Shown here: positions 1 to 64,000 of the stretch, piece by piece
Position numbering within the stretch: position 1 is the first letter of the stretch
How the letters are laid out: the number at the start of each line of letters is the position of its first letter
From: an uncultured Erysipelotrichaceae bacterium
GTDB taxonomy: Bacteria > Bacillota_I > Bacilli_A > RFN20 > CAG-826
Reading direction: 5' to 3'
NCBI GenBank assembly: GCA_902802355.1
Contig: CADCLU010000003.1
Location: forward strand, 3,870 to 67,869
DNA length: 64,000 nucleotides
The notes under the pieces: model-generated
Database searches by the model: none
Told to the model about the DNA's origin: nothing
What the model saw: only the letters and a program-made list of their open reading frames with translations
Translations under genes and position numbers: made by a program

Positions 1-1618
1 TTCCTTTAAGGAGTTCTTTGAAGCTCTCATTCAAAAGCTTCTCGGTACGTACATCGATGTTGCTTGTGGCTTCGTCGAGAATGACGATTTCAGGTTCTAG
101 TAACATAAGGCGGGCAACGCAGATGAGCTGCTTCTCACCAATTGAGAGGCCGGAGGAATCACTGATGATTGTGTCATATCCCTTAGGGAGTCTTTCAATG
201 AAGCCAGCAGCCTGAGCCTTTCTGGCCGCTTCTTGCACTTCTTCAAGGCTCGCGTATTTCTTTCCATAGGCGATGTTATCGAAAACCGTACCGGTGAAAA
301 TCCAGGTATCCTGAAGGACCATTCCGATGTGTTTTCTTAGGGAATCTTTCAAAATATCCTCTGCAAAATCCCCATTAATTAAGATTTTGCCATGTTGTGG
401 ATCATAGAATCTCATGAAGAGGTTAATGAGGGTGGTCTTACCACATCCAGAAGGGCCAACGAGAGCAATCCTCTGCCCTTTCTTGATATCTAGGGAGAAG
501 TCATTGATGACGACTTTGTCCTTCGTGTAACCGAAGACGACTTTGTCCGCTTTAAGGGAATCGATGGAATCCTCAATAAGCTTCCTTCCTTCATCAACGT
601 CTTTAGGCATATGGATGGCGTTGTCGATTCTTTCAAACGAGGAGATGGCATAGCCAAGCTCACTCATGACATCGCTCACCTCATTGAATGGCTGCATGAA
701 GTTGGCGGCATAGGTTAAGAAAGCACTCAAATCACCGATCAAGAAGACGGCAAAGCCGAGATTCACATCTTTGATGATAAAGAGGGCACCAAGGAGAATG
801 AGCGTCGCATTGATTATGGCGTTAATCAACCTCGTTGAAGGATTGATCGTCGAAGCGCCCATCGTGGCCTTGAAGGAATTCTTTCTGAACTTCTCATTCA
901 AAGCGGCGAATTCCTTTTCTTTGTCTTCGGTTATTCCGAGGGTTTTGACAGAGATTGAATTCTTAAGGGTCTCATTGACGAAGGAGGAAAGCTCTCCGCT
1001 CGCGGAGGCTTGGGCCTTGAAATGCTTCGAATTGTATTTCGACACGATACGGCTGACAACCATCGAAAGAGGAGTCAGGAGGATGACCACTACTCCTAGA
1101 GCCCAGTTAAGGGTGAACATGAAGACGATGGTCACGAGGATGGTGACAACTCCATCAAAGATGGCAGCAAAACCGCTGAACAATCCATTCTGAACGTTTT
1201 CGATATCGTTGATGAGCCTTTGAACAAGATCGCCTTTTGAGGATCCGTCGATCTCTTTGATTGGCGCATGCATATAAGATTTGAAAAGCTCTTTCCTCAT
1301 CTCGGCGATGATCTTCTGTCCGACTAAAGCTCTCTTACGCTCAAAAAGACGTCTGAAGATGGTTCCAACTATGAGAGCGGCGATGAGAAGCAAGAAGAGG
1401 AAGAAGCTAATAAAGTCGGGACTGCCGACCTCGAGGCATCCGCCTTGCTCGCAGGCCTCCACCGCTAGCCTATGTTCCACGATCCTGTTGACGAGCTTGC
1501 CAGCGAGGAATGGGATGGCGAGTTTGGAGACGGTTGAGATCAAGGAGAAGACAAAAGTCAAAGCGATCGCTAAGCGACTTCCTTCGAGCCAAGGCTTGAG
1601 GCGTTTCAGTTTTTTCAT
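1..1618 (-). CDS. ABC transporter ATP-binding/permease subunit (partial; C-terminal part runs off the window start). First half of a heterodimeric exporter pair.
   Basis: Minus-strand translation gives Walker A GQRIALVGPSGCGKTT near 420-470. ATG at 1616-1618 overlaps the stop of the upstream ABC gene as ATGA. The gene is truncated at position 1. Confidence 0.8.
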   Translation of the reverse strand, partial: MKKLKRLKPWLEGSRLAIALTFVFSLISTVSKLAIPFLAGKLVNRIVEHRLAVEACEQGGCLEVGSPDFISFFLFLLLIAALIVGTIFRRLFERKRALVGQKIIAEMRKELFKSYMHAPIKEIDGSSKGDLVQRLINDIENVQNGLFSGFAAIFDGVVTILVTIVFMFTLNWALGVVVILLTPLSMVVSRIVSKYNSKHFKAQASASGELSSFVNETLKNSISVKTLGITEDKEKEFAALNEKFRKNSFKATMGASTINPSTRLINAIINATLILLGALFIIKDVNLGFAVFLIGDLSAFLTYAANFMQPFNEVSDVMSELGYAISSFERIDNAIHMPKDVDEGRKLIEDSIDSLKADKVVFGYTKDKVVINDFSLDIKKGQRIALVGPSGCGKTTLINLFMRFYDPQHGKILINGDFAEDILKDSLRKHIGMVLQDTWIFTGTVFDNIAYGKKYASLEEVQEAARKAQAAGFIERLPKGYDTIISDSSGLSIGEKQLICVARLMLLEPEIVILDEATSNIDVRTEKLLNESFKELLKG

Positions 1619-3342
1619 CTGACGCCTCCTTTCTGGATCTCAAAGATCTCGCGATAGATATCGCAGCTCTTAAGGAGCTCTTCGTGTTTTCCTGAGGCAA
1701 TGATTTGGCCATTGTCAAAGACAAGGATCTTGTCACAGTCAATTAGGGATGACGCCCTTTGGGAGACGATGATTTTGGTTAAGCCTTTGATTTTCGAGAT
1801 ATTCGATCTGACTTTCTGGTCGCTTAGGTAATCTAGCGCGCTCATGCAGTCGTCGAGGATAAGAAGGTCCCCTCCTTTTAAGAGAGCCCTAGCGATAAGT
1901 AACCTTTGCTTCTGGCCACCAGAAAGATTGGCGCCGCCTTCTTCAACCTCATGATCGAGGAAGTCATCGTATTTGGAAACGTAATCGTAGGCTAAAGCGT
2001 CTTTTAATGCTTTGACCATCTCCTCTTCCGTCGCGTCTTTCTTTGAAAGAAGGAGGTTCGAACGGATTGTTCCTTTGAAGATGGAAGGTTTCTGAAGGGC
2101 AACGGAAATCTCTTTCCTTAAAGCGTTCAAATCATATTCGTATAGAGGGATGCCGCGATAGAAGATTTGACCGCTGGTTGGTTCGTAGAGTCTAAGGAGG
2201 AGCGAAATGGCCGTGCTCTTACCACTGCCTGTTCCGCCGATGATGCCAACGGTCTCACCTTGGTCAATTCTGAAAGTAAGATTGCTGACCGCTGGTTTGT
2301 CCCCTTCTTTACCATAGGTAAGGGAGACATCTTTGAATTCGATTAGCTTACTTCCAGAGGCTTCTTCGTCTTTGGTGATGATGCCTGTGTTCTTGATATC
2401 GCCTTCAAGCGCGAGCAAAGAATCGATTCTCTTCTTTGAAGCCGAGGCTTTATTGAGAGCGAAGATCATCCTCGAGAACATGATCATCGCCGCCAAACAG
2501 GAAACAAGATAGGAAATGAGGGAAACGATCTGACCGGTTGTCAGTCCGGAGTTTTCGCCTCCGCTGAAACCGCCAACATAGACAACGAGAATGAGGGCGG
2601 CGTTCACGAAGAAGAAGGTCAAAGGATTGAGCCAGGCGTTCGTGGAAGCGAGGTCCAAGTTTCTATGTTTGTAGTTGGCGACGCTTACGTTGAATCTCGT
2701 CTCCTCATGCTCTTCTTTATTGAATGCCCTGACTGGTTTTGCCCCTGATAAAGCATCGCCTGAAATGAGGGTCATTTCGTCCAAAGAGGCCTGAATTGCC
2801 GTGTATTTTTCATTTGAAGCGACCATAACAACGCCAATGACAATGGCACAGGCGATGAGGGCACCGACATAGATGAAGCCCGCTCGGATATCGATGATGA
2901 AGGAAAGGATCGTGGCACCGATGAAGAGGAAAGGAGGCCTGAAGATAAGCCTCATGAACATGTTCACTCCGCTTTGCATGGCGAAGGTGTCGTTATTGAC
3001 GATGGTGAGAATCTTTTCTTTGCCAAAGGTGTCTAACTGTTTGTCGCTAAGCGAAATGACTTTATGGAAAACCTCTTTCCTAAGGTCATGGGCGTAATCG
3101 CAGGCGACCCTTGAGCAAAGGTATTGGGCGAGCATCGTGAAAAGGAAGCCAAGGAGAGCCACGCCAAAGAGGATGAGAGAAGCTTTCCAAGTGAAATTCC
3201 AATCGTTCTTCGCGATGCCTTCGTCGATGATGTAACGGACTAGGAATGGGGAGAATAGTTCTGTCGCGACTTCGAAAAGCTTCAAGGTTGGCGCTAGGAA
3301 AACCTTGAAACCGTATTTCTTAAGAGGCGTTAGTGCTTTCAT
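1615..3342 (-). CDS. ABC transporter permease/ATPase fusion (multidrug or lipid exporter type, 575 aa)
   Basis: N-terminal six-TM domain. Walker A GGTGSGKST, ABC signature LSGGQKQRLLIARAL, Walker B LLILDD. 4-nt overlap with the downstream ABC gene. Confidence 0.9.
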   Translation of the reverse strand: MKALTPLKKYGFKVFLAPTLKLFEVATELFSPFLVRYIIDEGIAKNDWNFTWKASLILFGVALLGFLFTMLAQYLCSRVACDYAHDLRKEVFHKVISLSDKQLDTFGKEKILTIVNNDTFAMQSGVNMFMRLIFRPPFLFIGATILSFIIDIRAGFIYVGALIACAIVIGVVMVASNEKYTAIQASLDEMTLISGDALSGAKPVRAFNKEEHEETRFNVSVANYKHRNLDLASTNAWLNPLTFFFVNAALILVVYVGGFSGGENSGLTTGQIVSLISYLVSCLAAMIMFSRMIFALNKASASKKRIDSLLALEGDIKNTGIITKDEEASGSKLIEFKDVSLTYGKEGDKPAVSNLTFRIDQGETVGIIGGTGSGKSTAISLLLRLYEPTSGQIFYRGIPLYEYDLNALRKEISVALQKPSIFKGTIRSNLLLSKKDATEEEMVKALKDALAYDYVSKYDDFLDHEVEEGGANLSGGQKQRLLIARALLKGGDLLILDDCMSALDYLSDQKVRSNISKIKGLTKIIVSQRASSLIDCDKILVFDNGQIIASGKHEELLKSCDIYREIFEIQKGGVR

Positions 3343-4742
3343 TAAGCCTGTCCTTTTTTGTCCTGATCAGGCTGTTTGACCTCAACATGGGTTTCATCGT
3401 CGACGGCGGTCAAAGTAATTTCTGCCACTTCTTCTTCCTCACCGTCTTTGTATAAGCAGAAACGGAATCCTTCATCGCCGTTTCCATAAACGCGGTTAAA
3501 GGCGACAGGGCCATTGTTCTCGGCGAACTTAGCGCTCGCCCTAGCGACGTCGTTCATGATCCATCTGATAGGTTCGCCAACGAAGCCAGCGAACATCGAA
3601 GCGCAGTCGACTATTAAGATAGGCGACGGGCAAGTCATGACGAAGGAAAGCTCGCGTCTTTTGTTGTCGTAGATGATTTCGCTGATGGTGCATCCTTCGA
3701 AACCACCGCGATTGCCCCAGGAATTAACCTCAAGGCTCTCGGCGAAGGTATCGACATCGAAGGTTGGATCTTTTTGAGTGTAGTTAAGGACTTTGGCGAG
3801 TTCGTTAATGCGTTTGAAGCAATCCTCAAAAATGGCTTTGTCTTCTCCGTCCATATAGGCTTCTCCCTGAATCATGAAGGCGCTGTCTGCCATAAGGAAG
3901 AAACGCATGGCGTTGAAGCTTGATTGCTGTACGCCTAAGCCCATCTGGTGCATGACGCCCATGCGATAGCAAAGCCCAGCGAAGACCAAAGGGTCTTTGC
4001 CGGTTGAGGCGACATAACGGGAATAGCAATCAGGATAGAAATTGGAGATGATCTGGTAAGCGAGATTTGGGTTTTTCTCAACGAAAACGCCTTTGAGATA
4101 GCAATCGGCGAAATGGAGAAGGCCGTTGGCTGAGCCAAACGCCATCGCTTTTGCGTAGCATTCGTAAGCCCCCCTGTAATCTGGGGCACCTAAGACGCCT
4201 GACTCACAAAGGACACCCATCCTGGTCAAAGCTTGTCCATCTCCTTCAAGGCAACTCGACATGTAATACGAGAAGGCGGTCTTTGGATCAGGTTCAGTGA
4301 ATTCGGAGCCGAATTCCAAGAGGGTAGCCAGATCAAATGTGGCGTATGGGTCATTGAGACGGCTTAGCAAGGCTAAGTATTGGATATAGAGAGCCTCGTT
4401 GGCTTTCTTGTGGGAGATTTTGCCATCCCTATATCTTTCGCAGTATGTTCTCGCGGCTTCTGGATGGCGTTCCATATAATCCTCGCCGAAGAAAGCGAGG
4501 TTGAGATCTTTGAGGGTTTCGTGATCGAAGTGATAACCGGAAGCATCGCCTACAAGGGCGTCCATTCCGCACTCAGGGCAGATGGCTGTCACTCCCCTAT
4601 CGTCGCTGATCCAGTCTTGGACGTCTCTGGCATTGATGGTGTGGCGACAGAAAATGCAGGAGCATTTCTCGCTATGGAGGATCTCCAGGTCATTTCCAAC
4701 CGTATGGGCGAATATCTTTTCGAATTCCGGATTCTTGTTCAT
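3342..4742 (-). CDS. Sel1-like repeat protein with N-terminal Cys4 zinc-ribbon-like motif (hypothetical)
   Basis: CSCIFCRH...CPECG motif. Repeated A/G-rich Sel1/TPR-like units (YYMSSCLEGDGQALTRMGVLCESG..., AYECYAKAMAFGSANGLLHFADCYLKG). Stop overlaps the ATG of the ABC gene (TAATG). ATG start taken at 4742; the ORF finder used TTG at 4748. Confidence 0.5.
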   Translation of the reverse strand: MNKNPEFEKIFAHTVGNDLEILHSEKCSCIFCRHTINARDVQDWISDDRGVTAICPECGMDALVGDASGYHFDHETLKDLNLAFFGEDYMERHPEAARTYCERYRDGKISHKKANEALYIQYLALLSRLNDPYATFDLATLLEFGSEFTEPDPKTAFSYYMSSCLEGDGQALTRMGVLCESGVLGAPDYRGAYECYAKAMAFGSANGLLHFADCYLKGVFVEKNPNLAYQIISNFYPDCYSRYVASTGKDPLVFAGLCYRMGVMHQMGLGVQQSSFNAMRFFLMADSAFMIQGEAYMDGEDKAIFEDCFKRINELAKVLNYTQKDPTFDVDTFAESLEVNSWGNRGGFEGCTISEIIYDNKRRELSFVMTCPSPILIVDCASMFAGFVGEPIRWIMNDVARASAKFAENNGPVAFNRVYGNGDEGFRFCLYKDGEEEEVAEITLTAVDDETHVEVKQPDQDKKGQA

Positions 4743-4853
4743 GTTCAAAGTATAGCATGAATAAAAACAATTGCTTCTTAGAAGCAGTACTTAATATCAA
4801 AAACGTCCGCAGGGCATTCATTAATTTCGCCAATCAAGTATAATGATTGGGTT

Positions 4854-5729
4854 ATGAAACAATCTGTTAACGGTATCAAAAACTTCTGGTGGCTCCCTCT
4901 TGCCATCCTATTTATCGCATGTTTAGTCGGCTGCTCGATCGTCGGAGAATACATGGACTTCCATTTCTCCTATTACATGACGCAGTATTCTCCAATCGGA
5001 CCAGTCGCCCAATACGCTGGTTCAGTGCCAGGCTATGCGCTTGTCGGATTCGTGGGCCCGCTTCTCTTCATCGGACTCCGCAATTCTCAGAATAAATTAT
5101 TGAAATACCTTGGATTTGCAGGGCTTTTTGTTGTTCCTTTCGTTTCAGGACTCGTCTATGGATATGACGTTTTCTATGATGCTCTCAAGATCCCGGGACT
5201 CTTAATCGGAGCGGCTATCATCCTTGCTATCGATGGTCTTCTTGCCTTCCTTTTCTGGAAAGTCGATGAGAAAGATGCGATTAGGGATGCGTTTATCATC
5301 GCCATCGCTTTCTCCCTCACATTCATCACCGTCTTCCTTCTCAAACACATCATCGAAAGACCAAGGCCATACTATGTCGAAGATTATTATCAGTTTGTGC
5401 CTTTCCTTCATTTCTCGACTCACGTCAACGGCTTCACTATTGACGCCCTTGAATCTTTCCCAAGCGGACATAGCGCGATCGCCGCAACCTTCCTCCTTTG
5501 CCCACTCCTTTGCAAATACCACGAGAAGACCAAGAAGCTTGAAGCCTTATTCTTCGTTATTGCGGCCGTATGGCTCCTCTTCACGATGTTTGGCAGAATG
5601 GCGGGCATGCACCACTATCTCTCTGATGTCTGCTCCGGCGCCCTCATCGGCATCTTCTTCTCTTTCTTGACCAATTTCATTGCCCAATTCATCAAACCAA
5701 AGAAAAAGGACGAAGCAGAGAATGGATAA
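4854..5729 (+). CDS. PAP2-family membrane phosphatase (undecaprenyl/lipid phosphate phosphatase-like)
   Basis: Polytopic membrane protein. PAP2 motifs KHIIERPRP (KX6RP), PSGH and GRMAGMHHYLSD (SRX5HX3D). Confidence 0.8.
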   Translation: MKQSVNGIKNFWWLPLAILFIACLVGCSIVGEYMDFHFSYYMTQYSPIGPVAQYAGSVPGYALVGFVGPLLFIGLRNSQNKLLKYLGFAGLFVVPFVSGLVYGYDVFYDALKIPGLLIGAAIILAIDGLLAFLFWKVDEKDAIRDAFIIAIAFSLTFITVFLLKHIIERPRPYYVEDYYQFVPFLHFSTHVNGFTIDALESFPSGHSAIAATFLLCPLLCKYHEKTKKLEALFFVIAAVWLLFTMFGRMAGMHHYLSDVCSGALIGIFFSFLTNFIAQFIKPKKKDEAENG

Positions 5730-6699
5730 GGTACTAGCCCCCGCTAGAGCTATTTCCCACCCAAAAGAGAAAAGAGGGAGGATTTTCGAAGTCGATTTCC
5801 TCCGTGGGGTTGCCATCTGTTTGATGGTCCTTCTCCATTTCTGCTACACCCTAGGTTTCGGGCCTAAGGATTTCTACGGAATCAAATATGGTGACGAGCC
5901 TGAGTGGTTTGTGCCGCTTGCCAGGCTTTTCCGTTTCGTTTTCTGTTCGATCACCCAGCCAAGTGGCTTCTTCTCAATGCATTCTACCAACGATGCTTTG
6001 TACATGAACAACTTCACGAACCTCCACTGCCTTGAGGTTTTCTGGGCTGGCATGTTCATGTTCTTGGCAGGTCTTTCCTGCACTCTTTCAAAGAACAACT
6101 TCAAGAGAGGCTTGAACATCTTCATGGTCGCGAACCTATTAAGCATGGTTTTGGAACTTGGCAGCGATCTCATCGAGCCATTCGATATGCATATCTGGTG
6201 CGGTATCTTGCACGCTTTAGGAATCGCCATCATGCTATTCTCGCTATACGACCACTTCTTGCCGAAATGGTGGCAGACCTTCATCGCCTTCATCCTTTTG
6301 ACGATCGTCGTCGGATTCATCATTCCGAACGCTTACGTTATCGATCCTCGCACGGATGTAAGAAGCGTCCCGTCCATCTACCCTGAGTCTTCTCCGTTTA
6401 AGGACTTCGGAGAATTCTTTGAGAACATGGGAAAGCTTTTCATCGGACTTGTTAGGCAAGGCGACGATTATTTCTCACCTGTCCTTGTCACCACCGCTGT
6501 CTTTGGCGGAGCTTCCGTAGGAAAGACCCTCTACAAAAAGAAAAAGAGCCTTCTCCCATCCTGGTTCAAGGGAAGATGGGGAAAGCCGATCTGTTTTGTC
6601 GGAAGACACACCCTTATCATCTATGCGGCCCATCAGGTCGTCGGTGCGCTTCTCCTTATCATCGTTATGAGTGCCTCAGGCGTCCCCTTAGACTTATAA
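5722..6699 (+). CDS. DUF1624/HGSNAT-like membrane acyltransferase-family protein
   Basis: FEVDFLRGVAICLMVLLHF N-terminal motif typical of the heparan-alpha-glucosaminide N-acetyltransferase-like family. Multi-TM. Start taken at the second Met (MDKV) so it overlaps the PAP2 stop by 8 nt. Confidence 0.55.
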   Translation: MDKVLAPARAISHPKEKRGRIFEVDFLRGVAICLMVLLHFCYTLGFGPKDFYGIKYGDEPEWFVPLARLFRFVFCSITQPSGFFSMHSTNDALYMNNFTNLHCLEVFWAGMFMFLAGLSCTLSKNNFKRGLNIFMVANLLSMVLELGSDLIEPFDMHIWCGILHALGIAIMLFSLYDHFLPKWWQTFIAFILLTIVVGFIIPNAYVIDPRTDVRSVPSIYPESSPFKDFGEFFENMGKLFIGLVRQGDDYFSPVLVTTAVFGGASVGKTLYKKKKSLLPSWFKGRWGKPICFVGRHTLIIYAAHQVVGALLLIIVMSASGVPLDL

Positions 6700-7098
6700 G
6701 CCCTTCTTGCAGATTTCCAAAACCTTATCGAAATCAAGCGAGAGGGCTTTTCCTTTTAAGTCCTCTTCTTTGATCCAGAAGAGCTCTCCTTCTTTAGAAG
6801 AATGCATCTTTCCAGAGAATTCTTTGCTTCTGAAAAGGATGCAAAGATGGCGGACTCCCTCTTTTGGGACGTTCCACTCAAAATAACCGCATTCCTCAAC
6901 TGAATGGAGGTCGTAGCCGGTTTCCTCTTTCATCTCGCGGATGACGCTTTCGGGGACGGATTCCTCATCCTCGACGTGTCCTCCAGGGAAATTGATGCCT
7001 GGCCAATCCTGCTTTTTCCTATCGATGACCAAAAAGGTGCCATCCTCCTTATAGAGCATGCACATGTTGGTCAAGATGACTTTAGAGTTTCTCATCAA
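6694..7098 (-). CDS. NUDIX hydrolase
   Basis: Nudix box GGHVEDEESVPESVIREMKEETG. Confidence 0.85.
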   Translation of the reverse strand: MMRNSKVILTNMCMLYKEDGTFLVIDRKKQDWPGINFPGGHVEDEESVPESVIREMKEETGYDLHSVEECGYFEWNVPKEGVRHLCILFRSKEFSGKMHSSKEGELFWIKEEDLKGKALSLDFDKVLEICKKGL

Positions 7099-7146
7099 AG
7101 CAATTCTAGGCTTTATGGTTATGGAAAGAAATCATAAAATCTTCGT

Positions 7147-8130
7147 ATGAAGATTGCTTTCTCCGAAAAAGACAGAAGCGAGTTCAAGAAGCTCGTCAAC
7201 GCGATGGACGACAATGAAGCGGCCGCGCTTTTCTATAACATTCTCTTGAATGGAGAGGAGAAAGTGAGCGAATCCACTCTCCCCTACCCGATAGATAGAC
7301 TCAGCCCAAAAGAATATAGCGAGAACCCATATTTCATTAACGTCAGGCCTAAAGCGAAGAAGGATGGTTTTTTTAGACTCGATTATTTAAAGAAACCTTC
7401 CCATATCGGTTTCGTCTATGACGAGATGATCGTCAAAGGAAAATACTTCGAAGAAACCACCCCATTCGGTTACTTCGATAAGCCTTTCGAATTCCTCGCT
7501 CTCTTAGAGAAAGAACGTATCTGGATGAGCGTGACCCCTCATGAGATAAACACCATGAAGGAGCCTATCAAGAAAGCCAAAGGAAAAGTCATCACCCTTG
7601 GTCTTGGACTAGGCTATTTCGCTTATATGGTTCACCTCAAGGAAGAAGTTACCAAAGTAACAGTCATTGAGAAGGACAAGAGGGTTATCGCCCTCTTCAA
7701 AGAAAACATCCTTCCGTTCTTCCCGTTCAAAGATAAGATCGAAATCATTGAAGCCGATGCGATTGAATACATGAAAAACGCAGGTTCCTTTGATTATCTC
7801 TTCGCAGACTTATGGCACTTCGCGATTGATGGATTGCCGTTATATCTCAAGCTCAACAAATTCGAGGAGAAATATCCTTCCTCCATATTCGATTATTGGA
7901 TTGAACCATCGATGCTCATCCTCATTAGGAAAGCCCTCATCATCCTTACTGAGGAAGAACTCCACCACACGAGTGATGACGACTATAAAGACGCCGCAAC
8001 AGTAAGCGACGAAGTAGTGAATGCCCTCCACTTCCTCCTAAAGGAAAAAGAAATCAAATCCATTGATGATTTGCTTAAGATTTTAGAGGAAGAAAATCTA
8101 AAATCCCTTGCAAAAGCCCTCTATCTTTAA
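7147..8130 (+). CDS. Spermidine-synthase-like / SAM-MTase-fold protein (hypothetical)
   Basis: KVITLGLGLGYFAYMV Gly-rich loop, then VTVIEKDKRVIALFKEN...IEIIEADAIEYM and DLW. This resembles the aminopropyltransferase Rossmann core. Confidence 0.4.
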   Translation: MKIAFSEKDRSEFKKLVNAMDDNEAAALFYNILLNGEEKVSESTLPYPIDRLSPKEYSENPYFINVRPKAKKDGFFRLDYLKKPSHIGFVYDEMIVKGKYFEETTPFGYFDKPFEFLALLEKERIWMSVTPHEINTMKEPIKKAKGKVITLGLGLGYFAYMVHLKEEVTKVTVIEKDKRVIALFKENILPFFPFKDKIEIIEADAIEYMKNAGSFDYLFADLWHFAIDGLPLYLKLNKFEEKYPSSIFDYWIEPSMLILIRKALIILTEEELHHTSDDDYKDAATVSDEVVNALHFLLKEKEIKSIDDLLKILEEENLKSLAKALYL

Positions 8131-8147
8131 GAAAAATGCCCTCTAGA

Positions 8148-8585
8148 TTAGAGGGTTTCTTTTTCTTCGTCTTTCTTATGCATCGCCCTGCCGACATGGA
8201 AGGACGAGAAGATGACTCCGATGATGAGGGCTATGATTCCCATGATCAGAAAGAACGGTGCCCATCTGACATCGATGCTGTTTTCTGGCTCGACTCTCGC
8301 AATCTCGTAAACGCCTTTGATGGCCATATAGACGATGATCGTTCCGATTCCGCAGTTGAAGGCAAGCCTCCCCCACTCACCGATATCGATGGCGAAGATG
8401 AGACAGACGGCGACATAGGCGACTAAAAGGGTGAGTGCCGGAACCCAAATGAAACCGATGTAGTCGCTATAGACTCCATGGGCGTTATACAAATAGATTT
8501 GTCTGAAGGCGATAGTAAAGGCGAGAACGCCTAACCAAATGAGGGACTGCCTAAGACCAATTTTTCTCTCAGGCGTCAACCACAT
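8148..8585 (-). CDS. Small polytopic membrane protein (hypothetical)
   Basis: Four predicted TM helices. Overlaps the upstream gene by 17 nt. Confidence 0.5.
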   Translation of the reverse strand: MWLTPERKIGLRQSLIWLGVLAFTIAFRQIYLYNAHGVYSDYIGFIWVPALTLLVAYVAVCLIFAIDIGEWGRLAFNCGIGTIIVYMAIKGVYEIARVEPENSIDVRWAPFFLIMGIIALIIGVIFSSFHVGRAMHKKDEEKETL

Positions 8586-9681
8586 AGATCATATCTCCTA
8601 AGGCACGAGGCGTTTTCTGGGTTGGGTATCTCTTCGCTACTCCATTCTCATCAAGGCAATAGAAGGTGCTTGAATCACCGCCGTCGAGGTTATAGGCAAG
8701 GGTGCATCCCCTATCGTAAAGCCTCTGAGCAAGGTCATGGAGAGAGAAGCCATCAGTCTGGGCTTTGTTTCTTCCTTGGCTGACAAGGAACATGTAGTGA
8801 TACGGGCCGAGATAGCCGATTGCGGTACGCTGATTACCAGCCTGATGTGGGCTTGCGACATCCTCGTCTTCATCCACGCAGACGGCGCCGTTATAGACAA
8901 GGGTTGGGCCAAAGGTCCACACCTGCCAGGCTTTTTTGCTCGTAAGGTCTGCGGTTGTGTACGTTGGCAAGGATGGGGTTCTGCGTGTTCCGGTGAATCC
9001 AGGCTCGATGTATAAGGACATTGTTCCATCGTTCCATAAAACGAGGTCCTCGAAGACTGAGTCATTGCCGGTTCTCGTCTGGCTACGAAGTACCTGTCCG
9101 TTTCTAAGGACGTATCCAAGACGGTGATCGAGGTTGTTATAGGAGCTATCTCCTGAGATGGCGCCTAAAACGGTGACGTTATATTTCTTCTCGACGTCCT
9201 TGATTTGGTTATAGACGGTAGATAAGCAATTGTCGCCTGGGTAACCGTTTGAGTCAGTGACCTGATTGGTTCTCAAATCGGTGATTTTCTTAATCTTGAT
9301 TTCGAGGGTGTAGAAAATGATTTCGTTGCCACGGCTGTCGTAGCATTCGTGATTAGGATCGTATTCACCAGGCCTGTACCTTGTGAACGTGGTCGTTGTC
9401 TCGGTGTATGGGCTGACCGTTACGGTCGTTTCGGAAGAGGCGACTGGCTCGCTTTCGCTAGCGGGAGCACTGCCACTATCAGAAGAGCTTGGGGTGGATG
9501 TTTTCGCGGACGAAGCCGGAGTCGATTCTTCGAAGTTGGCAAAAGGATCATCGTTGACCCTTTGCTCGGCAACGCCATTGATTCCGAAGAAGTTATGGAG
9601 AAGGTTGGTCGTAGCGAGACCCGCAATAGCGACGGCGTAGGAAAGGCCGACGATGAGTAAAAGCTTCTTGCTCTTTGTCAT
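8569..9681 (-). CDS. Phosphodiester glycosidase (NAGPA-like, DUF2233) family surface protein
   Basis: N-terminal signal/TM, Ser/Thr-rich linker, C-terminal HDLAQRLYDRGCTLAYNLDGGDSSTF motif typical of phosphodiester glycosidase domains. Confidence 0.55.
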   Translation of the reverse strand: MTKSKKLLLIVGLSYAVAIAGLATTNLLHNFFGINGVAEQRVNDDPFANFEESTPASSAKTSTPSSSDSGSAPASESEPVASSETTVTVSPYTETTTTFTRYRPGEYDPNHECYDSRGNEIIFYTLEIKIKKITDLRTNQVTDSNGYPGDNCLSTVYNQIKDVEKKYNVTVLGAISGDSSYNNLDHRLGYVLRNGQVLRSQTRTGNDSVFEDLVLWNDGTMSLYIEPGFTGTRRTPSLPTYTTADLTSKKAWQVWTFGPTLVYNGAVCVDEDEDVASPHQAGNQRTAIGYLGPYHYMFLVSQGRNKAQTDGFSLHDLAQRLYDRGCTLAYNLDGGDSSTFYCLDENGVAKRYPTQKTPRALGDMIYVVDA

Positions 9682-10751
9682 TTTGCTTCTCCTTTCCTTT
9701 TCTTTCTTAGCTTCCTCGCGAAGATGAACGTCTTGCTCACGAAGAAGTTGACTATGAAGATGATAGCCTCAACGAAGACTTTTAGTAAGGTCAAACCGAA
9801 GTTTTCTGGGAAAACATAATCAAAGAGATAGAGAAGACCTAAGCCAAGGCACATATTGATGACGAATACGAACGCATAACGGCCTAATTTGCGTCCAAAA
9901 CCCTCTGACCCTGGAAAGACTACGAAATTATTCATAACGAAGTTATACGGGCCACTTACGAGCCTAGCGCCCACATAAGGCACTAAGACTTCCCAAGGGA
10001 GTTCGGTCGGACCGAAGTAATGGATGGTCGCGAATAAGCCAAAATCGATGCCAAAGCTTGTAAGGGCAACGAGGAGATAAAGGATTGGGGTTCTGTAGAT
10101 TCTGAAGCTGTCTTTGATTGGGTGGAAATGCGAGTTGGCGTTGTCATCGTAGATGGTCTTGATGGTGATCTGCGATAGCTTAGCCGCTCTCACGGCATCG
10201 TTAAGGAAATTGAATTCGTATTCGTAACGGTCCCCTACTGTCGTGATGGCAATCTCAAAGAGGTTTTCAGGGATGCCTCTAAGGCCAGTCTGGGTATCGG
10301 TGACTTTGACGCCGGTCGACATTTTGAAATAGCCGCTAGAGAATCTGTTTCCGAAACGGTTTCTTCTTGGGGTGTCAGGGCTAGAGAAATCGCGGACACC
10401 TAAGACAAGGTGGTCCCCTTTCTCAGAAAGCTCATCGCGCACCCTTAATATATCTTCGAGCGCGTGTTGGCCATCTCCATCGGCGGTGACGATGCCTTTG
10501 ACCTCAGGTAGGTTGTCCTTCACGTATTTGAATCCCGTCTTTAAAGCGTATCCCTTGCCATGGTTATCCGGATAAGAAAGGACGATGAAGTTCTCTAGTT
10601 TCCCGATCTCATCAAAGATGGGCTTATATTTCTCACCTGAGCCATCGTCGACGATGACGATTCTCTCAAAGGTGGAAGGATCAATCGTGCTTAAAAACGG
10701 CAAAGCCTTGTCGCATGGTTGGTAAATCGGGATGACTAATGCGGTTTTCAT
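9678..10751 (-). CDS. GT2 glycosyltransferase fused to a GtrA-like TM domain (polyprenol-phosphate sugar transferase type)
   Basis: ALVIPIYQPCDK...IVIVDDGSGE GT2 signature and DGDGQH. C-terminal four-TM GtrA-like domain. Start moved to MKT at 10751, which is preceded by TAAGGTG. Confidence 0.8.
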   Translation of the reverse strand: MKTALVIPIYQPCDKALPFLSTIDPSTFERIVIVDDGSGEKYKPIFDEIGKLENFIVLSYPDNHGKGYALKTGFKYVKDNLPEVKGIVTADGDGQHALEDILRVRDELSEKGDHLVLGVRDFSSPDTPRRNRFGNRFSSGYFKMSTGVKVTDTQTGLRGIPENLFEIAITTVGDRYEYEFNFLNDAVRAAKLSQITIKTIYDDNANSHFHPIKDSFRIYRTPILYLLVALTSFGIDFGLFATIHYFGPTELPWEVLVPYVGARLVSGPYNFVMNNFVVFPGSEGFGRKLGRYAFVFVINMCLGLGLLYLFDYVFPENFGLTLLKVFVEAIIFIVNFFVSKTFIFARKLRKKRKGEAK

Positions 10752-10945
10752 GTACACCTTATTAAGTGAAAACAGGGTCTTTTTATTGAAAGAACTAATC
10801 AATATTGTAAAGCAAACTGATAGGTATTTCACACCTTAAAAAAGAGGGATGTTTTTAATCCAAAATAAGAGGGTTTTGCCAAGAATATTTGAAAAATGAG
10901 TAAGAAAAAAGGACCGAGGTTAATCGGTCCTTGATTCATGGGAGA

Positions 10946-13879
10946 TTAGGCTGCTGCGGTCTCTTCTTCTTTTTCATCTTTTCCTTCGGATTTGAGGGAC
11001 TTGATGAATGGGATGAAGAGGAGGACGCCCCAGACGATAAGACCAGCGCCGATGACGCCTTCGCCGATCCAGAGGCAGCTCTGCCAAACTGGTGGGAGGT
11101 ATCCGGTGATCTCGATGGTCATGATGTTGGAGTTGACGACGCAGTAGAGAAGGTTGTGGGCAGCGCGTCTAAGGACGGTAACGTCACCCTCGCTCTCCTC
11201 ATCTGGTTTGGACCATGGCTTGGCGCCATTGAGGTTAAGGTCGCCGCCAGCGTAGCACATCTGTTTGTTGGACATGTAATCGTTGACGTGGAAGTCGCAG
11301 ATGACCGATCCAACGAATCCCCACTCCTTACGGAGAACGGTGGTAAGGAGACGGTAGTCGCCGCCCGTCCACTTGGTTCCGATACGGTTGAAGGAGGACA
11401 TGATGCCATGGGTTCCACCTTCTTTGACGGCCATTTCGAATGGCTTGAGGTAGATTTCACGGATGGCCTGCTCGTTGCACCAGGTAAGCTTACCTTCGGT
11501 GTCACGGTTGGTTTCCTGATCGTTAAGAGCGAAGTGCTTGACATTAGCGTAGACGCCGTATTCCTGAACCGCCTTGACGACGGCAGCGGCGCACTTGCCG
11601 GCCTGGAATGGGTCTTCGCTGTAGTATTCGGTGTTACGTCCGCCGAATGGGGAACGGTGCATGTTGACACCTGGGCCATACCATCCGGTGTATGGGAGTT
11701 TGTCGCCTTTTTCATTGCCGATGAGGGCTTCGTTGCCGATGGCTCTGCCCTGAGCTTCTGCAAGCTTAAGGTTCCAGGTCTGAGCAACTAAGCATTCGGA
11801 GCAATAGTAGCAAGTGCCGTAGACGGCTTTGTTGCCTAAGAAGGCGACGATGCCGGTTGGGCCATCGAAGGAAGTGGTTCCTGGGATGCCAAGACGCATA
11901 AGGTCTTTGGTGGAGTAGCAGCCGCCATTGAAGAGGGCTTTGTACTCTTCGAAGGACATCTGATCAAGGAAGTCCTCCCAAAGTGGGTCATCATAGTCCT
12001 TGTAGCAGAGCTCTTTGAACATGACGGTGACTTCGGCATCGGTCGTTGGCATATCGTCGAACTCCTCTTTGTTAAGGGAGTTGCGGCTGTTGCAGGAATC
12101 GATGAAGTCCTGATCGACGAGACGATCTTCCTCGGTTGGCATCTTCGGGAAGGTGCCAGTCCAGTCATTGCGGCTGAGCTGTTCCTGGAGATGGTCGTCA
12201 GCGTCTCCGAAGAGAGGCTTGACGGTGTTGCCGGTGACAGGGTCTTTCTCGTATTTGATACCCTCGGCATCTAGTTCCTTATTGAAGGTATCGATGTCGG
12301 TGTGGGCATCGGTGCCGACGTGGAAGGTGTAGGTTCCGCCTTCGAGCTCATAGCAGCTATAGGCGTTCGCGTTCTTATCGTTGTAGTCAAAGGAAGCGAA
12401 GGTGTATGGGTCGATGGTGATCTTGACGGTCTCTTCGGCGCCAGGAGCGAGAAGGGAGGTCTTTTCATAGCCAACAAGGACTTTGTAGGCTTTTTCGATG
12501 CCACCTGGAGTGTATGGGGCTTCAGCATAGATCTCGACGACGTCCTTACCGGCGATGTTACCGGTGTTCTTGACTTTGACTTCGACTTCGAAGGTGCTCT
12601 TGGTAAGGGCAGCGCTTTCGAGAGCGGCTTTGTTCTGAAGCTCATGCTCGAAGGTTGTGTAGCTTAAGCCATAACCGAATGGGTAGACGACATGGCTGTT
12701 GTACCAGTTCTCGTCATCTTTGCCACGGGTCTCGTAGTAACGGTATCCGTAGTAGATGCCTTCTTCGTAGTCGCAGAAGTTGAAATCGAGAAGTCTGTTT
12801 CTGTCGCCAGATCTCATATCTTCGATGCTAAGAGCGTACTTGTCGCTATCGAAGACACGGTTATCGCCGAAGTTCATCCAAGTTGGATCTTCTTCGTAGT
12901 GGGTGTAAAGGGTATCGACGGTGTGTCCGCTTGGGTTGACTTCGCCACTAAGGATCTTGCCAAGGGCCATGATGCCGACTCCGCCTGGGGAGCCGATCAT
13001 GATAGCGGCATCGACCTTCTGCTCATAAGCTGGGTCATCGGCGAACTTGAGGAATCCGCAGTCGATGTTGTTCGAGGTGTTGAAGAGAACAACGATGTGG
13101 GCGAATTTGCCAGAGTCGGCGATGTGCTTGAGAAGGGCTCTTTCCTTGCTATCGAGCTGGAGGTAGTGTCCGTCTGGGTTGTCGCTGGCGACGCGTGGGA
13201 GGTCCCAGCCTTCGCCGGCGATACGGGAGAAGACGACGAGAGCGGCATCGCCATAGCTCGCGTAGCTGTCAGTGACGTCGCTGGTGTATTTGGAGATCTC
13301 GGACTCGCCGGTGTCTAAGACTGGCGATTTTCCGTTCTTCTGGTCATCCATGCCTGGGTTCCCAGAACGTGGTTCACCGGATTTGCCGTCTTCCTCATAG
13401 AATTTCTTGAGGGTCTCGTTATATTCGAAACCGGCTTCTTCGAGGGAATCGAAGATGGTCTTTCTTACTTCCTTTCCACCAGGGGCTGCGGAACCACTGC
13501 CACCATAGACTAAATTGACAGAGTTCTTGCCGAAGACGGAGACTTTGGCGTTCTTCTTAAGTGGGAGAGCGTTGTTCTCGTTCTTGAGAAGGACCATGCC
13601 TTCCTCGCAGATCTCGGTGCTGACCTTCTTGGCGTTGTTGAGAGCGTCTTCTTTGGTTTCGATGCCCTCATCGGTCTCGAAGATTGTGCCTTTTTCCATT
13701 GGTCTGGTTAGGGCAATCTTGCCACCTAATTCGGTCTGGCAGATGATGCCGTAGAAACCGTCGGTGTTTTTCTCATCGGTGAGAATATTGGCGGTGATCG
13801 CAACGGCGGTCGCCACTAAGGTTGTGGCGAGCCATGCGATACGGCTTCCTTTCTTGAAAAATTTAGCAACTGGGTTCAT
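10946..13879 (-). CDS. Glycoside hydrolase family 3 beta-glucosidase-like, N-terminal TM/signal anchor and C-terminal TM anchor (977 aa)
   Basis: GH3 motifs (KHFALNDQE, KEWGFVGSVICDF around the nucleophile Asp, FnIII-like domain). C-terminal hydrophobic helix plus charged tail (KSEGKDEKEEE). AGGAAA RBS. Confidence 0.85.
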   Translation of the reverse strand: MNPVAKFFKKGSRIAWLATTLVATAVAITANILTDEKNTDGFYGIICQTELGGKIALTRPMEKGTIFETDEGIETKEDALNNAKKVSTEICEEGMVLLKNENNALPLKKNAKVSVFGKNSVNLVYGGSGSAAPGGKEVRKTIFDSLEEAGFEYNETLKKFYEEDGKSGEPRSGNPGMDDQKNGKSPVLDTGESEISKYTSDVTDSYASYGDAALVVFSRIAGEGWDLPRVASDNPDGHYLQLDSKERALLKHIADSGKFAHIVVLFNTSNNIDCGFLKFADDPAYEQKVDAAIMIGSPGGVGIMALGKILSGEVNPSGHTVDTLYTHYEEDPTWMNFGDNRVFDSDKYALSIEDMRSGDRNRLLDFNFCDYEEGIYYGYRYYETRGKDDENWYNSHVVYPFGYGLSYTTFEHELQNKAALESAALTKSTFEVEVKVKNTGNIAGKDVVEIYAEAPYTPGGIEKAYKVLVGYEKTSLLAPGAEETVKITIDPYTFASFDYNDKNANAYSCYELEGGTYTFHVGTDAHTDIDTFNKELDAEGIKYEKDPVTGNTVKPLFGDADDHLQEQLSRNDWTGTFPKMPTEEDRLVDQDFIDSCNSRNSLNKEEFDDMPTTDAEVTVMFKELCYKDYDDPLWEDFLDQMSFEEYKALFNGGCYSTKDLMRLGIPGTTSFDGPTGIVAFLGNKAVYGTCYYCSECLVAQTWNLKLAEAQGRAIGNEALIGNEKGDKLPYTGWYGPGVNMHRSPFGGRNTEYYSEDPFQAGKCAAAVVKAVQEYGVYANVKHFALNDQETNRDTEGKLTWCNEQAIREIYLKPFEMAVKEGGTHGIMSSFNRIGTKWTGGDYRLLTTVLRKEWGFVGSVICDFHVNDYMSNKQMCYAGGDLNLNGAKPWSKPDEESEGDVTVLRRAAHNLLYCVVNSNIMTIEITGYLPPVWQSCLWIGEGVIGAGLIVWGVLLFIPFIKSLKSEGKDEKEEETAAA

Positions 13880-13899
13880 TTCAGTTTCCTAATTTGAGG

Positions 13900-14808
13900 T
13901 TATTCGACTTCTGGAACCTGGTCTGGGTTGGCTTCGGCCCAAGTAAGGGTGGTGCTGGATTTGATCTTGAGGCAATCGAGCATTGGAGCGGTAGCCTGAG
14001 CGGTTCCGAAGAGAAGCTTCTGGTTGTCGGTGATGAATTCAAGCTTGTTGGCACCGGCCTGGACGTTGACGTTGACGCTTAAGGTCTTGTCTTCGAAGGC
14101 TTTGTAACCTGCGCCCTGGATCGGGACATCTTTGAAGGTAAGGGTCTCATAGTCGAGCTGGGTGTCGTTGAGTTTGGCTTTCCACTCATCCTTGTTGACG
14201 GTGATGTCAACGCCTTCCTGGCCGTATTCGGCGGAAACGCGCATGAGGATGGAGACAGTGCCGGCGGCAGCGGCTTCGAAGTTGAATTCGATTCTGGAGC
14301 CGTAGTTTCTCTCTGGCTCATATTTGACGTACATGAAGTGGACGAAGTAGCCATTGGAGGCTTTGAGGTCGCCATCATAGTCATAGCCGATGCAGGCTTT
14401 GCCTTTGGCACCGCCGGAATAGGTGGCACCGTCGAAGGTGATAGCAGATGGGGCGTATTCGGCTTCGAAGACGTAACGGTTGGTCTCGGTCTCGCCGTTG
14501 ACTTCCCAAGCGGCATAGAGCTCAAGGTCGTTGTTGACTTTGTTGTCGAAGTTGTAGAGGCTGTAGCCGGATTCGTCGGTGGTCCAGCCAAGGAACTTGT
14601 AGCCGTCACGGGTCGGATCGGTTGCAGGCTTGGTGGCTTTGGCGCCTTTCTGGACGGTTTCTTTCTCAGGCGCAGCGGCACCGCTGTAGTTCAAGTTGTA
14701 GACAATCTCACGGGTCTTTGGAGGTCTGGTGCTGCTAGCTTCTTCTTTAACGCAGGCAGTTAAGGCAACCAAAGAAAGGGCGATTGGTAGCAAAAAGTGT
14801 TTTTTCAT
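13900..14808 (-). CDS. Lipoprotein with Listeria-Bacteroides-repeat-like module (possible glycan-binding accessory of the GH3 cluster)
   Basis: Lipobox LVALTAC. DGYKFLGWTTDESGY...LELYAAW resembles List_Bact repeats. AGGAGA RBS. 20-nt spacing to the downstream GH3 gene. Confidence 0.6.
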   Translation of the reverse strand: MKKHFLLPIALSLVALTACVKEEASSTRPPKTREIVYNLNYSGAAAPEKETVQKGAKATKPATDPTRDGYKFLGWTTDESGYSLYNFDNKVNNDLELYAAWEVNGETETNRYVFEAEYAPSAITFDGATYSGGAKGKACIGYDYDGDLKASNGYFVHFMYVKYEPERNYGSRIEFNFEAAAAGTVSILMRVSAEYGQEGVDITVNKDEWKAKLNDTQLDYETLTFKDVPIQGAGYKAFEDKTLSVNVNVQAGANKLEFITDNQKLLFGTAQATAPMLDCLKIKSSTTLTWAEANPDQVPEVE

Positions 14809-14928
14809 AGTTTTTCTCCTATAGATACGGCTTATTTTATCTTAGATAAAAGAAAACTGCTAGGGTTTTTAGGCCCTAGCAGCAAATCACATATAACCTA
14901 AAGGTTATTTATATCGGATTTACCTAGC

Positions 14929-17900
14929 TTATTCAGCTTTGGCTTCTTTCTTGCCTTTCTTGATAACAAGGAACCAGACAAGGGCGAATCCGCCAGCGAG
15001 GACGAGAACGCCACCGCCAACGGAGATGCCAATGATGGCAGCTAATGGGAGACCGGCCTCTGGGGCTGGAGCTGGAGTTTCTTCAGCGGCTTCGTAAGCT
15101 GGGTCGTAGACTTCGATGTCGAAGACTTCGGCGACTTCTTTCTCGGTTCCGTCAGCAAGGGTGATGGTGGCCCAAACAAGGATTGGGTAAACGCCACGCT
15201 TGGTTGGGGTGCCGACTAACTTGCCATCTTCAGTGGCTTCCATGCCAGCTGGGAGGGCGTGGTCAACCTGCTGGATGTCGATCTTGTAGTCGGTAGCAGA
15301 GGTGACGGCCTGTTCGGCATCGCCTTTGCCATACTTGGCATCATCAGCGAGCTCGAAGGAGATCTCAGCGGCTTCGTTGATGTTGATCTTGTTAGCAGAA
15401 GCTTTGGAGACACCGTGGACTTCTTCACCAAGGAAGGAGGTGTTGCCCATGGTGGCAGCGCAGTTGATACCGGCGTAGAGGATTTCCTTGGCGCAGGAAC
15501 GGACAGCGTAGTACCAGGAGTAGGAGTAGACCTTCTCACCTTCGTAGGTGAAGTAGGCCATCATCTCATCATCGTCCCACTTGCACTCGATCTTGTCGCC
15601 ATAGGAGCTGTTGTCGAGCTGAGCGTTGCAGCCAGAGAGGCAGCGCCAGTTGATGTTCTCATACTTGGTTCCATCGAAGGAGCTGTTGTTCTTGTGGTCC
15701 ATATCGGACATGACAGCGCCTTTGAATCCCCATTCTTTGCGGAGAACGTTGGTAAGTAAGTTGTAGTTGCCACCGGTTTCCATCATACCAAGACGGTTGT
15801 AGGAGGACATGATGCCACGGCTGTGGCCTTCCTGGATGACCATCTGGAATGGACGGAGGTAGAGCTGACGGAGAGCCTGCTCATCAACGAAGGTCATGGT
15901 ACCTTCACGGTTCTTTTCCTGATCGTTGACAGCGAAGTGCTTGAAGTAGCAGTAGACGCCCTTCTTGGAAGCGCCATCGACGACTCTGCCGGCGAAGCGA
16001 CCCATTAAGAATGGATCAGCGGCATAGTATTCGAAGTTACGGCCACCGAATGGTGAACGGTGCATGTTGACGGCGTTACCGAGCCAGCCACAGGTGCCGG
16101 TCTGGAAGAAGGATTCGCAGCCGATGATCTTGCCCTGTTCGGTAGCAAGCTCAAGGTTGAAGGTGGCGGCGACGGTTGGTTCACCACACCACCAGATGAT
16201 TTCGAACTGGTTTGGACCGTCGGAGTCGGTGGTCTGGGATTTGCCGATAGCGTCTAATCTTGGGTTGTGGAAGGCACCGTCTTCGACGAACTTACGGAGT
16301 TCGGCGTAGGTGAATTCGTTGAGGAACTCATCCCATTTCTCGGTGTCATCAAAGGCAACACCGAACATGTCCTTAGCCTGGATACGCTCACCTTTGTCGA
16401 GGGCTTCCTCTTGCTGAGTCCAGCCGAGGGCTTCGATGTCTTCTTTGGTCTTGTAGGCCTCTTCGGAGACGTATCCGTTATGGAGAACGTCAAGGTCGGC
16501 CATGATGAAGGAGTGGGTAAGGTATTCTTCAGCTCTGGAGTTGGCTGGGAGAGTACGCTCTTCAATGGTTGGGTGCTTCGGGAAGGTGGTCTCGAAGTTG
16601 GAACGGCTCATGTGATCGAAGCCAATGGAGTTTTCCATTGGGAGGGAGCACTGGAAGCTGGTCTTGTCGGAGAACTGGTTCTTAACCTCAGTGCCGGTGT
16701 AGCGATCGTACTTGTACTGGATACCACCCTTCTTGACGTTAAGTTTCTTGGCAGCGATCTGCTCGTGGGCGTTCTTCATGATGGCGACTTCGTATTCGCC
16801 TTCATCAAGTTCGTAGCCCATGAAGCCATTGCCATTGGCGTCGCTGTAGTCATAGTCAGCGACATCCTGGAGGTAGAAGCTGCAGGTGACTGTGTCGCTC
16901 TCGCCTGGTTCGAGCATCTTGGTCTTGCCAAAGGCGCAGAGGACGTGGTCGGCTTTTTCGATTCCGCCAGCGGTGTAAGGAGCTCTCCAGTAGACCTGGA
17001 CGACGTCCTTACCAGCGACAGAACCGGTATTGGTGACCTTGACATCCAAGGAGACGGTCTTCTTGGCGCCGGTGAGGATGGATCCTTCACCTGGTTCGAA
17101 GGCGGTGATTTCCTGGGAGAAGGTGGTGTAGCTTAAGCCATAGCCGAATGGGTAGATGACACCTTCTTCGCCGTTGTACCAAGTATCGGCAGCGGCTTTG
17201 TCGGTTTTAGCCATATCGGCATAGCGGGTCTCATAGTAACGATAGTCGACATAGATGCCTTCTTCGTAGTTGTCATAAGCGGCGCAGTAGCAGCCGTTGA
17301 GACCACGGTTTGGAACTTTATGCTCTTCGTCAACCCAACGGGCCTGGGTGCAGGTGCTGGTTGGGGTGCCGTCAGCATTGATCATGGTGTGGTTTGGAAT
17401 TGGTTCGCCGTTGGAATCGCGATAGAGTTCGCCACTCTCATCGGTGAAAGTCTGGGAGTTATCTGCGAAGTTCTGGAAGGTTGGGTTCTTGGTGTGATCG
17501 CGGGTCCAGGTATCGACAGTGTGTCCGCTTGGGTTGACGGCACCGGTGAGGATTTCGCCGATGGCCTGAGCGCCGACGGCGCCTGGGGTACCCATCCAAA
17601 GGACGGCACCGATCTTATCATCTTCGAAGGCATCGCACTGGAAGGCGTTACCGGAGTTGATGAGGATGATGATCTTGTCGAATTTCTCCTTAACCATCTC
17701 AAGCATGTCAATCTCGTTATCGGAGAGCTGGAGGAAGTGCTTGTCAGATGGAGCGCTGCTCTTGGTGTCACGGGCGTCCATGGCCTTAAGGTCAGTACCT
17801 TCGGAACCGGAACGGACGATGACGACGACAGCAGCGTCATTGTACTCATCGAAGCTGGATTTGACAGCGTCGGTGTAGCTGGCGACTGGGGTCTCACCAA

Positions 17901-18396
17901 CAGCTAAGTCGCAGATACCATCGTAACGAGTGGTGCCTTCACGGCCCTTGCCGGAGGCGTTGTCATCATCATAGAAGTTTTTGAGGGTTGGGTTGATTTC
18001 CCAGCCGACCTTCTCGAGGGACTGGTGGATATCGACGGCAGTCTCACCGTTGACACGGCCTTGACCGGATCCGCCACCACCGCGGAGCCACTTCTCGCTG
18101 CCACTCTTGTTCTTGGAGTTCTTACCAAAGATGGAGACTTTGTGAACATCGGTAAGTGGAAGCATGTTGTCCTTGTTCTTGAGAAGGACCATACCTTCTC
18201 TGGCAATCTCTAAGTTGCAAGCGGAACCGGCCTTGATGAGGTCATTCTTGGTTAAATACTCGCTGTAGAACTTGCCCTGATGCTCGCCAACAAATGGGTC
18301 GATCATTTTGTCGACGGATGTTCCAGCGGTAGCAGCAGCACCGATCATCATCAATGCGGAGACACCGAGAACACCTAACAATTTCAATTTTTTCAT
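14929..18396 (-). CDS. Glycoside hydrolase family 3 protein, large (1155 aa), N-terminal signal and C-terminal TM anchor
   Basis: GH3 motifs (KHFAVNDQE, KEWGFKGAVMSDM). Start moved to MKKLKLLGVLGV (18396), removing an N-terminal extension. C-terminal TM plus KKGKKEAKAE. Confidence 0.85.
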   Translation of the reverse strand: MKKLKLLGVLGVSALMMIGAAATAGTSVDKMIDPFVGEHQGKFYSEYLTKNDLIKAGSACNLEIAREGMVLLKNKDNMLPLTDVHKVSIFGKNSKNKSGSEKWLRGGGGSGQGRVNGETAVDIHQSLEKVGWEINPTLKNFYDDDNASGKGREGTTRYDGICDLAVGETPVASYTDAVKSSFDEYNDAAVVVIVRSGSEGTDLKAMDARDTKSSAPSDKHFLQLSDNEIDMLEMVKEKFDKIIILINSGNAFQCDAFEDDKIGAVLWMGTPGAVGAQAIGEILTGAVNPSGHTVDTWTRDHTKNPTFQNFADNSQTFTDESGELYRDSNGEPIPNHTMINADGTPTSTCTQARWVDEEHKVPNRGLNGCYCAAYDNYEEGIYVDYRYYETRYADMAKTDKAAADTWYNGEEGVIYPFGYGLSYTTFSQEITAFEPGEGSILTGAKKTVSLDVKVTNTGSVAGKDVVQVYWRAPYTAGGIEKADHVLCAFGKTKMLEPGESDTVTCSFYLQDVADYDYSDANGNGFMGYELDEGEYEVAIMKNAHEQIAAKKLNVKKGGIQYKYDRYTGTEVKNQFSDKTSFQCSLPMENSIGFDHMSRSNFETTFPKHPTIEERTLPANSRAEEYLTHSFIMADLDVLHNGYVSEEAYKTKEDIEALGWTQQEEALDKGERIQAKDMFGVAFDDTEKWDEFLNEFTYAELRKFVEDGAFHNPRLDAIGKSQTTDSDGPNQFEIIWWCGEPTVAATFNLELATEQGKIIGCESFFQTGTCGWLGNAVNMHRSPFGGRNFEYYAADPFLMGRFAGRVVDGASKKGVYCYFKHFAVNDQEKNREGTMTFVDEQALRQLYLRPFQMVIQEGHSRGIMSSYNRLGMMETGGNYNLLTNVLRKEWGFKGAVMSDMDHKNNSSFDGTKYENINWRCLSGCNAQLDNSSYGDKIECKWDDDEMMAYFTYEGEKVYSYSWYYAVRSCAKEILYAGINCAATMGNTSFLGEEVHGVSKASANKININEAAEISFELADDAKYGKGDAEQAVTSATDYKIDIQQVDHALPAGMEATEDGKLVGTPTKRGVYPILVWATITLADGTEKEVAEVFDIEVYDPAYEAAEETPAPAPEAGLPLAAIIGISVGGGVLVLAGGFALVWFLVIKKGKKEAKAE

Positions 18397-18861
18397 TGTT
18401 CTTGCTTTCTTCTTTCTTTCTCGGACCGTTATTTGTTTCTCATGCGTTTGTATGGTCCGCCAATGGGCGCATGAGGGCGAAAGAATACCACGCGAAAAGC
18501 ATGCATTTTTCACCTGTTTCGAGAGTATTCTATTTTGGAAGCGCTTACCCCAAGCATGACAATCTTGCGTTTTATGGACGATATGTTTCTTGCTGGCTTT
18601 TCGTATTAAATATTAATTTAATGGTAAATGACCCTTTTGTGGTCACTATAAAATGTCGTGATTATCAAAAAATACCTAGTTTTTGCCAAGGATTTTATGA
18701 TTTCTCAGAGTTTAGACAATCTTGCTGAATTGAGTCTTTTTCTTATGGAAATGATATTTTCACTAAAAACGCATTAATAAATATAAATATAAGGATAAGG
18801 GCGATTCGCATTCATCACCGCCGCCACTTTTATTGTTTATTGTGCACGCACGTGCGAGAGG

Positions 18862-18899
18862 CAAAGAAAAAACCGTTCACGCGGAACGGTAGTTTTTTT
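18862..18899 (-). terminator. Rho-independent terminator after tRNA-Ser (hairpin ACCGTTC/GAACGGT); likely bidirectional
   Basis: 7-bp GC-rich stem flanked by an A-run and a T-run. Confidence 0.6.
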
Positions 18900-18903
18900 G
18901 AGT

Positions 18904-18993
18904 GGCGGAGGCGTCGAGATTTGAACTCGAGCACGGGAATCCCCGTCTAACGGTTTAGCAAACCGTCCCCTTCGGCCTCTTGGGTACGCCTCC
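18904..18993 (-). tRNA. tRNA-Ser (anticodon GCU)
   Basis: Cloverleaf with long variable arm. Anticodon stem-loop ACGGT-TTGCTAA-ACCGT. T-arm GAGTTCAAATCTC. Encoded 3' CCA. Confidence 0.85.
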
Positions 18994-19035
18994 AACTCGC
19001 AAGAAGTACTATACTACAAACGTTTTAATAACGCA

Positions 19036-19902
19036 TTAGGAAAGTTGAGCAATTGATGAGGCGGCCTCAGTGTCCATTTCCGAGCGGGCGTCTGCTAAGT
19101 CCGGATAGATGTATTTCACGTTGTTCCAGTTATAGGTGGACGTCTTGATCATCTGTGGGTTCCTGATGTCGTAGCGTTTCACGAGATACTGATCGAAGAC
19201 GGCGGTCACTGACTTCTCCTCGCCATGGCCATAGGTAACGACGAACATGTCGAGGTTGCCTTCGCCTAAGGATGAGTATTTTGAGTCTTTGACGTACACG
19301 TCATGATTAGCATAGAGCGACTTAAGGAACTCATCGCATTCCGTAGCGACCTTGGAGATGTTCTTGCTATAGCGGTCACCCATGTTTTCATTCATCTTGG
19401 TCTCCCAGAATGAGAGAGCGCTCTCCCCTATCACTTCATTGAATTCGAGGATCTCTTTGCTATGAGGGTTTGGGAGAGAAACGCTTTCGTCTGAGACCCA
19501 ATCAACCTCTTTTGAGATATAGGTGATGAAGGTTTTCTCAGTAGCCGCAGGATCGAGATAGTAATACTCGTCGATGGTTTCTGTTTCAGTGACCTTGTAT
19601 GTTCCTGTCGTATCACTCACATCCCTGCTACCGGTCTTGGTGATGGTCTTGCAGTGCATGTAGTGATATTTCGAGGTCTTCGCGTAGGAGTAATTGACAT
19701 CGACCTCACGCGGAGTGGATTCGGTATAAGTGACGTGTTCGCTGTAACTGTAGGTCTCTGGAACTTCGAAATCGCCTTCCGAGACGCGGAGGACGATCTT
19801 ATCGAGGAGCTCAGTCGCTTCATCGCGGCTAAGGCTCATGGCGCAGGAGAAAAGAAGGACGCTTGTTCCAAGAAGGGTAAAAAGGGCCTTATTCTTCCTC
19901 AT
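19036..19902 (-). CDS. Hypothetical lipoprotein
   Basis: Lipobox LLFSCAMS. No recognised domain. Confidence 0.5.
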   Translation of the reverse strand: MRKNKALFTLLGTSVLLFSCAMSLSRDEATELLDKIVLRVSEGDFEVPETYSYSEHVTYTESTPREVDVNYSYAKTSKYHYMHCKTITKTGSRDVSDTTGTYKVTETETIDEYYYLDPAATEKTFITYISKEVDWVSDESVSLPNPHSKEILEFNEVIGESALSFWETKMNENMGDRYSKNISKVATECDEFLKSLYANHDVYVKDSKYSSLGEGNLDMFVVTYGHGEEKSVTAVFDQYLVKRYDIRNPQMIKTSTYNWNNVKYIYPDLADARSEMDTEAASSIAQLS

Positions 19903-19910
19903 GTGCCTAA

Positions 19911-20498
19911 TTATATTGATTTATCGGATAGAAGACTATCTGTAATGTTGTCGTTTTTAATCGAAACGTTATGGCTCGCTAAAGCGGCTTTAGTCTCATC
20001 GAGGGTGTTGAAGAAGGTCCAAGTGAGGCTATAGAAGAAGGTGGAAGTGAAATCCATGATGTTCTGGGAGGCGAGATTAAGATCATCGCCTTTGTCGGAA
20101 GATTCCACGAACTGGGAAAGAGCCACATTGAAATCACCCCAGTATTTAGGATCGAGGTTGCGGTTCTTGATCGCGTCCACCAAAACGAGGAGCAAGGATT
20201 CCTGAAGGCTATGCGTCTCTAGGCCATCGCTTCTTGTGTCATCGGTGCCGGTCTCTTTGACGATGGCGCGGGCGATAAGGTAATCGAAAAGAAATTCGAT
20301 GAGGTCATTCGTGTTCTCGCTCCAAGCCCAGTCGCTGTGGTAACCGGTTTCGTCTTTATAGATGTAATACAAAAACTTGGTGTTCTCCCCTATCGGCTCT
20401 TTCTGAAGGTCGGACCTGTGGCTGAAACGGGATGGGATTGGTTTCTCACCAACGATTTTGATGAGTTCGTTATCGAAAAGCGTATCAAGTTTGCTCAT
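19911..20498 (-). CDS. Hypothetical protein (195 aa)
   Basis: Complete ORF with coding-like composition. No recognised motif. No clear SD. Confidence 0.4.
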   Translation of the reverse strand: MSKLDTLFDNELIKIVGEKPIPSRFSHRSDLQKEPIGENTKFLYYIYKDETGYHSDWAWSENTNDLIEFLFDYLIARAIVKETGTDDTRSDGLETHSLQESLLLVLVDAIKNRNLDPKYWGDFNVALSQFVESSDKGDDLNLASQNIMDFTSTFFYSLTWTFFNTLDETKAALASHNVSIKNDNITDSLLSDKSI

Positions 20499-20541
20499 AG
20501 CGGTTTCATAGTAGTACCTTCATTGCCTTGAGGCAAGAGAA

Positions 20542-21105
20542 GTGAAATTGATTCTCGGAGGGAACATCGTTACAATTACCCTCATGGAAAGCAAGTTCTA
20601 TCTACGAATCCCAGGACCATCCTTCTATGAGAACCCTTATGAGAGGGAGTCTATTTGCTATTCCTTTGATCTTACTAAGGGAGTCCTCGATATCGAAAAG
20701 AGAATACTCGCTTCGAAATCGTTCAAGACAATGAAAGATGAGAAGACCATCCCTGAGAATCTTCTTTCCAAACTCAAAACCCTTCTTAGCGAGAAACACC
20801 TATTCGTTTCCAAATGCATGGAATCATATGTCCCTGCTGATGGAAAAAGATTCCTCCATTCCGTGTTCAGCTATGGAGAGAAAAAGATCCTCTACCCTGA
20901 CTATCTCAACAACTTCGGAAGCAATGACATCTTCGTAAGGTATGAGTTCTATCCGGAGAGGGAAAGGGTTAGCTTATACGCCTTCATCAGAGAACTTATG
21001 AAGACCGCATTTGAGATCGATGGCTATCCTGAAAAGGAATTCCCAACCTCAAACAAAATCCCCGTCATCTTAAGAAGAATGGACGAGGATATCTCACTCG
21101 AATAA
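20542..21105 (+). CDS. Hypothetical protein (187 aa; GTG start, alternative ATG at 20584)
   Basis: Complete ORF. GAGG 8 nt upstream of the GTG. Followed by a bidirectional terminator at 21108-21146. Confidence 0.4.
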   Translation: MKLILGGNIVTITLMESKFYLRIPGPSFYENPYERESICYSFDLTKGVLDIEKRILASKSFKTMKDEKTIPENLLSKLKTLLSEKHLFVSKCMESYVPADGKRFLHSVFSYGEKKILYPDYLNNFGSNDIFVRYEFYPERERVSLYAFIRELMKTAFEIDGYPEKEFPTSNKIPVILRRMDEDISLE

Positions 21106-21107
21106 CA

Positions 21108-21146
21108 AAAAATCCGTGGCAAATCGTCCACGGATTTATTTTTTAC
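21108..21146. terminator. Bidirectional rho-independent terminator (ATCCGTGG/CCACGGAT hairpin) shared by convergent genes
   Basis: 8-bp stem with an A-tract on one side and a T-tract on the other. The stop codon of the giant helicase lies within the T-tract. Confidence 0.65.
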
Positions 21147-24100
21147 CTGATTCCGACCTGTTCTTCGCCGATCATGTATAAACCGTTCCTTCTCGAACAG
21201 TTCCACTTGATGGCGTTCCTCACATAGTCGTAGCTCGTTTTCTTTAGTAAAGCGTATCCCAAAGCGAGGTTCACCTCATGGCAAAGGTCGTCTAAGCTCA
21301 TCGTTCCCTGATTGGTGATGAGGTCGGCCGCGCAGTTGCCGATCTCGATGTAAGAGATATCGACAAGCCTACGGCAATCGCCTTCCTCGGTCTTTCTCCA
21401 GAAACGGTTGTTGTTCATATCGACACTACGTGGGTAATAGAAGTTATGACCGCCGCAGCATTCGATGAGGACTTTGACGTTATTTAGGGCGAGGGTGAAT
21501 TTGCTTCTCACGACAGAGCCGATTCTTCCAAGTCCGAAGGTCTCTCTGAATCTTGATTCAAGGAGCTCCTGGGAGATTGGGTATTCGGTGCCGATAGTCT
21601 CAATGAAGAAGGCAAACATATCACCTTCGTTCATCGCGTTCGAACCATGTTCTGGTACATATTCGGCACGAGTGTATGGCTTCTTGTTTGGAGCGGCGTC
21701 CACCGCTTTCTTGACGAAGAGAGGGTCTTTGTCGTTGGTGATCGCCTCATAGAGGCTTTCCCCGTTCAAAGAACGGTTGAAGGCGTTCACGATATCCTTA
21801 AGGACCTCGTCTCTATGATCGAGATACTCAACCGAGTAGATGTGATGGATGTTCCACCTAAGTCTATTGAGGACGAATGGCTCATTGATATGCCTATCAC
21901 GGCAGGTCAAAGAAGCGTTCTTCGTGTTGTCGATGATGACACCGAGGACATATTCGTCTGGTTTGTTCTTCTCAGAGATGGCGAGGTCGATCTTGAAGGT
22001 CGAAGCGCCAAGATTCTCTTTGACGACATAGCCAAGAGCCTCAAGGTCTTTCTTTAAGAAAGTCGCAATTGAGGTAGCCTCATCGCCCATCTCATTCTGG
22101 TTTCTGTTGGCCAAGGAGGATAAGCCGTTCTTAGCGAAATATAAGAAGTCACGGAGATAGGACGCGCCCATGTTTTTAGCACGTTCGGCCTGAATCTCCT
22201 CTGGCTTCATGCTGGAGAAGACGATCATCTCTTCTCTGGCACGACTGACGGCGACGTTAAGTCTTCTCTCGCCTTTCTTCTGGGAGAGAGGGCCGAAGTT
22301 GAGGGAAAGACCGTTCTTCTTATCAGGTCCATAGGTGGTGCTGAAAAGGACAACATCCCTTTCGTCACCTTGGACGTTCTCAAGGTTCTTGATGAAGATC
22401 TTCTCCCCTCCTGGAAGAGGATCGAGGAACTCATTCTTTGAGAGCTCTCTTTCGAGCATATCTTCAATAAGGTTCTGCTGGGCTTCGTTGAAGGTGACGA
22501 CACCGATGGAACGATGCCTGAGTTTCTCATCTTTGAGTCGACGAATGACTTCTTTGACGACTTCCTGGGCTTCTGGTTTGTTGATGCCTCTGCCTCTTTC
22601 GTAAGCGCCGTTGATGTAACGGTAGGAGACGGATTCCTCTTCTGCCACAGGGGATGGGAAGGTAAGGAGGCTATTGCCGTAGAAGCGATTGTTGCTGAAA
22701 GCAATGAGGGACTCATGACGGCTTCTGTAGTGCCAGTTGAGCCTTTCACGAGGGAAAGAAAGCGATATTGCGTCATCAAGCAAGGACTCAAGGTCTTCAT
22801 CAACTGAGCTAAGTGAAGCGAGATTGTCTTCGCCTAAGCCTAATGCGGACACGAAGAAGTTGGTCGGAGGCATTTGCTGCTCATCACCAGCGATGATGAC
22901 GGAGTCGGCTCTCGCCATCGCTCCAACGGCTTCGGAGGTTGGGATCTGTGAGGCCTCATCAAAGATGACCACATCGAAGTGATACTTCTCGATGTTGAGA
23001 TATTGAGCGACCGCGACAGGCGACATGAGGAAGCATGGCGTAAGCGTCATGACGAGGTCTTTGAACTCATCAAAGATGTAACGGAGAGAGGCTCCCCTGC
23101 CACCGTTCTTGGCGAGTTTGGTGAGCTTATAGGCATTCGTGCTCGAAGCAAATGACTCTGCGTTCTTTGGATACTTCTCAGTGATTGAAGCTGCGACGAC
23201 ATTGACGGCTAAGCTTTGGATCTTGGCCATCTCCTCACGGTAGGACTTCACAAGATCTTCGGTGCTTGATGCACTTAAAGTGGAGAGGTCTCTTTCGATG
23301 AGGACACGTCTGAGATAGGAGAGATAGAGATCCGCTTTGAAAGAAGGGATGAGATTCTCTTCTGGGATCTTGCCTTCGAGATAGGCTTTGAAGAAGTTAG
23401 GATCAACCGCTTTCTCCATGCGGTCGAGGTAGGTCAAGAGGTTGCACCACTCAGAGAGACGACCGCTAGATGCGCAGGCATCCTGGATTTTGCCTCCGAG
23501 GTATTTGAAATAGTCATGCTGATCCGGATACTGATTGAGGTCGAATCCGAAGCGGTCCATGAGGTCTTTCTTCTTGTCGCTGAAGATAGCGAACATCTTC
23601 TTGAGCTTGGAGTTGGAGTCGCTATAGATGGTGCCTCTAGCAGCGCTTGAGATATAACTTGCAAAGGCTTCTCCGTTATCGTGCTTGAACTCCATCTTCT
23701 GGATGTTCGTGGCGATATCCAAAGTGGTCTCAAGTTCGGTGAGACGCTGAGCGCTTTCTGAAGCATTAGAGAAATCGTATTCGCCTAAGACGAAGCGGGA
23801 ATATGAATCGCATTTTTTCACATTTTCCTCGTCAAAATACGCTTCTTTTAATAAATCGAGGGACTTTTTGAGGCCATCTCCTTTGAGAGCGTTCTTGTCG
23901 TGGAGGAATGGTTTGAGCCTGCCTCTAAGTTTGTTAAGGGCGAAGAACTTTTTAATGAAGTTAAGCTTATTTGCCTCTTCGTATTCGCTTTCAAGCTGGA
24001 GAGGGTCGAAGGAGGTGTACACGTCGTCGATGAAGTTGATGGCCACCGCCGCTTTATCCTCGGCGAGTTTAATTTTCGCTTTCGCAAGAGCGCGAAGCTT

Positions 24101-26980
24101 ATCAGCATTCTCAAGGAAGGTCGAATCAAGGAAGTACTTGGACCAGGTTGGGATTTCGCTTTGGAGGTCGCTCATGATGTTGAGATAAGCCTCAACGTTC
24201 TTTGCGGACTCATAGAGTGAGCCTTCTTTGAAGAAAGCGTTATACGTGGCAAGTTCCATATCCTTGCAGATATCGACGAGCTCATCGAGTTCAGCGAAGA
24301 CTTTGTTTCTGTAATCGAAGGTGTAGTCCCTCTTCTGGAAACCGATGAATGGGCTTCTCAGATATGAGGTGAATGGCTTGACGAAAGAAACATAAGCGGA
24401 GATTTCGTTCAAGGTCTCAAGATACTTCTGAGGGGTGAGGGATTCGAAATAGCTTGGCTCAATCCTTGTGCCGGTTTTGTATTCCTCATTCTCGAGGTAT
24501 CCGACGATGGCGTCGTAAGGCGAGATGAAATATGAGCCTTTCTCGTGGAGGGATTCGATGATGTTATTGAGTTCCTTCCTCTTCTCCATGATGGAGTCGC
24601 TTAAGGAACGGTAATTGTCGACGCTCTCAAGAGGGCCCATAGCAAGGAGTTTGGAGTAGATCGAAAGGATCTCGCTCTTAGGTTTGTTTAAGGAGGCGAT
24701 TTCTAAGCAGAACTGGCCTAAATGGAGGTCATCAAGCCTTCTCTTAACGACATCAAGGGCGACTTCCTTCTCGGCGACGAAGAGAACCTTTTTGCCATGG
24801 TAAAGGAAGTTCGTGATCATGTTGGCGATGGTCTGGGATTTGCCAGTGCCTGGCGGGCCATCGAGGATGAAGGATTCGCCTTCCTCGGCATCGACGATGG
24901 CTTTGATTTGGCTGGAGTCGGCTGGGAGGGCGGTTGCAATATCGCGAGGGTTGATTCTCTCATCCATCTCATTGGCCGGGATGAGATTCTCGGTGTCGTT
25001 CCACTTCTTCTCGCCATAGACGAAAGAGGCAACGAGCTTGTTGTTCATCACCTTGTTGCGGTGATTCTTAAGGTCGCTCCACATGACGAAGTGGGAGAAG
25101 TTGAATAAGGAAAGTACGCTTCTGTTCTCAAAGAGAAGCCAGTTCTTCATTGGGGCGATGATGTTCCTGATCTCGTTATAGATGAGACGGACATCGACCT
25201 GGCCATTAGCGAGTCTTGGAAGAGGATAAAGTTTCGAGAAATCAAGGCCATAGTTCTGTTTGAGGTATTGGAAGAAGGTGCTGTTAAGTCCGATGTCGTC
25301 GAAATCGTAATCGAGCGTATAGAATGGGCCATTCTTTCTTCTTGGCATCTTTCCTTCCAGAAGGAAGATTGGGGCGTACATGGCGCCCGTGCCTCTTTCG
25401 GCCGCTTTATCGTTGTCGTACCAACGGATCTCACCGAGAGTGAGGAAGAGAGGGTTGCATCCGCTTTCCTCGATGCTGGTGTTGCTCTTTCTGGCTAAAG
25501 CTTTCAAAGCCTCGTCTGGGTCATCGCTCTTATTGACGGTGGTGAGCATGGCTTTCGAATAGTTCTCTTTGATGGTTGGGCCATAGACTTTCTCGTCGAA
25601 GGAGAGAGGCTGTTTCTTCGCGGTGTCGCTTAACTTGAGTGCAGCAGGGACAAGGCTCACCTTCTCATTCTTCGAAAGGAAGGAAAGATATTCGACTGGG
25701 TCCACCACTTCGATCTCGATGCCACGGAGTCCGCCTTTGTAGTTGATGAGGCGGTTACGGAGATTGAGATCAAGGAGTTTGTCTTCCCAATAGTCGTAGC
25801 GGTTTTTGGCTCCTTTGGCATCCTCTGGGAGGAAGCGTCTATTGGTCACATCAATGTTCGGCAAAGCATAATCCATGCTGGAAATGCTAGGGAAATCGAA
25901 ATAAATGGTGCCATCTTCCTTCTCTTTTTTGGTTGGGACAGGAAGGATCCATTCCTTGCGGCACATCTTGATGTCGAGGGCGTAAGCAAACTTCTTCTCT
26001 TTCTCGAGGAAGTCTTTGGCGTCCGCCATGGCCTTATCGAAGGTGATTTCGTTGCCTTCGGTGAAGTCGACGACGTTGATGAGGGCAAGATGGTTGAAGC
26101 CTTCGGAGGCGTTGTTTAACAGGGTCTGGAGATTGTCTTCTTTGCTCGTTGGGAAAGAGAGTTCCTCAAGCCAGCAGCCCACAAGAGCGTGGCTATGTGT
26201 GACGATAAGAATTGGTCTTAATCCGACATTCTCTAAAAGAGAGCAGAAAAGGAGAGAGGTATCTAAGCAATTGCCGACCCTTTCCTCGATGACTTCGTGA
26301 GGGAGCCTAACACGCTGGAAGACTTTCTCAAAGGAAGCTGGGGTTGTGCTATAGCGGATACCGCTTTGCTGGCAGGCAAGATAGAGAGCGTCGATATCCT
26401 CAAGGACGGCGTTAGGGTCATGGGACTGGTAATCGTCGAACGCGCTGTTATCGTATTTGTCTTTCTTGATGGCAGCGGCTTTTGCGGCGAGGTTCTTAAC
26501 AAGAGGGTCATTCGGAGTGACGAAAGAGGCGAGAATCTCATCGATCCATTCCGAGGATGCGCTTTCCTCGATTGGGAGGAAACGGATATCGACGGATGAT
26601 GTTGCAAGCATCTCCCCTGTTTCGCTGGTGATCGTGGCAACGAGGGAGCCTGGCATGGCTTCATTGAGCGAATAGAGCTTGAGAGGGTCTAAAGTGATCT
26701 TGAAAGAATCGACGATGGTCTCTTTTTTCTTCTCGAGGCAGGTGATTCTTATTGGCTGGATCTCAAAGAATTCGGGATTGGCCTTGAAGGAAAGGCGGAC
26801 GTCCCTAGCGTCCTCATCCGTGTCGTTTTTGATGATGATCTGACGGAGGAAGGAAAAAGAATTCTGCTTGCCGCCTAGGGCCTCCTTAAGGAGACTCTCG
26901 GCCTGATAGTTCACATAGTTGACGCTTTTGCTTGAGTCGATTCTCAAAGAAAAGCCAAGGTTCTCTAATTCGTTGCTCAT
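21143..26980 (-). CDS. Giant (1946 aa) SF1 Upf1/DNA2-like helicase with a large N-terminal domain and a C-terminal putative endonuclease-like domain (DUF4011/AAA_11/AAA_12/DUF3320/DUF559-like architecture, assigned from memory)
   Basis: Walker A ILDGPPGTGKSQTIANMI, motif II VIFDEASQ, VTFNEAQQ, LNVAVSRAREEMIVF. Start moved to MSNELENLG (26980). The longer ORF runs in another frame through proS and past its terminator. Confidence 0.8.
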   Translation of the reverse strand: MSNELENLGFSLRIDSSKSVNYVNYQAESLLKEALGGKQNSFSFLRQIIIKNDTDEDARDVRLSFKANPEFFEIQPIRITCLEKKKETIVDSFKITLDPLKLYSLNEAMPGSLVATITSETGEMLATSSVDIRFLPIEESASSEWIDEILASFVTPNDPLVKNLAAKAAAIKKDKYDNSAFDDYQSHDPNAVLEDIDALYLACQQSGIRYSTTPASFEKVFQRVRLPHEVIEERVGNCLDTSLLFCSLLENVGLRPILIVTHSHALVGCWLEELSFPTSKEDNLQTLLNNASEGFNHLALINVVDFTEGNEITFDKAMADAKDFLEKEKKFAYALDIKMCRKEWILPVPTKKEKEDGTIYFDFPSISSMDYALPNIDVTNRRFLPEDAKGAKNRYDYWEDKLLDLNLRNRLINYKGGLRGIEIEVVDPVEYLSFLSKNEKVSLVPAALKLSDTAKKQPLSFDEKVYGPTIKENYSKAMLTTVNKSDDPDEALKALARKSNTSIEESGCNPLFLTLGEIRWYDNDKAAERGTGAMYAPIFLLEGKMPRRKNGPFYTLDYDFDDIGLNSTFFQYLKQNYGLDFSKLYPLPRLANGQVDVRLIYNEIRNIIAPMKNWLLFENRSVLSLFNFSHFVMWSDLKNHRNKVMNNKLVASFVYGEKKWNDTENLIPANEMDERINPRDIATALPADSSQIKAIVDAEEGESFILDGPPGTGKSQTIANMITNFLYHGKKVLFVAEKEVALDVVKRRLDDLHLGQFCLEIASLNKPKSEILSIYSKLLAMGPLESVDNYRSLSDSIMEKRKELNNIIESLHEKGSYFISPYDAIVGYLENEEYKTGTRIEPSYFESLTPQKYLETLNEISAYVSFVKPFTSYLRSPFIGFQKRDYTFDYRNKVFAELDELVDICKDMELATYNAFFKEGSLYESAKNVEAYLNIMSDLQSEIPTWSKYFLDSTFLENADKLRALAKAKIKLAEDKAAVAINFIDDVYTSFDPLQLESEYEEANKLNFIKKFFALNKLRGRLKPFLHDKNALKGDGLKKSLDLLKEAYFDEENVKKCDSYSRFVLGEYDFSNASESAQRLTELETTLDIATNIQKMEFKHDNGEAFASYISSAARGTIYSDSNSKLKKMFAIFSDKKKDLMDRFGFDLNQYPDQHDYFKYLGGKIQDACASSGRLSEWCNLLTYLDRMEKAVDPNFFKAYLEGKIPEENLIPSFKADLYLSYLRRVLIERDLSTLSASSTEDLVKSYREEMAKIQSLAVNVVAASITEKYPKNAESFASSTNAYKLTKLAKNGGRGASLRYIFDEFKDLVMTLTPCFLMSPVAVAQYLNIEKYHFDVVIFDEASQIPTSEAVGAMARADSVIIAGDEQQMPPTNFFVSALGLGEDNLASLSSVDEDLESLLDDAISLSFPRERLNWHYRSRHESLIAFSNNRFYGNSLLTFPSPVAEEESVSYRYINGAYERGRGINKPEAQEVVKEVIRRLKDEKLRHRSIGVVTFNEAQQNLIEDMLERELSKNEFLDPLPGGEKIFIKNLENVQGDERDVVLFSTTYGPDKKNGLSLNFGPLSQKKGERRLNVAVSRAREEMIVFSSMKPEEIQAERAKNMGASYLRDFLYFAKNGLSSLANRNQNEMGDEATSIATFLKKDLEALGYVVKENLGASTFKIDLAISEKNKPDEYVLGVIIDNTKNASLTCRDRHINEPFVLNRLRWNIHHIYSVEYLDHRDEVLKDIVNAFNRSLNGESLYEAITNDKDPLFVKKAVDAAPNKKPYTRAEYVPEHGSNAMNEGDMFAFFIETIGTEYPISQELLESRFRETFGLGRIGSVVRSKFTLALNNVKVLIECCGGHNFYYPRSVDMNNNRFWRKTEEGDCRRLVDISYIEIGNCAADLITNQGTMSLDDLCHEVNLALGYALLKKTSYDYVRNAIKWNCSRRNGLYMIGEEQVGIR

Positions 26981-27010
26981 AGGAAAATTGTAGAACGATT
27001 TGCGTACGCG

Positions 27011-27046
27011 GACAAACAAAAAAGCCTCCTTTTTAAAAGGGGGCTT
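27011..27046 (-). terminator. Rho-independent terminator of proS
   Basis: AAGCCCCC-loop-GGAGGCTT hairpin followed by TTTTGTTTG on the minus strand. Confidence 0.65.
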
Positions 27047-27065
27047 TAAGTCTAAATCTTGTCGA

Positions 27066-28508
27066 TTAATAAGCTCTAGCGAAATAGGCGAGAATACGGG
27101 CCTTTTTGCCGGTGACTGGATCAAGGAGATCGGTGTCTTCAGGAAGCTCTTCGGCGATGCAGCGGGCGGTTCCGCCTTTGGTGAGCTCTTTGATCTTGAC
27201 CTCACTCTCTGGGGTTCCGTCATAAGCCATGAGGGCATAGCCGCCAACATTATTGAGAGCGGCGTTAAGCTCATCGAGGTTATTGACCTTGGTGATGTGC
27301 TCGTCGCGGTACTTGAGGGCTTTCTGATACATGTCGTTATGAATCTCATCGAGGAGAGGAGCGCAGAGCTTCTCGATCTCTTTGATTGGGAGGACTTTCT
27401 TCTCACCGTTCACACGCTTGGTGAGGACGGCTTCGCCATTGGCGAGATCCCTTGGTCCGACTTCGATGCGGAGTGGGACGCCTTTCATCTCATACTGGGC
27501 GAACTTCCAGCCTGGGGTTCTCGTATCATCGTCATCGAGTTTGACTCTGATGCCCTGGCTCTTGAGTGCGTCATAGATCTCGTGGCAGGCATCAAGGACG
27601 CCTTCCGCTTGCATCTTGATTGGGACGATGACGACCTGGGTTGGGGCAACGCGTGGAGGGAGGACAAGACCATTGTCGTCGCCATGGACCATGATGATGG
27701 CGCCAAGAAGTCTCGTGGAAACGCCCCAAGAGGTCTGGTGTGGGGTCTCAAGTTTGTTCTGTCTTCCGAGGTAATGAATTCCATAAGCCTCAGCAAATCC
27801 CTGTCCTAAATAGTGGGAAGTACCACTTTGGAGGGCCTTTCCATCCGGCATGAGAGCCTCGATGGTGTAGGTTGCTATGGCACCTGCGAATTTCTCGTTT
27901 TCGGTCTTCTTGCCTTTGAGGAATGGGATGGCTAAGAGATCGCGTCCAAGGTCATCGTAAATGTCGAGGGCCTTCTTGACGTTGTCTCTCGCTTCTTCTT
28001 CGGTCTCGAATAAGCAGTGTCCTTCCTGCCAAAGGAATTCAGAGCCACGGAGGAATGGGCGGGTGGTCTTCTCCCAGCGGACGACTGAGCACCACTGGTT
28101 GAAGGAAATCGGGAGGTCTCTATAAGAGGAGACGATCTGTTTGTAGAGGTCGCTGAAGAGGATCTCGGAGGTTGGACGGATGACAAGAGGGTCTTCAAGC
28201 TGCTTGGCTCCGCCAATGGTGGCGATGAGGGCCTCTGGAGCGAAGCCTTCGACATGCTCTTTCTCTTTGTTGAACATGCTCATCGGGATGACGAGAGGGA
28301 GATAGACGTTTTTGGCGCCAAGCTCGTTCTTGATGCGTTTATTGAAATAGTTCTGGATCTCTTCCCAGATGGCGTATGAGTAAGGCAAATAGTTGATGAA
28401 GCCTTTGACGGAGGCATAGTTCATGAGCTCCGCTTTGCGGACGACGTCCGTATACCATTGGGCAAAGTCCTGAGATTGCGATGTGATTGCGTTGTTTTTG
28501 TTTTCCAT
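27066..28508 (-). CDS. proS: Proline--tRNA ligase (archaeal/eukaryotic-type class II, 480 aa)
   Basis: Short-form ProRS lacking the bacterial insertion domain. Class II motifs. C-terminal zinc-binding-like end. Confidence 0.85.
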   Translation of the reverse strand: MENKNNAITSQSQDFAQWYTDVVRKAELMNYASVKGFINYLPYSYAIWEEIQNYFNKRIKNELGAKNVYLPLVIPMSMFNKEKEHVEGFAPEALIATIGGAKQLEDPLVIRPTSEILFSDLYKQIVSSYRDLPISFNQWCSVVRWEKTTRPFLRGSEFLWQEGHCLFETEEEARDNVKKALDIYDDLGRDLLAIPFLKGKKTENEKFAGAIATYTIEALMPDGKALQSGTSHYLGQGFAEAYGIHYLGRQNKLETPHQTSWGVSTRLLGAIIMVHGDDNGLVLPPRVAPTQVVIVPIKMQAEGVLDACHEIYDALKSQGIRVKLDDDDTRTPGWKFAQYEMKGVPLRIEVGPRDLANGEAVLTKRVNGEKKVLPIKEIEKLCAPLLDEIHNDMYQKALKYRDEHITKVNNLDELNAALNNVGGYALMAYDGTPESEVKIKELTKGGTARCIAEELPEDTDLLDPVTGKKARILAYFARAY

Positions 28509-28516
28509 GTTGATGA

Positions 28517-30322
28517 TTATTTCCCTTTCACGTTTGTATTGAAACCTTTCATTTCAAGGACACGGGTAGCGTGTTTTTCATTGACCTCCACGATCTCGCG
28601 GCTGAACGGTGCGAAGATGTTGCAGCTTATGTAGTCGATGCCACTGCTGACGACGAGTTCGATGGAGTCCCAGTTCTTAAGATCGCTTGCGATGATCGGT
28701 TTCTTGAATTTGATGAGCCTCTCTACGAGAGCGTGTAACTGCGACCTGATCGTCGCGTCCATGTTTCTTTCGCTGCCATGCGAGCTGAAGTCGACAATGA
28801 AGCTGTCGCCCATGGCCAAGAGCTCTTGGTCAATGAGGAGGGCCTTGCCACTAAGGACGAAGGCGATGTCATAGTCGTTTTCGTGGATTTCGTTGAAGAG
28901 CCTCTTGACCTCTTCTAAGCCCATGCTTCCGACGGCGTTATTGACGTCAGACTCTTTGAGGGTGAAGACGAGGTTCGCTTCCTTCGCGTTACGTAAGCGC
29001 TTGAAGAAGGCTGGGATGGACTCAAGCTCATTCATAAGGGCCGGGTAGAAGAGCTTTTGGCTCTTGAGTTCTCTCTCGGCGATATATGTTCCGACTAAGT
29101 TCTTGGCGATGGCGGCGAAGAGGTTCTTCTCGTCTTTCGCTCTAAGAGCGTAGTTCTTGAGCTCTTCCATGTTGTAGAAGGCGCAATCGGCGGTAGGCTC
29201 GGCTCTTCCGATGAAGCCATAGACACGCCTTCTGCCGATTGAGTAGATAGGTCGATAGGTGTAAAGGATCTTCTTCTCGTAGATGATTCTCTCAACCTCA
29301 CTTCTGTAGTTGCCGGACTCACTGGTCTCCGCGAAGTCATCGATGCCCTGTTTGTAGAAGTAGATCGATGATGGAAGTTCGAAGGCGTTGGCGGCACATT
29401 TCCTTGAGGCTAAGAGAATGGCGGTACCGTCACCGAGTAAGTCTTTATTGGCAACGACACCGACCTTGATCTCAAAGAGGTGGTCATGAGGTTTGCGGTT
29501 TGCTTTAAGCGAGGAGGTAACGCTGTTGACGACCTTAAGGGCGAAGCTGATGGCCTCGGTGTTGTCGTTCATGTCGTAGTTGGCGATGATGTATTCCGCC
29601 TCTCCCCCACCGAGAAGTTTGGCTGGGGCTTTGACGTATGGCTCTAAGGCCAAACGGTATCTGAGAAGGAAGGATCTGCTGAGCTTCTGTTCTTTATTAT
29701 TCTCAGCAAAACCGTAATCTTTTGGCCTGATGGCGAAGCAGAAGGTCATGCCGTTGCTAGTTCCGTTGGCCTTAAGGTAATCGACGAAATCACGTTCGGA
29801 GGAAAGAAGGAGAGATGGGCCACTGGCGGATCTTCCGTTCTTCTTGTCGAGAAGGATATAGCTCTCTAAGTGGGCGATGCCTTTTGCCGGGTCAACCTTA
29901 GCGACTCTAAGGAAGGCCGGGAACTTCTTCGTGGACCTCTTGAAGAAGACGGTTGTCTGAAGGTAATCGGTGGTTTGTTTTCCCTCTAGGACATCATTGA
30001 CCCAACTCTTGATTCTGTTTGGCTCATGTCCTGGGAAGGAATCGTAGAACTCCTGGATGGAGCAGGTACGTTTTTCGGACATCGCACCAAGGTTGAAGTA
30101 AGTCACGACATCGAGGGTGTTGTCGATTTTGTATACGCGGATATTGGAGGCTTCGTAGGTCATGGCTTTGAAGTACTCGTCGTCTCTTTTCCTCGCCAAA
30201 AGGAAGGTGATGATGAGAATGATGATCACCGCGCTGGCCAACAAGAAAAGGACGAACCTGAGAATAAAAGGCCAATCGAGGCTAGCAAGCCAGTTTACGA
30301 TGTTCTGGAAAAATTCTGCCAT
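28517..30322 (-). CDS. Membrane-anchored protein with degenerate EAL-like (and possibly degenerate GGDEF-like) domains
   Basis: N-terminal TM. C-terminal region IDQELLAMGDSFIVDFSSHGS...IIASDLKNWDSIELVVSSGIDYIS resembles EAL motifs (DDFGTG, EGVE, QGY) but is degenerate. 8 nt upstream of proS. Confidence 0.35.
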   Translation of the reverse strand: MAEFFQNIVNWLASLDWPFILRFVLFLLASAVIIILIITFLLARKRDDEYFKAMTYEASNIRVYKIDNTLDVVTYFNLGAMSEKRTCSIQEFYDSFPGHEPNRIKSWVNDVLEGKQTTDYLQTTVFFKRSTKKFPAFLRVAKVDPAKGIAHLESYILLDKKNGRSASGPSLLLSSERDFVDYLKANGTSNGMTFCFAIRPKDYGFAENNKEQKLSRSFLLRYRLALEPYVKAPAKLLGGGEAEYIIANYDMNDNTEAISFALKVVNSVTSSLKANRKPHDHLFEIKVGVVANKDLLGDGTAILLASRKCAANAFELPSSIYFYKQGIDDFAETSESGNYRSEVERIIYEKKILYTYRPIYSIGRRRVYGFIGRAEPTADCAFYNMEELKNYALRAKDEKNLFAAIAKNLVGTYIAERELKSQKLFYPALMNELESIPAFFKRLRNAKEANLVFTLKESDVNNAVGSMGLEEVKRLFNEIHENDYDIAFVLSGKALLIDQELLAMGDSFIVDFSSHGSERNMDATIRSQLHALVERLIKFKKPIIASDLKNWDSIELVVSSGIDYISCNIFAPFSREIVEVNEKHATRVLEMKGFNTNVKGK

Positions 30323-30409
30323 GTCTAAAATGTGGTCTTAGACCACGGCTTCATTTTAGCACGCGAAAAAGCAGTAAAGGGAACAAATTGATGAAGCGTA
30401 CATCTTTTC

Positions 30410-30439
30410 TTGCTAAAGAGCCTACCTGTGGTTTATGAT
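30410..30439 (+). promoter_or_regulatory. Sigma-A-type promoter for tRNA-Ser(CGA): TTGCTA-18-TATGAT
   Basis: The hexamers lie 10 nt upstream of the tRNA 5' end. Confidence 0.4.
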
Positions 30440-30449
30440 TTCTCACGCC

Positions 30450-30540
30450 GGAGAAGTACCCAAGCGGCTGAAGGGGTTAGTCTCGAAAACTGATAGTGGG
30501 CGCAAGTCCAGCGAGGGTTCAAATCCCTCCTTCTCCGCCA
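30450..30540 (+). tRNA. tRNA-Ser (anticodon CGA)
   Basis: GGAGAAG acceptor, long variable arm, anticodon loop CTCGAAA, T-arm GGGTTCAAATCCC, 3' GCCA. Confidence 0.85.
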
Positions 30541-30554
30541 AACTTAAATTGATC

Positions 30555-30582
30555 GGTTCCAAGAAATTGGAACTTTTTTATT
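30555..30582 (+). terminator. Rho-independent terminator after tRNA-Ser(CGA)
   Basis: GGTTCCAAGAAATTGGAACTTTTTTATT. Confidence 0.65.
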
Positions 30583-30841
30583 CGCCCATTCTATGGAGCA
30601 AAGCTCCAACTTCGCTTAGTTTCTCGTCTAATTCGTTTTCGCAGCACGCGTCATGAACGCAGTGCTTGATGTGGGCGAGAAGGACAATCTCATTGGCCTT
30701 TTTGAGGACAGCGATCGCGGCCATGAGCTGATTGGAAATGTCGATGCAATATGCATCGTCATCGACCATTTTCTGAATGCCTTCGATCTGTCCTTTCGCT
30801 ATAGCGAGCTGGCGTTTTACCTTTGTTGGATCTGCTTTCAT
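30578..30841 (-). CDS. csoR: CsoR-family copper-sensing transcriptional repressor
   Basis: 87-aa DUF156-type protein with metal ligands (C..H..C: AYCIDI..., HIKHCVHDACC). Confidence 0.8.
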   Translation of the reverse strand: MKADPTKVKRQLAIAKGQIEGIQKMVDDDAYCIDISNQLMAAIAVLKKANEIVLLAHIKHCVHDACCENELDEKLSEVGALLHRMGE

Positions 30842-31062
30842 TATTTAACTGACACGAATTTGAAATGTGTCTCTCCTAATGCGTTCTTGTACTCTTCTTC
30901 GGAAAGAGGGGCTTCCGCTTTGACTTCGGCGATTCCTTTCTGATAAGAGACCTTGACCTTCTTCACGCCTGGAAGTTTCTCAAGGATGTTGGTGACTGTG
31001 CGGGCGCAGCCTTCGCACATCATCCCTTCAATGTTGACGATTTGTTTTTTGAGCATATTCAT
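30841..31062 (-). CDS. copZ: Copper chaperone CopZ (HMA domain)
   Basis: GMMCEGCARTV heavy-metal-associated motif. 73 aa. Confidence 0.85.
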   Translation of the reverse strand: MNMLKKQIVNIEGMMCEGCARTVTNILEKLPGVKKVKVSYQKGIAEVKAEAPLSEEEYKNALGETHFKFVSVK

Positions 31063-33359
31063 TCTCCTTTTTTAATAGCTTTTCTTTTGAATAGACGTAG
31101 CCTCAACGCATTGAGGACGACGGTCACTGATGATATCGACATGGCGATTGATCCATACATCGGTTGCATGATGACGTATGGATAGAGCACCCCTGCCGCT
31201 AGAGGGATGAGCAAGATGTTATAGAAGAAAGCCCATCCAAGATTCTCTTTGATATTGAAGACGACTTTGTGGCTAAGTTCGATTGCGGAAACGACATCAA
31301 GAGGATCGCTTCTCACAAGGATGATGTCGGCGGAGTCGATAGCGATGTCGGAACCCGCTCCGATGGCGATGCCGATATCGGCTTTTGTGAGGGCCGGGGC
31401 GTCGTTTACTCCATCGCCGACAAAGACCACTTTATGGCCCTCATCTTGGAGGCGAGAAACAATGGCTTCTTTGTCCCCAGGAAGGACCTCAGAATACACA
31501 TCATCAACGCCTAATGATGAGGCGATTGCTTTGGCGGTAATCTTGTTGTCTCCGGTGACGATGAAAACCTTTTTACCGAGGTTTTGCAGGGATTTTATTG
31601 CGGAAACGCTGTTTTCTTTGATTTCGTCTCCGATGGCAATTAAGCCAATTAGTTTTCCTTTTTCAGCAACATATAGAGGCGTCCAACCTTGCTTCGAAAG
31701 GGATAAGAAATCGTTCTCTGATTTTGAAATATCAACGCCTTTGTTTTTCATGAGAGAAGCGTTTCCGATGACGGTCTCATCGCCTTCCACGCCTTCGCCG
31801 GGAATGAATTCGAAAGACTTGCTGAGAGAGACCTCGATGTTCCTCTTTTTGGCTTCATTGACGACCGCTTTCGAGAGAGGGTGTTCGGAGTGGGCTTCCA
31901 CTGCCGCAGCGACTTTGAGGAGAGAGGATTCATCGCCCTCGTAAACCTTGATTGAGCGAACACTCATTTCCCCTTTGGTAAGGGTTCCGGTTTTGTCGAA
32001 AAGAACGTAATCAACCTTCTCTAATCTTTCAAAGGCTTCCGCTGATTTGATAAGGATGCCATTTTCCGCGCCTTTGCCGGTTCCGACCATAATGGCGACT
32101 GGTGTCGCTAAACCTAAAGCGCATGGACAAGAAATGACGAGAACGGTAATCGCGAATCTTAAGGATAAGGAAAGAGGCGTTCTTGTTGCGGCGACAGGAA
32201 CGATATTGAGATTCGTGAGGATCATCCAAACGACGAAGGTAACGATTGATAAGCCGATGACCGTTGGGACGAATATCAAAGATATTCTGTCGGCGAGCCT
32301 CGCCATTGGGGCTTTGGATTCGCTGGCTTTCTCAACCAAACCGATGATTTGGGAGATGGTCGTGTCTTTTCCGACAGAGGTTACTCTGAAGGTGAATGAA
32401 CCATTCTTGTTGATGGTCGCACCGATAACCTTGTCTCCTTTGGTTTTGTGGATTGGGAGAGATTCTCCGGTGATGGTTGATTCATCGATATCGCCATAAC
32501 CGTCTTCGATGATTCCGTCCGTTGGGATTGATTGGCCTGGTTTAACAACGACTATATCGTCGAGCATGAGGGATTCCGTTTGGACTTCCACTTCTTCACC
32601 GTTTCTCAAGACATAGGCGGTATCCGGTGTGAGGGCCATCAGATTCGTTATCGATTCAGTGGTTTTGTTGGTCGCTCTCTTCTCGAAGTATTTGCCAATT
32701 GAGACGAAGACAAGGATCATCGCTGCCGCCTCAAAGTAGAGATTCATAAAATGAACCATGACCTGACTGACATCGTTATTGGCCCAGCCAACAATCATCA
32801 TCGCGTATGAATAAAGACTATATAAAAGGGATATGGAGCTTCCTAAAGCGATGAGGCTATTCATATTCGGATGAAGCTTGAAAAGACTCTTGAAGCCAGA
32901 GGTGAAGTAATTGAAGTTGATGAGGATGATTGGGATGAGGATGAGGATCTGAAGGGTGACTTCGATGAAGGCGATGAGCGAGAAGTTAGGATCGTCAGCG
33001 CTTGGCCAATGAGCATACTCATGAACCATCATGCCTCCCATGGAGACGACCATAAGGAGAGCAAGAAGGCAAAGCGAAACGATTAGTTTCACTAAACGGG
33101 AATGGAGTTCCTTCTTCTTTTTCTCCTGAATCTTCTTGAGGGATTCATTAACGAAAGGAGAGGCGCCATAACCGATCTTCTCGACGGCCTCGATGATGGT
33201 ATTGTCGTTCACCTTGCTCTCGTCAAATTCGACGACCATGTTATTGGCAAGCAAGGAGACGTTTACATTAGTAACTCCATCAATTTTGCACACTGCCCTA
33301 TCAACATTAGCCTGGCAGGCTGCGCACATCATTCCGGTTACGTTGTACTTCTTCTTCAT
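31059..33359 (-). CDS. copA: Copper-translocating P1B-type ATPase
   Basis: N-terminal HMA (GMMCAACQANV), CPC motif (SCPCALGLATP), DKTGTLT, GDGVNDAPAL. Confidence 0.9.
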   Translation of the reverse strand: MKKKYNVTGMMCAACQANVDRAVCKIDGVTNVNVSLLANNMVVEFDESKVNDNTIIEAVEKIGYGASPFVNESLKKIQEKKKKELHSRLVKLIVSLCLLALLMVVSMGGMMVHEYAHWPSADDPNFSLIAFIEVTLQILILIPIILINFNYFTSGFKSLFKLHPNMNSLIALGSSISLLYSLYSYAMMIVGWANNDVSQVMVHFMNLYFEAAAMILVFVSIGKYFEKRATNKTTESITNLMALTPDTAYVLRNGEEVEVQTESLMLDDIVVVKPGQSIPTDGIIEDGYGDIDESTITGESLPIHKTKGDKVIGATINKNGSFTFRVTSVGKDTTISQIIGLVEKASESKAPMARLADRISLIFVPTVIGLSIVTFVVWMILTNLNIVPVAATRTPLSLSLRFAITVLVISCPCALGLATPVAIMVGTGKGAENGILIKSAEAFERLEKVDYVLFDKTGTLTKGEMSVRSIKVYEGDESSLLKVAAAVEAHSEHPLSKAVVNEAKKRNIEVSLSKSFEFIPGEGVEGDETVIGNASLMKNKGVDISKSENDFLSLSKQGWTPLYVAEKGKLIGLIAIGDEIKENSVSAIKSLQNLGKKVFIVTGDNKITAKAIASSLGVDDVYSEVLPGDKEAIVSRLQDEGHKVVFVGDGVNDAPALTKADIGIAIGAGSDIAIDSADIILVRSDPLDVVSAIELSHKVVFNIKENLGWAFFYNILLIPLAAGVLYPYVIMQPMYGSIAMSISSVTVVLNALRLRLFKRKAIKKGE

Positions 33360-33361
33360 AG

Positions 33362-33378
33362 ATACCCCCAGGGGGTAT
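33362..33378. promoter_or_regulatory. CsoR operator: perfect 17-bp GC-rich palindrome ATACCCCCAGGGGGTAT overlapping the copA -10 box and RBS
   Basis: Closely matches the B. subtilis CsoR operator (TACCC...GGGGGTA type). It lies 3 nt upstream of the copA ATG. The -35 TGGACT (33400-33405) and -10 TACAAT (33377-33382) are on the minus strand. Confidence 0.7.
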
Positions 33379-33488
33379 TGTAGAGCATCTCAAAAAGAGA
33401 GTCCATTCAGGTGATAAAAAACGTTCACTCATTGTGGTATCGCTTTTTTGCAAGCTATAATGAAAGACGAAAGGTGGATTGTTTACAA

Positions 33489-33998
33489 ATGAAAACATTC
33501 CTTAAATACTCCGGCTTCTTAGCTGCTGTCATCGCTGTTGTCGGTTTCATTTTAATGATGACAACCCCTGCATTCTCTAATGGCGACCATGTTATCACTG
33601 GCACCCAAGCCATTTTTGGCGAAGATTTGGGTGAGGTTCTTGGCGTCAAGTCCCACATGGATGCGGCTTGGTCCGCGACCCTTGGCTGGATTCTTGCCAT
33701 GGTCGGCGTCATCGCCCTCCTCCTTGGCGTTGTCCTTCCACTTCTCAAACTTGAGAAATTCGCCGGACTCGTCAACCTCATCGCTCTTGTCGCATTGGTC
33801 ATCGCTGGCGTCTTCGTCTTCATCTCTCAGCCATGTTCTGTTACCACAAGCGGTTACGGAAACGCTGCTATTACAAACCCATATTCCGATCACGCTCTCA
33901 GCTCCACTTGGATCATTGCCGCCATCCTCTACATCGCTGCTGGTGCCATTGCTATCCTTCCAGCTGCCATGGATTTATTCGGCAAGAAAAAGAAGTAA
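33489..33998 (+). CDS. Small membrane protein (hypothetical, 169 aa)
   Basis: AAAGGTGGA RBS. Four TM helices. Start moved to MKTFLKYSG. Confidence 0.5.
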   Translation: MKTFLKYSGFLAAVIAVVGFILMMTTPAFSNGDHVITGTQAIFGEDLGEVLGVKSHMDAAWSATLGWILAMVGVIALLLGVVLPLLKLEKFAGLVNLIALVALVIAGVFVFISQPCSVTTSGYGNAAITNPYSDHALSSTWIIAAILYIAAGAIAILPAAMDLFGKKKK

Positions 33999-34045
33999 TC
34001 AACTTCCCTGATTAAAAAATAAGGAGCTGGTCAAACAGCTCCTTT

Positions 34046-35113
34046 TTATTTGATTGGTTTGGTGAAGAACCTGCCAGCCACGCTCGTGAGAGGCATGACC
34101 TCGACGAAGCTCTCATTGTCTTCTCTCTGGATGAGTCTCATGACGGCATTAAGCTCGTCCGATGAGATAACCATGATGAAGACGAATTTATCTTTTCCAC
34201 TGTAGACGCCTTTGCCTTGAAGCTTTGTCGCAGCGTGCGGGAAGCTCTCAATAAGGACATCGCCAAGAGCCTCTTTGGAAGTAATAACTTCCACTTTGAC
34301 TTTCTTGTTCCTCGTATTGATCGCATCGACGACAAGCTTGGTGACGAAGAGGTAGATCGCGGTGTAGAAGGCACCAACGACGTATCTCGCAGCCATATCG
34401 GCATCACCCCAGCCCTCTTTGGTGATCGAGAGAAGGATGAAGACGAGGAGTGTCGCGCCATTGAGGATGACGGCATAGCTTCCGACGAGGGTCTTTTTCT
34501 TAAGGCCAATGTAGTAAGCGATGATGTCGACTCCACCAGCGGAGAAGTCGCCTTTGTATGCGAGCGCGGATGATAAGCCTGTGCAGACGCCACCGAACAA
34601 GGCTCTAGAAAGCATGCCTCCGTTCTGGACGGTGAAGTCAGCGATGAGTTTAAGGAATGGGATGTTCGTGACTGTGAATAATTTGATGAAGATAGAAGTC
34701 TCAACGACGTTGACGAGGGTCATGATCGTGAATCTCTTTCCAATGCCAAACCAGGCAATGAAGAGGAGAGGGACATTGAGGACGAAATAGAGGATTGAGT
34801 AAGCGGTATGCTCATCAAGGGTGCCACCTTCTGCTACAGTCTTCCAACCGCATAATTCGCAGATAAGGGTGATGACCTGGGAGAGACCGGACATGCCGCC
34901 GGAAAGAATCTTCTGGTGAAGGACGTCCCCTTCTCCAACAAGGACTCCAAGATCCATGAAGGTGTTGAAGCCGACAGCAAAGATAAGGGCACTGACCGTA
35001 GAAAGGAGAACGGCCAAAACATAGCCTATTGAGGCCTTGGTTTTATGATGGTCGTAGAGCCAGTCATTAAACTCGGTCTTTAATTCGTTTACTTTGTTTT
35101 TGAGTTTTCCCAT
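34046..35113 (-). CDS. YitT-family (DUF161/DUF2179) membrane protein
   Basis: YitT-like N-terminal TM core and C-terminal DUF2179-like soluble domain. The -10 box is 9 nt from the ATG (leaderless candidate). Confidence 0.6.
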   Translation of the reverse strand: MGKLKNKVNELKTEFNDWLYDHHKTKASIGYVLAVLLSTVSALIFAVGFNTFMDLGVLVGEGDVLHQKILSGGMSGLSQVITLICELCGWKTVAEGGTLDEHTAYSILYFVLNVPLLFIAWFGIGKRFTIMTLVNVVETSIFIKLFTVTNIPFLKLIADFTVQNGGMLSRALFGGVCTGLSSALAYKGDFSAGGVDIIAYYIGLKKKTLVGSYAVILNGATLLVFILLSITKEGWGDADMAARYVVGAFYTAIYLFVTKLVVDAINTRNKKVKVEVITSKEALGDVLIESFPHAATKLQGKGVYSGKDKFVFIMVISSDELNAVMRLIQREDNESFVEVMPLTSVAGRFFTKPIK

Positions 35114-35408
35114 CTCGCCGTAATTATAGAATATAAAACCCTTTTCTCAACTGGTTTCGTTCGCTTGGCGGAAGAAAGTTTTCAAAAACCAAAAATATGC
35201 TGTTTTTGCAGGGGATTTTTGAAAAACTTTAATTGGACAAAATGAACATACGCATATAGGGGTATAAAGAGGTTGTTGGACTATTTCTTTCGGTGGCTCC
35301 TTATTTTTTTAACAAAAATAATCATGTTGTTGCTGTAATCAGGTCACAATGGTATGATTTATACGCTGTTTCTAGGAAACAGGTCACTTTCCCGGAGGAT
35401 TAATACTA

Positions 35409-36347
35409 ATGATCATCTTAAAATCCATCGGCGCTTTCTTCGTCAGAATCTGGCGCTGGATTAAAGAGACTGCCTGGGTTCAACCGCTTCTTATCGTCGG
35501 TGCCATCTTCGCTGTCATCTTCTCTATCCCATACATCACTGAATGGGCCGCTAGCTGGAACCAGTCCGGCAAAGGCGCTTTCTATAGCTCCTACCAGCTC
35601 TCACTCGAAGGCGAAGATACCGCTGATGCCACCATCTCCAAAGCCGATGCCATCACCGCTGCTATCGAGAAGGCCAATGATGCCGCCTACACCAACGACG
35701 ACAACACCAAGAAGTCCAAAGCCGAACTTGAGGCCATCCAGACCGCTAACTTCGCTGACATCATCAAAGACTATGGCGAGAAGTTCTATCTCGTTTACAT
35801 GGCCGATGACAATAGCTCCGCTTCCGAATTTGAAGAGGGCTTCAAGTTCCTCAGCGACAACTGGAACAATGAGTCCTTCGGTTTAAAGGCCAACGATATC
35901 AGCCCACTTCAGTTCAAGCTTCACGTCATCAACTCCTCCGAAGAATCTTCCAACGATAGCGAGTTCGAAAAGAACCCATCCCAGACCACCGCTTGGAAGC
36001 GTTACCTCATCAACTACACCGGTTTATTCAACGTTGCTGGCCCATGGCTCTATGAGCACATGCCAAAGGTCATCAATGGTTCCATGGGCGAAGATAAGTT
36101 CACCCACTTCTCCTGCTCATCCGCTGACGACGACTTCCCAGTCCCAACCGTCTGCCTTTGCGACTTCACCCTTGAAGCCATCGCCGATGGAAGAGCCGGG
36201 TTATCCGAAGTTGTCTTCTCAAGCACCGGTTCAACCGCTAACGAAAAGGCCAAGAACCTTCTCAACATGTGGAACCACCTTGATCCATATAGCAGCAACA
36301 ACGACTACACCAGCACTTCCAAAAAGGAATACCGCGTCGCTCGCTAA
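35409..36347 (+). CDS. Secreted/membrane-anchored hypothetical protein (312 aa)
   Basis: N-terminal TM/signal anchor. Acidic Ala/Asp/Ser-rich ectodomain. GGAGGATTAATACTAATG RBS. Confidence 0.45.
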   Translation: MIILKSIGAFFVRIWRWIKETAWVQPLLIVGAIFAVIFSIPYITEWAASWNQSGKGAFYSSYQLSLEGEDTADATISKADAITAAIEKANDAAYTNDDNTKKSKAELEAIQTANFADIIKDYGEKFYLVYMADDNSSASEFEEGFKFLSDNWNNESFGLKANDISPLQFKLHVINSSEESSNDSEFEKNPSQTTAWKRYLINYTGLFNVAGPWLYEHMPKVINGSMGEDKFTHFSCSSADDDFPVPTVCLCDFTLEAIADGRAGLSEVVFSSTGSTANEKAKNLLNMWNHLDPYSSNNDYTSTSKKEYRVAR

Positions 36348-36411
36348 TAACAAGCAATCAAAAACGAGGCCAATCACGACCTCGTTTTTCTTTTATATAT
36401 AAGAGGAAAGA

Positions 36412-36888
36412 CTAGAGTCCCTTTTTCTCAAACATCTTGATGACGCAAGAGGGAACGAGGGAGGAGACATCCACCCCTCCTTTCCTTAACTCATTGACTG
36501 AGCTAGAGGAAACGAAGTTCTCATCCTTTCTCGCCATGAAGAAGACCATATCGATCTCTGGGGCGGCAAACTCATTGGCCGCGGCGAGCTGGAACTCATA
36601 TTCGAAATCGGAAACGGCACGGAGGCCTCTGATGATCGATGGAGCATCGACCTTCTTGCAGTAATCGACGGTAAGGCCATCGTAGTAGTCGACTTTGACA
36701 TTAGGCATGTCTTTGACGCTGTCCCTCATCATCGAGAGCCTTTCCTCAATCGTGAAAGCGCCTCTCTTCTTTGGGTTAACGGCCAAAAGGAGATAAACCT
36801 CGTCAAAGATCTTAAGGGATCTCTTAAGGACTTCTAAGTGACCGTTGGTGATTGGGTCAAAGGAACCTGCATACACGGCTTTTTTCAT
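36412..36888 (-). CDS. coaD: Phosphopantetheine adenylyltransferase
   Basis: KAVYAGSFDPITNGHLEVLKRS. Start set at the ATG preceded by GGAGGT; the ORF finder used an upstream TTG. Confidence 0.9.
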   Translation of the reverse strand: MKKAVYAGSFDPITNGHLEVLKRSLKIFDEVYLLLAVNPKKRGAFTIEERLSMMRDSVKDMPNVKVDYYDGLTVDYCKKVDAPSIIRGLRAVSDFEYEFQLAAANEFAAPEIDMVFFMARKDENFVSSSSVNELRKGGVDVSSLVPSCVIKMFEKKGL

Positions 36889-36890
36889 AA

Positions 36891-37424
36891 TTACCTCCAA
36901 AGGATCATTACCTTGGTCCTGCCATAATGATACTCCCTACAGCGGGAGAATAACTCTTTTGGTGCCTCGACCTCACCTTCATACTCAAGTACCACTACCC
37001 CATTTTGGGTGAGCCTATCATTCTCAATGAGGAAGCGAGGGACATCTTTGTAGACGTCCTTCATCGCATATGGTGGATCGAGGAAAACGATGTCGTATTT
37101 GTCGCTAAAATTATTCAAAACCCCTGCAAAATCGCTGTGGATTGCCTTCGCGTTGCTTTCTTTTAGGGTCGCGAGATTCTTCTTGATGACCTCAACCGAG
37201 GAACCATCCATATCGCAGAAATAGCAGAACTTCGCGCCTCTAGAAAGTGCCTCAATACCAAGGGCTCCTGAGCCAGCGAAAAGATCAAGGCAGATAGAGC
37301 CAGGAAGGTCCATGCTCAAAGCGTTCATCATCCCAGTTCGGACGATGGATTTGCTAGGGACCTCTAGATGAGGCGGAACCTCAAGGTTCCTCGTTCTATA
37401 TTTGCCACCTACTACTTTGATCAT
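36891..37424 (-). CDS. rsmD: 16S rRNA (guanine966-N2)-methyltransferase RsmD
   Basis: LDLFAGSGALGIEALSRGA and VFLDPPY motifs. Conserved rsmD-coaD gene order. Confidence 0.8.
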   Translation of the reverse strand: MIKVVGGKYRTRNLEVPPHLEVPSKSIVRTGMMNALSMDLPGSICLDLFAGSGALGIEALSRGAKFCYFCDMDGSSVEVIKKNLATLKESNAKAIHSDFAGVLNNFSDKYDIVFLDPPYAMKDVYKDVPRFLIENDRLTQNGVVVLEYEGEVEAPKELFSRCREYHYGRTKVMILWR

Positions 37425-37786
37425 TTTGCGTCACTGCTTAAGGTCTTCTTCCTATAAGGTCCGAAGATGATGTCATCGATCTGCATATAGATGTCTCTGA
37501 CCTCAATGAAGGCCTCGCTATATTCTTTCGCAAGAGGATATGAATCGAGTTCGGCTTTAGCCTCATGTAAGGCTTTGCCAACCTTCATGGCCTCTTCGCT
37601 ATTCTTGTCTTTGTAGGAAAGGATTTCACTATATTCCCTTTCAAGATCGTCCTTCTTTTTGACGAGCTCCATGAGGGATGAATCTTCATAGAGTTTCTTC
37701 TCAAGTTCGTTAAGACGAATGACGCGTGGATCACTCTCAATCGCATCCTTAAGGGACTCAAGAGATTTGCTAAGGGAAATATTCAT
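37421..37786 (-). CDS. YlbF/YmcA (UPF0342)-like regulator-family protein
   Basis: 121-aa helical protein whose overall pattern (LNELEKKLYEDSSLMELVKKKDDLEREY...) resembles the YlbF/YheA family. Confidence 0.4.
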   Translation of the reverse strand: MNISLSKSLESLKDAIESDPRVIRLNELEKKLYEDSSLMELVKKKDDLEREYSEILSYKDKNSEEAMKVGKALHEAKAELDSYPLAKEYSEAFIEVRDIYMQIDDIIFGPYRKKTLSSDAK

Positions 37787-37831
37787 ATGCTTATTTTAAG
37801 CATTTTTGTCTCGTCATGATACAATAAGCAC

Positions 37832-38383
37832 ATGCTTAAAATCGTTAAAGACACCGCTAAAAGCTTACATAGCAGATGCGCTCCCGTCGAAGACCCAAGA
37901 TCCCCTGAGATCAAAGCCACTCTCGACGAGATGACAAAGTATCTCAAAGATTCCCAGGATCCAGCCTTCCGCGAAAAGAATCCTAGCGTCCGTGAGGGCG
38001 TTGGTTTGGCCGCGCCTCAGGTTGGCATCAATAAACGCATGCTCGTCATCTATTACCCTTCCGTTTCAGAGGAAGGCAAGTTCGTCGAGTATCAGCTCGT
38101 TAACCCTCTTATCGTCTCCCAGTCCATCAGGCAGTGCTACCTCGCCAGTGGCGAAGGCTGCTTAAGCGTTGACCAAGAGCATCCAGGCTATGCCTATAGA
38201 GCATACAAGATCACCGTTAAGGCCTATGACGCACATAGTGGACAAGACATTGAAATCAGAGCCTTTGGTTTTGACGCAATCGTCCTCCAACACGAAATCG
38301 ACCATCTCAATGGAATCCTTTTCTACGACCGCATCGACAAGAGAAACCCATTCAAAGAGATTCCTGACGCCGTTGCTATTTAA
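37832..38383 (+). CDS. def: Peptide deformylase
   Basis: GVGLAAPQVG, EGCLS and HEIDHLNG motifs. Extended -10 (TGATACAAT) lies 6 nt upstream of the ATG. Confidence 0.9.
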   Translation: MLKIVKDTAKSLHSRCAPVEDPRSPEIKATLDEMTKYLKDSQDPAFREKNPSVREGVGLAAPQVGINKRMLVIYYPSVSEEGKFVEYQLVNPLIVSQSIRQCYLASGEGCLSVDQEHPGYAYRAYKITVKAYDAHSGQDIEIRAFGFDAIVLQHEIDHLNGILFYDRIDKRNPFKEIPDAVAI

Positions 38384-38433
38384 TTCTTAGATATATTGCC
38401 CAAATTATCTTTAGAAGATAAAATTAGGGCATT

Positions 38434-39465
38434 ATGAAACACAAAAGATTTGCACTGGTCTCTCTTTTGCCATTGCTTTTCTCGTGCGCTGGCGCAAACG
38501 TCGATTTGAACTACGTGCAGGAGTTGAACGCTAATGGCGATGAGGACTTTGTGGTCCTGCAATTAACGGACATCCATTGGAACTATTCCACCAACATCAA
38601 GGAAGCTTCCGCTTACCTCAACAACACCATCAAGGTCGCCAAAGAACTCAAAGGTCATATTGACCTTATCGAAGTCACCGGCGACACCCTTTTGGTTGCC
38701 AACAAGAAGATCGCCACTACCATCTACGATCTCATCGACAGCTGGGGAATCAAGTGGGCCTTTACCTTTGGTAACCACGACTATGAAGGCGAATGGAGCG
38801 AAGCTTGGATGAACGAGCTTGTCTCATCTTCCCACTACCAAAACGCCGTCTTACCAGAGTTGGTGAACAAGTATGACAAAGTCGATGGTTATTCTAACTA
38901 CGTCATCAATGTCAAATGGGGCAATGACATGAATTGGCAGATCTACAACATCGATACCCATAACCTCGTTCAGCAAAGCGGTTCCTACGACTATGATTAC
39001 GTCCATCCAAATCAGGTCGAATGGTATAAGAGCCAGGCTGAGTTAGCAAAAAAGGCTGACAACACATACACCCCATCCATCGCTTTCTTCCATATCCCAA
39101 CTTCAGAGATCAATGACATGAAGGAAGAAGAGAAGATCGGCGGAATCAAAGACGAGAAATATTGCCCAGGCAAGACCTTCTCCGAATTCTATGGTGTGGC
39201 AAAAGAGAGGAACTGCAGAGGCATGTTCTTCGGTCATGACCACAGCAACGACATCGTCTGGAAACATGAAGGCGTCGTTTATGGTTATGGCGTCAAAGCC
39301 AACATCGAGCTTTATAGCACCGAGAAAGATGATGTCTCCATCACCGGATGCGCTCTCTATTCGCTCCACAAGAACGGAACATTCGACTTAGAACACCTCA
39401 TCATCGACTACGACAACATGGAACAAGGCAAATCTAGCCTTAGCTGGGAGGTCAAAGATCTATGA
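38434..39465 (+). CDS. Metallophosphoesterase (calcineurin-like) lipoprotein
   Basis: Lipobox LLFSCAGA. GDTLL, GNHDYEG and GHDHSND motifs. Confidence 0.75.
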   Translation: MKHKRFALVSLLPLLFSCAGANVDLNYVQELNANGDEDFVVLQLTDIHWNYSTNIKEASAYLNNTIKVAKELKGHIDLIEVTGDTLLVANKKIATTIYDLIDSWGIKWAFTFGNHDYEGEWSEAWMNELVSSSHYQNAVLPELVNKYDKVDGYSNYVINVKWGNDMNWQIYNIDTHNLVQQSGSYDYDYVHPNQVEWYKSQAELAKKADNTYTPSIAFFHIPTSEINDMKEEEKIGGIKDEKYCPGKTFSEFYGVAKERNCRGMFFGHDHSNDIVWKHEGVVYGYGVKANIELYSTEKDDVSITGCALYSLHKNGTFDLEHLIIDYDNMEQGKSSLSWEVKDL

Positions 39466-40397
39466 GCAAGAAGAAATACATAGCCTTCATCATTGAGATG
39501 GTCCTCTTCATCATCGCTTCCCTTGCCTTCTACCAAGGCTTCCACTACTGGATGGCGGACATCGATGGCTTCAAGCGCATCTTCAAAGTCTGCCCAATGT
39601 ACTTAACCTACTTCTTGGTTACCTACGTTTTATTTGCCTATTACTTCCTCACCCATCAGCCAAACGAGGAAAAGAGAGCCAAGACTCTCAAGGTCAACGG
39701 CTTTGGTTTGACCATCGGCGGAGGACTTGTTCTTGTCCTTGTTATCGTTAACATGATCCTTGGCAATTATGAGTTCGGAAACGTCTCCCTCATCTTCCCT
39801 GTCGACCTCATCATCATCGATGTCTTGGTCGCTGCCGTTGGTGTCTTCACCATCATCAAAAAATCCTGGATTTTGGAAAAAATGCCTGTGATTTGCAAGG
39901 AATATTCAAAACCGAAGTGGCTTACCGTCCTTAGCAGAATCCTCGCTTTCCTTTATGTCTGGATCGCTGAGTACTTCCTTGGCGCTATTCTCATGTGCCC
40001 AACCTATATCGACTTCAGCGCCCCTGCATTCGGATGGACGATTCCTCTCTACCTTCTCATGATCTTGATGAGCGTCGTTCTCTTCTGGCATGAGTACTAT
40101 CTCGTCCGTGAAAGCGCAGGACAACCAATCCCAAAGAAGAATGAGAACATCACCAAGATCGTCCTTCTTTCCTTCGCGACGGTCGTCGGCCTCTTCGTTG
40201 TGGTTTCCGATCTCTTCCTTGGAGAAACCACTTATTACGTCTCCCACAACCTCCAGTGCATCCTTCCGATCGACTATATGATCAGCCTTAACCTCGGACC
40301 AAGGCTTCTCGCTCTCTGCCCACTTATCGCCTTATGGTTCAACTTCATCATGAGCATGACCCTCATGAAGAAAAAAGTGGCGGAACCGCTTTCATAA
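39462..40397 (+). CDS. Polytopic membrane protein (hypothetical, 311 aa)
   Basis: About eight TM helices. 4-nt overlap with the upstream phosphoesterase gene. Confidence 0.5.
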   Translation: MSKKKYIAFIIEMVLFIIASLAFYQGFHYWMADIDGFKRIFKVCPMYLTYFLVTYVLFAYYFLTHQPNEEKRAKTLKVNGFGLTIGGGLVLVLVIVNMILGNYEFGNVSLIFPVDLIIIDVLVAAVGVFTIIKKSWILEKMPVICKEYSKPKWLTVLSRILAFLYVWIAEYFLGAILMCPTYIDFSAPAFGWTIPLYLLMILMSVVLFWHEYYLVRESAGQPIPKKNENITKIVLLSFATVVGLFVVVSDLFLGETTYYVSHNLQCILPIDYMISLNLGPRLLALCPLIALWFNFIMSMTLMKKKVAEPLS

Positions 40398-40488
40398 TTT
40401 TGCCGTATTTCCTTTGGAAAAAAGGTGATATAGTTTAGGTAACCTGTCGAGCACATAAGTCATTGTCGCTTTTGAGAGGCTTATTTCT

Positions 40489-42171
40489 ATGCACAATTAC
40501 AACTCACCAGTGAACGTTTTCGCCCTCGGCGGATTAGGAGAAGTAGGTAAAAATACCTACTGCTTTGAGACTGAGCGCTCAATCATTTTGGTTGATGCCG
40601 GCGTCCGTTTCCCTGAGTCAAATCTACCAGGCGTTGACTACGTCATCCCTGACTATACTTACCTTAGAAACAACCGTAACAAGATAAAGGCCTTATTCAT
40701 CACCCACGGCCACGAAGACCATATCGGCGGCATTCCTTTCCTTATCAGAAGCGTCTATATCCCTGTGATCTACGCGCCAAGACTTGCCGCTGCTTTAATC
40801 AGGCACAAACTCGAGGATGCCCGCATCCGCGAAGAAGTCAAAATCGTCGAGTACGATAGCGACACCGTGGTCCCGATCGGCGATGACTTTAAGGTCTCTT
40901 TCTTTAGAGTCACCCACTCCATCCCGGATAGCTATGGCATCTGCATCGATACCAAGCAGGGAAGAATCATCGAGAGCGGCGACTTCAAAGTCGACCTCAC
41001 CCCTGTCGGACCTCAATTTGAGATCGCTAAATTAGCCAAACTCGGACAAGAAGGCGTCGACCTCCTTATGGCCGATTCCACGAACGCCGAGATTGAGGGC
41101 TACACCCCATCCGAGAAGAACGTCCGTTCTGGCGTTGAAGAGGTCTTTGATCAGGCCAATGCCCGTATCATCGTCTCCACCTTCTCTAGCAACATCAACC
41201 GTATCCAGCAAGTCGTCGAAGCGGCCGTCAGTCATGGCAGAAAGATCTGCATCCTTGGCAGAAGCATGGAAAACACCATGACCATCGCCCGCAAGTACGG
41301 CTATATCAAAGTACCTGATTCATCAATCATCTCCGATGACATGGTCCGTTCCTACAAATCGAACGAGATCTGCATCATCTGCACAGGCTCCCAAGGCGAA
41401 TCCATGGCGGCTTTGTCGAGGATTTCACGCGGAGAACACAAGAATATCCGCATCATCCCAGGCGACACCATCGTCTTCTCTAGCAACGCTATTCCAGGCA
41501 ACGGAGCCCTCGTTGATAGACTCGTCAATGACCTCGTCAAACAAGGCGCTGACGTCAAACAGAATTCCCTCGCCTTCTCTCTCCATAGCTCAGGCCACCC
41601 ATCCCGCCAGGAACTCCGTCTCATGCAGCGCTTAGTCAATCCTAAGTACTTCATGCCAGTCCACGGCGAGTACCGCATGCTTAAGCTCCATGGTGATATC
41701 GCGATCGATATGGGTCTTCCGAAAGACCACGTCTTTGTCTGCGACAATGGCGATATGGTCACTCTTGAGAATCATAAGGTCACCAGAGGCGGACACGCCC
41801 AGGCTGAAGCCGTCTATATCGATGGCAATGACATCGACGGTCTTTCCGCGAACGTCATGCGCGACAGAGCCCAGCTCAAGAACGACGGCATGATCGCTGT
41901 TCTCGTCTCCATCGATTCAAAGAAGAATCAGCTTTTGACCAAACCTATCGTATACGCCCGCGGCTTCTTCGAAGGAGGCAGCGACGCCCACATCATCAGA
42001 CACGCCCAGATGGCGGCCGAAGAATCACTTAGGAACGTCATGAGCAAGAAGGCCACCTATAATGAGATCAAGACCTCGCTCAAGAACTCAGTGGCCCACT
42101 ACATCTACCGTAAGACCGAGCGTAACCCAATGATCATCCCGCTCATCATGAGCGTCAGCGACAACAACTGA
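40489..42171 (+). CDS. rnj: Ribonuclease J (metallo-beta-lactamase/beta-CASP RNase)
   Basis: HGHEDHIGG motif, beta-CASP region, 560 aa. Confidence 0.9.
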   Translation: MHNYNSPVNVFALGGLGEVGKNTYCFETERSIILVDAGVRFPESNLPGVDYVIPDYTYLRNNRNKIKALFITHGHEDHIGGIPFLIRSVYIPVIYAPRLAAALIRHKLEDARIREEVKIVEYDSDTVVPIGDDFKVSFFRVTHSIPDSYGICIDTKQGRIIESGDFKVDLTPVGPQFEIAKLAKLGQEGVDLLMADSTNAEIEGYTPSEKNVRSGVEEVFDQANARIIVSTFSSNINRIQQVVEAAVSHGRKICILGRSMENTMTIARKYGYIKVPDSSIISDDMVRSYKSNEICIICTGSQGESMAALSRISRGEHKNIRIIPGDTIVFSSNAIPGNGALVDRLVNDLVKQGADVKQNSLAFSLHSSGHPSRQELRLMQRLVNPKYFMPVHGEYRMLKLHGDIAIDMGLPKDHVFVCDNGDMVTLENHKVTRGGHAQAEAVYIDGNDIDGLSANVMRDRAQLKNDGMIAVLVSIDSKKNQLLTKPIVYARGFFEGGSDAHIIRHAQMAAEESLRNVMSKKATYNEIKTSLKNSVAHYIYRKTERNPMIIPLIMSVSDNN

Positions 42172-42172
42172 G

Positions 42173-42721
42173 ATGCTTATCCTTGCAAGCGCATCACCAA
42201 GAAGACGTGAGCTTTTAAAGAAACTCGTGTCTTCTTTTGTTGTTATACCTCCTGATATCGACGAAAGAGCCCTTGACCCAGTTATGGGTTCCGCGGATCT
42301 CAGCCACGAAGTTGCTAGGATCAAGGCCTACTCCGTTTTCGCAGCGCACCCAGATGATGAAGTCCTTAGCTGCGACACAGTTGTTGTCTGTGAAGGCGAA
42401 GTCTTGGAGAAGCCAAAGGATATGAAAGATGCTATAAGCATGCTTAGTAAACAAAGCGGTAAGTCCACAAAGGTTCTTTCTTCATACACCTATATCTCCA
42501 AAGACAAAGAGATAAGTAGAACGGTTTGCTCAGAGGTTCTATTCAATCCTCTCTCTGAAGCGGAAATCATTGAGTATATAGAAAAATTCCAGCCCTTTGA
42601 TAAGGCTGGAAGCTATGGCATTCAGGACGATTACCCTTTGATCAATAGAATCGAAGGTTCCTATTACAACGTGATGGGCCTTCCTGTAGAGGATTTAGCC
42701 GAACACGTCTTTAAGCGTTGA
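42173..42721 (+). CDS. maf: Maf-like nucleoside triphosphate pyrophosphatase
   Basis: MLILASASPRRRELL N-terminus. 182 aa. Confidence 0.85.
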   Translation: MLILASASPRRRELLKKLVSSFVVIPPDIDERALDPVMGSADLSHEVARIKAYSVFAAHPDDEVLSCDTVVVCEGEVLEKPKDMKDAISMLSKQSGKSTKVLSSYTYISKDKEISRTVCSEVLFNPLSEAEIIEYIEKFQPFDKAGSYGIQDDYPLINRIEGSYYNVMGLPVEDLAEHVFKR

Positions 42722-43076
42722 AGATCTTCTCGTAGACCTCTTCGGCGTTATCCTTAACCACAAGAGTGAGCTTATCGCTCTTCTCAATGAAGCCAGTGAC
42801 ACCGGCTTCTTTTATTTTCTCTTTGTTGATTTTGGAATAGTCCTTTAAGTGGACGATGATTCTCGATCCTTCTCTAGAGGAATCGATGTAATTGTCTTCT
42901 CCTCCAAGAGCCTCGAAATACTCGGATTTGGAAGCGATTGGGAGTGATTTGACACGCTTTTTGCTAAGGATTTTGACTAAAACAATGCAAATAACGGCAA
43001 GAACTAATAGGGATATGGCAATGATGCTGACTATGAGGAGGGCATCGTCATTGAATGAGAGAAGTGTTTTAAGCAT
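42711..43076 (-). CDS. Small membrane protein with degenerate PTS EIIB(Glc)-like C-terminal domain (hypothetical)
   Basis: TM helix then LGGEDNYIDSSREGSRIIVHLKD, which resembles EIIB but lacks the phosphorylatable Cys. The start is uncertain (ATG at 43076 or TTG at 43121). Confidence 0.35.
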   Translation of the reverse strand: MLKTLLSFNDDALLIVSIIAISLLVLAVICIVLVKILSKKRVKSLPIASKSEYFEALGGEDNYIDSSREGSRIIVHLKDYSKINKEKIKEAGVTGFIEKSDKLTLVVKDNAEEVYEKIFNA

Positions 43077-43167
43077 GGAGAAAGTATACCACAACAGAGG
43101 GGGGCTAAATAACGTAGACAAACAAATACTTGGTATTTTGAGTTAATAGGGAAAGGAGGCAATTCCG

Positions 43168-44916
43168 ATGAAACAGAAAACTCTAAGCGTACTCGTCTTG
43201 TCGGCAGGACTTCTTCTTTCCTCATGCGGAGACATTACAGGTAGCTCCGCCCCTTCTACTTACACCCCACCTTCCACAAGCGTTGAGGCTAGCGAACGCG
43301 GCTCAATCTCCACACCTACTTCCGACAGCGTGGACGAAAGTATTGAGAGAAAGATCATTCTCAAAGACAACGGCACGACATTCATTGGCTCTGGCATCTC
43401 CGTCCAAGACAATACGGTCATTATTTATAAACCTGGCTCATACACAGTCTCAGGTACTCTTACCAATGGCTCAATCTACGTCAGCCTTGAAGAAGAAAAT
43501 GAAGTTGAGCTCATTCTTAATGGCGTCTCTATCACTCAAAGCGGCAATAACACCCTCGCTCCAATCTATGGCGCCAATAAAACCAAGCTCAAAATCAAGA
43601 AATACAAAGGCACCACTTCCACCATCACCGATAACAGAATCGCTATCTCCGATGATGCTGAGGACAGTGCGGCCATCTTCTCAAACAAGAAACTGAGTAT
43701 CGTTGGCGCAGGCACGCTTAACGTTATCGGTAATCTCAAGAATGGCGTCGCTTCCGATACCAAGATCACTGCCAAGAACGGCGCCCTTTCGATCAAAGCC
43801 GCCAACACTGGCATGAAAGCCCATAAATCCATCGTCCTAGGTGACCCGACAGACGAAGGAACGATCACAATCGAGTCTACAAATAACGATGGCATCAACG
43901 TCGAAAAGAGAGATGATGATACCTTCGAAGAAGGCGATGTCCAGGGTGTCCAGATCAGAAAAGGTACCTACACCATCACCTCCAAAGACAAAGGCATCAA
44001 ATCCGGTTATGACGTTGAGATCATCGATGGTTCTTTGAACATCACCTCAACTGGTGATGACGGCATCAATGCCGAGAATGACATCTACGTCAAAGGCGGA
44101 ACAACCACGGTCAAAGCCAAAGACGATGGCTTTCACGCTGATAACAAATTAGCCATCAGCGGAGGAACCAATACCGTCGCTCAATCATACGAAGGCTTCG
44201 AAGGCCTTGAAGTCGAAATCTCTGGCGGAACCAACACCGCTTTCGCAAGCGATGATGGCATCAATGCCGGAGGAGGATCCGATACCTCTAGCAACGAAAG
44301 CCCATGGGGACCTCCAGGAGGCGGATCTGCAAGCGATTCCTCAGCCGTCCTTACCATCTCTGGAGGAAACAACTACATCCAGTGCACTGGCGATGGCGTT
44401 GACTCGAATGGCAACCTCTATGTCACTGGCGGAATCACCGTCGTCAATCAGTCAGGGAACGGAAACGGTCCTCTCGACTATGGCGAAAGAGGCGAGTTCA
44501 AACAGTCTGGCGGCACTTTGGTAGCCTATGGATCTAACGACATGCTCGTCACTTCTAGTGGCACCCAGTATTCATTCCTTGGCTCATACGCTTCTGGTTG
44601 CAGCACAAATTCCTATTTGGCTTTAGCCAATGGCGGATACACCTGGCTTGTCAAACCACAGAGCAGCACCGCTTATTCGCTATATATCTCCAGTAACGAG
44701 TTCGTAGATGGTTCAATGGTGTTCTCCTACGTCAGCAGTGCAAACCCAACCAACGAAATCCTCAGAGGCTTATACAAAGAGTCTGGTTCAGTATCTGGCA
44801 CACAGATCGCCGGAGGAACCTGGAGCAGCTCTAACGTCAATATCAGGTCCACCACCTCTAGCGGAGGCGGTCCTGGAGGCGGCGGAGGCCCAGGTGGAGG
44901 CGGAGGCCACAGATAA
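43168..44916 (+). CDS. Lipoprotein with parallel beta-helix-like carbohydrate-binding repeats (DUF4353-like) and C-terminal poly-Gly/Pro tail
   Basis: Lipobox LLSSCGD. Repeated DDGINA/DGVDSNGN units. C-terminal GGGPGGGGGPGGGGGHR. Confidence 0.6.
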   Translation: MKQKTLSVLVLSAGLLLSSCGDITGSSAPSTYTPPSTSVEASERGSISTPTSDSVDESIERKIILKDNGTTFIGSGISVQDNTVIIYKPGSYTVSGTLTNGSIYVSLEEENEVELILNGVSITQSGNNTLAPIYGANKTKLKIKKYKGTTSTITDNRIAISDDAEDSAAIFSNKKLSIVGAGTLNVIGNLKNGVASDTKITAKNGALSIKAANTGMKAHKSIVLGDPTDEGTITIESTNNDGINVEKRDDDTFEEGDVQGVQIRKGTYTITSKDKGIKSGYDVEIIDGSLNITSTGDDGINAENDIYVKGGTTTVKAKDDGFHADNKLAISGGTNTVAQSYEGFEGLEVEISGGTNTAFASDDGINAGGGSDTSSNESPWGPPGGGSASDSSAVLTISGGNNYIQCTGDGVDSNGNLYVTGGITVVNQSGNGNGPLDYGERGEFKQSGGTLVAYGSNDMLVTSSGTQYSFLGSYASGCSTNSYLALANGGYTWLVKPQSSTAYSLYISSNEFVDGSMVFSYVSSANPTNEILRGLYKESGSVSGTQIAGGTWSSSNVNIRSTTSSGGGPGGGGGPGGGGGHR

Positions 44917-44917
44917 T

Positions 44918-44950
44918 CTCCCCAAGGTCAGCGTTCGCTGGCCTTTCTTT
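44918..44950 (+). terminator. Rho-independent terminator after the beta-helix lipoprotein gene
   Basis: AAGGTCAGCG-TT-CGCTGGCCTT hairpin followed by TCTTTTT. Confidence 0.5.
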
Positions 44951-44966
44951 TTGCTATAATTGTCCC

Positions 44967-45539
44967 ATGAGCGATTTAATCGAAATCGAAGCCAAAGCCT
45001 TAATCACGAAAGAGGACTATGAGAAACTAGCCTCTCTTTTCAAAGAAAATAAGTCCTATATCCAGATCAACTACTACATCGATACAAAGAACTGCGACAT
45101 CAGGAAGAAGGGTCTTTCACTTCGCGTCCGTTTCAAAGACAAGAAGTTCGAGATGACCGTCAAGGTTCCTAGGGTTGAAGGCCATATTGAGAAGAACGTT
45201 TACATCACCGAAGACGAATTCGAAGGCATAAATGGGCAAACCTCATTCCCTGAAAACGAGATAAAGAAGTACATCGAGGAAGAGGGAATCGATACCTCAG
45301 CCCTCTATATCAAAACCGTTCTCACAACCAAGAGAATCGATGCCGAATACGAAGGCGGAGAACTTGCCATAGACCTCAACACCTACTCTGGCATAACCGA
45401 TTATGAGGTTGAGTTAGAACACAAGGATATGGCCACCGCGGAGATGTATCTTAGGAAACTATTCGAAGAAAATAACATCCCTCTTAAGTTCAACAAAAAG
45501 AGTAAGATCAGAAGAGCTTTAGAGGCTATTGGAGAATAA
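44967..45539 (+). CDS. CYTH-domain protein (CyaB/thiamine-triphosphatase-like)
   Basis: EIEAKAL N-terminal EXEXK motif and LSLRVRF strand pattern. The -10 TATAAT lies 6 nt upstream of the ATG. Confidence 0.7.
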   Translation: MSDLIEIEAKALITKEDYEKLASLFKENKSYIQINYYIDTKNCDIRKKGLSLRVRFKDKKFEMTVKVPRVEGHIEKNVYITEDEFEGINGQTSFPENEIKKYIEEEGIDTSALYIKTVLTTKRIDAEYEGGELAIDLNTYSGITDYEVELEHKDMATAEMYLRKLFEENNIPLKFNKKSKIRRALEAIGE

Positions 45540-45569
45540 AAAAAGCGCCAAATTGCTGGCGCTTTTTAA

Positions 45570-46052
45570 TTATTTGAAGTACTTTTCCTCATCGACTAAG
45601 CACTGCTTGTCTTTTGGATTGATGTTCATACGGTCCGTACCGACTGGACATGTTGGGAACTTCGGACACCACTCGCCGCAGAGGAGGTCGGCGTATCTTC
45701 TTGCTCTTGGGATGAAGGTGCGGATTTCCTCTTCGTTATATCCAACCTGGACTCTTCTGTCGTCGACGATGATCGGACGGCGGAGAACGGAAGGATTGTT
45801 CTTGATGAAAGTGACGAGCTCGGAGATCTTCATCTCGTCGAAGTTGATGTTCTGTTCCTGAACAATCTTACTCCTTGGGGAGATGATCTCATCGGTTCCG
45901 TCAATGCACTTCGTGATGATCTCACGAATCTCAGTCTCATTGAGGGCACCGCTGAAGATGTCTTTGCTGGTATATGGGATCTTTTGATCATCGAACCACT
46001 TTTTGACTTTGCGGCAGGATGAGCATGATGGTGAATAATAAATCTTAATCAT
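45570..46052 (-). CDS. Spx/ArsC-family redox regulator-like protein with Cys-rich C-terminal extension
   Basis: MIKIYYSPSCSSCRKVKKWF (CXXC) typical of Spx/MgsR. Extra C-terminal WCPKFPTCP...CL segment. Confidence 0.6.
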   Translation of the reverse strand: MIKIYYSPSCSSCRKVKKWFDDQKIPYTSKDIFSGALNETEIREIITKCIDGTDEIISPRSKIVQEQNINFDEMKISELVTFIKNNPSVLRRPIIVDDRRVQVGYNEEEIRTFIPRARRYADLLCGEWCPKFPTCPVGTDRMNINPKDKQCLVDEEKYFK

Positions 46053-46148
46053 ACGAGTGTATTCTATTCGTTTTGTAAAAGTCTTGCATTAACTTTGTTA
46101 ATATTTACTTCCTTCCTCTTCTCTTCTAGAATGAGCGTGAGGTTTTTT

Positions 46149-47138
46149 ATGACGCGTATTTTATCTGGAATCAAACCTACTGGAAAACTCACTTTAGGAA
46201 ACTATATCGGCGCTTTACGCCACTTCAAAGACTTCCAAGAATCTGGCGAAGTCTTCATTTTCATCGCTGACCTTCATGCTCTCACGATGCCTATCGATCC
46301 AAACGAGCTTAGAGAAAACAGCCGTGACTTGGCCGCCTTCTATCTCGCTAGCGGTCTCGACCCAAAGAAATGCACAATCTTCCTTCAGTCGACCGTTTCC
46401 GCTCACGCTGAGCTCAACGCCATCCTTCAAAACTACCTCTACATGGGCGAGCTTAGGCGCATGACCCAGTTCAAAGACAAATGCTCCAAGATGAACGACA
46501 GCGAAATCGGACTTGGCATCTTCGCCTATCCTGTTTTGATGGCTGCCGACATCCTTTTATACGATGCCAATATCGTCCCGGTTGGCGAAGATCAGACCCA
46601 GCACGTCGAAATCTGCCGCGATCTCGTTAAGAGATTCAACCACCGCTACGGCGACATCCTTATCATGCCTCGCGCCCAGGTCACCAAAGTCGGTGCCCGT
46701 ATCATGTCGCTCAGTGACCCAAGCAAGAAGATGTCCAAGAGCGATCCAAAAGGCGATATCTTCCTCAAAGACGACGAGAAGACCATCCGCAAGAAGATCA
46801 TGTCCGCCGTCACCGACATGGTTGGCAAGGTCAACTATGACCCAGAGAACCAGCCAGGCGTTTCCAACTTACTTACCATCTATGCCGCTTTAAGCGACAT
46901 CACCCCACAAGAGGCTGCTGAGAAGTTCAAAGACTCTGGATACGGCGATTTCAAGAAAGCCGTTGCCGATAAGGTTCTTGAAGAACTCCTCCCATTCAAA
47001 GCCCGCTACGAAGAGATCATCGCTTCGAAGGCTTATGTTGACATCCTTAATGAAGGCGCCAAGAAAGCCGAAGCGGTCGCTAAGAAGACCTTAAAACGCG
47101 TTCAGCAAGCCGTTGGCCTTCTCTCCCTTGATGACTAA
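46149..47138 (+). CDS. trpS: Tryptophan--tRNA ligase
   Basis: ILSGIKPTG...TLGNYIG (HIGH-like) and KMSKS motifs. Start moved to MTRILSG. Confidence 0.9.
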   Translation: MTRILSGIKPTGKLTLGNYIGALRHFKDFQESGEVFIFIADLHALTMPIDPNELRENSRDLAAFYLASGLDPKKCTIFLQSTVSAHAELNAILQNYLYMGELRRMTQFKDKCSKMNDSEIGLGIFAYPVLMAADILLYDANIVPVGEDQTQHVEICRDLVKRFNHRYGDILIMPRAQVTKVGARIMSLSDPSKKMSKSDPKGDIFLKDDEKTIRKKIMSAVTDMVGKVNYDPENQPGVSNLLTIYAALSDITPQEAAEKFKDSGYGDFKKAVADKVLEELLPFKARYEEIIASKAYVDILNEGAKKAEAVAKKTLKRVQQAVGLLSLDD

Positions 47139-47928
47139 GAAGCTTATTTTTATCGATTTAGACGGAACGTTGCTTAACGATTCTTTTGAGTTGACTCCAT
47201 ATACCAAAGACGTTCTTAAAAGAATCTCTGAGAAAGGACACAGAGTCGTCCTCGCTTCAGGACGTCCTCCTAGAGCCATTATCCCCTACTACGAAGAGTT
47301 AGGGCTCAAGACTCCTTTCATCGCCTATAACGGAACTTACGTCATCGATCCTAATGACAAGTCATTCCCTTCTTTGAAGGAGGCTTTTCCTTTGAAGGAC
47401 GTCAAAGCCATTCTTTCGAAGATCGATTTCCCTCTTCTTAACCTCGCTTTCGAGGATGATGAGAAGATTTATATGAAGAAGCTCGACCCATTCCTTATCG
47501 GATACTTCCCAAAGATGGGCGAAGAGATAACGACAGGCGGTGCCTTTGAGCATCTCACAAAAGATGTGTACGCGCTTATCTTTGAGGCCGAGAAAGAATA
47601 CGACCAGAAGATCAAAGAACTCGTTGAGAGTTATCCTCCAATGGGTTGCAGACACTGGGGAACCTCAAAACACTGCGAAGCTTATTACGCCCATTACGAT
47701 AAAGGCAATGCCGCGGAATATATTGCCAAGTATTATGACATCGACTCAAAAGATATCATCGCTTTCGGCGATAGTGACAGTGACTACAGAATGCTTTCAT
47801 TTGCAGGCGAGAAATATTGCGTTTTCCCGTGCAAATCCCATCTACTTTTAGAAAAAGTCCCACATTTAGAAAAAGGCAACAACGATGACGCTGTTGCCCA
47901 TAAGTTAGAAGAATTGCTTCTTAATTAG
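47131..47928 (+). CDS. Cof-type HAD-IIB phosphatase
   Basis: LIFIDLDGTLL motif. C-terminal GDSDSD. Overlaps the trpS stop by 8 nt. Confidence 0.8.
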   Translation: MTKKLIFIDLDGTLLNDSFELTPYTKDVLKRISEKGHRVVLASGRPPRAIIPYYEELGLKTPFIAYNGTYVIDPNDKSFPSLKEAFPLKDVKAILSKIDFPLLNLAFEDDEKIYMKKLDPFLIGYFPKMGEEITTGGAFEHLTKDVYALIFEAEKEYDQKIKELVESYPPMGCRHWGTSKHCEAYYAHYDKGNAAEYIAKYYDIDSKDIIAFGDSDSDYRMLSFAGEKYCVFPCKSHLLLEKVPHLEKGNNDDAVAHKLEELLLN

Positions 47929-49643
47929 GCCTTAACTCCAAGGCTTTCAAGCAAGGTTGCAAGGAGGTGTTCAGTCCTCTCTTTTAAGCCGTTGCCATCC
48001 TTCTGGAAGACCTCGACGTAGAACTTGCACTTTGGCTCAGTTCCACTAGGTCTAATAGCAATCCAGGAAGAGTCTTCGAAGATGAGACGGACGACTTCGG
48101 ATTTATCGTAATCGAGCTTGGTCTTCTCTCCGGTTCTAAGATCCTGTTTCTCAAGTTTGACATAGTCCTCGATGACGACGACTTTCATGCCGTCGACTTC
48201 ATGTGGAAGGCTGTTATGGGCTTTCTCCATGATCTTGGCCATTTCGGAAGCGCCGCTAGAGCCGAAGAAGGAAACGCTCTTTGTGATGGTCATGTGATAG
48301 CCATACTTCTTCTCGAGGTTCTCGTAAGCGACATCAAGCGGGATGCCTTTGAGATAGTAATGGAGAGCCATTTCGCTATAGAGAAGAATGGCTTGGATGC
48401 CGTCTTTGTCTCTGACGAATGGTTCAACGATGCAGCCATAGGATTCTTCGTATCCGAATTCGAACTTAGGACCATAGCCCTGCTTCTCGTAGAAGTCGAT
48501 TCTGTTGCCGATGTATTTGAAACCGGTGAGGAAGCTTTCGTTCTTCAAGCCATAGGCTTTGGCGATCTTTCTGCCTAAGTCGCTGGTGACGATGGTGTCA
48601 TACATGACTCCGTCTTTGGAAAGTTTGCCCTGCTTCTTTCTCTCGGAGAAGAGGTATTCCATAAGAAGGGCCGCGCTCTGATTGCCGGTGAGTCTTTCGT
48701 AGGTGCCTTTGCTAGAGAGATAGCTTAGACCACATCTATCGCCATCTGGGTCAGTCATAACAGTTAACTGAGCGCCGATCTCTTTGGCGAGTTTGATGGA
48801 TTCATTAAAGGCTTCCGCGTTCTCTGGGTTTGGGGATTCGGTTCCGCCAAAGGCAGGATCGTGGATGCACTGCTTCTCGACTGGATAGATTTCGTATCCG
48901 CAGGCTTTGAAGATACGCATGGCGTTCTCGTATGAAGCGCCGTGCTGTGGGGAATAAACGATCTTGAAGCCCTGCTTTGGAAGGTCTGGATTGACCTGGG
49001 TCTTCATAACGCGGGCGACGTATTCGTCGTCGATTTCTTTGCCAAGCGTGATGGTCTCGCCAGGTTTGTCGGCTTTTGGGGCCTCAACGGTGAGCTCATC
49101 TGGGAGGGAGGCAAGGATCTCAAGCATTCTGGCGATCTTAGTTGGGACAAGCTGGCAGCCGGTCTCGTCGTAGACCTTGTATCCGTTATATTCCTTTGGG
49201 TTATGGGAGGCGGTGATCATGATACCACCAGCGGCTTTCATCTTACGGACGGCGAAGGAAAGCTCTGGGACTGGACGGAGGGCATCGAAGATATAGGCCT
49301 TGATTCCCATCTCGTTGAGAATCTTGGCGGAGAGAAGGGTGAACTCACGGGATTTGAAGCGGTTGTCGTGGGAGATGACGACGCCCATATCCTTGGAGCC
49401 AGGGATCTTCTCGATAAGATACATGCCGAAGGCAACCGTGGCTTTCTTGACGGTGAAGTCATTCATCTTGTTAGTGCCTGGGCCAATGAATCCGCGCATA
49501 CCGGCGGTTCCGAATTCGACGTCTTTGAAGAAGGCGGCGTCTTTCTCTTCCGGAGTTAAAGCGGCGAGGGCTTTCTTGTCCTCTTCGCTGACCTTCGGCG
49601 AGGCCATCCATCTTTCATAGTTCAACTTAACTAAATCAGCCAT
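47925..49643 (-). CDS. Phosphoglucomutase/phosphomannomutase-family phosphohexomutase (572 aa)
   Basis: Active-site GIMITASHNPKEYNGYKV. GGTE/DPDGDR loops. Confidence 0.85.
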   Translation of the reverse strand: MADLVKLNYERWMASPKVSEEDKKALAALTPEEKDAAFFKDVEFGTAGMRGFIGPGTNKMNDFTVKKATVAFGMYLIEKIPGSKDMGVVISHDNRFKSREFTLLSAKILNEMGIKAYIFDALRPVPELSFAVRKMKAAGGIMITASHNPKEYNGYKVYDETGCQLVPTKIARMLEILASLPDELTVEAPKADKPGETITLGKEIDDEYVARVMKTQVNPDLPKQGFKIVYSPQHGASYENAMRIFKACGYEIYPVEKQCIHDPAFGGTESPNPENAEAFNESIKLAKEIGAQLTVMTDPDGDRCGLSYLSSKGTYERLTGNQSAALLMEYLFSERKKQGKLSKDGVMYDTIVTSDLGRKIAKAYGLKNESFLTGFKYIGNRIDFYEKQGYGPKFEFGYEESYGCIVEPFVRDKDGIQAILLYSEMALHYYLKGIPLDVAYENLEKKYGYHMTITKSVSFFGSSGASEMAKIMEKAHNSLPHEVDGMKVVVIEDYVKLEKQDLRTGEKTKLDYDKSEVVRLIFEDSSWIAIRPSGTEPKCKFYVEVFQKDGNGLKERTEHLLATLLESLGVKA

Positions 49644-49660
49644 GGTAATTCCTCCTGATT

Positions 49661-50647
49661 CTATTCATAGAATATTTTAGGCGTTCCGAAGAAGGTTTGA
49701 AGAAGCTTTGATTCTTCTTCACCGAGTTTCGACTCAAATTCCTTGCCTGCTAGGTAATCGAGCGGAGGCAAAGGATGTTTGAAGCTCATCTTGTATGCGT
49801 GTAAGAACTGGTTGGACCAGCCATACTTCGCTTTGATCTCACGGTTAAGGTTGAAGTCGCCATATTTGCCATCGCCGATGATTGGGTGGCCAATCGATGC
49901 CATATGGGCGCGGATCTGATGGGTTCTGCCAGTGAGAAGTTCGACTTCAATAAGCGAAAATCCACCGCAAATCGTGAGTGTTTTGTATTTCGTTATAGCG
50001 GTTTTGCCGCCTTTTTCGATTGGGCAAACGGTAACTAGTCCAGTATTTGAATCCTTCTTGAGAGGCTTGTTGATCGTACCTTCTTGATCAGTCGATCCCA
50101 CTACTATTGCTAAGTACTTCTTATGGATGTCATCCCTCTCTTTGAAGAGACGGGTAAGCTCGCTTAAGGCTTCGTTTGTTTTGCCAAATACGACAAGGCC
50201 AGCCGTATTTCTATCAAGCCTATGGGCTGGGGAAGGGACGAAGGAATGGTTCTCTGGGTCGAACTCGTCTTTGTAGTAAAGATAGTCGAGGACCTTTCTC
50301 GCTAAGGTGTTTCTGGTTTCCTTATCATCTCCGATGACAAGAAGGCCTGAAGGCTTATCGACGATGAGGATATTCTCATCCTCATAGACGATCGGGTATT
50401 GGAGAGGTGCTTTGATGGCCTCTCGTGGCTTCTGGAATTCTGCAAGCTGGGCTTCGGTGATATAGATACGGAGAGTGTCGCCTTCCATGAGGATATGGTC
50501 TTTCTTGATCCAATGGCCATTGACCTTGATATCCTTCTTCCTGAAGGTTTTGTAGATCAAAGAAAGAGGAGCGTTCTCGAGGAGTCTCCTGACGTATTTC
50601 TCCGCCTTCTGATTTGAGTTTGCTTTATCGATTAACTTTTCAATCAT
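49661..50647 (-). CDS. RluA-family pseudouridine synthase with S4 domain (RluD/RluC-like)
   Basis: HRLDRNTAGLVVFGK catalytic motif. N-terminal S4-like region. Confidence 0.85.
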   Translation of the reverse strand: MIEKLIDKANSNQKAEKYVRRLLENAPLSLIYKTFRKKDIKVNGHWIKKDHILMEGDTLRIYITEAQLAEFQKPREAIKAPLQYPIVYEDENILIVDKPSGLLVIGDDKETRNTLARKVLDYLYYKDEFDPENHSFVPSPAHRLDRNTAGLVVFGKTNEALSELTRLFKERDDIHKKYLAIVVGSTDQEGTINKPLKKDSNTGLVTVCPIEKGGKTAITKYKTLTICGGFSLIEVELLTGRTHQIRAHMASIGHPIIGDGKYGDFNLNREIKAKYGWSNQFLHAYKMSFKHPLPPLDYLAGKEFESKLGEEESKLLQTFFGTPKIFYE

Positions 50648-50731
50648 GTTTGATTAACAAACATTGTAGCACAAAAGATGGCCTCATTGATTAGCGGTAC
50701 GCACTTCTAATTGGTTTGTTTCATCGTCTTG

Positions 50732-50760
50732 TTGAAAAATCTAGGTCGCTAACCTATAAT
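50732..50760 (+). promoter_or_regulatory. Consensus sigma-A promoter TTGAAA-17-TATAAT for tRNA-Ser(GGA)
   Basis: Perfect -10 and near-perfect -35 with a 17-nt spacer, 34 nt upstream of the tRNA. Confidence 0.6.
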
Positions 50761-50793
50761 TCCCCTTGCGCGACAAAGACATAGTTGCGACAT

Positions 50794-50884
50794 GGAGGAA
50801 TACCCAAGTGGTCGAAGGGGCGGGCTTGGAAAGCTCGTAGGCGGGTAACACTGCGCTAGGGTTCAAATCCCTATTCCTCCGCCA
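50794..50884 (+). tRNA. tRNA-Ser (anticodon GGA)
   Basis: GGAGGAA acceptor, anticodon loop TTGGAAA, long variable arm, T-arm GGGTTCAAATCCC, GCCA end. Confidence 0.8.
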
Positions 50885-50894
50885 ATCAAAAAAC

Positions 50895-50925
50895 AACCTA
50901 GGTTCAACGCCTAGGTTTTTTCTTT
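50895..50925. terminator. Bidirectional rho-independent terminator (AACCTAGG/CCTAGGTT)
   Basis: 8-bp stem with a T-tract on the plus strand (after the tRNA) and a T-tract on the minus strand (after the 166-aa gene). Confidence 0.65.
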
Positions 50926-51404
50926 TCGACTAGCAAGCTTTTTATCGGTTCGATGGAAACCGTTTTCGGAACGGTAATGTATTCGCAACGACCTATATAA
51001 ATGATCCAATAATCCCCGTGTTCCTTAACCATGATTGGTTTAAAGGTCTTGGTTACAGGAACAGGGTCATTTCCCCATGCCGGATTGCCTTTGCCACAAT
51101 CACCTTGGTAAGTGACAGTCCCATCTTCGTTATAAGTGATCTTCCCTTTTCCATAGTAACGGGTAAAGCGTATTTGGGTTATCTTAAAGCCAAAGATTCC
51201 AGACAATACCAAAAACGGGGTGGCTGCAACAAGAAGGATGATTCCAAGCGTCCTGTTCTTTAAAATCACCAAGCCGACAGCGGCGCCAAATCCAAGGGCG
51301 ATTAAAGCGCAGAGGATGATGCCGAGAAAGTACCATTTAATAGACCAACGATATACAGGAGTAAAGTCCTTTAAGTCCAAATAGTATTCGAATTCGTTTT
51401 CCAT
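50904..51404 (-). CDS. Small membrane protein (hypothetical, 166 aa)
   Basis: Two TM helices then a soluble domain. Last gene of a three-gene minus-strand operon. Confidence 0.45.
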   Translation of the reverse strand: MENEFEYYLDLKDFTPVYRWSIKWYFLGIILCALIALGFGAAVGLVILKNRTLGIILLVAATPFLVLSGIFGFKITQIRFTRYYGKGKITYNEDGTVTYQGDCGKGNPAWGNDPVPVTKTFKPIMVKEHGDYWIIYIGRCEYITVPKTVSIEPIKSLLVEKKKPRR

Positions 51405-51407
51405 AAA

Positions 51408-51830
51408 CTATTCTTCCTTTTTCTTCTGAATCTTGTTGAGGATGGTTTTGATTCCGATTGCCGTAAAAGTCACACAGAGGATGAATGGCGATCCAATCGG
51501 CGAGGCCCACCACACCCATACGGCTGAACCGATGCCTATGAGCCATTTGGCGGCATCAGTCGTCCATCCACAAAGAAGCGCGGCCAAATAGAAGCCCCAC
51601 ACGGACGCGGACCAAATAAGGAAAGAGATGACGATGCAAATCGCGCTCCTCCAGTCTCTGATGTTGTAGAAGAGCCATACGAAAGGGAAAGCGATGAGGT
51701 ACCACACCCACTTCCAGAACCTTTTGAACTTGCTAGGCTCTTCACGGATATGATCCTTCCAGGCTTTCTGTTTGTTGTTGTATTCTTCTTCAAGTTTTTG
51801 GAGATATTCGCTCTTCTTCATAGTCAGCAC
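51408..51830 (-). CDS. Small membrane protein (hypothetical, 140 aa)
   Basis: Trp-rich TM helices. 3-nt spacing to the downstream gene. Confidence 0.45.
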   Translation of the reverse strand: MLTMKKSEYLQKLEEEYNNKQKAWKDHIREEPSKFKRFWKWVWYLIAFPFVWLFYNIRDWRSAICIVISFLIWSASVWGFYLAALLCGWTTDAAKWLIGIGSAVWVWWASPIGSPFILCVTFTAIGIKTILNKIQKKKEE

Positions 51831-51896
51831 CTAAATCATACAGCATTTGAAGAAAAAAGCCTCGCAAAACGAGGCTATTTTTGATTTTGTAGGACT

Positions 51897-54164
51897 TTAT
51901 CTTCCTTCTTTTTGGAATTCGGACAAAGCGTAGAAGACGGTCTTCAAAGCGTCGACGTCATAGTAGAAGAGAATCTTATCGAGTCTCTCCTGATAGCTGT
52001 CGCCAAACTTCTCAAGAGTCTCTTTTCTAAGAATCTTCATGCCGGCGTTCGTGATCATGCAGACGTTCTTGTCTTTGCTGTCGTTCTTCGTTGTGGCCTT
52101 CCCCTTCTCTTCGCTGATGCTGTAGAAGTCCTCGAAACTCATAGGAAGGTATTTGAAGATCTTGTAGGCTGTGACCATCCATCTGTTGTGTTCTAACGCA
52201 GCAAGTTTAGTTACAGGAGCGTCTTTCGGAAGGTCGGGATATTTGACCTCGCTGATCTGTTTGGCAATGTCATCGTAGAACTCTTTTGGTGAGGTCTTTT
52301 TTCCATCAAGCCTTTCGACAAGATAATCAGGAGTTAAGGTATATCCGAACAAATTGAGTTTTGTCTTGAGCGAATAAACCGTTTCGGTGTTCGCGGTGAT
52401 GGTCTCTTTGTCGCCAAGATAGAATTTCGCGATCGTTCTGTTTTTCTCTCCGCCATAGTAGGAGATCATCGCAGCAAGGCCGAGCTTGTTGATCATGAAA
52501 TGATGCTTGCTGATATAACTCGACATCAAGGAGTTCTGACCGTAGACGACAATCGGAACTGAAATATGATCTTTTAAGAGGATGCCGGAATTGATTTCTT
52601 CCTGAGATAGAACAAACTCATTGAACTCTTTGTCTTCGAAGTTCTTTGAGATTCTGTCATCGGCGATCCTGACGAAGATGACAGTTCTCTTCAACCTCTC
52701 CTCGCCGAAGTATTTGATAAGGGTGTTTCTGAGGGTGATTGCCATCTTCACATCGGTATTCGTGTCGGCAAAGGAAACGAGGAACATTTCGAATCCGTTT
52801 TCGGAGAATCTATTTGATTTGCTGTCGTTTTTGATGTTTTCGAAGTATCTGTTGAGCTCTTCCTCGGAAGTGAGATCTTTGCCATCAAGCTCATCGACGA
52901 TGTTATAGAAACGAGGCTCGTATCCTTTTGGATTCTCTTCAGTGTAACGATTCTTGTAGAGAGTCACGAGAGATTCGGAGAACTGATCAAGGACATGGTA
53001 GTTGACCTTGTTGGTGTTATCAGTCCAAAGCTGGTAAGCCGCTTTCATCTTCTCAAAGATAGAACGGTTCGCTTTACCAAAGCCTAAGAAGGTGACATTA
53101 AGGGATTTGTTGTCCTCATCGTCTTTGATGGAGGATAGATCAACAAAGTTGGAGAGCTGGTTATTGAGCAAGAACTCGGAGGAGATCATGTCATAGAGAG
53201 ACAAGGTGCTGATGATGTGGCCGGTCTTCTTTGAGAAGCCGTTAGCCTTGTCGATGTCGCTGTTCTGATAGGTAAGGAAGACCTTAAAGGTCTCAAAAAT
53301 CGACATCTCTTTGTCGGTGAGAGTCTCTTTGGATTTAAGTTTCTCATAGAGTTTCATGAACCTCTTGTTCTCCATGAGAGCGGATAAGAAGTGACCGCCG
53401 AATTCAACGGAGACATCATCATTTGAGAAAAGGCCATAGACGAAGATCTTCCTCTTCTTGAAGCAATATGGGATAGGCCAGAACTTCTTATCGAAGTGAC
53501 GAAGCAAGAAAGAGGCTAATCCCTTGCTGAAGTTCTCAGTTCTGACATTAAGACCCTTAAGGGTGAGCATATCTTTGTATTCGGTGCCTTCCTGCGTCTT
53601 CTGAGACGAAGAGGTCACAAACATCGTAACGACTTTGTTCTTTGGACCCTTGGTCGTAAGCTCAGTTGCTAGTTTGGCGGCCATAGGCATGCCTGGATCG
53701 GAGAAGATGTAATAGATCTCAGTATTTGGGTTAAGCTTCATGAAGAAGGTCTTTATGCCCTTACCGAAATTCTTCACGGTTAGAAGGATGACCGCCATCG
53801 AGGAAAGAGCTAAAGAAAGGATTGAGGAGACGACGTAGCCGATGCCAAAGGCAAGCTTAGTTGGATCGCCAGCAAAGAAGTAGGCTCCGATTGTGCTCTT
53901 ATCGAAGGCGACGACCATCATCTTCAAGGTGTCGAAGACTGAAGTGACCGCTAAGACGAGAGGGTTACCTGCTTCCTCTGGTGGAACGGCTGGGAAGAAG
54001 TTCGCGTAAAGGCTGTAGCAGAAGCAAACCAAAAAGCAGAACACCGTATAGATGAGGAGGTTCCCGCGGTATTTGTATTTGAACGCGTAAAGGAGATACC
54101 TAAAGATCAATAGCGAGAAAACCACGCCAGAAAGGATTAAAAGGGCTATGACTAATTCATTCAT
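51897..54164 (-). CDS. Large polytopic membrane protein with about 550-aa cytoplasmic region (hypothetical; tentative RyR-like LAALEHNRW motif)
   Basis: About six N-terminal TM helices and a long Lys/Asn-rich soluble domain. No catalytic motif recognised. Confidence 0.45.
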   Translation of the reverse strand: MNELVIALLILSGVVFSLLIFRYLLYAFKYKYRGNLLIYTVFCFLVCFCYSLYANFFPAVPPEEAGNPLVLAVTSVFDTLKMMVVAFDKSTIGAYFFAGDPTKLAFGIGYVVSSILSLALSSMAVILLTVKNFGKGIKTFFMKLNPNTEIYYIFSDPGMPMAAKLATELTTKGPKNKVVTMFVTSSSQKTQEGTEYKDMLTLKGLNVRTENFSKGLASFLLRHFDKKFWPIPYCFKKRKIFVYGLFSNDDVSVEFGGHFLSALMENKRFMKLYEKLKSKETLTDKEMSIFETFKVFLTYQNSDIDKANGFSKKTGHIISTLSLYDMISSEFLLNNQLSNFVDLSSIKDDEDNKSLNVTFLGFGKANRSIFEKMKAAYQLWTDNTNKVNYHVLDQFSESLVTLYKNRYTEENPKGYEPRFYNIVDELDGKDLTSEEELNRYFENIKNDSKSNRFSENGFEMFLVSFADTNTDVKMAITLRNTLIKYFGEERLKRTVIFVRIADDRISKNFEDKEFNEFVLSQEEINSGILLKDHISVPIVVYGQNSLMSSYISKHHFMINKLGLAAMISYYGGEKNRTIAKFYLGDKETITANTETVYSLKTKLNLFGYTLTPDYLVERLDGKKTSPKEFYDDIAKQISEVKYPDLPKDAPVTKLAALEHNRWMVTAYKIFKYLPMSFEDFYSISEEKGKATTKNDSKDKNVCMITNAGMKILRKETLEKFGDSYQERLDKILFYYDVDALKTVFYALSEFQKEGR

Positions 54165-54242
54165 ACATTCATTATAAATGAAGGTCCCTTACATAGTCCA
54201 CGAGTGCGCGAAAGAAAAACCCCCACGAATATTCCGTGAGGG

Positions 54243-54330
54243 TTTTGCTGATGATTTTGGTTATTCGGCCTTTGGCTCTTCGGCTTTTGGTTCCTCTGGC
54301 TTTGGTTCTTCAGCCTTTGGTTCCTCAGCT
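54243..54330. repeat. Imperfect 15-bp tandem repeat (about 5 copies) inside the CDS
   Basis: ttcggcctttggctc / ttcggcttttggttc / ctctggctttggttc / ttcagcctttggttc / ctcagctggtttggc. Confidence 0.6.
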
Positions 54331-54752
54331 GGTTTGGCTTCCACTTCTTTCGCTTGTTCTTTCTCGGCGATGGCGGCAGCTTCCTGCTCGGCGGTGACTT
54401 TCTCACTTTCGGAGATGATCTTAAGACGCTGGGCACGGCGGAGGGCTCTCTCATTGTCGGTATCGTTCTTGCGGGCGAATCCGTTAAGGGCGATGGCAGC
54501 GATGAGGGCGGCCACTAAGAGGAGAATGACGCCGAACCATCTGTATGAAAGATGCATGGCATTTTGGAAGGCTGCTTGCCCGGTCCAGTTGTCCTCTGGC
54601 TTGCCAGGATAGAAATCGGCGATGAAGCCAAGGACTATCATCACCAAACCGCCAAGAGCGAGGATTCCATCGAGGACGATGAAAACTTTTTCGCCTTTGG
54701 AAAGCTTGTTCTTAGAAACATCTTCAATTTTGGTTGGGGTCATATCGTTCAT
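54261..54752 (-). CDS. Membrane protein with C-terminal EPKAE tandem repeats
   Basis: Two TM helices. (EPKAE/EPKPE)x5 tail encoded by 15-bp DNA repeats. Confidence 0.5.
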   Translation of the reverse strand: MNDMTPTKIEDVSKNKLSKGEKVFIVLDGILALGGLVMIVLGFIADFYPGKPEDNWTGQAAFQNAMHLSYRWFGVILLLVAALIAAIALNGFARKNDTDNERALRRAQRLKIISESEKVTAEQEAAAIAEKEQAKEVEAKPAEEPKAEEPKPEEPKAEEPKAE

Positions 54753-54766
54753 AGTTGTAACCTAGT

Positions 54767-55678
54767 TTACTTTGGAAGACCGGTCTTTGGGTCGAGCTCG
54801 ACTGGCTCACCCTGATCGGCGGCTGGGGCCTCAGCAGATTTCTGCTGATTGGCTTGCTGTTCTCTTGCGATTTTGATGAGCTCGGTGATAAGAGGATCGT
54901 AGTGCTCTTTCCAGGCTGGCTCAGCTTCGCGGATGAAACCGTTGATGGAATCCTCGGTCTCTCTGATGATCTCTGGGAATCCTTTACCGGTTGGGAGATC
55001 GCGGCGTCCGGTCATGTATTCGACAAGGGCGAAGACTTTGTCTTGAACACCCATGAATCTCTCATCGGTGATACGGTTGTTGGCGCGGACGGTATTGAGA
55101 AGAGTGATGACTTCGCTGATATCGTTGCCGATGAATTTGCTGGCTGCGCTTTCTTCGCCTTTCGCTTCGCGACGGGCGACGTTGTAGTCATTGAAGAGTC
55201 TGACGAGCTGTCCGACCATGGTGAGGTAGCAGACACCTCTGTAAAGTCTCTCTTCGGCGAGGTCAGCTAATTCGGCTTGTCTCACATCGATGTTCTTGGA
55301 TTTCGCATCGCGGATGATGCCGGAAACCATGGCTTCGATGTTCTCGTGGATCGGGACGACGCCTTTGAAGATGGCGATGTGCTGAGCATGGTCAACACGG
55401 AGGCCGTCATCGGCCAACTTGAGGATGGTGCTCTCATCACCGTAGACATCATCGTAGAAGTCACGGATCATCTTTTCGAGTTTTTCGCCATTCTCACCAG
55501 AGGCATTGATGATGCTCTTAAGTGGGGTTGGCTGCTCAACCTCAATAAGGACGCTTCTCTTTTTCTCTTTGTAAGCGTCGAGGTTGTAAGCTTCTTTGTT
55601 GAGTGTGTACTCAAGGGTGTCACGAATCGCTACTTTGTAGTGTTCGAGCGTTGCGATTACTTGTGTTGGTTGATTCAT
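54767..55678 (-). CDS. Hypothetical soluble protein (303 aa)
   Basis: Complete ORF in an operon-like minus-strand run. No recognised motif. Confidence 0.4.
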   Translation of the reverse strand: MNQPTQVIATLEHYKVAIRDTLEYTLNKEAYNLDAYKEKKRSVLIEVEQPTPLKSIINASGENGEKLEKMIRDFYDDVYGDESTILKLADDGLRVDHAQHIAIFKGVVPIHENIEAMVSGIIRDAKSKNIDVRQAELADLAEERLYRGVCYLTMVGQLVRLFNDYNVARREAKGEESAASKFIGNDISEVITLLNTVRANNRITDERFMGVQDKVFALVEYMTGRRDLPTGKGFPEIIRETEDSINGFIREAEPAWKEHYDPLITELIKIAREQQANQQKSAEAPAADQGEPVELDPKTGLPK

Positions 55679-55681
55679 TCG

Positions 55682-56566
55682 TTAATTGCCTTCCTTTTCA
55701 ATCGTTGTTTCAGCGGTAGTCTCCGCAGATGGGTAGACGTAATTCTCGATATCACTGAAACGCTTGATCACAAATGAAGCGTGTTGCTTAACGTCTTCGA
55801 GACTGTGATCCATGCAGAAGCTTCTTCCAGGGAAGGCTTGGAACATAGATATATCGTTTCCAGAATCGCCGACGACTAAAACATTATCCACATTGATTTG
55901 ATTATAATCAAGATAAAACGAGAGGCCCTCCCTCTTGGTCGCGCCTTTAGCGGTTATCTCGATTGCTTGCTCAGAAGCAACTATGTTGAGGTCCGGATAT
56001 AAGCCAGTGAGTTTCTTGGCGAGTTCGAAAGAGAACGGAATGCTCTTTTTGCCAAAGCCAGGGAACATCAGGATCTTATAGATTTGACCATTGTCGAGTT
56101 CCTGTTGGAAGAGGGCGTCATCCTTGAAATATGGCTCACGGTAGGTGCCTTCGAAGATACGGTAGATCGAATAACCCATCTTGACCCATTTGGCGATCTC
56201 TTTCCTCTGGCAGACCATATTATGGTCTTTTGTGAAGAGGAAGATGAGTTTCGCTTCGTGGATGTTCTGAAGGTCTTCGACGATCTTTCTGGCTTCTTCG
56301 TTGTTAACGTGTTTCTCAAAGATGGTTTTGCCACCGGAGACAACGAGCGCGCCATTGCAAGCGATGTAGTCGAAGTTTTTGCCCATCTTGGTACCAACCT
56401 TCTCGCCGAAGTAAGAGTTTCTTCCAGTAACCAAAAGAATGCGTCCCCCATCATCGCAAAAGCGGTTGATGAAAGCGCGGTTCTCCTTGGTCACCATGTG
56501 AGAACGCTTTTTTGGATAGAAAAGGGTACCGTCCAAATCGGTCGCGATTAGCTTCACAGACTTCAT
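55682..56566 (-). CDS. Cof-type HAD-IIB phosphatase
   Basis: IATDLDGTLF motif. VVGDSGND. Confidence 0.8.
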   Translation of the reverse strand: MKSVKLIATDLDGTLFYPKKRSHMVTKENRAFINRFCDDGGRILLVTGRNSYFGEKVGTKMGKNFDYIACNGALVVSGGKTIFEKHVNNEEARKIVEDLQNIHEAKLIFLFTKDHNMVCQRKEIAKWVKMGYSIYRIFEGTYREPYFKDDALFQQELDNGQIYKILMFPGFGKKSIPFSFELAKKLTGLYPDLNIVASEQAIEITAKGATKREGLSFYLDYNQINVDNVLVVGDSGNDISMFQAFPGRSFCMDHSLEDVKQHASFVIKRFSDIENYVYPSAETTAETTIEKEGN

Positions 56567-56613
56567 GGCAACATATTGTAAACTAACCTTTGGTTAATAA
56601 CAAAAGAAAATGC

Positions 56614-57117
56614 TCATTTAATGGCGTCTACTGATGTTTTCACCACTTTTAAGGCCTTGGAGAAGACCTCGAGAGTGGTTTTCTTCGGGTCGTAGGCGGC
56701 TAAGAACTCGAATTCTTTCTGGTTACGGATGAAGAAGACGATGTCACATCTTTGATAAGTCGAGATAAGACCCTTGTATGAGGCGGCATAGTTCTTCTTG
56801 AACGAGGACTCGTTGAACGGCACTCCTTCTGCGATCTGGCGGTATCTTGCACGTAGCATGGACAAGAGCCTGCCCGTGAACATGTAGTAAATGGTGATTC
56901 GATAGCCGTGACGATGCGCCTTCTGGAGATTCACCATATCTTCTGGTGCGGCGAGGGTAAGGATAGTCGCAAAAGAATCTCCACTGCTCAAACCATCTTT
57001 GAAGGACTTAACGGGGAGTGAATGGATGAAGGCGTTCTTGTAGCACTTAGCAAAGGTCGAACGACCACTGCCAGGAACCCCTGCTATGACGATTAATTGA
57101 GGTTGTTCTTCAATCAT
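56614..57117 (-). CDS. P-loop NTPase, kinase-like (167 aa)
   Basis: Walker A IVIAGVPGSGRSTFA. Short length, no lid or substrate motif recognised. Overlaps the upstream small ORF by 8 nt. Confidence 0.5.
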   Translation of the reverse strand: MIEEQPQLIVIAGVPGSGRSTFAKCYKNAFIHSLPVKSFKDGLSSGDSFATILTLAAPEDMVNLQKAHRHGYRITIYYMFTGRLLSMLRARYRQIAEGVPFNESSFKKNYAASYKGLISTYQRCDIVFFIRNQKEFEFLAAYDPKKTTLEVFSKALKVVKTSVDAIK

Positions 57118-57421
57118 GTTTCGCCACCACCTTCACGACTTGGAGTTTGTTATTGAGATACTCTTTTGTGCCATTCTTGTATTCGTCAACCAAAAAGCCG
57201 TTTTCGACATATACGAGAGGCACGCCTTTTGAGAAGTTCTTGCGCCTTGCTTTATCGATTCCGTATGAGCCAGATTCCGCTGTGAGTTTGAAAAGGTATT
57301 TCTTGTATTTCGCTGAGGAGGCTCCTCCGAGATACTGACTCTTGAGGACGCCGTTCTTGCGGTAAACCAGGTAGAAATATTCCTTTCCTTTGATGATCTT
57401 TTTGGTCAGTGTTTTCTTCAT
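57110..57421 (-). CDS. Small basic protein (103 aa, hypothetical) translationally coupled to the P-loop protein
   Basis: Lys-rich (KKTLTKKIIKGKEYFYLVYRKNG...). 8-nt overlap with the downstream gene. Confidence 0.4.
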   Translation of the reverse strand: MKKTLTKKIIKGKEYFYLVYRKNGVLKSQYLGGASSAKYKKYLFKLTAESGSYGIDKARRKNFSKGVPLVYVENGFLVDEYKNGTKEYLNNKLQVVKVVAKHD

Positions 57422-57485
57422 GATTCAATTATAATTCTTAAAATCAGTTAGGCAACTTCTTTTACTTGTTACCTAATTTTTAAAA

Positions 57486-57516
57486 GACAAAAAGAAAAGA
57501 GCCCGATGGGCCCTTA
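57486..57516 (-). terminator. Rho-independent terminator after hpf
   Basis: GC-rich hairpin around GGGCCC followed by TTTTCTTTTTG on the minus strand. Confidence 0.5.
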
Positions 57517-57527
57517 ACTTTTGTGGT

Positions 57528-58082
57528 TTAGTCTTTGAGCTGATTTTCAGCCTGAATGACACCATATCCACCATCTAAACGCTTGTAGGCGACGGAGATC
57601 TGATCATCCTCTTCATCGAGATAGAGGAAGAACGAATGTCCTAAGGCTTCCATTCTTGTGATGGCATCATCTAAGCTCATTGGCTCAAGGTAGATGGACT
57701 TGGTTCTGACGACTTCGTCTTCTTCGTTTTCGGCTTCTTCAGCTTGGAAATTCTCGAAGGCGATTGAACGTCCGAGGGAGTCTCCGGACTTCTTTTTGGC
57801 GAAGCGGGTTTTGAGTCTCCTCATCTGGTCTTCTAGCTTGTCAATGGCAACATCGACTGAGTCATAGAAATCGTTTGCACGGACCTCGGTTCTGAAGTCC
57901 ATCTCTTTGGTGAAGATGGTGATTTCAACCTTGGCTCCGACTTTGTAAGTTACGACGACGGCACGGCAAAGGACGTTGTCTCCATCCACAAAGTACTTGT
58001 CCATTCTGCCAAGTTTTTTCTCGATGGCAGCACGAATAGAATCGGTGATTGTAGTGTTCTTTCCGACGATTTGGTATTTCAT
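57528..58082 (-). CDS. hpf: Ribosome hibernation promoting factor (long HPF)
   Basis: MKYQIVGKNTTITDSIRAAIEKKL N-terminal RaiA domain plus C-terminal dimerisation domain. 184 aa. Confidence 0.85.
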   Translation of the reverse strand: MKYQIVGKNTTITDSIRAAIEKKLGRMDKYFVDGDNVLCRAVVVTYKVGAKVEITIFTKEMDFRTEVRANDFYDSVDVAIDKLEDQMRRLKTRFAKKKSGDSLGRSIAFENFQAEEAENEEDEVVRTKSIYLEPMSLDDAITRMEALGHSFFLYLDEEDDQISVAYKRLDGGYGVIQAENQLKD

Positions 58083-58210
58083 ACCTATGTACCTCCAGGA
58101 TATATATCCTTCTTTGGCTATATTTTAATATATAACCAAAAATTGATAAATACTTTAGCGCTCGAGAGAGCCTGTCATCGGCACATTATCTCTAATGTAA
58201 ATTGAGAGGC

Positions 58211-58241
58211 GTTTTAAAAACCCCTCAGTTTTCGTGAGGGG
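58211..58241 (-). terminator. Rho-independent terminator after metK
   Basis: CCCCTCA-loop-TGAGGGG hairpin followed by a T-tract on the minus strand. Confidence 0.65.
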
Positions 58242-58268
58242 TTAGGTATTTATTCACTAATTAGGGGG

Positions 58269-59441
58269 TTATTTGGCCTTATTAGCGAAGAATTCCTTAA
58301 GTTCGGAGACCTTATCAAGTTCTTCCCATGGAAGATTGAGTTCTTCTCTGCCAAAGGCACCATAGACAGTTGTGTCGAGGTATTTGAACTTAGGCTTGTT
58401 GAGAGAGAACTTCTGGATGATGGCGCCAGGTCTTGGATCGAAAACCTTCTTGATGGCCTCAAGGATGACGTCATCGCTATAACGACTGGTCTTGAAGGTC
58501 GAAATGTTAATGGAGACAGGCTCAGGAATGCCAATCGCATAAGCAAGCTGGACTTCCATTCTGGCAGCGGCTCCAGCGGCAACGAGGTTCTTGGCGATGT
58601 ATCTAGCATAGTAGCAAGCACTGCGGTCAACCTTGCTTGGATCTTTGCCAGAGAAAGCTCCGCCTCCGTGGTGGGCGCTTCCTCCATAAGTGTCGACGAT
58701 GATCTTTCTGCCAGTCAAACCGGTATCGCCAGCAGGTCCGCCGATAACGAATCTGCCAGTTGGATTAATGAGGATATTGAAGTCATCATTGAGACCGAAC
58801 TCTTTAGCGACTTCCTTCATGATCTTCTCGGAAACGAACTCACGGAATTCCTTCATGTTGGTTTCTGGGTCGTTCTGGATGGACATGAGGATGGTGTCGA
58901 TACGTGGGTGGCCATGGTTGGTGTAATCGATAGTAACCTGTGACTTCATGTCTGGTCTAGCGTGAAGGAAGGTTCCGTTCTTTCTAAGCTCGCTTGCCTT
59001 CTTCACGAGTGCGTGCGCGATTGAAATAGGAAGAGGCATGTAGTTCTTGCTCTCATTGGAGGCATAACCGAACATCATGCCTTGGTCGCCAGCACCCATC
59101 TCAAGAAGGGATCCACGCGAGACGCCCATATTGATATCTGGGCTCTGTTCTTGGACTTTGACATCGATTTTGCAGCTGTCGCATCCAATGCCTTTTTCGG
59201 CGGAAGTGTAGCCGATGTCACGAAGGACTTTTCTGGCTATTTTTTCGTAATCCGGGTGGAATTTGCTGGTGATTTCGCCTCCGATGAGGATGTATTCGTT
59301 GGTGGCGAAAACCTCACAGGCAACGTGGGAATCCGGGTCACCTGCAAGTGTAGCGTCAAGAATCGCGTCAGAGATCTGGTCGCAGACCTTGTCAGGATGT
59401 CCTTCGCTGACGGATTCGCTCGTGAATAAAATCTTTTCCAT
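58269..59441 (-). CDS. metK: S-adenosylmethionine synthetase
   Basis: GHPDKVCDQISDAILD and GGGAFSGKDPSKVDRS motifs. Confidence 0.95.
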   Translation of the reverse strand: MEKILFTSESVSEGHPDKVCDQISDAILDATLAGDPDSHVACEVFATNEYILIGGEITSKFHPDYEKIARKVLRDIGYTSAEKGIGCDSCKIDVKVQEQSPDINMGVSRGSLLEMGAGDQGMMFGYASNESKNYMPLPISIAHALVKKASELRKNGTFLHARPDMKSQVTIDYTNHGHPRIDTILMSIQNDPETNMKEFREFVSEKIMKEVAKEFGLNDDFNILINPTGRFVIGGPAGDTGLTGRKIIVDTYGGSAHHGGGAFSGKDPSKVDRSACYYARYIAKNLVAAGAAARMEVQLAYAIGIPEPVSINISTFKTSRYSDDVILEAIKKVFDPRPGAIIQKFSLNKPKFKYLDTTVYGAFGREELNLPWEELDKVSELKEFFANKAK

Positions 59442-59455
59442 ATATACCTTTCGAG

Positions 59456-59605
59456 TAAAAAGCCTCCCACCAAGTGGAAGGCTCGTTTGTCCATTCCTCT
59501 AGCATCGTTCCGAGGGTGGGCCCCGGCTAAGGACGAGCACTTACCTCTATAGAGGAGTTGCTAGCGCTTTTTCGCAGTCCTTTATAAGCGCTTCTTGATA
59601 CTAGC
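59456..59605 (-). ncRNA. SAM-responsive riboswitch (divergent SAM-I/S-box-like aptamer) with expression-platform terminator in the metK leader
   Basis: On the minus strand the P1 helix is CUAGUAUC ... GAUGCUAG. The junction motifs UAUCAAGAAG, AAAGGACUG and GCUAGCAAC align with SAM-I UAUCAAGAGAGG / GAGGGACUGG / CCGGCAACC. A terminator GAGCCUUCCAC-UUGG-UGGGAGGCU+UUUUU ends about 20 nt before the RBS AAAGGU. Confidence 0.5.
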
Positions 59606-59654
59606 TTTTCGCTCGGTCGATATTATATATGACTTTTCAAAAAGGTGTTAGGAA

Positions 59655-59690
59655 AACGATAAAAGGCCCCATTGCTAGGGCCTTAATCTT
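59655..59690. terminator. Bidirectional terminator (AAGGCCC/GGGGCCTT hairpin) after the TSCPD gene
   Basis: Stem flanked by an A-run and T-runs. Confidence 0.55.
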
Positions 59691-59952
59691 TTTTTTCTTC
59701 CTTCAAGGCTTTGAGGGCTTTGGCTAATTGGTCTGGGCAAGATGTTTTTCCTGTCCTGCTTCCGCGGCACTCAATACCTTCAAGGATTGAGATGACCTCA
59801 TCGACCTTTCTTCCCGCGCATAGACGGGCGACGCCTTGCCTGTTGCCTTGGCAGCCTCCGAGGGTTTCGACATTAACTATCGTATCCCCGTCGACGGTGA
59901 TTATCATCTCACGAGCGCAGACGTCCGTGGGCTGGTAATGGAATGTCTTCAT
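59683..59952 (-). CDS. TSCPD-domain protein (4-Cys small protein)
   Basis: TLGGCQGN...CAGR...TSCPDQ motif. Start taken at MKTFHYQ, sharing one nt with the PduL stop (TAATG). Confidence 0.6.
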   Translation of the reverse strand: MKTFHYQPTDVCAREMIITVDGDTIVNVETLGGCQGNRQGVARLCAGRKVDEVISILEGIECRGSRTGKTSCPDQLAKALKALKEEKKD

Positions 59953-60581
59953 TATTTGACGATTGTTCCGTAGATGGTGCCAGAGGCCCAAGCGGCGTTG
60001 GCTTCGTCGGTATCGATGTGCATCGCAAGAGCGTATTTCTCGCTGACGCGGATGACGGTGTCGCCGAAGATGGTCTCACGGCCGGTTCCAGAGATGAGGA
60101 CACGGACGATCTCGCCATTCTTGACGCCGAACTTCTCGGCATCGGCTGGAGTCATGTGGATATGACGTTTGGCAACGATTAGGCCTTCTTTGAGCTCGAT
60201 GGCTTTGCCATTGAGTGGGTTGACGAGTTTGATTGGGGCGCTGCCAGCGATGTCTCCGCTTTCACGAACAGGGGCATTGACCTTAAGGGTTCTGGCATCG
60301 GTTCCGCTCACTTCGACCTGGTTCTCTTTTCTCACTGGTCCAAGGATGGAAACGTTCTTGAGCATTGATTCTTTGCCGGTCTTTGGGTTGACTGGGCCGA
60401 CGATATCAAGACGGGTGTTGCTGGCGAACTGGCCTGGCTGGGAAAGTGGGTTTCTGACCTCAAGTTCAGCGTGCTTTCCAGCAGCGATTTCCTCATCGCT
60501 GAGCATAAGATAATCAAGGGTTTCCTGGGTAACGTGGATGTGCCTTGCGCTGGTTTCGACAATGAATTTTAATTCTTCCAT
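59952..60581 (-). CDS. PduL/EutD-type phosphate acyltransferase (phosphotransacylase)
   Basis: Two PduL half-domains with SARHIH and AKRHIHM motifs. Start moved to MEELKF, preceded by AGAGGAGAAAC. Confidence 0.7.
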   Translation of the reverse strand: MEELKFIVETSARHIHVTQETLDYLMLSDEEIAAGKHAELEVRNPLSQPGQFASNTRLDIVGPVNPKTGKESMLKNVSILGPVRKENQVEVSGTDARTLKVNAPVRESGDIAGSAPIKLVNPLNGKAIELKEGLIVAKRHIHMTPADAEKFGVKNGEIVRVLISGTGRETIFGDTVIRVSEKYALAMHIDTDEANAAWASGTIYGTIVK

Positions 60582-60703
60582 TTTTTGTTTCTCCTCTTTT
60601 GGGCAACTAATTATAACTCTTGCGTAGCAAAGAAAAACAAAAAGCACTTCCTTTTTTCCATATAAAGGACATACAATAGGCACGACAAAAAGGAGGTATC
60701 AAC

Positions 60704-62299
60704 ATGATCGAAGAAAAGAACGAAAACAAAGAAGCCGAAGAGATCGAGAAGGTCGAACCGGAAAGCGAAGAAATAGAAACTCCGATTGATGAAGTTACTT
60801 CCGAGGAAATCACCCAGTCAAGATTCGGACCAGAAGACCTTGAGGCCGCGATCAAAACCCGCGACAGAAAAGCCCTCTTAGAGATTTTCGAAACCATTCC
60901 TGACGCCGATATTGCTGAAGCCGCTGAAGAGATCGACATCAAAGAGCTTATTACCTTATTTAGGTACGCAAAGCCATCAATGACCGCGCCTCTTTTCGAT
61001 GAGCTCAGCCAAGACAAGAAAGAAGAGCTTGTGACCGCCATGAGCGACCGCGAGCTTATCGCCATCATCAACGAGCAATCCGCTGACGATATCGCCGACG
61101 CCGTCGACGACATGCCTGCCAACCTTGCGAAACGTGTTCTCAAGGCCGCAAGCCCAGACATGAGAAAAGACGTCAATCACCTCTTAAAGTACGAAGATGA
61201 CACCGCCGGTGCCATCATGACCACCGAGTACCTCGAGTGCATAGACACCGCGACCGTCAAAGAGACCATCAACCTCGTCCGTACCAAAGGTAAGGATGCG
61301 GAAACCGTTTATACCATCTTCGTCAAAAACAAAGCACGTAAGTTCGTCGGAACCGTCGACTTAGATGATCTTATCTGGTCAGAAGAAGACCAAACCCTTT
61401 CGGAAATCATGAACAAAGACGCGCCATATTGCCACGTCAACACCGATAAGGAAGAGGTCGCCAACATGTTCCGTAAGTACGACCTTAACGCCATGGCCGT
61501 TCTCAACAAAGACGATTGCATCATCGGTATCGTCACCGTTGACGACGCTGTCGACGTCATGGACCAAGAGGCTACTGAAGACTTGGAAAAGATGAACGCC
61601 ATCACGGCCTTAGAGGATTCTTACCTCGAGACCCATCCAGTCTCCATGATGAAGAAATGCGTCCCATGGATCATCGTTCTTTTGATCCTTGGCACCCTTT
61701 CCTCGATGATTCTTTCCATCTTCCAGGATCGACTTGCCGTCCTTCCTGTCTTAGCCGCATTCATCCCTGTCCTTATGGACACTGGCGGAAACGCTGGCGG
61801 TCAGACCATCGCTCTTATGATCCGTGGTCTTGCCCTTAAGGAATTCGAGCCAAAAGAGTTCTGGAAGATTCTCGGAAGAGAAATCAGAAGTGCAGTCCTC
61901 ATTTCCCTTTGCATCGCTGCCTTCGCCTTCTTCTGGTTCACGATGGAGCAATACACCGGCATCGTCCATAACACTTTGGCCGATATGGCTTGGTGCGCTG
62001 ACAACGGTGTTGAGTATACCGCTGAGCATTGGGGAACCCTTTGGAACGGCAATGTTTGGAGCGTGGGTTACTTCCTCAACGTCATCAAGATCTCCGCGAT
62101 CGTTGCCGGAACCCTCTTCGTCACCACCATCGCGAGCAAAATCGTCGCTGTTTTGCTTCCTCTTGGAGCCGCTGCTCTCAAGAAAGACCCAGCGATCGTT
62201 GCTCAACCTTTGCTTACCACCATCATCGATGGAACCTCGCTTCTCATCTACTTCGGCGTTGCCGAATTACTCGTTCTCCAGTTCCTTGGAGCCGCATAA
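60704..62299 (+). CDS. mgtE: Magnesium transporter MgtE (with acidic N-terminal extension)
   Basis: MgtE N-domain, tandem CBS domains, C-terminal five-TM channel domain with PVLMDTGGNAGGQ. AAAGGAGGT RBS. Confidence 0.85.
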   Translation: MIEEKNENKEAEEIEKVEPESEEIETPIDEVTSEEITQSRFGPEDLEAAIKTRDRKALLEIFETIPDADIAEAAEEIDIKELITLFRYAKPSMTAPLFDELSQDKKEELVTAMSDRELIAIINEQSADDIADAVDDMPANLAKRVLKAASPDMRKDVNHLLKYEDDTAGAIMTTEYLECIDTATVKETINLVRTKGKDAETVYTIFVKNKARKFVGTVDLDDLIWSEEDQTLSEIMNKDAPYCHVNTDKEEVANMFRKYDLNAMAVLNKDDCIIGIVTVDDAVDVMDQEATEDLEKMNAITALEDSYLETHPVSMMKKCVPWIIVLLILGTLSSMILSIFQDRLAVLPVLAAFIPVLMDTGGNAGGQTIALMIRGLALKEFEPKEFWKILGREIRSAVLISLCIAAFAFFWFTMEQYTGIVHNTLADMAWCADNGVEYTAEHWGTLWNGNVWSVGYFLNVIKISAIVAGTLFVTTIASKIVAVLLPLGAAALKKDPAIVAQPLLTTIIDGTSLLIYFGVAELLVLQFLGAA

Positions 62300-62321
62300 T
62301 CAAAGCAATTTCATAAACTCA

Positions 62322-62350
62322 TTGATATTAAAAACCGAGGTGAGTATAAT
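62322..62350 (+). promoter_or_regulatory. Consensus sigma-A promoter TTGATA-17-TATAAT for tRNA-Leu
   Basis: Read directly from the sequence. It lies 10 nt upstream of the tRNA. Confidence 0.6.
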
Positions 62351-62360
62351 TCACCTTGCC

Positions 62361-62444
<84 letters not shown>

Positions 62445-62456
62445 ACTAAAAAAATG

Positions 62457-62490
62457 GTTCGACAGATCGTTGTCGAACTTTTTTCTTTTT
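62457..62490 (+). terminator. Rho-independent terminator after tRNA-Leu
   Basis: GTTCGACA-GATCGT-TGTCGAAC followed by TTTTTTCTTTTT. Confidence 0.7.
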
Positions 62491-62533
62491 AAGGATTTAT
62501 AATAGTTTTGACAGGGATTTTTGAAGGCAGACT

Positions 62534-63157
62534 ATGAAACACATCGTTATCCTTTCGACATTATTTGTCATCGGTTCACTCTTTGGCTGGGTGCTTGAAG
62601 TCTTCTTCCGCAGGTTTGTTTCCCAGAAGAAATGGATGAACCCAGGCTTCTTAACCGGACCTTATTTGCCTATTTATGGATTCGGGGTCGCTTTCCTATA
62701 TGGCATTAGCAACATCCCTTTAGGAATACCCAACGAAATCGTTGATGTCATTGTCCGCATCCTCTTAATCGGTGTCGCGATGACCCTAGTCGAATTCATC
62801 GCTGGCTTGATCTTCATCAAAGGTTTTGGAGTCAAGTTATGGGATTATTCGAACCGTAAAGGAAACATCATGGGAATCATCTGCCCGATCTTCTCTCTTG
62901 CCTGGCTGGCAGTTGGTTCGCTTTATTATTTCCTTTTGAATCCGATTCTCGTTGAGGGCATCAGCTGGCTAAGCGATAACCTCATCTATACGTATTTCAT
63001 CGGCATCGTCATCGGTGCGATGGCAGTCGATTTCGCCTATTCGATCCATTTGGCCACTCAGCTTAAGGCCATCAAAGAATCCGCTGATGAGCGATTCGAG
63101 GATTTGAAGAAGAGATGGAAAGAAAGGATAAAGGCCATCCGTTCAAAGAACAAATAA
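62534..63157 (+). CDS. Polytopic membrane protein (DUF1113 / 'ABC-transporter type IV'-like, tentative)
   Basis: N-terminal GWVLEVFFRRF...NPGFLTGPYLPIYGFG motif. Five to six TM helices. Confidence 0.4.
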   Translation: MKHIVILSTLFVIGSLFGWVLEVFFRRFVSQKKWMNPGFLTGPYLPIYGFGVAFLYGISNIPLGIPNEIVDVIVRILLIGVAMTLVEFIAGLIFIKGFGVKLWDYSNRKGNIMGIICPIFSLAWLAVGSLYYFLLNPILVEGISWLSDNLIYTYFIGIVIGAMAVDFAYSIHLATQLKAIKESADERFEDLKKRWKERIKAIRSKNK

Positions 63158-63180
63158 GTGCTTAAGCACTTTTTTTGTTA
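63158..63180 (+). terminator. Rho-independent terminator (GTGCTTAAGCAC palindrome + T7)
   Basis: AAGTGCTTAAGCACTTTTTTTG. Confidence 0.6.
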
Positions 63181-63204
63181 TCCCCCTATGGTATATTTGT
63201 CATC

Positions 63205-64000
63205 ATGGCACTCGTCGAACTGAAAGACATCGAATTCAATTACAGTGACAAAGAGCTCTACAAAAAGGTCTCTTTCAAGGTCAATAGCGGAGAGCATTGC
63301 TGCCTAGTCGGAAGCAACGGTTCTGGGAAGACCACGATTTTGAATATCATCGTCGGCGAGCTTAAAGCGGACAAAGGCCAAGTCATTTGGGAAAGCGGGG
63401 TCACCCATTCCTATTTGGACCAACAGCTTAAGGTCGCCCAAGACATGCCTGTCCATCAATACCTCTATGGCGTTTACGAAGATCTCTTTGAGAAAGAAAA
63501 GAGAATGAACGAACTCTATGAACAAAGCGCGGTTGATGGGGCAAATTTCGAAAAATTACTGGCAAAAGCCGACCGAATTCAAACAGAACTCACTGAAAAA
63601 GGGTTCTACGCCCTCCAGGAGAAAGTAGGAAAGCTGACCGATGGCTTAGGATTCCAAAAAGAGAATCTTGAAGCACCTCTAGCCAAGCTTTCAAGCGGTC
63701 AAAGAGAGAAAGCCTATCTCGCGAAGATGCTTCTCGAGGAAAAAGACTTCCTCATCATGGACGAGCCTACGAACTTCCTCGATGCCACTCAAGTAGATTG
63801 GCTTGCTAGATATCTCATCTCTTATCCAAAAGCCTTCCTCGTCGTTAGCCACGACCAGGAATTCCTTAAGAGAATCGCCACGGTTGTTTTCTGTTTAGAG
63901 AATCAGACCGTCACAAGATACAAAGGAACCTTTGAGCATTATCTTGAGCAACACGAGCTCGACAAAGAGCAATACGAGAAGAACTACAACGCTCAGCAAA
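63205..64000 (+). CDS. ABC-F family ATPase (EttA/Uup-like), partial (runs off the window end)
   Basis: Walker A GSNGSGKTT, ABC signature LSGGQREKAYLAKML, Walker B FLIMDEPTNFLD. Extended -10 TGGTATATT lies 7 nt upstream of the ATG. Confidence 0.8.
   Translation, partial: MALVELKDIEFNYSDKELYKKVSFKVNSGEHCCLVGSNGSGKTTILNIIVGELKADKGQVIWESGVTHSYLDQQLKVAQDMPVHQYLYGVYEDLFEKEKRMNELYEQSAVDGANFEKLLAKADRIQTELTEKGFYALQEKVGKLTDGLGFQKENLEAPLAKLSSGQREKAYLAKMLLEEKDFLIMDEPTNFLDATQVDWLARYLISYPKAFLVVSHDQEFLKRIATVVFCLENQTVTRYKGTFEHYLEQHELDKEQYEKNYNAQQ

Follow-up and report, generated by a model that had tools for sequence, protein, structure and literature searches.

A giant stand-alone gene downstream of proS in an uncultured Erysipelotrichaceae bacterium encodes a putative helicase-nuclease related to the ProA / PDC-S37 family

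A single gene of 5.8 kb follows proS in the 64,000-nucleotide stretch of an uncultured Erysipelotrichaceae genome analysed here (the window), and the question raised by this locus is whether its giant product is a defence protein or a resident enzyme of the chromosome. According to the ORF list and the translation, the gene occupies positions 21143..26980 of the minus strand as a complete CDS of 1945 sense codons, with its stop at 21143-21145. It lies within the minus-strand open frame 21143..27406 of the ORF list for 14000-34000. The protein begins with MSNELENLGF, and the ATG at 26980 was taken as its start because M1 is an invariant column in the alignment of 39 family members. An upstream GTG at 27406 was rejected as a start, as it falls within the 3′ part of proS. 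Together with profile matches reaching E = 1.8e-287, an open reading frame of this length is far beyond chance.

The gene carries its own transcription signals. A hairpin followed by a T-run separates proS, whose identity was confirmed by Pfam, from the giant gene (about 27018..27047, minus strand); its stem has one mismatch in the window, where the terminator scan did not list it, and is perfect (AGCCTCC...GGAGGCT then TTTTTT) in the relatives L001, L010 and L002. At the other end, a bidirectional intrinsic terminator seen both in the sequence and in the scan (21110..21137, both strands) is shared with a convergent 187-aa ORF; 5 of the 10 base pairs in its stem are G-C, and each strand carries a T-run. 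The preliminary description of the locus had placed the gene as a stand-alone unit between these two terminators, and with both hairpins and T-runs present on either side of a gene with its own frame, this holds. A promoter-like site, TTGTCC-17-TACAAT (26987..27015, minus strand), was found by a consensus scan which is weak when taken alone (9 sites observed versus 10 expected) and by conservation in relatives: L001, L010 and L002 keep the TTCTA(C/T)AAT box at the same distance of 6 nt from the ATG, even though the flank of L002 has diverged. Since the end of the −10 box lies 6 nt from the ATG and no Shine-Dalgarno sequence is present, the mRNA may be leaderless. The remaining neighbours in the window are a 601-aa membrane protein, a tRNA-Ser gene (18903-18993), GH3 genes and three small orphan ORFs of 187, 195 and 288 aa between the tRNA-Ser and the giant gene, none of which has a Pfam, PADLOC or NCBIfam match.

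The N-terminus of the protein had been regarded as a region of unknown function. Structure comparison instead resolves it into an Ig-like beta-sandwich (residues 10-134; 26579..26953) and a transglutaminase-like (papain-fold) Cys-His domain (residues about 147-345; 25946..26542), both assigned from their predicted folds and, like all domains given below, encoded on the minus strand. The triad positions of the latter, placed by alignment only, are C238 (26267-26269), H264 (26189-26191) and N302 (26075-26077). C238 and H264 lie within a G-x-C-L-D ... G-H-A pattern and reach at least 90% conservation, whereas the third position is Asn in the window protein and Glu in most of the relatives shown; in papain-type triads, Asn is the normal third residue. 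The fold also matches Rad4/XPC, which bind DNA lesions. The following DUF4011 alpha/beta domain (residues 394-660; 25001..25801) was delimited from the Pfam match (residues 401-573, E = 4.8e-22) and a structure model that is confident across most of this stretch. Residues of the region that are invariant in the family alignment include W398, K401-D404, N409, G507, G516, P537, N566, T568, F626, F628, W634 and D636. In the structure search, no PDB match to the DUF4011 region independent of the transglutaminase part stood out.

The motor is an SF1 helicase core of the Upf1 type, as proposed earlier. Its first part of RecA1 (residues 688-775; 24656..24919), defined by Pfam AAA_11 and by PDB sequence matches to IGHMBP2, Upf1, NAM7 and Sen1 across residues 647-799, is the most conserved domain of the protein (65% mean identity) and holds the Walker A motif GPPGTGKSQT (residues 708-717; 24830-24859). 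An insertion of about 520 aa, between the end of AAA_11 at about residue 775 and the Walker B residue 1341, splits RecA1 (residues 776-1299; 23084..24655); it is among the least conserved segments (23% mean identity), and no Pfam match to it reached the curated cut-off. The rest of RecA1 and RecA2 follow (residues 1300-1595; 22196..23083), with Walker B as VIFDEASQ (residues 1338-1345; 22946-22969) and an AAA_12 match at residues 1399-1591 (E = 2.7e-20). Both profiles exceed the Pfam cut-off of 27 bits (AAA_11 62 bits, AAA_12 73 bits), and all four helicase motifs quoted in the preliminary description, including VTFNEAQQ and VAVSRAREE, are present in the translation. The helicase motif residues, with those of Walker A and Walker B and the arginines, are invariant in the family alignment; they include D1341, E1342, Q1345, R1419, Q1537, G1538, R1541, R1572-R1573 and R1580. 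Among solved structures, the eukaryotic Upf1-like helicases (IGHMBP2, Upf1/NAM7, Sen1/senataxin) are closest by motor-core sequence and share the same motif set. However, this likeness does not extend beyond the RecA core (E = 1e-9 to 1e-3), and IGHMBP2, Upf1/NAM7 and Sen1 have none of the transglutaminase-like, DUF4011, Vsr-like and winged-helix modules and lack the 520-aa insertion.

For the C-terminus, a DUF3320-like region together with a Vsr/DUF559-like endonuclease had been proposed. A Vsr-like restriction-endonuclease fold of the MTES_1575 type is indeed present at residues 1644-1733 (21782..22051), based on Pfam PF18741 (E = 7.3e-15, 55.3 bits, cut-off 38.2) and on Foldseek matches with probability 1.0 to 3hrl (target TM-score 0.71) and to the catalytic domain of I-Bth0305I (3r3p, 0.76), but no DUF559 match was listed. 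D1665, D1684, D1695, R1696 and W1709, each at least 90% conserved, are present in the window protein; in its subclade DN replaces DG in the nuclease motif and a semi-conserved Tyr is missing. Given these changes and the Asn in place of Glu in the triad, one or both accessory activities could be weakened. The DUF3320-type region does follow the nuclease, but in Pfam the window protein itself has no DUF3320 match, which many relatives carry (PF11784), and the AF2 model shows two winged-helix domains instead (residues about 1785-1944; 21149..21628) with pLDDT above 90 nearly throughout. Their Foldseek matches, with weak E-values of 0.02-0.6, are tandem winged helices of UFL1/DDRGK1, JetB, ESCRT-II, the cullin WHB and YceH. 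Along the protein the enzymatic cores are kept, and the Vsr-like domain equals the transglutaminase-like domain and DUF4011 in conservation; the insertion, the winged helices and the beta-sandwich vary far more, a pattern which would be expected of recognition surfaces. No HEPN or DUF4145 match was found in the window protein with Pfam; DUF4145 (PF13643), which we take to be a HEPN-type family, was matched only in longer relatives of 2070-2260 aa.

Contrary to the earlier view that this DUF4011-type family has no established function, it is already listed in two curated databases. The NCBIfam equivalog model ‘anti-phage protein ProA’ (NF058533) aligns in one stretch from residue 38 to residue 1910 with positions 5-1902 of its 1903, so the order of domains is shared all the way from the N-terminal module to the winged helices, and both are single-gene. 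The score of 1482.5 bits is 17.5 below the curated cut-off of 1500, and we therefore place the window protein at the divergent periphery of the ProA family and do not call it a strict equivalog. The related P0005 scores 1458, and P0034, which is 41% identical to the window protein, passes the cut-off with 1590; ProA proteins of P. aeruginosa and Bacteroides score 2200-2400 (2372 for a P. aeruginosa conjugative-plasmid protein and 2197 for one of Bacteroides finegoldii), in contrast to the divergent subclade of the window protein with its Asn in the triad and its altered nuclease motif. ProA is probably the ‘Prometheus’ system of DefenseFinder (van den Berg et al. 2024), judging from the name and one secondary description. 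The second match is to PADLOC PDC-S37 (HMM PDLC05009; E = 1.8e-287, 955 bits), a single-gene phage defence candidate for which our literature search returned no paper. It spans DUF4011 to the C-terminus (residues 393-1927 on positions 8-1533 of 1550) and leaves outside the 392-aa module of beta-sandwich and transglutaminase-like domain; family members of about 1570-1600 aa begin their match at the same point and appear to be without this module.

The analogy with single-gene helicase-nuclease defence proteins, drawn in the preliminary description, is borne out by these matches and by the precedent of Hhe, a DUF4011-type single-gene system whose one polypeptide likewise joins DUF4011 to an SF1 helicase of the Upf1 type and to a Vsr-like nuclease. 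Hhe, whose helicase is classed SF1_Upf1, was reported to act against lambda, T3, T7 and PhiV-1, and this activity was lost in the nuclease mutant E1731A (Gao et al. 2020). The window protein was rejected as Hhe itself: the PADLOC profile gives E = 1.5e-130, but NCBIfam NF042953 reaches 606 bits where the cut-off is 2000, with its best-scoring match limited to residues 1016-1736. The N-terminal half differs, and Hhe represents a paralogous (sister) family. Moreover, recognition of invading DNA independently of modification was predicted for giant transglutaminase / SF-I helicase / Vsr / wHTH proteins (Anantharaman et al. 2013, PMC3710099). These MTES_1575-type giants share with the window protein a transglutaminase-like domain, an SF-I helicase, a Vsr-family REase, two wHTH domains, a pair that overlaps DUF3320, and the lack of a modification gene, but carry an additional HEPN RNase domain.

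All relatives found at 48-89% protein identity have the gene directly downstream of proS, and it stays there through a clade in which ProRS has diverged to 67% identity. In sister clades that keep the p601-proS locus the giant gene is absent. This distribution suggests one old gain downstream of proS followed by vertical inheritance. Within this lineage the gene does not belong to a fast-turnover island; its stable position and a GC3 that matches the neighbouring genes suggest a gene long settled in the chromosome rather than the cargo of an island. Seen over longer times it is nevertheless accessory, as it is missing from the sister-clade locus and the family has a member on a conjugative plasmid. 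The preliminary description had named fixed synteny with no defence or mobile association as an argument against an anti-phage role; what we find is split, with the position after proS kept in all relatives at 48-89% identity and neighbours that are neither defence nor mobile genes (none in the immediate neighbourhood by Pfam, PADLOC and NCBIfam), but with the absence in sister clades and the plasmid-borne member on the other side.

Across the wider family, most annotated genes among 131 immediate neighbours from about 80 species are housekeeping genes, with only two defence-type reverse transcriptases. Individual members have varied surroundings: L007 adjoins AIPR and Macro-domain genes, L005 has a type I R-M system 6 kb away, L089, on a conjugative plasmid, has the toxin-antitoxin pair ParDE and a bacteriocin gene beside it, the Bacteroides member L090 adjoins a reverse transcriptase, L006 directly follows parA-parB near gidAB, and another member is found beside rpsA. 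In a comparison of 85 loci from many phyla, no family of neighbouring genes was shared beyond lineage-level synteny; with no conserved partner gene, the giant gene therefore represents a single-gene system.

These observations also bear on three other explanations. The protein could be a chromosomal genome-maintenance enzyme, senataxin/Upf1-like and acting on R-loops, transcription-replication conflicts or damaged DNA, with any anti-phage effect being secondary. The stable site after proS, the host-like GC3, the housekeeping neighbours in general and those of L006 and the rpsA-linked member, and the resemblance to the lesion binders Rad4/XPC all agree with such a role, as does the presence of a large DUF4011 gene in the core genome of every P. 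aeruginosa isolate (PMC10250203); furthermore, other work describes ‘Prometheus’ as vertically inherited and R-loop dependent. However, a maintenance gene would sit poorly with the patchy distribution at an otherwise retained p601-proS locus and with a protein that evolves much faster than ProRS (53% versus 68% and 69% versus 87% identity). The plasmid-borne member beside toxin-antitoxin and bacteriocin genes, the member next to AIPR, the anti-phage label given to the family in curated databases and the validated defence role of its relative Hhe speak in the same direction, and we consider a primary maintenance function unlikely.

Partial decay, with an intact helicase and an inactive nuclease and/or transglutaminase-like site in the Erysipelotrichaceae-type subclade, so that the protein would be only a translocase or scaffold or be in the course of loss, appears improbable. 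The DG to DN change, the lost Tyr, the Glu to Asn change and the ProA scores, which for both the window protein and P0005 fall slightly short of the cut-off, would fit, but every clade member at 48 to 89% identity has an unbroken 5.8-kb frame (the lone apparent break, in L010, falls at a scaffold gap), D1665, D1684, D1695-R1696, C238 and H264 are all kept, Asn is the textbook third residue of papain-type triads, and the Vsr-like domain is no less conserved than the transglutaminase-like and DUF4011 domains. We give very little credence to a multi-gene system that would include the three orphan ORFs (187, 195 and 288 aa) or the membrane protein of 601 aa encoded upstream of proS. The three ORFs remain beside the giant gene in L001, L010 and L002, but not in L004, L005 and L009 (all that L004 shows is a weak homolog of the 187-aa ORF, three genes away), and they have no profile matches; all clade members have the 601-aa gene alongside proS and the giant gene, but it also stays with proS in genomes that lack the giant gene. 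Moreover, the lack of a recurrent neighbour and the terminator on either side argue against such a unit.

We therefore favour, as the probable reading though with some reserve, a single-chain, stand-alone ProA / PDC-S37-family helicase-nuclease that acts independently of modification against phages or other invading DNA, likely by using ATP to sense foreign nucleic acid and cleave it. For this particular protein we infer ATPase, helicase and nuclease activities, as well as the substrate, the trigger and an anti-phage phenotype. The C-terminal winged helices would bind the nucleic acid of an invader or an abnormal structure, possibly with help from the variable 520-aa insertion or the beta-sandwich. 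The Upf1-like motor would then spend ATP to translocate on or unwind the bound nucleic acid, and its action would place or license the Vsr-like nuclease for cutting. The transglutaminase-like Cys-His domain could serve as a second effector, a peptidase, or as a sensor that binds proteins or DNA lesions. Overall, the giant protein is, as judged from its sequence, a divergent new member of the already listed ProA / PDC-S37 family and a sister of Hhe.

The giant gene lies in a single long open frame on the minus strand (21143..27406) in the ORF list of the window, and translation together with the upstream sequence gives a coding sequence of 1945 residues with an ATG at 26980, a stop codon at 21143-21145 and the N-terminus MSNELENLGF. 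We chose 26980 as the start because M1 is an invariant column in the alignment with 39 full-length relatives and because the longer ORF from a GTG at 27406 enters the 3′ part of proS. The preliminary description had proposed a stand-alone SF1 helicase-nuclease with terminators on both sides. The ORF is real, all four quoted helicase motifs were found in the translation with residues that are invariant in the family, and hairpins indeed flank the gene. A bidirectional hairpin with a 10-bp stem and T-runs on either strand is located at 21110-21137, and a terminator-like hairpin with a T-run on the minus strand (~27018-27047), whose stem is perfect in three relatives, directly follows proS. Immediately after the latter comes a promoter-like site on the minus strand, TTGTCC-17-TACAAT (26987..27015). 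Based on the hairpins on either side and its own promoter-like site, the giant gene is a separate transcription unit. Only 6 nt separate the end of the TACAAT -10-like box from the ATG, and both box and spacing are kept in three relatives (loci L001, L010 and L002), even in one relative with an otherwise diverged flank. Since, in addition, a Shine-Dalgarno sequence is not visible ahead of the ATG (26981-27015), the 5.8-kb gene is possibly expressed from a leaderless transcript.

Pfam matches comprise DUF4011 (residues 401-573), AAA_11 and AAA_12 as the two halves of a Upf1-type SF1 helicase, and MTES_1575, a Vsr-like restriction-endonuclease domain (residues 1644-1733; 55.3 bits, cut-off 38.2). 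An AlphaFold2 model of residues 1-680, built from a 39-sequence alignment (mean pLDDT 84), resolves three parts. The first, at residues 10-134, is an Ig-like beta-sandwich, which resembles HAP2 domain 3, pilus chaperones and MSP. The DUF4011 region (residues 394-660) was also confidently modelled, and comparison of the model with solved structures found no convincing counterpart for it. For the transglutaminase-like domain, the Pfam profile search gave a sub-threshold Transglut_core match (E = 0.014), and a G-x-C-L-D ... G-H-A pattern is conserved in the family alignment, with at least 90% conservation of C238 and H264. At the third position of the triad, the window protein has N302 and most relatives shown have Glu; in papain-type triads the third residue is normally Asn. 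A similar arrangement of beta-sandwich and transglutaminase-like domain is also seen in animal transglutaminases. In the helicase, an insertion of about 520 residues (776-1299) stands between the Walker A segment (708-717) and Walker B (1341-1345); it has no Pfam match reaching the curated cut-off and is among the least conserved segments, with 23% mean identity versus 60-65% in the RecA cores. The closest solved proteins by PDB sequence search are IGHMBP2, Upf1/NAM7 and Sen1, all matching in the core only, and the PDB holds no structure of any close relative of the window protein.

A second model, covering residues 1590-1945 (pLDDT 87), predicts a small alpha/beta nuclease domain similar to the DUF559/Vsr-like structure 3hrl (target TM-score 0.71) and to the catalytic domain of I-Bth0305I (3r3p, target TM-score 0.76), both with probability 1.0. 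In the same model, two C-terminal winged helices appear to resemble tandem winged-helix proteins, with weak E-values. The window protein retains D1665, D1684, D1695-R1696 and W1709 of the nuclease domain, all of them conserved to at least 90%; in its subclade, the nuclease motif has DN in place of DG and is missing a semi-conserved Tyr. The DUF3320 profile does not match the window protein; many relatives do match.

Our database comparisons assign the protein to a catalogued family. PADLOC returned the single-gene candidate PDC-S37 (E = 1.8e-287) as well as Hhe (E = 1.5e-130). The NCBIfam equivalog model ‘anti-phage protein ProA’ (NF058533) aligns residues 38-1910 to model positions 5-1902 of 1903 with 1482.5 bits, just below the curated 1500, while the NCBIfam model for Hhe gives 606 bits versus 2000 required. 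The ProA model scores 2372 bits for a protein from a Pseudomonas aeruginosa conjugative plasmid, 2197 bits for one from Bacteroides finegoldii, 1590 bits for the metagenome-derived P0034 (41% identical to the window protein) and 1458 bits for P0005 (53% identical). Judged against these scores, the window protein lies at a divergent edge of the family. DUF4145, which we take to be a HEPN-type family, is matched by longer relatives (2070-2260 aa). Giant proteins combining a HEPN domain, a transglutaminase-like peptidase, an SF-I helicase, a Vsr-family DNase and two wHTH domains, the latter pair overlapping DUF3320, were described together with their lack of modification genes by Anantharaman et al. 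2013 (PMC3710099), who proposed that the wHTH domains recognise invading DNA and that the other domains provide further lines of defence. The window protein has this same architecture, minus the HEPN domain. Hhe is likewise a DUF4011/Upf1-like/Vsr protein with a helicase classed as SF1_Upf1. Its reported protection covers lambda, T3, T7 and PhiV-1, and its E1731A nuclease mutant is reported to lose activity.

Our literature search did not find the primary paper behind the names ‘ProA’ and ‘PDC-S37’. Hhe is not mentioned in Vassallo et al. 2022, and neither Prometheus nor ProA is mentioned in a language-model defence preprint; a preprint on a forked-DNA helicase-nuclease was discarded as the source, since it concerns Druantia III, another family. 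The name ‘Prometheus’ was met in survey papers only, where it is listed among DefenseFinder-identified systems in rumen MAGs, described as common in a Pseudomonas island hotspot, and reported to be vertically inherited in Lokiarchaea. Moreover, a passage in one paper citing van den Berg et al. 2024 refers to Prometheus as R-loop dependent. The name and the senataxin-like helicase suggest that ProA may be the Prometheus protein. Overall, databases already list the family as anti-phage, and a description of its architecture dates from 2013; the window protein is a divergent addition and opens no new category of system.

The family is widespread. A protein search retrieved 207 relatives at E <= 1e-10, the best 120 of which are mostly 1900-2000 aa long, and a scan of one genome per species confirmed at least 596 matches, spread over Bacillota, Bacteroidota, Proteobacteria, Planctomycetota, Verrucomicrobiota, Chloroflexota and Actinobacteria. 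The nearest relative (89% identity) is encoded in a rumen MAG of an uncultured member of the Erysipelotrichaceae. Searching with the N-terminal module alone gave 4038 cluster representatives at E <= 1e-3, of which the full-length ones are mostly about 1900-2300 aa. A short form of about 1570-1600 aa, apparently without this module, is found in about a dozen species and corresponds in length to the PDC-S37 model. Plasmids and megaplasmids contributed 542 records with a family match, four of them near full length. Phage genomes have essentially no family matches, and a phage origin was rejected. One of the four near-full-length plasmid matches may be doubtful, since the 45.8-kb record (L090, NZ_OY725931.1, B. 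finegoldii ‘plasmid 29’), which carries rpsA, glutamine synthetase III, trxB and bglX, looks like a chromosomal fragment despite its label. A C-terminal fragment (residues 1286-1945, 37% identity) on a 7.5-kb contig of an ‘uncultured thaumarchaeote’ MAG (L067, CAKXAF010000127.1) may be either truly archaeal or a contaminant introduced by binning. The nearest species representative (L010, RUG13880; positions 9140-10095 and 10369-10379) shows the gene split into two ORFs, of 1016 aa and 567 aa, with an 11-N scaffold gap nearby. The split probably reflects the assembly and not a pseudogene.

The genomic contexts of the family are diverse. One member directly follows parA-parB, another is found beside AIPR and Macro-domain genes, the Bacteroides copy lies between rpsA and a reverse transcriptase, and the copy on the P. 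aeruginosa conjugative plasmid adjoins ParDE and a bacteriocin gene. A large DUF4011 gene has also been described as a core gene in P. aeruginosa (Johnson et al. 2023). In the locus of a 48% identical relative (L005), the giant gene is followed at a distance of 6 kb by a type I R-M system with an integrase. Besides hsdM, this downstream region (21947-25859) contains three hsdS fragments, which occur in both orientations, and a recombinase of the phage-integrase family, an arrangement typical of phase-variable (shufflon-type) specificity systems. Upstream is a ParE/antitoxin pair. Clustering of 441 neighbouring ORFs from 85 loci gave lineage-level synteny only, with no recurring neighbour family beyond it, so candidate partner genes were dismissed. 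Similarly, 131 immediate neighbours scanned with PADLOC and Pfam, and counted per family rather than per protein, included two reverse transcriptases as the only families of defence type and were otherwise scattered, mostly housekeeping families, which speaks against defence enrichment.

In the window, the giant gene is preceded by proS and a gene for a 601-aa membrane protein without assigned function, and followed by three small ORFs without matches and then by tRNA-Ser and GH3 glycosidase genes; none of these neighbours is a defence or mobile gene. The order of the about 600-aa gene, proS and giant gene is kept in relatives whose giant proteins are 88-89, 69, 53, 49 and 48% identical and whose prolyl-tRNA synthetases (ProRS) are, in the same order, 96, 87, 67, 69 and 71% identical. 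Recent transfer was rejected on the basis of host-like GC and GC3 (GC3 0.63 for the giant gene, 0.64 for proS and 0.68 for the 601-aa gene). A proS-anchored metagenome scan found the giant gene in none of 80 further loci with 52-72% identical ProRS. In the ProRS tree the carriers form one group, and neighbouring groups keep the 601-aa-proS pair without the giant gene despite 2.7-10 kb of downstream flank. Downstream of proS, these sister clades carry unrelated genes for metabolism or transport and, at one locus, an IS66 transposase; they have no alternative defence systems there, and the idea of a hotspot was rejected. The simplest reading is that the gene was inserted once after proS, long ago, and has since been inherited vertically. 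In several lineages, synteny breaks in the region after proS. The IS66-family transposase (L096, 4825-6336) belongs to a sister lineage without the giant gene and is found about 1.1 kb downstream of proS.

The about 600-aa gene (28517-30322, minus strand) is separated from proS by only 8 nt, and its product, which has a transmembrane helix at the N-terminus, matched nothing in Pfam, NCBIfam or PADLOC. It also occurs directly upstream of proS in L001, L002, L004, L005, L009 and many of the proS-anchored loci L091-L132, reaching lineages with only about 60% identical ProRS with or without the giant gene, and it appears to be an operon partner that has been conserved with proS. The three small ORFs of 288, 195 and 187 aa (19036-21105), for which database searches gave no matches, adjoin the giant gene in L001, L010 and L002 and not in L004, L005 and L009; the 288-aa product starts with what was judged by eye to be a lipoprotein-like signal, MRKNKALFTLLGTSVLLFSC. 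Four tRNA genes (18903-18993, 30450-30540, 50794-50884 and 62361-62444), three for tRNA-Ser (anticodons GCT, CGA and GGA) and one for tRNA-Leu (GAG), are scattered over the 64 kb, and no integrase was seen close to either of those flanking the giant-gene locus. A 1194-aa GH3 glycosidase (14929-18513, minus strand) is permuted, its GH3 C-terminal domain preceding the N-terminal one with an Fn3-like domain between them, and is paired with a Listeria-Bacteroides repeat protein (13900-14808, minus strand), as in L001.

With its observed domains and conserved residues and no partner gene, the protein is best described as a putative single-chain, modification-independent nucleic-acid surveillance enzyme. 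We infer its enzymatic activity, substrate, trigger and phenotype from the family labels, Hhe and the 2013 analysis. The winged helices, perhaps helped by the variable insertion or the beta-sandwich, would engage foreign or abnormal nucleic acid; the Upf1-like motor would then translocate on the bound nucleic acid with ATP, and the Vsr-like nuclease would cut. The transglutaminase-like domain could serve as a second effector or as a sensing or regulatory module. The main rival to such a surveillance enzyme is a role in genome maintenance, for example at R-loops. It is supported by the stable, core-like placement of the gene; against it speak the patchy distribution, the fast divergence relative to ProRS and the plasmid-borne copies. 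It is also conceivable, though in our view improbable, that the protein is a three-activity immune or maintenance machine whose transglutaminase-like Cys-His domain is a helicase-controlled peptidase or cross-linker and which, in gut and rumen Bacillota such as this one, would act as a vertically inherited, core-like guardian at R-loops or replication intermediates of invader and host. If true, this would blur the boundary between defence and genome maintenance.

The favoured surveillance role concerns a very large family that is flagged as anti-phage and lacks a solved structure, and for which our literature search found no published mechanism. The window adds to it a divergent Bacillota subclade and a clear domain map including the beta-sandwich and transglutaminase-like module. 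Moreover, it provides a well-documented case of a ‘defence’ gene that is long-resident, vertically inherited and fixed beside proS, outside any island, and methods which recognise defence genes by their island context would miss this copy.

Follow-up and report, generated by a model that had tools for sequence, protein, structure and literature searches.

The locus considered here raises the question of what controls metK, the gene for S-adenosylmethionine synthetase, in an uncultured Erysipelotrichaceae bacterium, and whether the structured RNA in front of it senses S-adenosylmethionine (SAM). In the window (the whole stretch of DNA that was analysed, 64 kb in length) the gene is on the minus strand, and the element is read as the reverse complement. 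Directly upstream of metK comes a four-way junction (59499-59604, minus strand), followed by an intrinsic terminator. We consider it likely that this element belongs to the SAM-I superfamily as a riboswitch that senses SAM but does without the kink-turn (K-turn), a structural form not filed before. Judged from its sequence, it is very probably a SAM-sensing transcription-termination OFF switch. Two custom covariance models are used throughout, both with rough E-values: R1, a model of the proposed variant fold, and R2, built solely from 15 canonical SAM-I leaders confirmed by Rfam.

The metK leader and its fold

The features that frame the leader are the following.

59622-59651, minus strand: promoter-like site from a consensus scan, with -35 CTAACA (59651-59646), an 18-nt spacer and -10 TATAAT (59627-59622)
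59499-59604, minus strand: aptamer, with a SAM-I-like core in a four-way junction, from the P1 5' strand to the P1 3' strand (MFE fold, RNAalifold, covariation, R2 alignment)
59439-59451, minus strand: ribosome binding site (RBS) AAAGG (59451-59447) and metK start codon AUG (59441-59439)
58269-59441, minus strand: metK open reading frame (390 aa), the regulated gene; homologues of the window's MetK carry PF00438, PF02772 and PF02773

The promoter is sigma-70-like, with 10/12 consensus matches, and the relatives described below have a TATAAT or TGTATAAT box at an equal distance from the element. The transcript is predicted to start near 59615. Within the aptamer, the parts are arranged as follows, with the number of compensatory pairs given for each helix.

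59597-59604, minus strand: P1 5' strand, CUAGUAUC (helix 1, 6/8 pairs compensatory, 92% of cells paired)
59592-59596, minus strand: J1/2, AAGAA (aAGAG in canonical SAM-I), with the equivalents of G11 and A12 (Rfam and R2 consensus alignment)
59564-59591, minus strand: P2, a plain stem GCGCUU/AAGCGC with a 16-nt loop, no K-turn and no P2b (helix 2, 4/6 compensatory)
59577-59582, minus strand: 5' strand of pseudoknot PK1, AAGGAC, in the P2 loop (helix 3, 5/6 compensatory; swap test)
59537-59561, minus strand: P3, with base GCA(A)C...GUGC that contains one bulged A, followed by an internal loop (U/UAA) and, distally, the hairpin CCUC-UAUA-GAGG (distal pairs, helix 5, covary, 2/4 compensatory)
59529-59534, minus strand: PK1 3' strand, GUCCUU, in J3/4 (covariation and swap test)
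59510-59526, minus strand: P4 hairpin, CCGGGG-CCCAC-CCUCGG (helix 6, 6/6 compensatory)
59499-59509, minus strand: J4/1, AAC, and the P1 3' strand GAUGCUAG (59506-59499) (covariation, R2 alignment)

The minimum free energy fold of the leader is the four-way junction closed by CUAGUAUC/GAUGCUAG and then the terminator, with z = -2.4 as a single-sequence fold. The case for structure beyond chance is carried by conservation and covariation over 48 distinct relatives more than by this z value.

Much of this layout had been recognised in the first-pass annotation. The P1 helix it proposed is that of CUAGUAUC (59604-59597) with GAUGCUAG (59506-59499) on the minus strand, its SAM-I-like junction strings UAUCAAGAAG, AAAGGACUG and GCUAGCAAC can all be read in the sequence, and the GCGC...GCGC said to close an A-rich loop is GCGCUU/AAGCGC around 16 A-rich nucleotides. 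The terminator hairpin that it placed just before the RBS has a U-tract ending at 59457, 5 nt before AAAGG. Two details have to be corrected: the leader, given as about 190 nt, measures some 175 nt from the predicted start, and the perfect hairpin CCUCUA-UAGAGG would with 6 bp leave no loop, the actual structure being CCUC-UAUA-GAGG in distal P3. The pseudoknot of AAGGAC (59582-59577) with GUCCUU (59534-59529) had been missed.

Relatives and covariation

A scan of GTDB contigs with MetK gave, among the matches listed, only distant Firmicutes with up to 63% identity. In 15 of the 20 distant Firmicutes loci scanned, a canonical SAM-I riboswitch (RF00162, 60-90 bits) lies just upstream of metK, so the window's element sits in the position expected of SAM-I. 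Closer MetK proteins (72-99% identity) are found in metagenomes and metagenome-assembled genomes, with source labels such as 'Bacilli bacterium' and 'Tenericutes bacterium ADurb.BinA155' (that is, unclassified Mycoplasmatota), and their contigs bear the same leader with many substitutions. Two blocks that are invariant in the loci found through MetK, GCUAGCAACUCC and GGUAAGUGC, were used as a fixed DNA search pattern, which gave 53 further metagenomic loci, including rumen-type and human-gut contigs. Together there are 63 related loci, with metK next in every locus that has enough downstream sequence, and their MetK proteins are 67-100% identical to the window's. The element occurs in uncultured Bacilli/Mycoplasmatota. 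A literature search gave nothing relevant on SAM riboswitches in Mollicutes, Acholeplasma or Erysipelotrichia, and a canonical SAM-I elsewhere was seen neither in the 141 kb searched (5-15 kb around each relative) nor in the 64-kb window.

It is worth noting that the search pattern shapes what can be read from conservation. Four pairs at the base of P3 never vary, an invariance that is uninformative because the pattern that found the 53 loci fixed GCUAGCAACUCC and GGUAAGUGC; the diversity of the family is under-sampled for the same reason. The P3 base is identical in the 6 loci found through MetK alone. J1/2 GAA is invariant (n=44 sequences), and the P4 loop CCCAC, which lies outside the search pattern, is nearly invariant in the family.

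R1 finds 63/63 loci with one match per locus, at 60-126 bits overall. Complete leaders score 80-126 bits and four leaders cut by a contig end 60-112 bits, the three lowest scores all belonging to such truncated leaders. Pairs were counted in an R1-guided alignment of 48 distinct sequences, in which standard pairs fill 91.4% of cells, as against 33-39% after a shift of the partners by 1-3 columns. In 300 cells both sides have changed, compared with 93 +/- 8 in shuffles, none of 500 of which reaches the observed value, and compensatory changes occur in 23/34 pairs; this control and the permutations mentioned later ignore phylogeny, though every type of pair occurs in several groups of sequences. 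For PK1, a register-free swap test gives 5.2 consecutive Watson-Crick pairs between a sequence's own P2 loop and J3/4, versus 3.3 between sequences, and there are 24 distinct pairing sequences across the family. RNAalifold, run on a plain MAFFT alignment with no structure imposed, returns the same four-way junction with 15/26 pairs compensatory.

Relation to SAM-I

Rfam is silent on this element. With Rfam 15 at gathering thresholds, the whole window yields two tRNAs only and nothing of the SAM clan, and the SAM, SAM-IV and SAM-I/IV models give no match at E<=10 with lax filters in 341 nt around the element; in six relatives a SAM-clan match at E<=10 is absent too. The gathering threshold of RF00162 is 44.4 bits, and the window's element stays below it in the same runs in which canonical leaders reach 60-90 bits. 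Composition is not the cause of the missing matches, since at the locus of one relative Rfam does score a canonical lysine riboswitch, at 95 bits. The first-pass annotation had called the element not obviously alignable to the canonical consensus, which the searches bear out, and it had named the lack of a significant covariance-model match as grounds against a divergent SAM-I-like element. That lack is literal for Rfam, but the custom models, in both directions, and the covariation overturn what it was taken to mean. There is a practical side to this blind spot: Rfam 15 misses the variant, and the regulation of metK goes unannotated in gut, rumen and digester Bacilli/Mycoplasmatota.

The two custom models recognise each other's members in exact register when filters are off. 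With default filters, R1 on the canonical loci gives a single marginal match (L072, 20 bits). With filters off, it aligns over its full length to 7/16 canonical leaders, and these alignments begin 11 nt before the Rfam match and end 12 nt after it, which are the flank lengths of R1. The best of them, at 35.9 bits and E = 1e-6, is L001, the closest outgroup by MetK among the matches listed, with a relatively low Rfam score of 62 bits. In the other direction, R2 matches the window at 59499-59604, exactly from P1 to P1, with 26.2 bits and E = 3e-6 (501 nt searched), and it aligns to 10/10 relatives tested, at the correct place, with 10-24 bits. The cross-alignments match P1, J1/2, the base of P2, P3, P4 and J4/1, and skip the K-turn/P2b block. 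Set out as strings, the Rfam SAM consensus and the window read:

Rfam SAM: cucUuAUc-aAGAG-(P2a, K-turn, P2b)-gGCAACC...GGUGCc-AAuuCCugC-(P4)-GaaagAUaAgag
Window: CUAGUAUC-AAGAA-(GCGCUU, 16-nt loop, AAGCGC)-UAGCAACU...AGUGCU-CGUCCUUAG-(P4)-GGAACGAUGCUAG

SAM-I (RF00162) and the variant have in common a four-way junction of P1-P4 that has P4 within it, between J3/4 and the P1 3' strand, the pseudoknot of the P2 loop with J3/4, a terminator-type platform, the location before metK, and a core made up of UAUC-AAGA in P1/J1-2, GCA(A)C...GUGC in P3 (matching SAM-I GCAACC/GGUGC) and GAU in the P1 3' strand. The first-pass reading of a divergent SAM-I-like element, offered as either a variant S-box or a SAM-I/IV-like class, is upheld as to SAM-I by this architecture, the gene context, the core and the register of the reciprocal models. 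Its statement that both P2 and P3 differ from SAM-I holds for P2, which has neither K-turn nor P2b; for P3 it holds in the distal hairpin, and the base is that of SAM-I.

Among the highly conserved positions of SAM-I, which are listed together with the K-turn G.A pairs and P2b in PMC3764141, the window and the 6 relatives found through MetK have the equivalents of A6, U7, A87 and U88 (P1), G11 and A12 (J1/2), and G43, C44, A45, C47, G56, U57, G58 and C59 (P3). In the window, the counterparts of G11, A45 and U57 are G 59594, A 59559 and U 59539. The equivalent of U4 is not kept, and that of A6-U88 is a compensatory G-C in 8 sequences (columns 17/133). P3 continues above the bulged A with a U-A pair in the variant and a C-G pair in SAM-I. 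Which nucleotides contact the adenine and which the sulfonium of SAM is presumed for the variant by mapping from the 2GIS structure. The G11-C44-G58 triple reads the methionine moiety of SAM in SAM-I (PMC3764141). At the level of sequence, P1, J1/2, the P3 base, J4/1 and P4 are shown to be positionally homologous to SAM-I, and core conservation together with gene context points to SAM as the ligand.

The missing kink-turn

In canonical SAM-I, the K-turn bends P2 and so brings its terminal loop to J3/4. In the variant, the K-turn positions (G19, A20, G35, A36) and the P2b positions (G21, A24, C31) are absent. In 48/48 distinct sequences P2 runs as an unbroken stem with a single loop, and tandem G.A pairs are impossible; across the family it is a plain stem of 5-6 bp with a loop of 13-19 nt, the middle 4-7 nt of which pair with J3/4, and the 3' part of which is A-rich (CUGNGAAA or GUAACCA). 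J3/4 begins with U-Y-G and runs straight into the pseudoknot strand; A61/A62 are absent, as is their partner helix P2b. The layout of P2 loop and J3/4 is that of an H-type pseudoknot, longer (4-7 bp) than that of SAM-I. A local P2b-like hairpin in the P2 loop (e.g. UCCG-UUA-CGGA in L086) was considered and rejected: it is missing in many members and rivals the covarying pseudoknot.

How the P2 loop reaches J3/4 without the kink is the structural point of this family. In Thermoanaerobacter tengcongensis SAM-I, swapping the K-turn for a simple bulge left no detectable SAM binding, and the K-turn was called essential (PMC3651934); a K-turn-free form therefore needs its own proof of folding. The long flexible P2 loop and the longer pseudoknot may do the job of the kink. 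Engineered SAM-I constructs with the K-turn swapped for a pk-turn or mutated (PMC3672288; PMC3651934) ask the same question, namely whether the K-turn is dispensable if another device joins the P2 loop to J3/4, but those constructs keep a kinked, two-part P2, whereas the variant is natural, lineage-wide and has no second P2 helix. A literature search found no description of a SAM-I without K-turn, and absence there is not proof. The SAM-I K-turn is a textbook architectural RNA motif held to be essential (PMC3651934), and the variant shows another route to the same site; its 48 distinct sequences are a ready comparison set for structural biologists.

Expression platform

Three features are needed to describe how the aptamer could be coupled to transcription.

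59457-59483, minus strand: intrinsic terminator, AGCCUUCCAC-UUG-GUGGGAGGCU and then the U-tract UUUUU at 59461-59457 (terminator scan)
59491-59497, minus strand: AT1, candidate antiterminator GGAAUGG, 1 nt after P1, pairing with CCUUCC of the terminator 5' strand (per-sequence folds)
59515-59520, minus strand: AT2, candidate, CCCACC (the P4 loop and one further base), a complement of GGUGGG, which spans the terminator loop and 3' strand

The terminator is kept in the family at a mean of -12.6 kcal/mol, with an invariant U-run and with strands joined by just 3-5 nt. For AT1, the family has GGAA 1-3 nt after P1, pairing with UUCC of the terminator 5' strand as a small hairpin. The MAFFT columns are out of register for this helix (72% paired), so it was judged sequence by sequence: the minimum free energy fold pairs all four UUCC bases in 27/40 sequences, with a mean of -5.4 kcal/mol and a mean z of -1.0, and on its own the predicted AT1 hairpin is weak. 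By eye, its inner helix seems to compensate (GCAC/GUGC, GCU/GGC, GCA/UGC, GG/CC, CUC/GAG). The classical S-box antiterminator overlaps the P1 3' strand, and AT1 differs from it in being free of such overlap. A classical candidate, with the P1 3' strand paired to the terminator 5' strand, was set aside: no conserved complementarity is seen by eye.

For AT2, an alignment-based count over 40 sequences has 92.5% of cells paired, and the sixth pair is U-A in 18, A-U in 10 and C-G in 3 sequences, its bases in the window being C 59515 and G 59471; the support consists of five invariant pairs and one covarying pair. On the terminator side, the covarying base sits in the terminator loop, free of the terminator's own constraint. 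The pairing reaches 7-9 bp in some members (CCACACG/CGUGUGG, UCCACACGC/GCGUGUGGA), and column 18 fits the terminator-loop pairing in 80% of sequences, compared with 55% for pairing with its nominal partner in P4. A count from a provisional script, which mis-picked a few GUGG and is superseded by the alignment count, put the flanking Watson-Crick pair in 27/33 distinct sequences versus 13.5 expected. The best match between P4 loop and terminator averages 3.0 pairs in canonical S-box leaders, equal to shuffled sequences, and 6.1 in the variant. In 38/40 sequences the terminator also keeps a U.G wobble at just the place where GGAA offers an A to the U and CCCAC offers a C to the G. As far as sequence comparison can tell, long-range pairings of this kind in the expression platform are unusual and supported by covariation. 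If the pairing between P4 loop and terminator is functional, this would be a new way to couple a SAM-I aptamer to a terminator.

Proposed mechanism

The switch could then work as follows. With good confidence, SAM would bind between P1 and P3 and stabilise P1, upon which the terminator would form and transcription of metK would stop. What would happen without SAM is proposed with moderate or less confidence: a two-part antiterminator would block the terminator, in that UUCC of the terminator 5' strand would be held by GGAA(UGG) 3' of P1, and (N)GUGGG, from the terminator loop and 3' strand, by CCCAC(N) of the P4 loop. AT1 and AT2 together amount to about -16 kcal/mol before loop penalties, versus -12.6 for the terminator.

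In SAM-I, SAM induces coaxial stacking of P1 and P4 (PMC5602112). Since the P1 3' strand lies between the two capture sites, P1 formation and P1-P4 stacking would put these sites at opposite ends of a stack of ~14 bp. A terminator linker of 3-5 nt would be too short to span that stack, and the terminator strands would pair with each other instead. This ruler geometry is put forward as reasoning only.

Alternative explanations and related classes

An ordinary but divergent member of RF00162, which model and filters happen to miss and which is no distinct variant, would have the same SAM-I-like core, junction topology, pseudoknot, terminator platform and metK context, and it would fit the mutual recognition of R1 and R2 in filter-free searches. 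L001, which is low by the Rfam model (62 bits) and highest by the variant model (36 bits), suggests a continuum with RF00162. Such membership is nevertheless unlikely: 7 independent members have no Rfam match at E<=10, the K-turn G.A pairs and P2b (PMC3764141; essential, PMC3651934) are absent in 48/48 distinct sequences, and cross-scores of 10-36 bits stand against 60-126 bits within each group. Compared with SAM-I, the variant also has a conserved P4 loop (CCCAC) and a candidate antiterminator without the P1 3' strand. A change of ligand (e.g. to SAH, methionine or another metabolite) in an aptamer derived from SAM-I has precedents of a kind, as ligand specificity has changed in other riboswitch classes. 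Rare SAM-aptamer variants are reported to sense spermidine (PMC10853860), and both the periphery and J3/4 of the variant are unlike SAM-I. This reading is rather improbable, given that the conserved equivalents named above for P1, J1/2 and P3 are all kept, that the sole associated gene is metK, whose product makes SAM, and that an OFF terminator fits SAM feedback. Still less credit is due to the idea that no metabolite is sensed at all, the leader being acted on by a protein or tRNA, or being an mRNA-stability element with a constitutive attenuator. The helix that pairs the 5' end of the leader (P0, below) could serve stability, but on the idea of a non-sensor it is hard to explain why the SAM-I pocket nucleotides are kept across MetK divergence down to 67% identity, and no T-box or other Rfam family matches; we regard it as highly implausible, and the least probable of the alternatives.

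Eight SAM riboswitch classes were counted as of 2026 (PMC13314739), and two of them, SAM-I/IV (RF01725) and SAM-IV (RF00634), are close enough to call for comparison. Membership in either has very little to recommend it. SAM-I/IV shares with the variant a SAM-I-type core and a P2 without internal loop or K-turn (PMC2864571), and its periphery is unlike SAM-I while the core is kept, according to PMC8525861 (after Trausch 2014). A hairpin loop pairing with sequence 3' of P1 also loosely recalls PK-2. Neither family matches in Rfam, however, and in the comparison with SAM-I/IV, which is by published descriptions, the variant, with P4 inside the junction, differs in its PK1, which covariation supports, SAM-I/IV being described as without PK-1 (PMC6890682). 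The PK-2 subdomain of SAM-I/IV, as portrayed in PMC6890682 and PMC8525861, has no clear counterpart in the variant. The P4 loop does have a candidate pairing with downstream sequence, but its 3' partner is the terminator 3' strand and not an aptamer tail, which points to expression-platform logic rather than to an aptamer subdomain. SAM-IV shares the clan, the core logic and a second long-range pairing with sequence 3' of P1 (PK-2); it lacks P4 and has P2a/P2b and a 4-nt turn (PMC6890682), whereas P4 is present and covaries in the variant. In SAM-IV, P1 is followed by a P5 hairpin, and PK-2 joins the P3 loop to the 3' end (PMC6890682); the variant has neither. As P4 is kept inside the junction, the variant is closest to SAM-I, and a SAM-I-type riboswitch without K-turn remains the reading that we follow.

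The ends of the leader

Beyond the aptamer and the terminator, two further stretches at the ends of the leader are complementary.

59605-59615, minus strand: P0 5' strand, CGAGCGAAAAG, the conserved stretch that directly precedes P1, with complementarity to the U-tract region
59452-59462, minus strand: P0 3' strand, CUUUUUACUCG, the U-tract and the following bases, abutting the RBS

The transcript probably begins with the P0 5' strand. P0 cannot form before the polymerase has passed the U-tract, which limits it to RNA that has been released or has read through. In read-through RNA, pairing of the 5' end with the U-tract region would close the whole leader beside the RBS; candidate roles are protection of the end, or a second layer of control at the level of translation. 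A distinct SAM-I subclass, defined by the K-turn-free H-type P2-loop pseudoknot, the bipartite antiterminator, a SAM-driven P1-P4 ruler and the P0 helix all together, is a tentative proposal that we would ourselves call somewhat doubtful. For P0 itself, matched duplexes have a mean of -10.5 kcal/mol, versus -8.3 for mismatched and -5.7 for shuffled strands. With A/U runs excluded, the value is -4.22 versus a null of -3.04 +/- 0.26, and 0/2000 permutations reach it. In some members (L118, L142, L081) the P0 helix runs into the Shine-Dalgarno sequence.

Candidate alternative pairings in the metK leader

The P4 loop of the variant element carries the sequence CCCAC(N) (59515-59520, minus strand), and the loop and 3' strand of the terminator contain its complement, (N)GUGGG (59466-59471, minus strand). 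The CCCAC is almost invariant across relatives, and the pair flanking the match covaries, occurring as U-A, A-U and C-G. Unlike the variant, canonical S-box leaders are without this complementarity between P4 loop and terminator. On the 5' strand of the terminator, (CC)UUCC (59476-59481, minus strand) pairs with GGAA(UGG), which lies directly 3' of P1 (59491-59497, minus strand). In 38 of 40 relatives the terminator retains a U.G wobble, placed precisely where the alternative pairings offer both the U and the G a Watson-Crick partner.

A third pairing, P0, joins the conserved 5' flank of P1 (59605-59615, minus strand), probably the 5' end of the transcript, to 59452-59462 (minus strand), that is, to the terminator U-tract and the bases following it. 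In some relatives (loci L118, L142 and L081) the P0 helix reaches into the Shine-Dalgarno sequence. Two further related loci, L120 and L144, have another copy of AGUGGGAG some 20-30 nt 3' of the terminator. As this copy overlaps the ribosome-binding region (CCCUAUAGUGGGAGAAGGAAU), the CCCAC of the P4 loop could additionally pair close to the RBS there.

Outgroup leaders and other riboswitches

By MetK, the closest outgroup is Candidatus Stoquefichus massiliensis (L001, 63% identity), in which the leader is assigned as follows:

L001:2349-2444, canonical SAM-I

This leader has a relatively low Rfam score (62 bits) and the highest score with the variant model (35.9 bits). In J3/4 and J4/1 (CCUAGC and GAACAAU) it is similar to the variant, and it may therefore be an evolutionary intermediate that retains the K-turn. 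A marginal match to the variant model (20 bits) was found in an uncultured Peptococcaceae MAG (L072:2387-2512), just 5' of metK and slightly overlapping its start. Other riboswitches in the lineage are conventional, as is shown by the canonical lysine riboswitch (RF00168, 95 bits) at L125:10298-10477, in a genome that also bears the variant SAM element.

Other features of the window

A GC-rich hairpin, AAGGCCC...GGGCCTT (59663-59684), is situated between the metK promoter and a TSCPD-domain gene (59683-59991, minus strand). T-runs flank the hairpin on both strands, and it is predicted to act as a terminator in either direction. Two ORFs of 103 and 167 amino acids (56614-57421, minus strand), overlapping by 8 nt, lie downstream of the hibernation-factor gene; the second is Zeta-toxin-like (PF06414, E = 5e-7), and the first has no match in Pfam. 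Gene pairs of similar size (102-107 and 168-169 amino acids) occupy the same position in the related loci L081, L085 and L087, with no Pfam hit on record for these genes. ARAGORN found four tRNA genes in the window:

18903-18993, minus strand, tRNA
30450-30540, plus strand, tRNA
50794-50884, plus strand, tRNA
62361-62444, plus strand, tRNA

Only two of the four are reported by Rfam at the gathering threshold. They comprise three tRNA-Ser (GCU, CGA and GGA) and one tRNA-Leu (GAG), all with a long variable arm.
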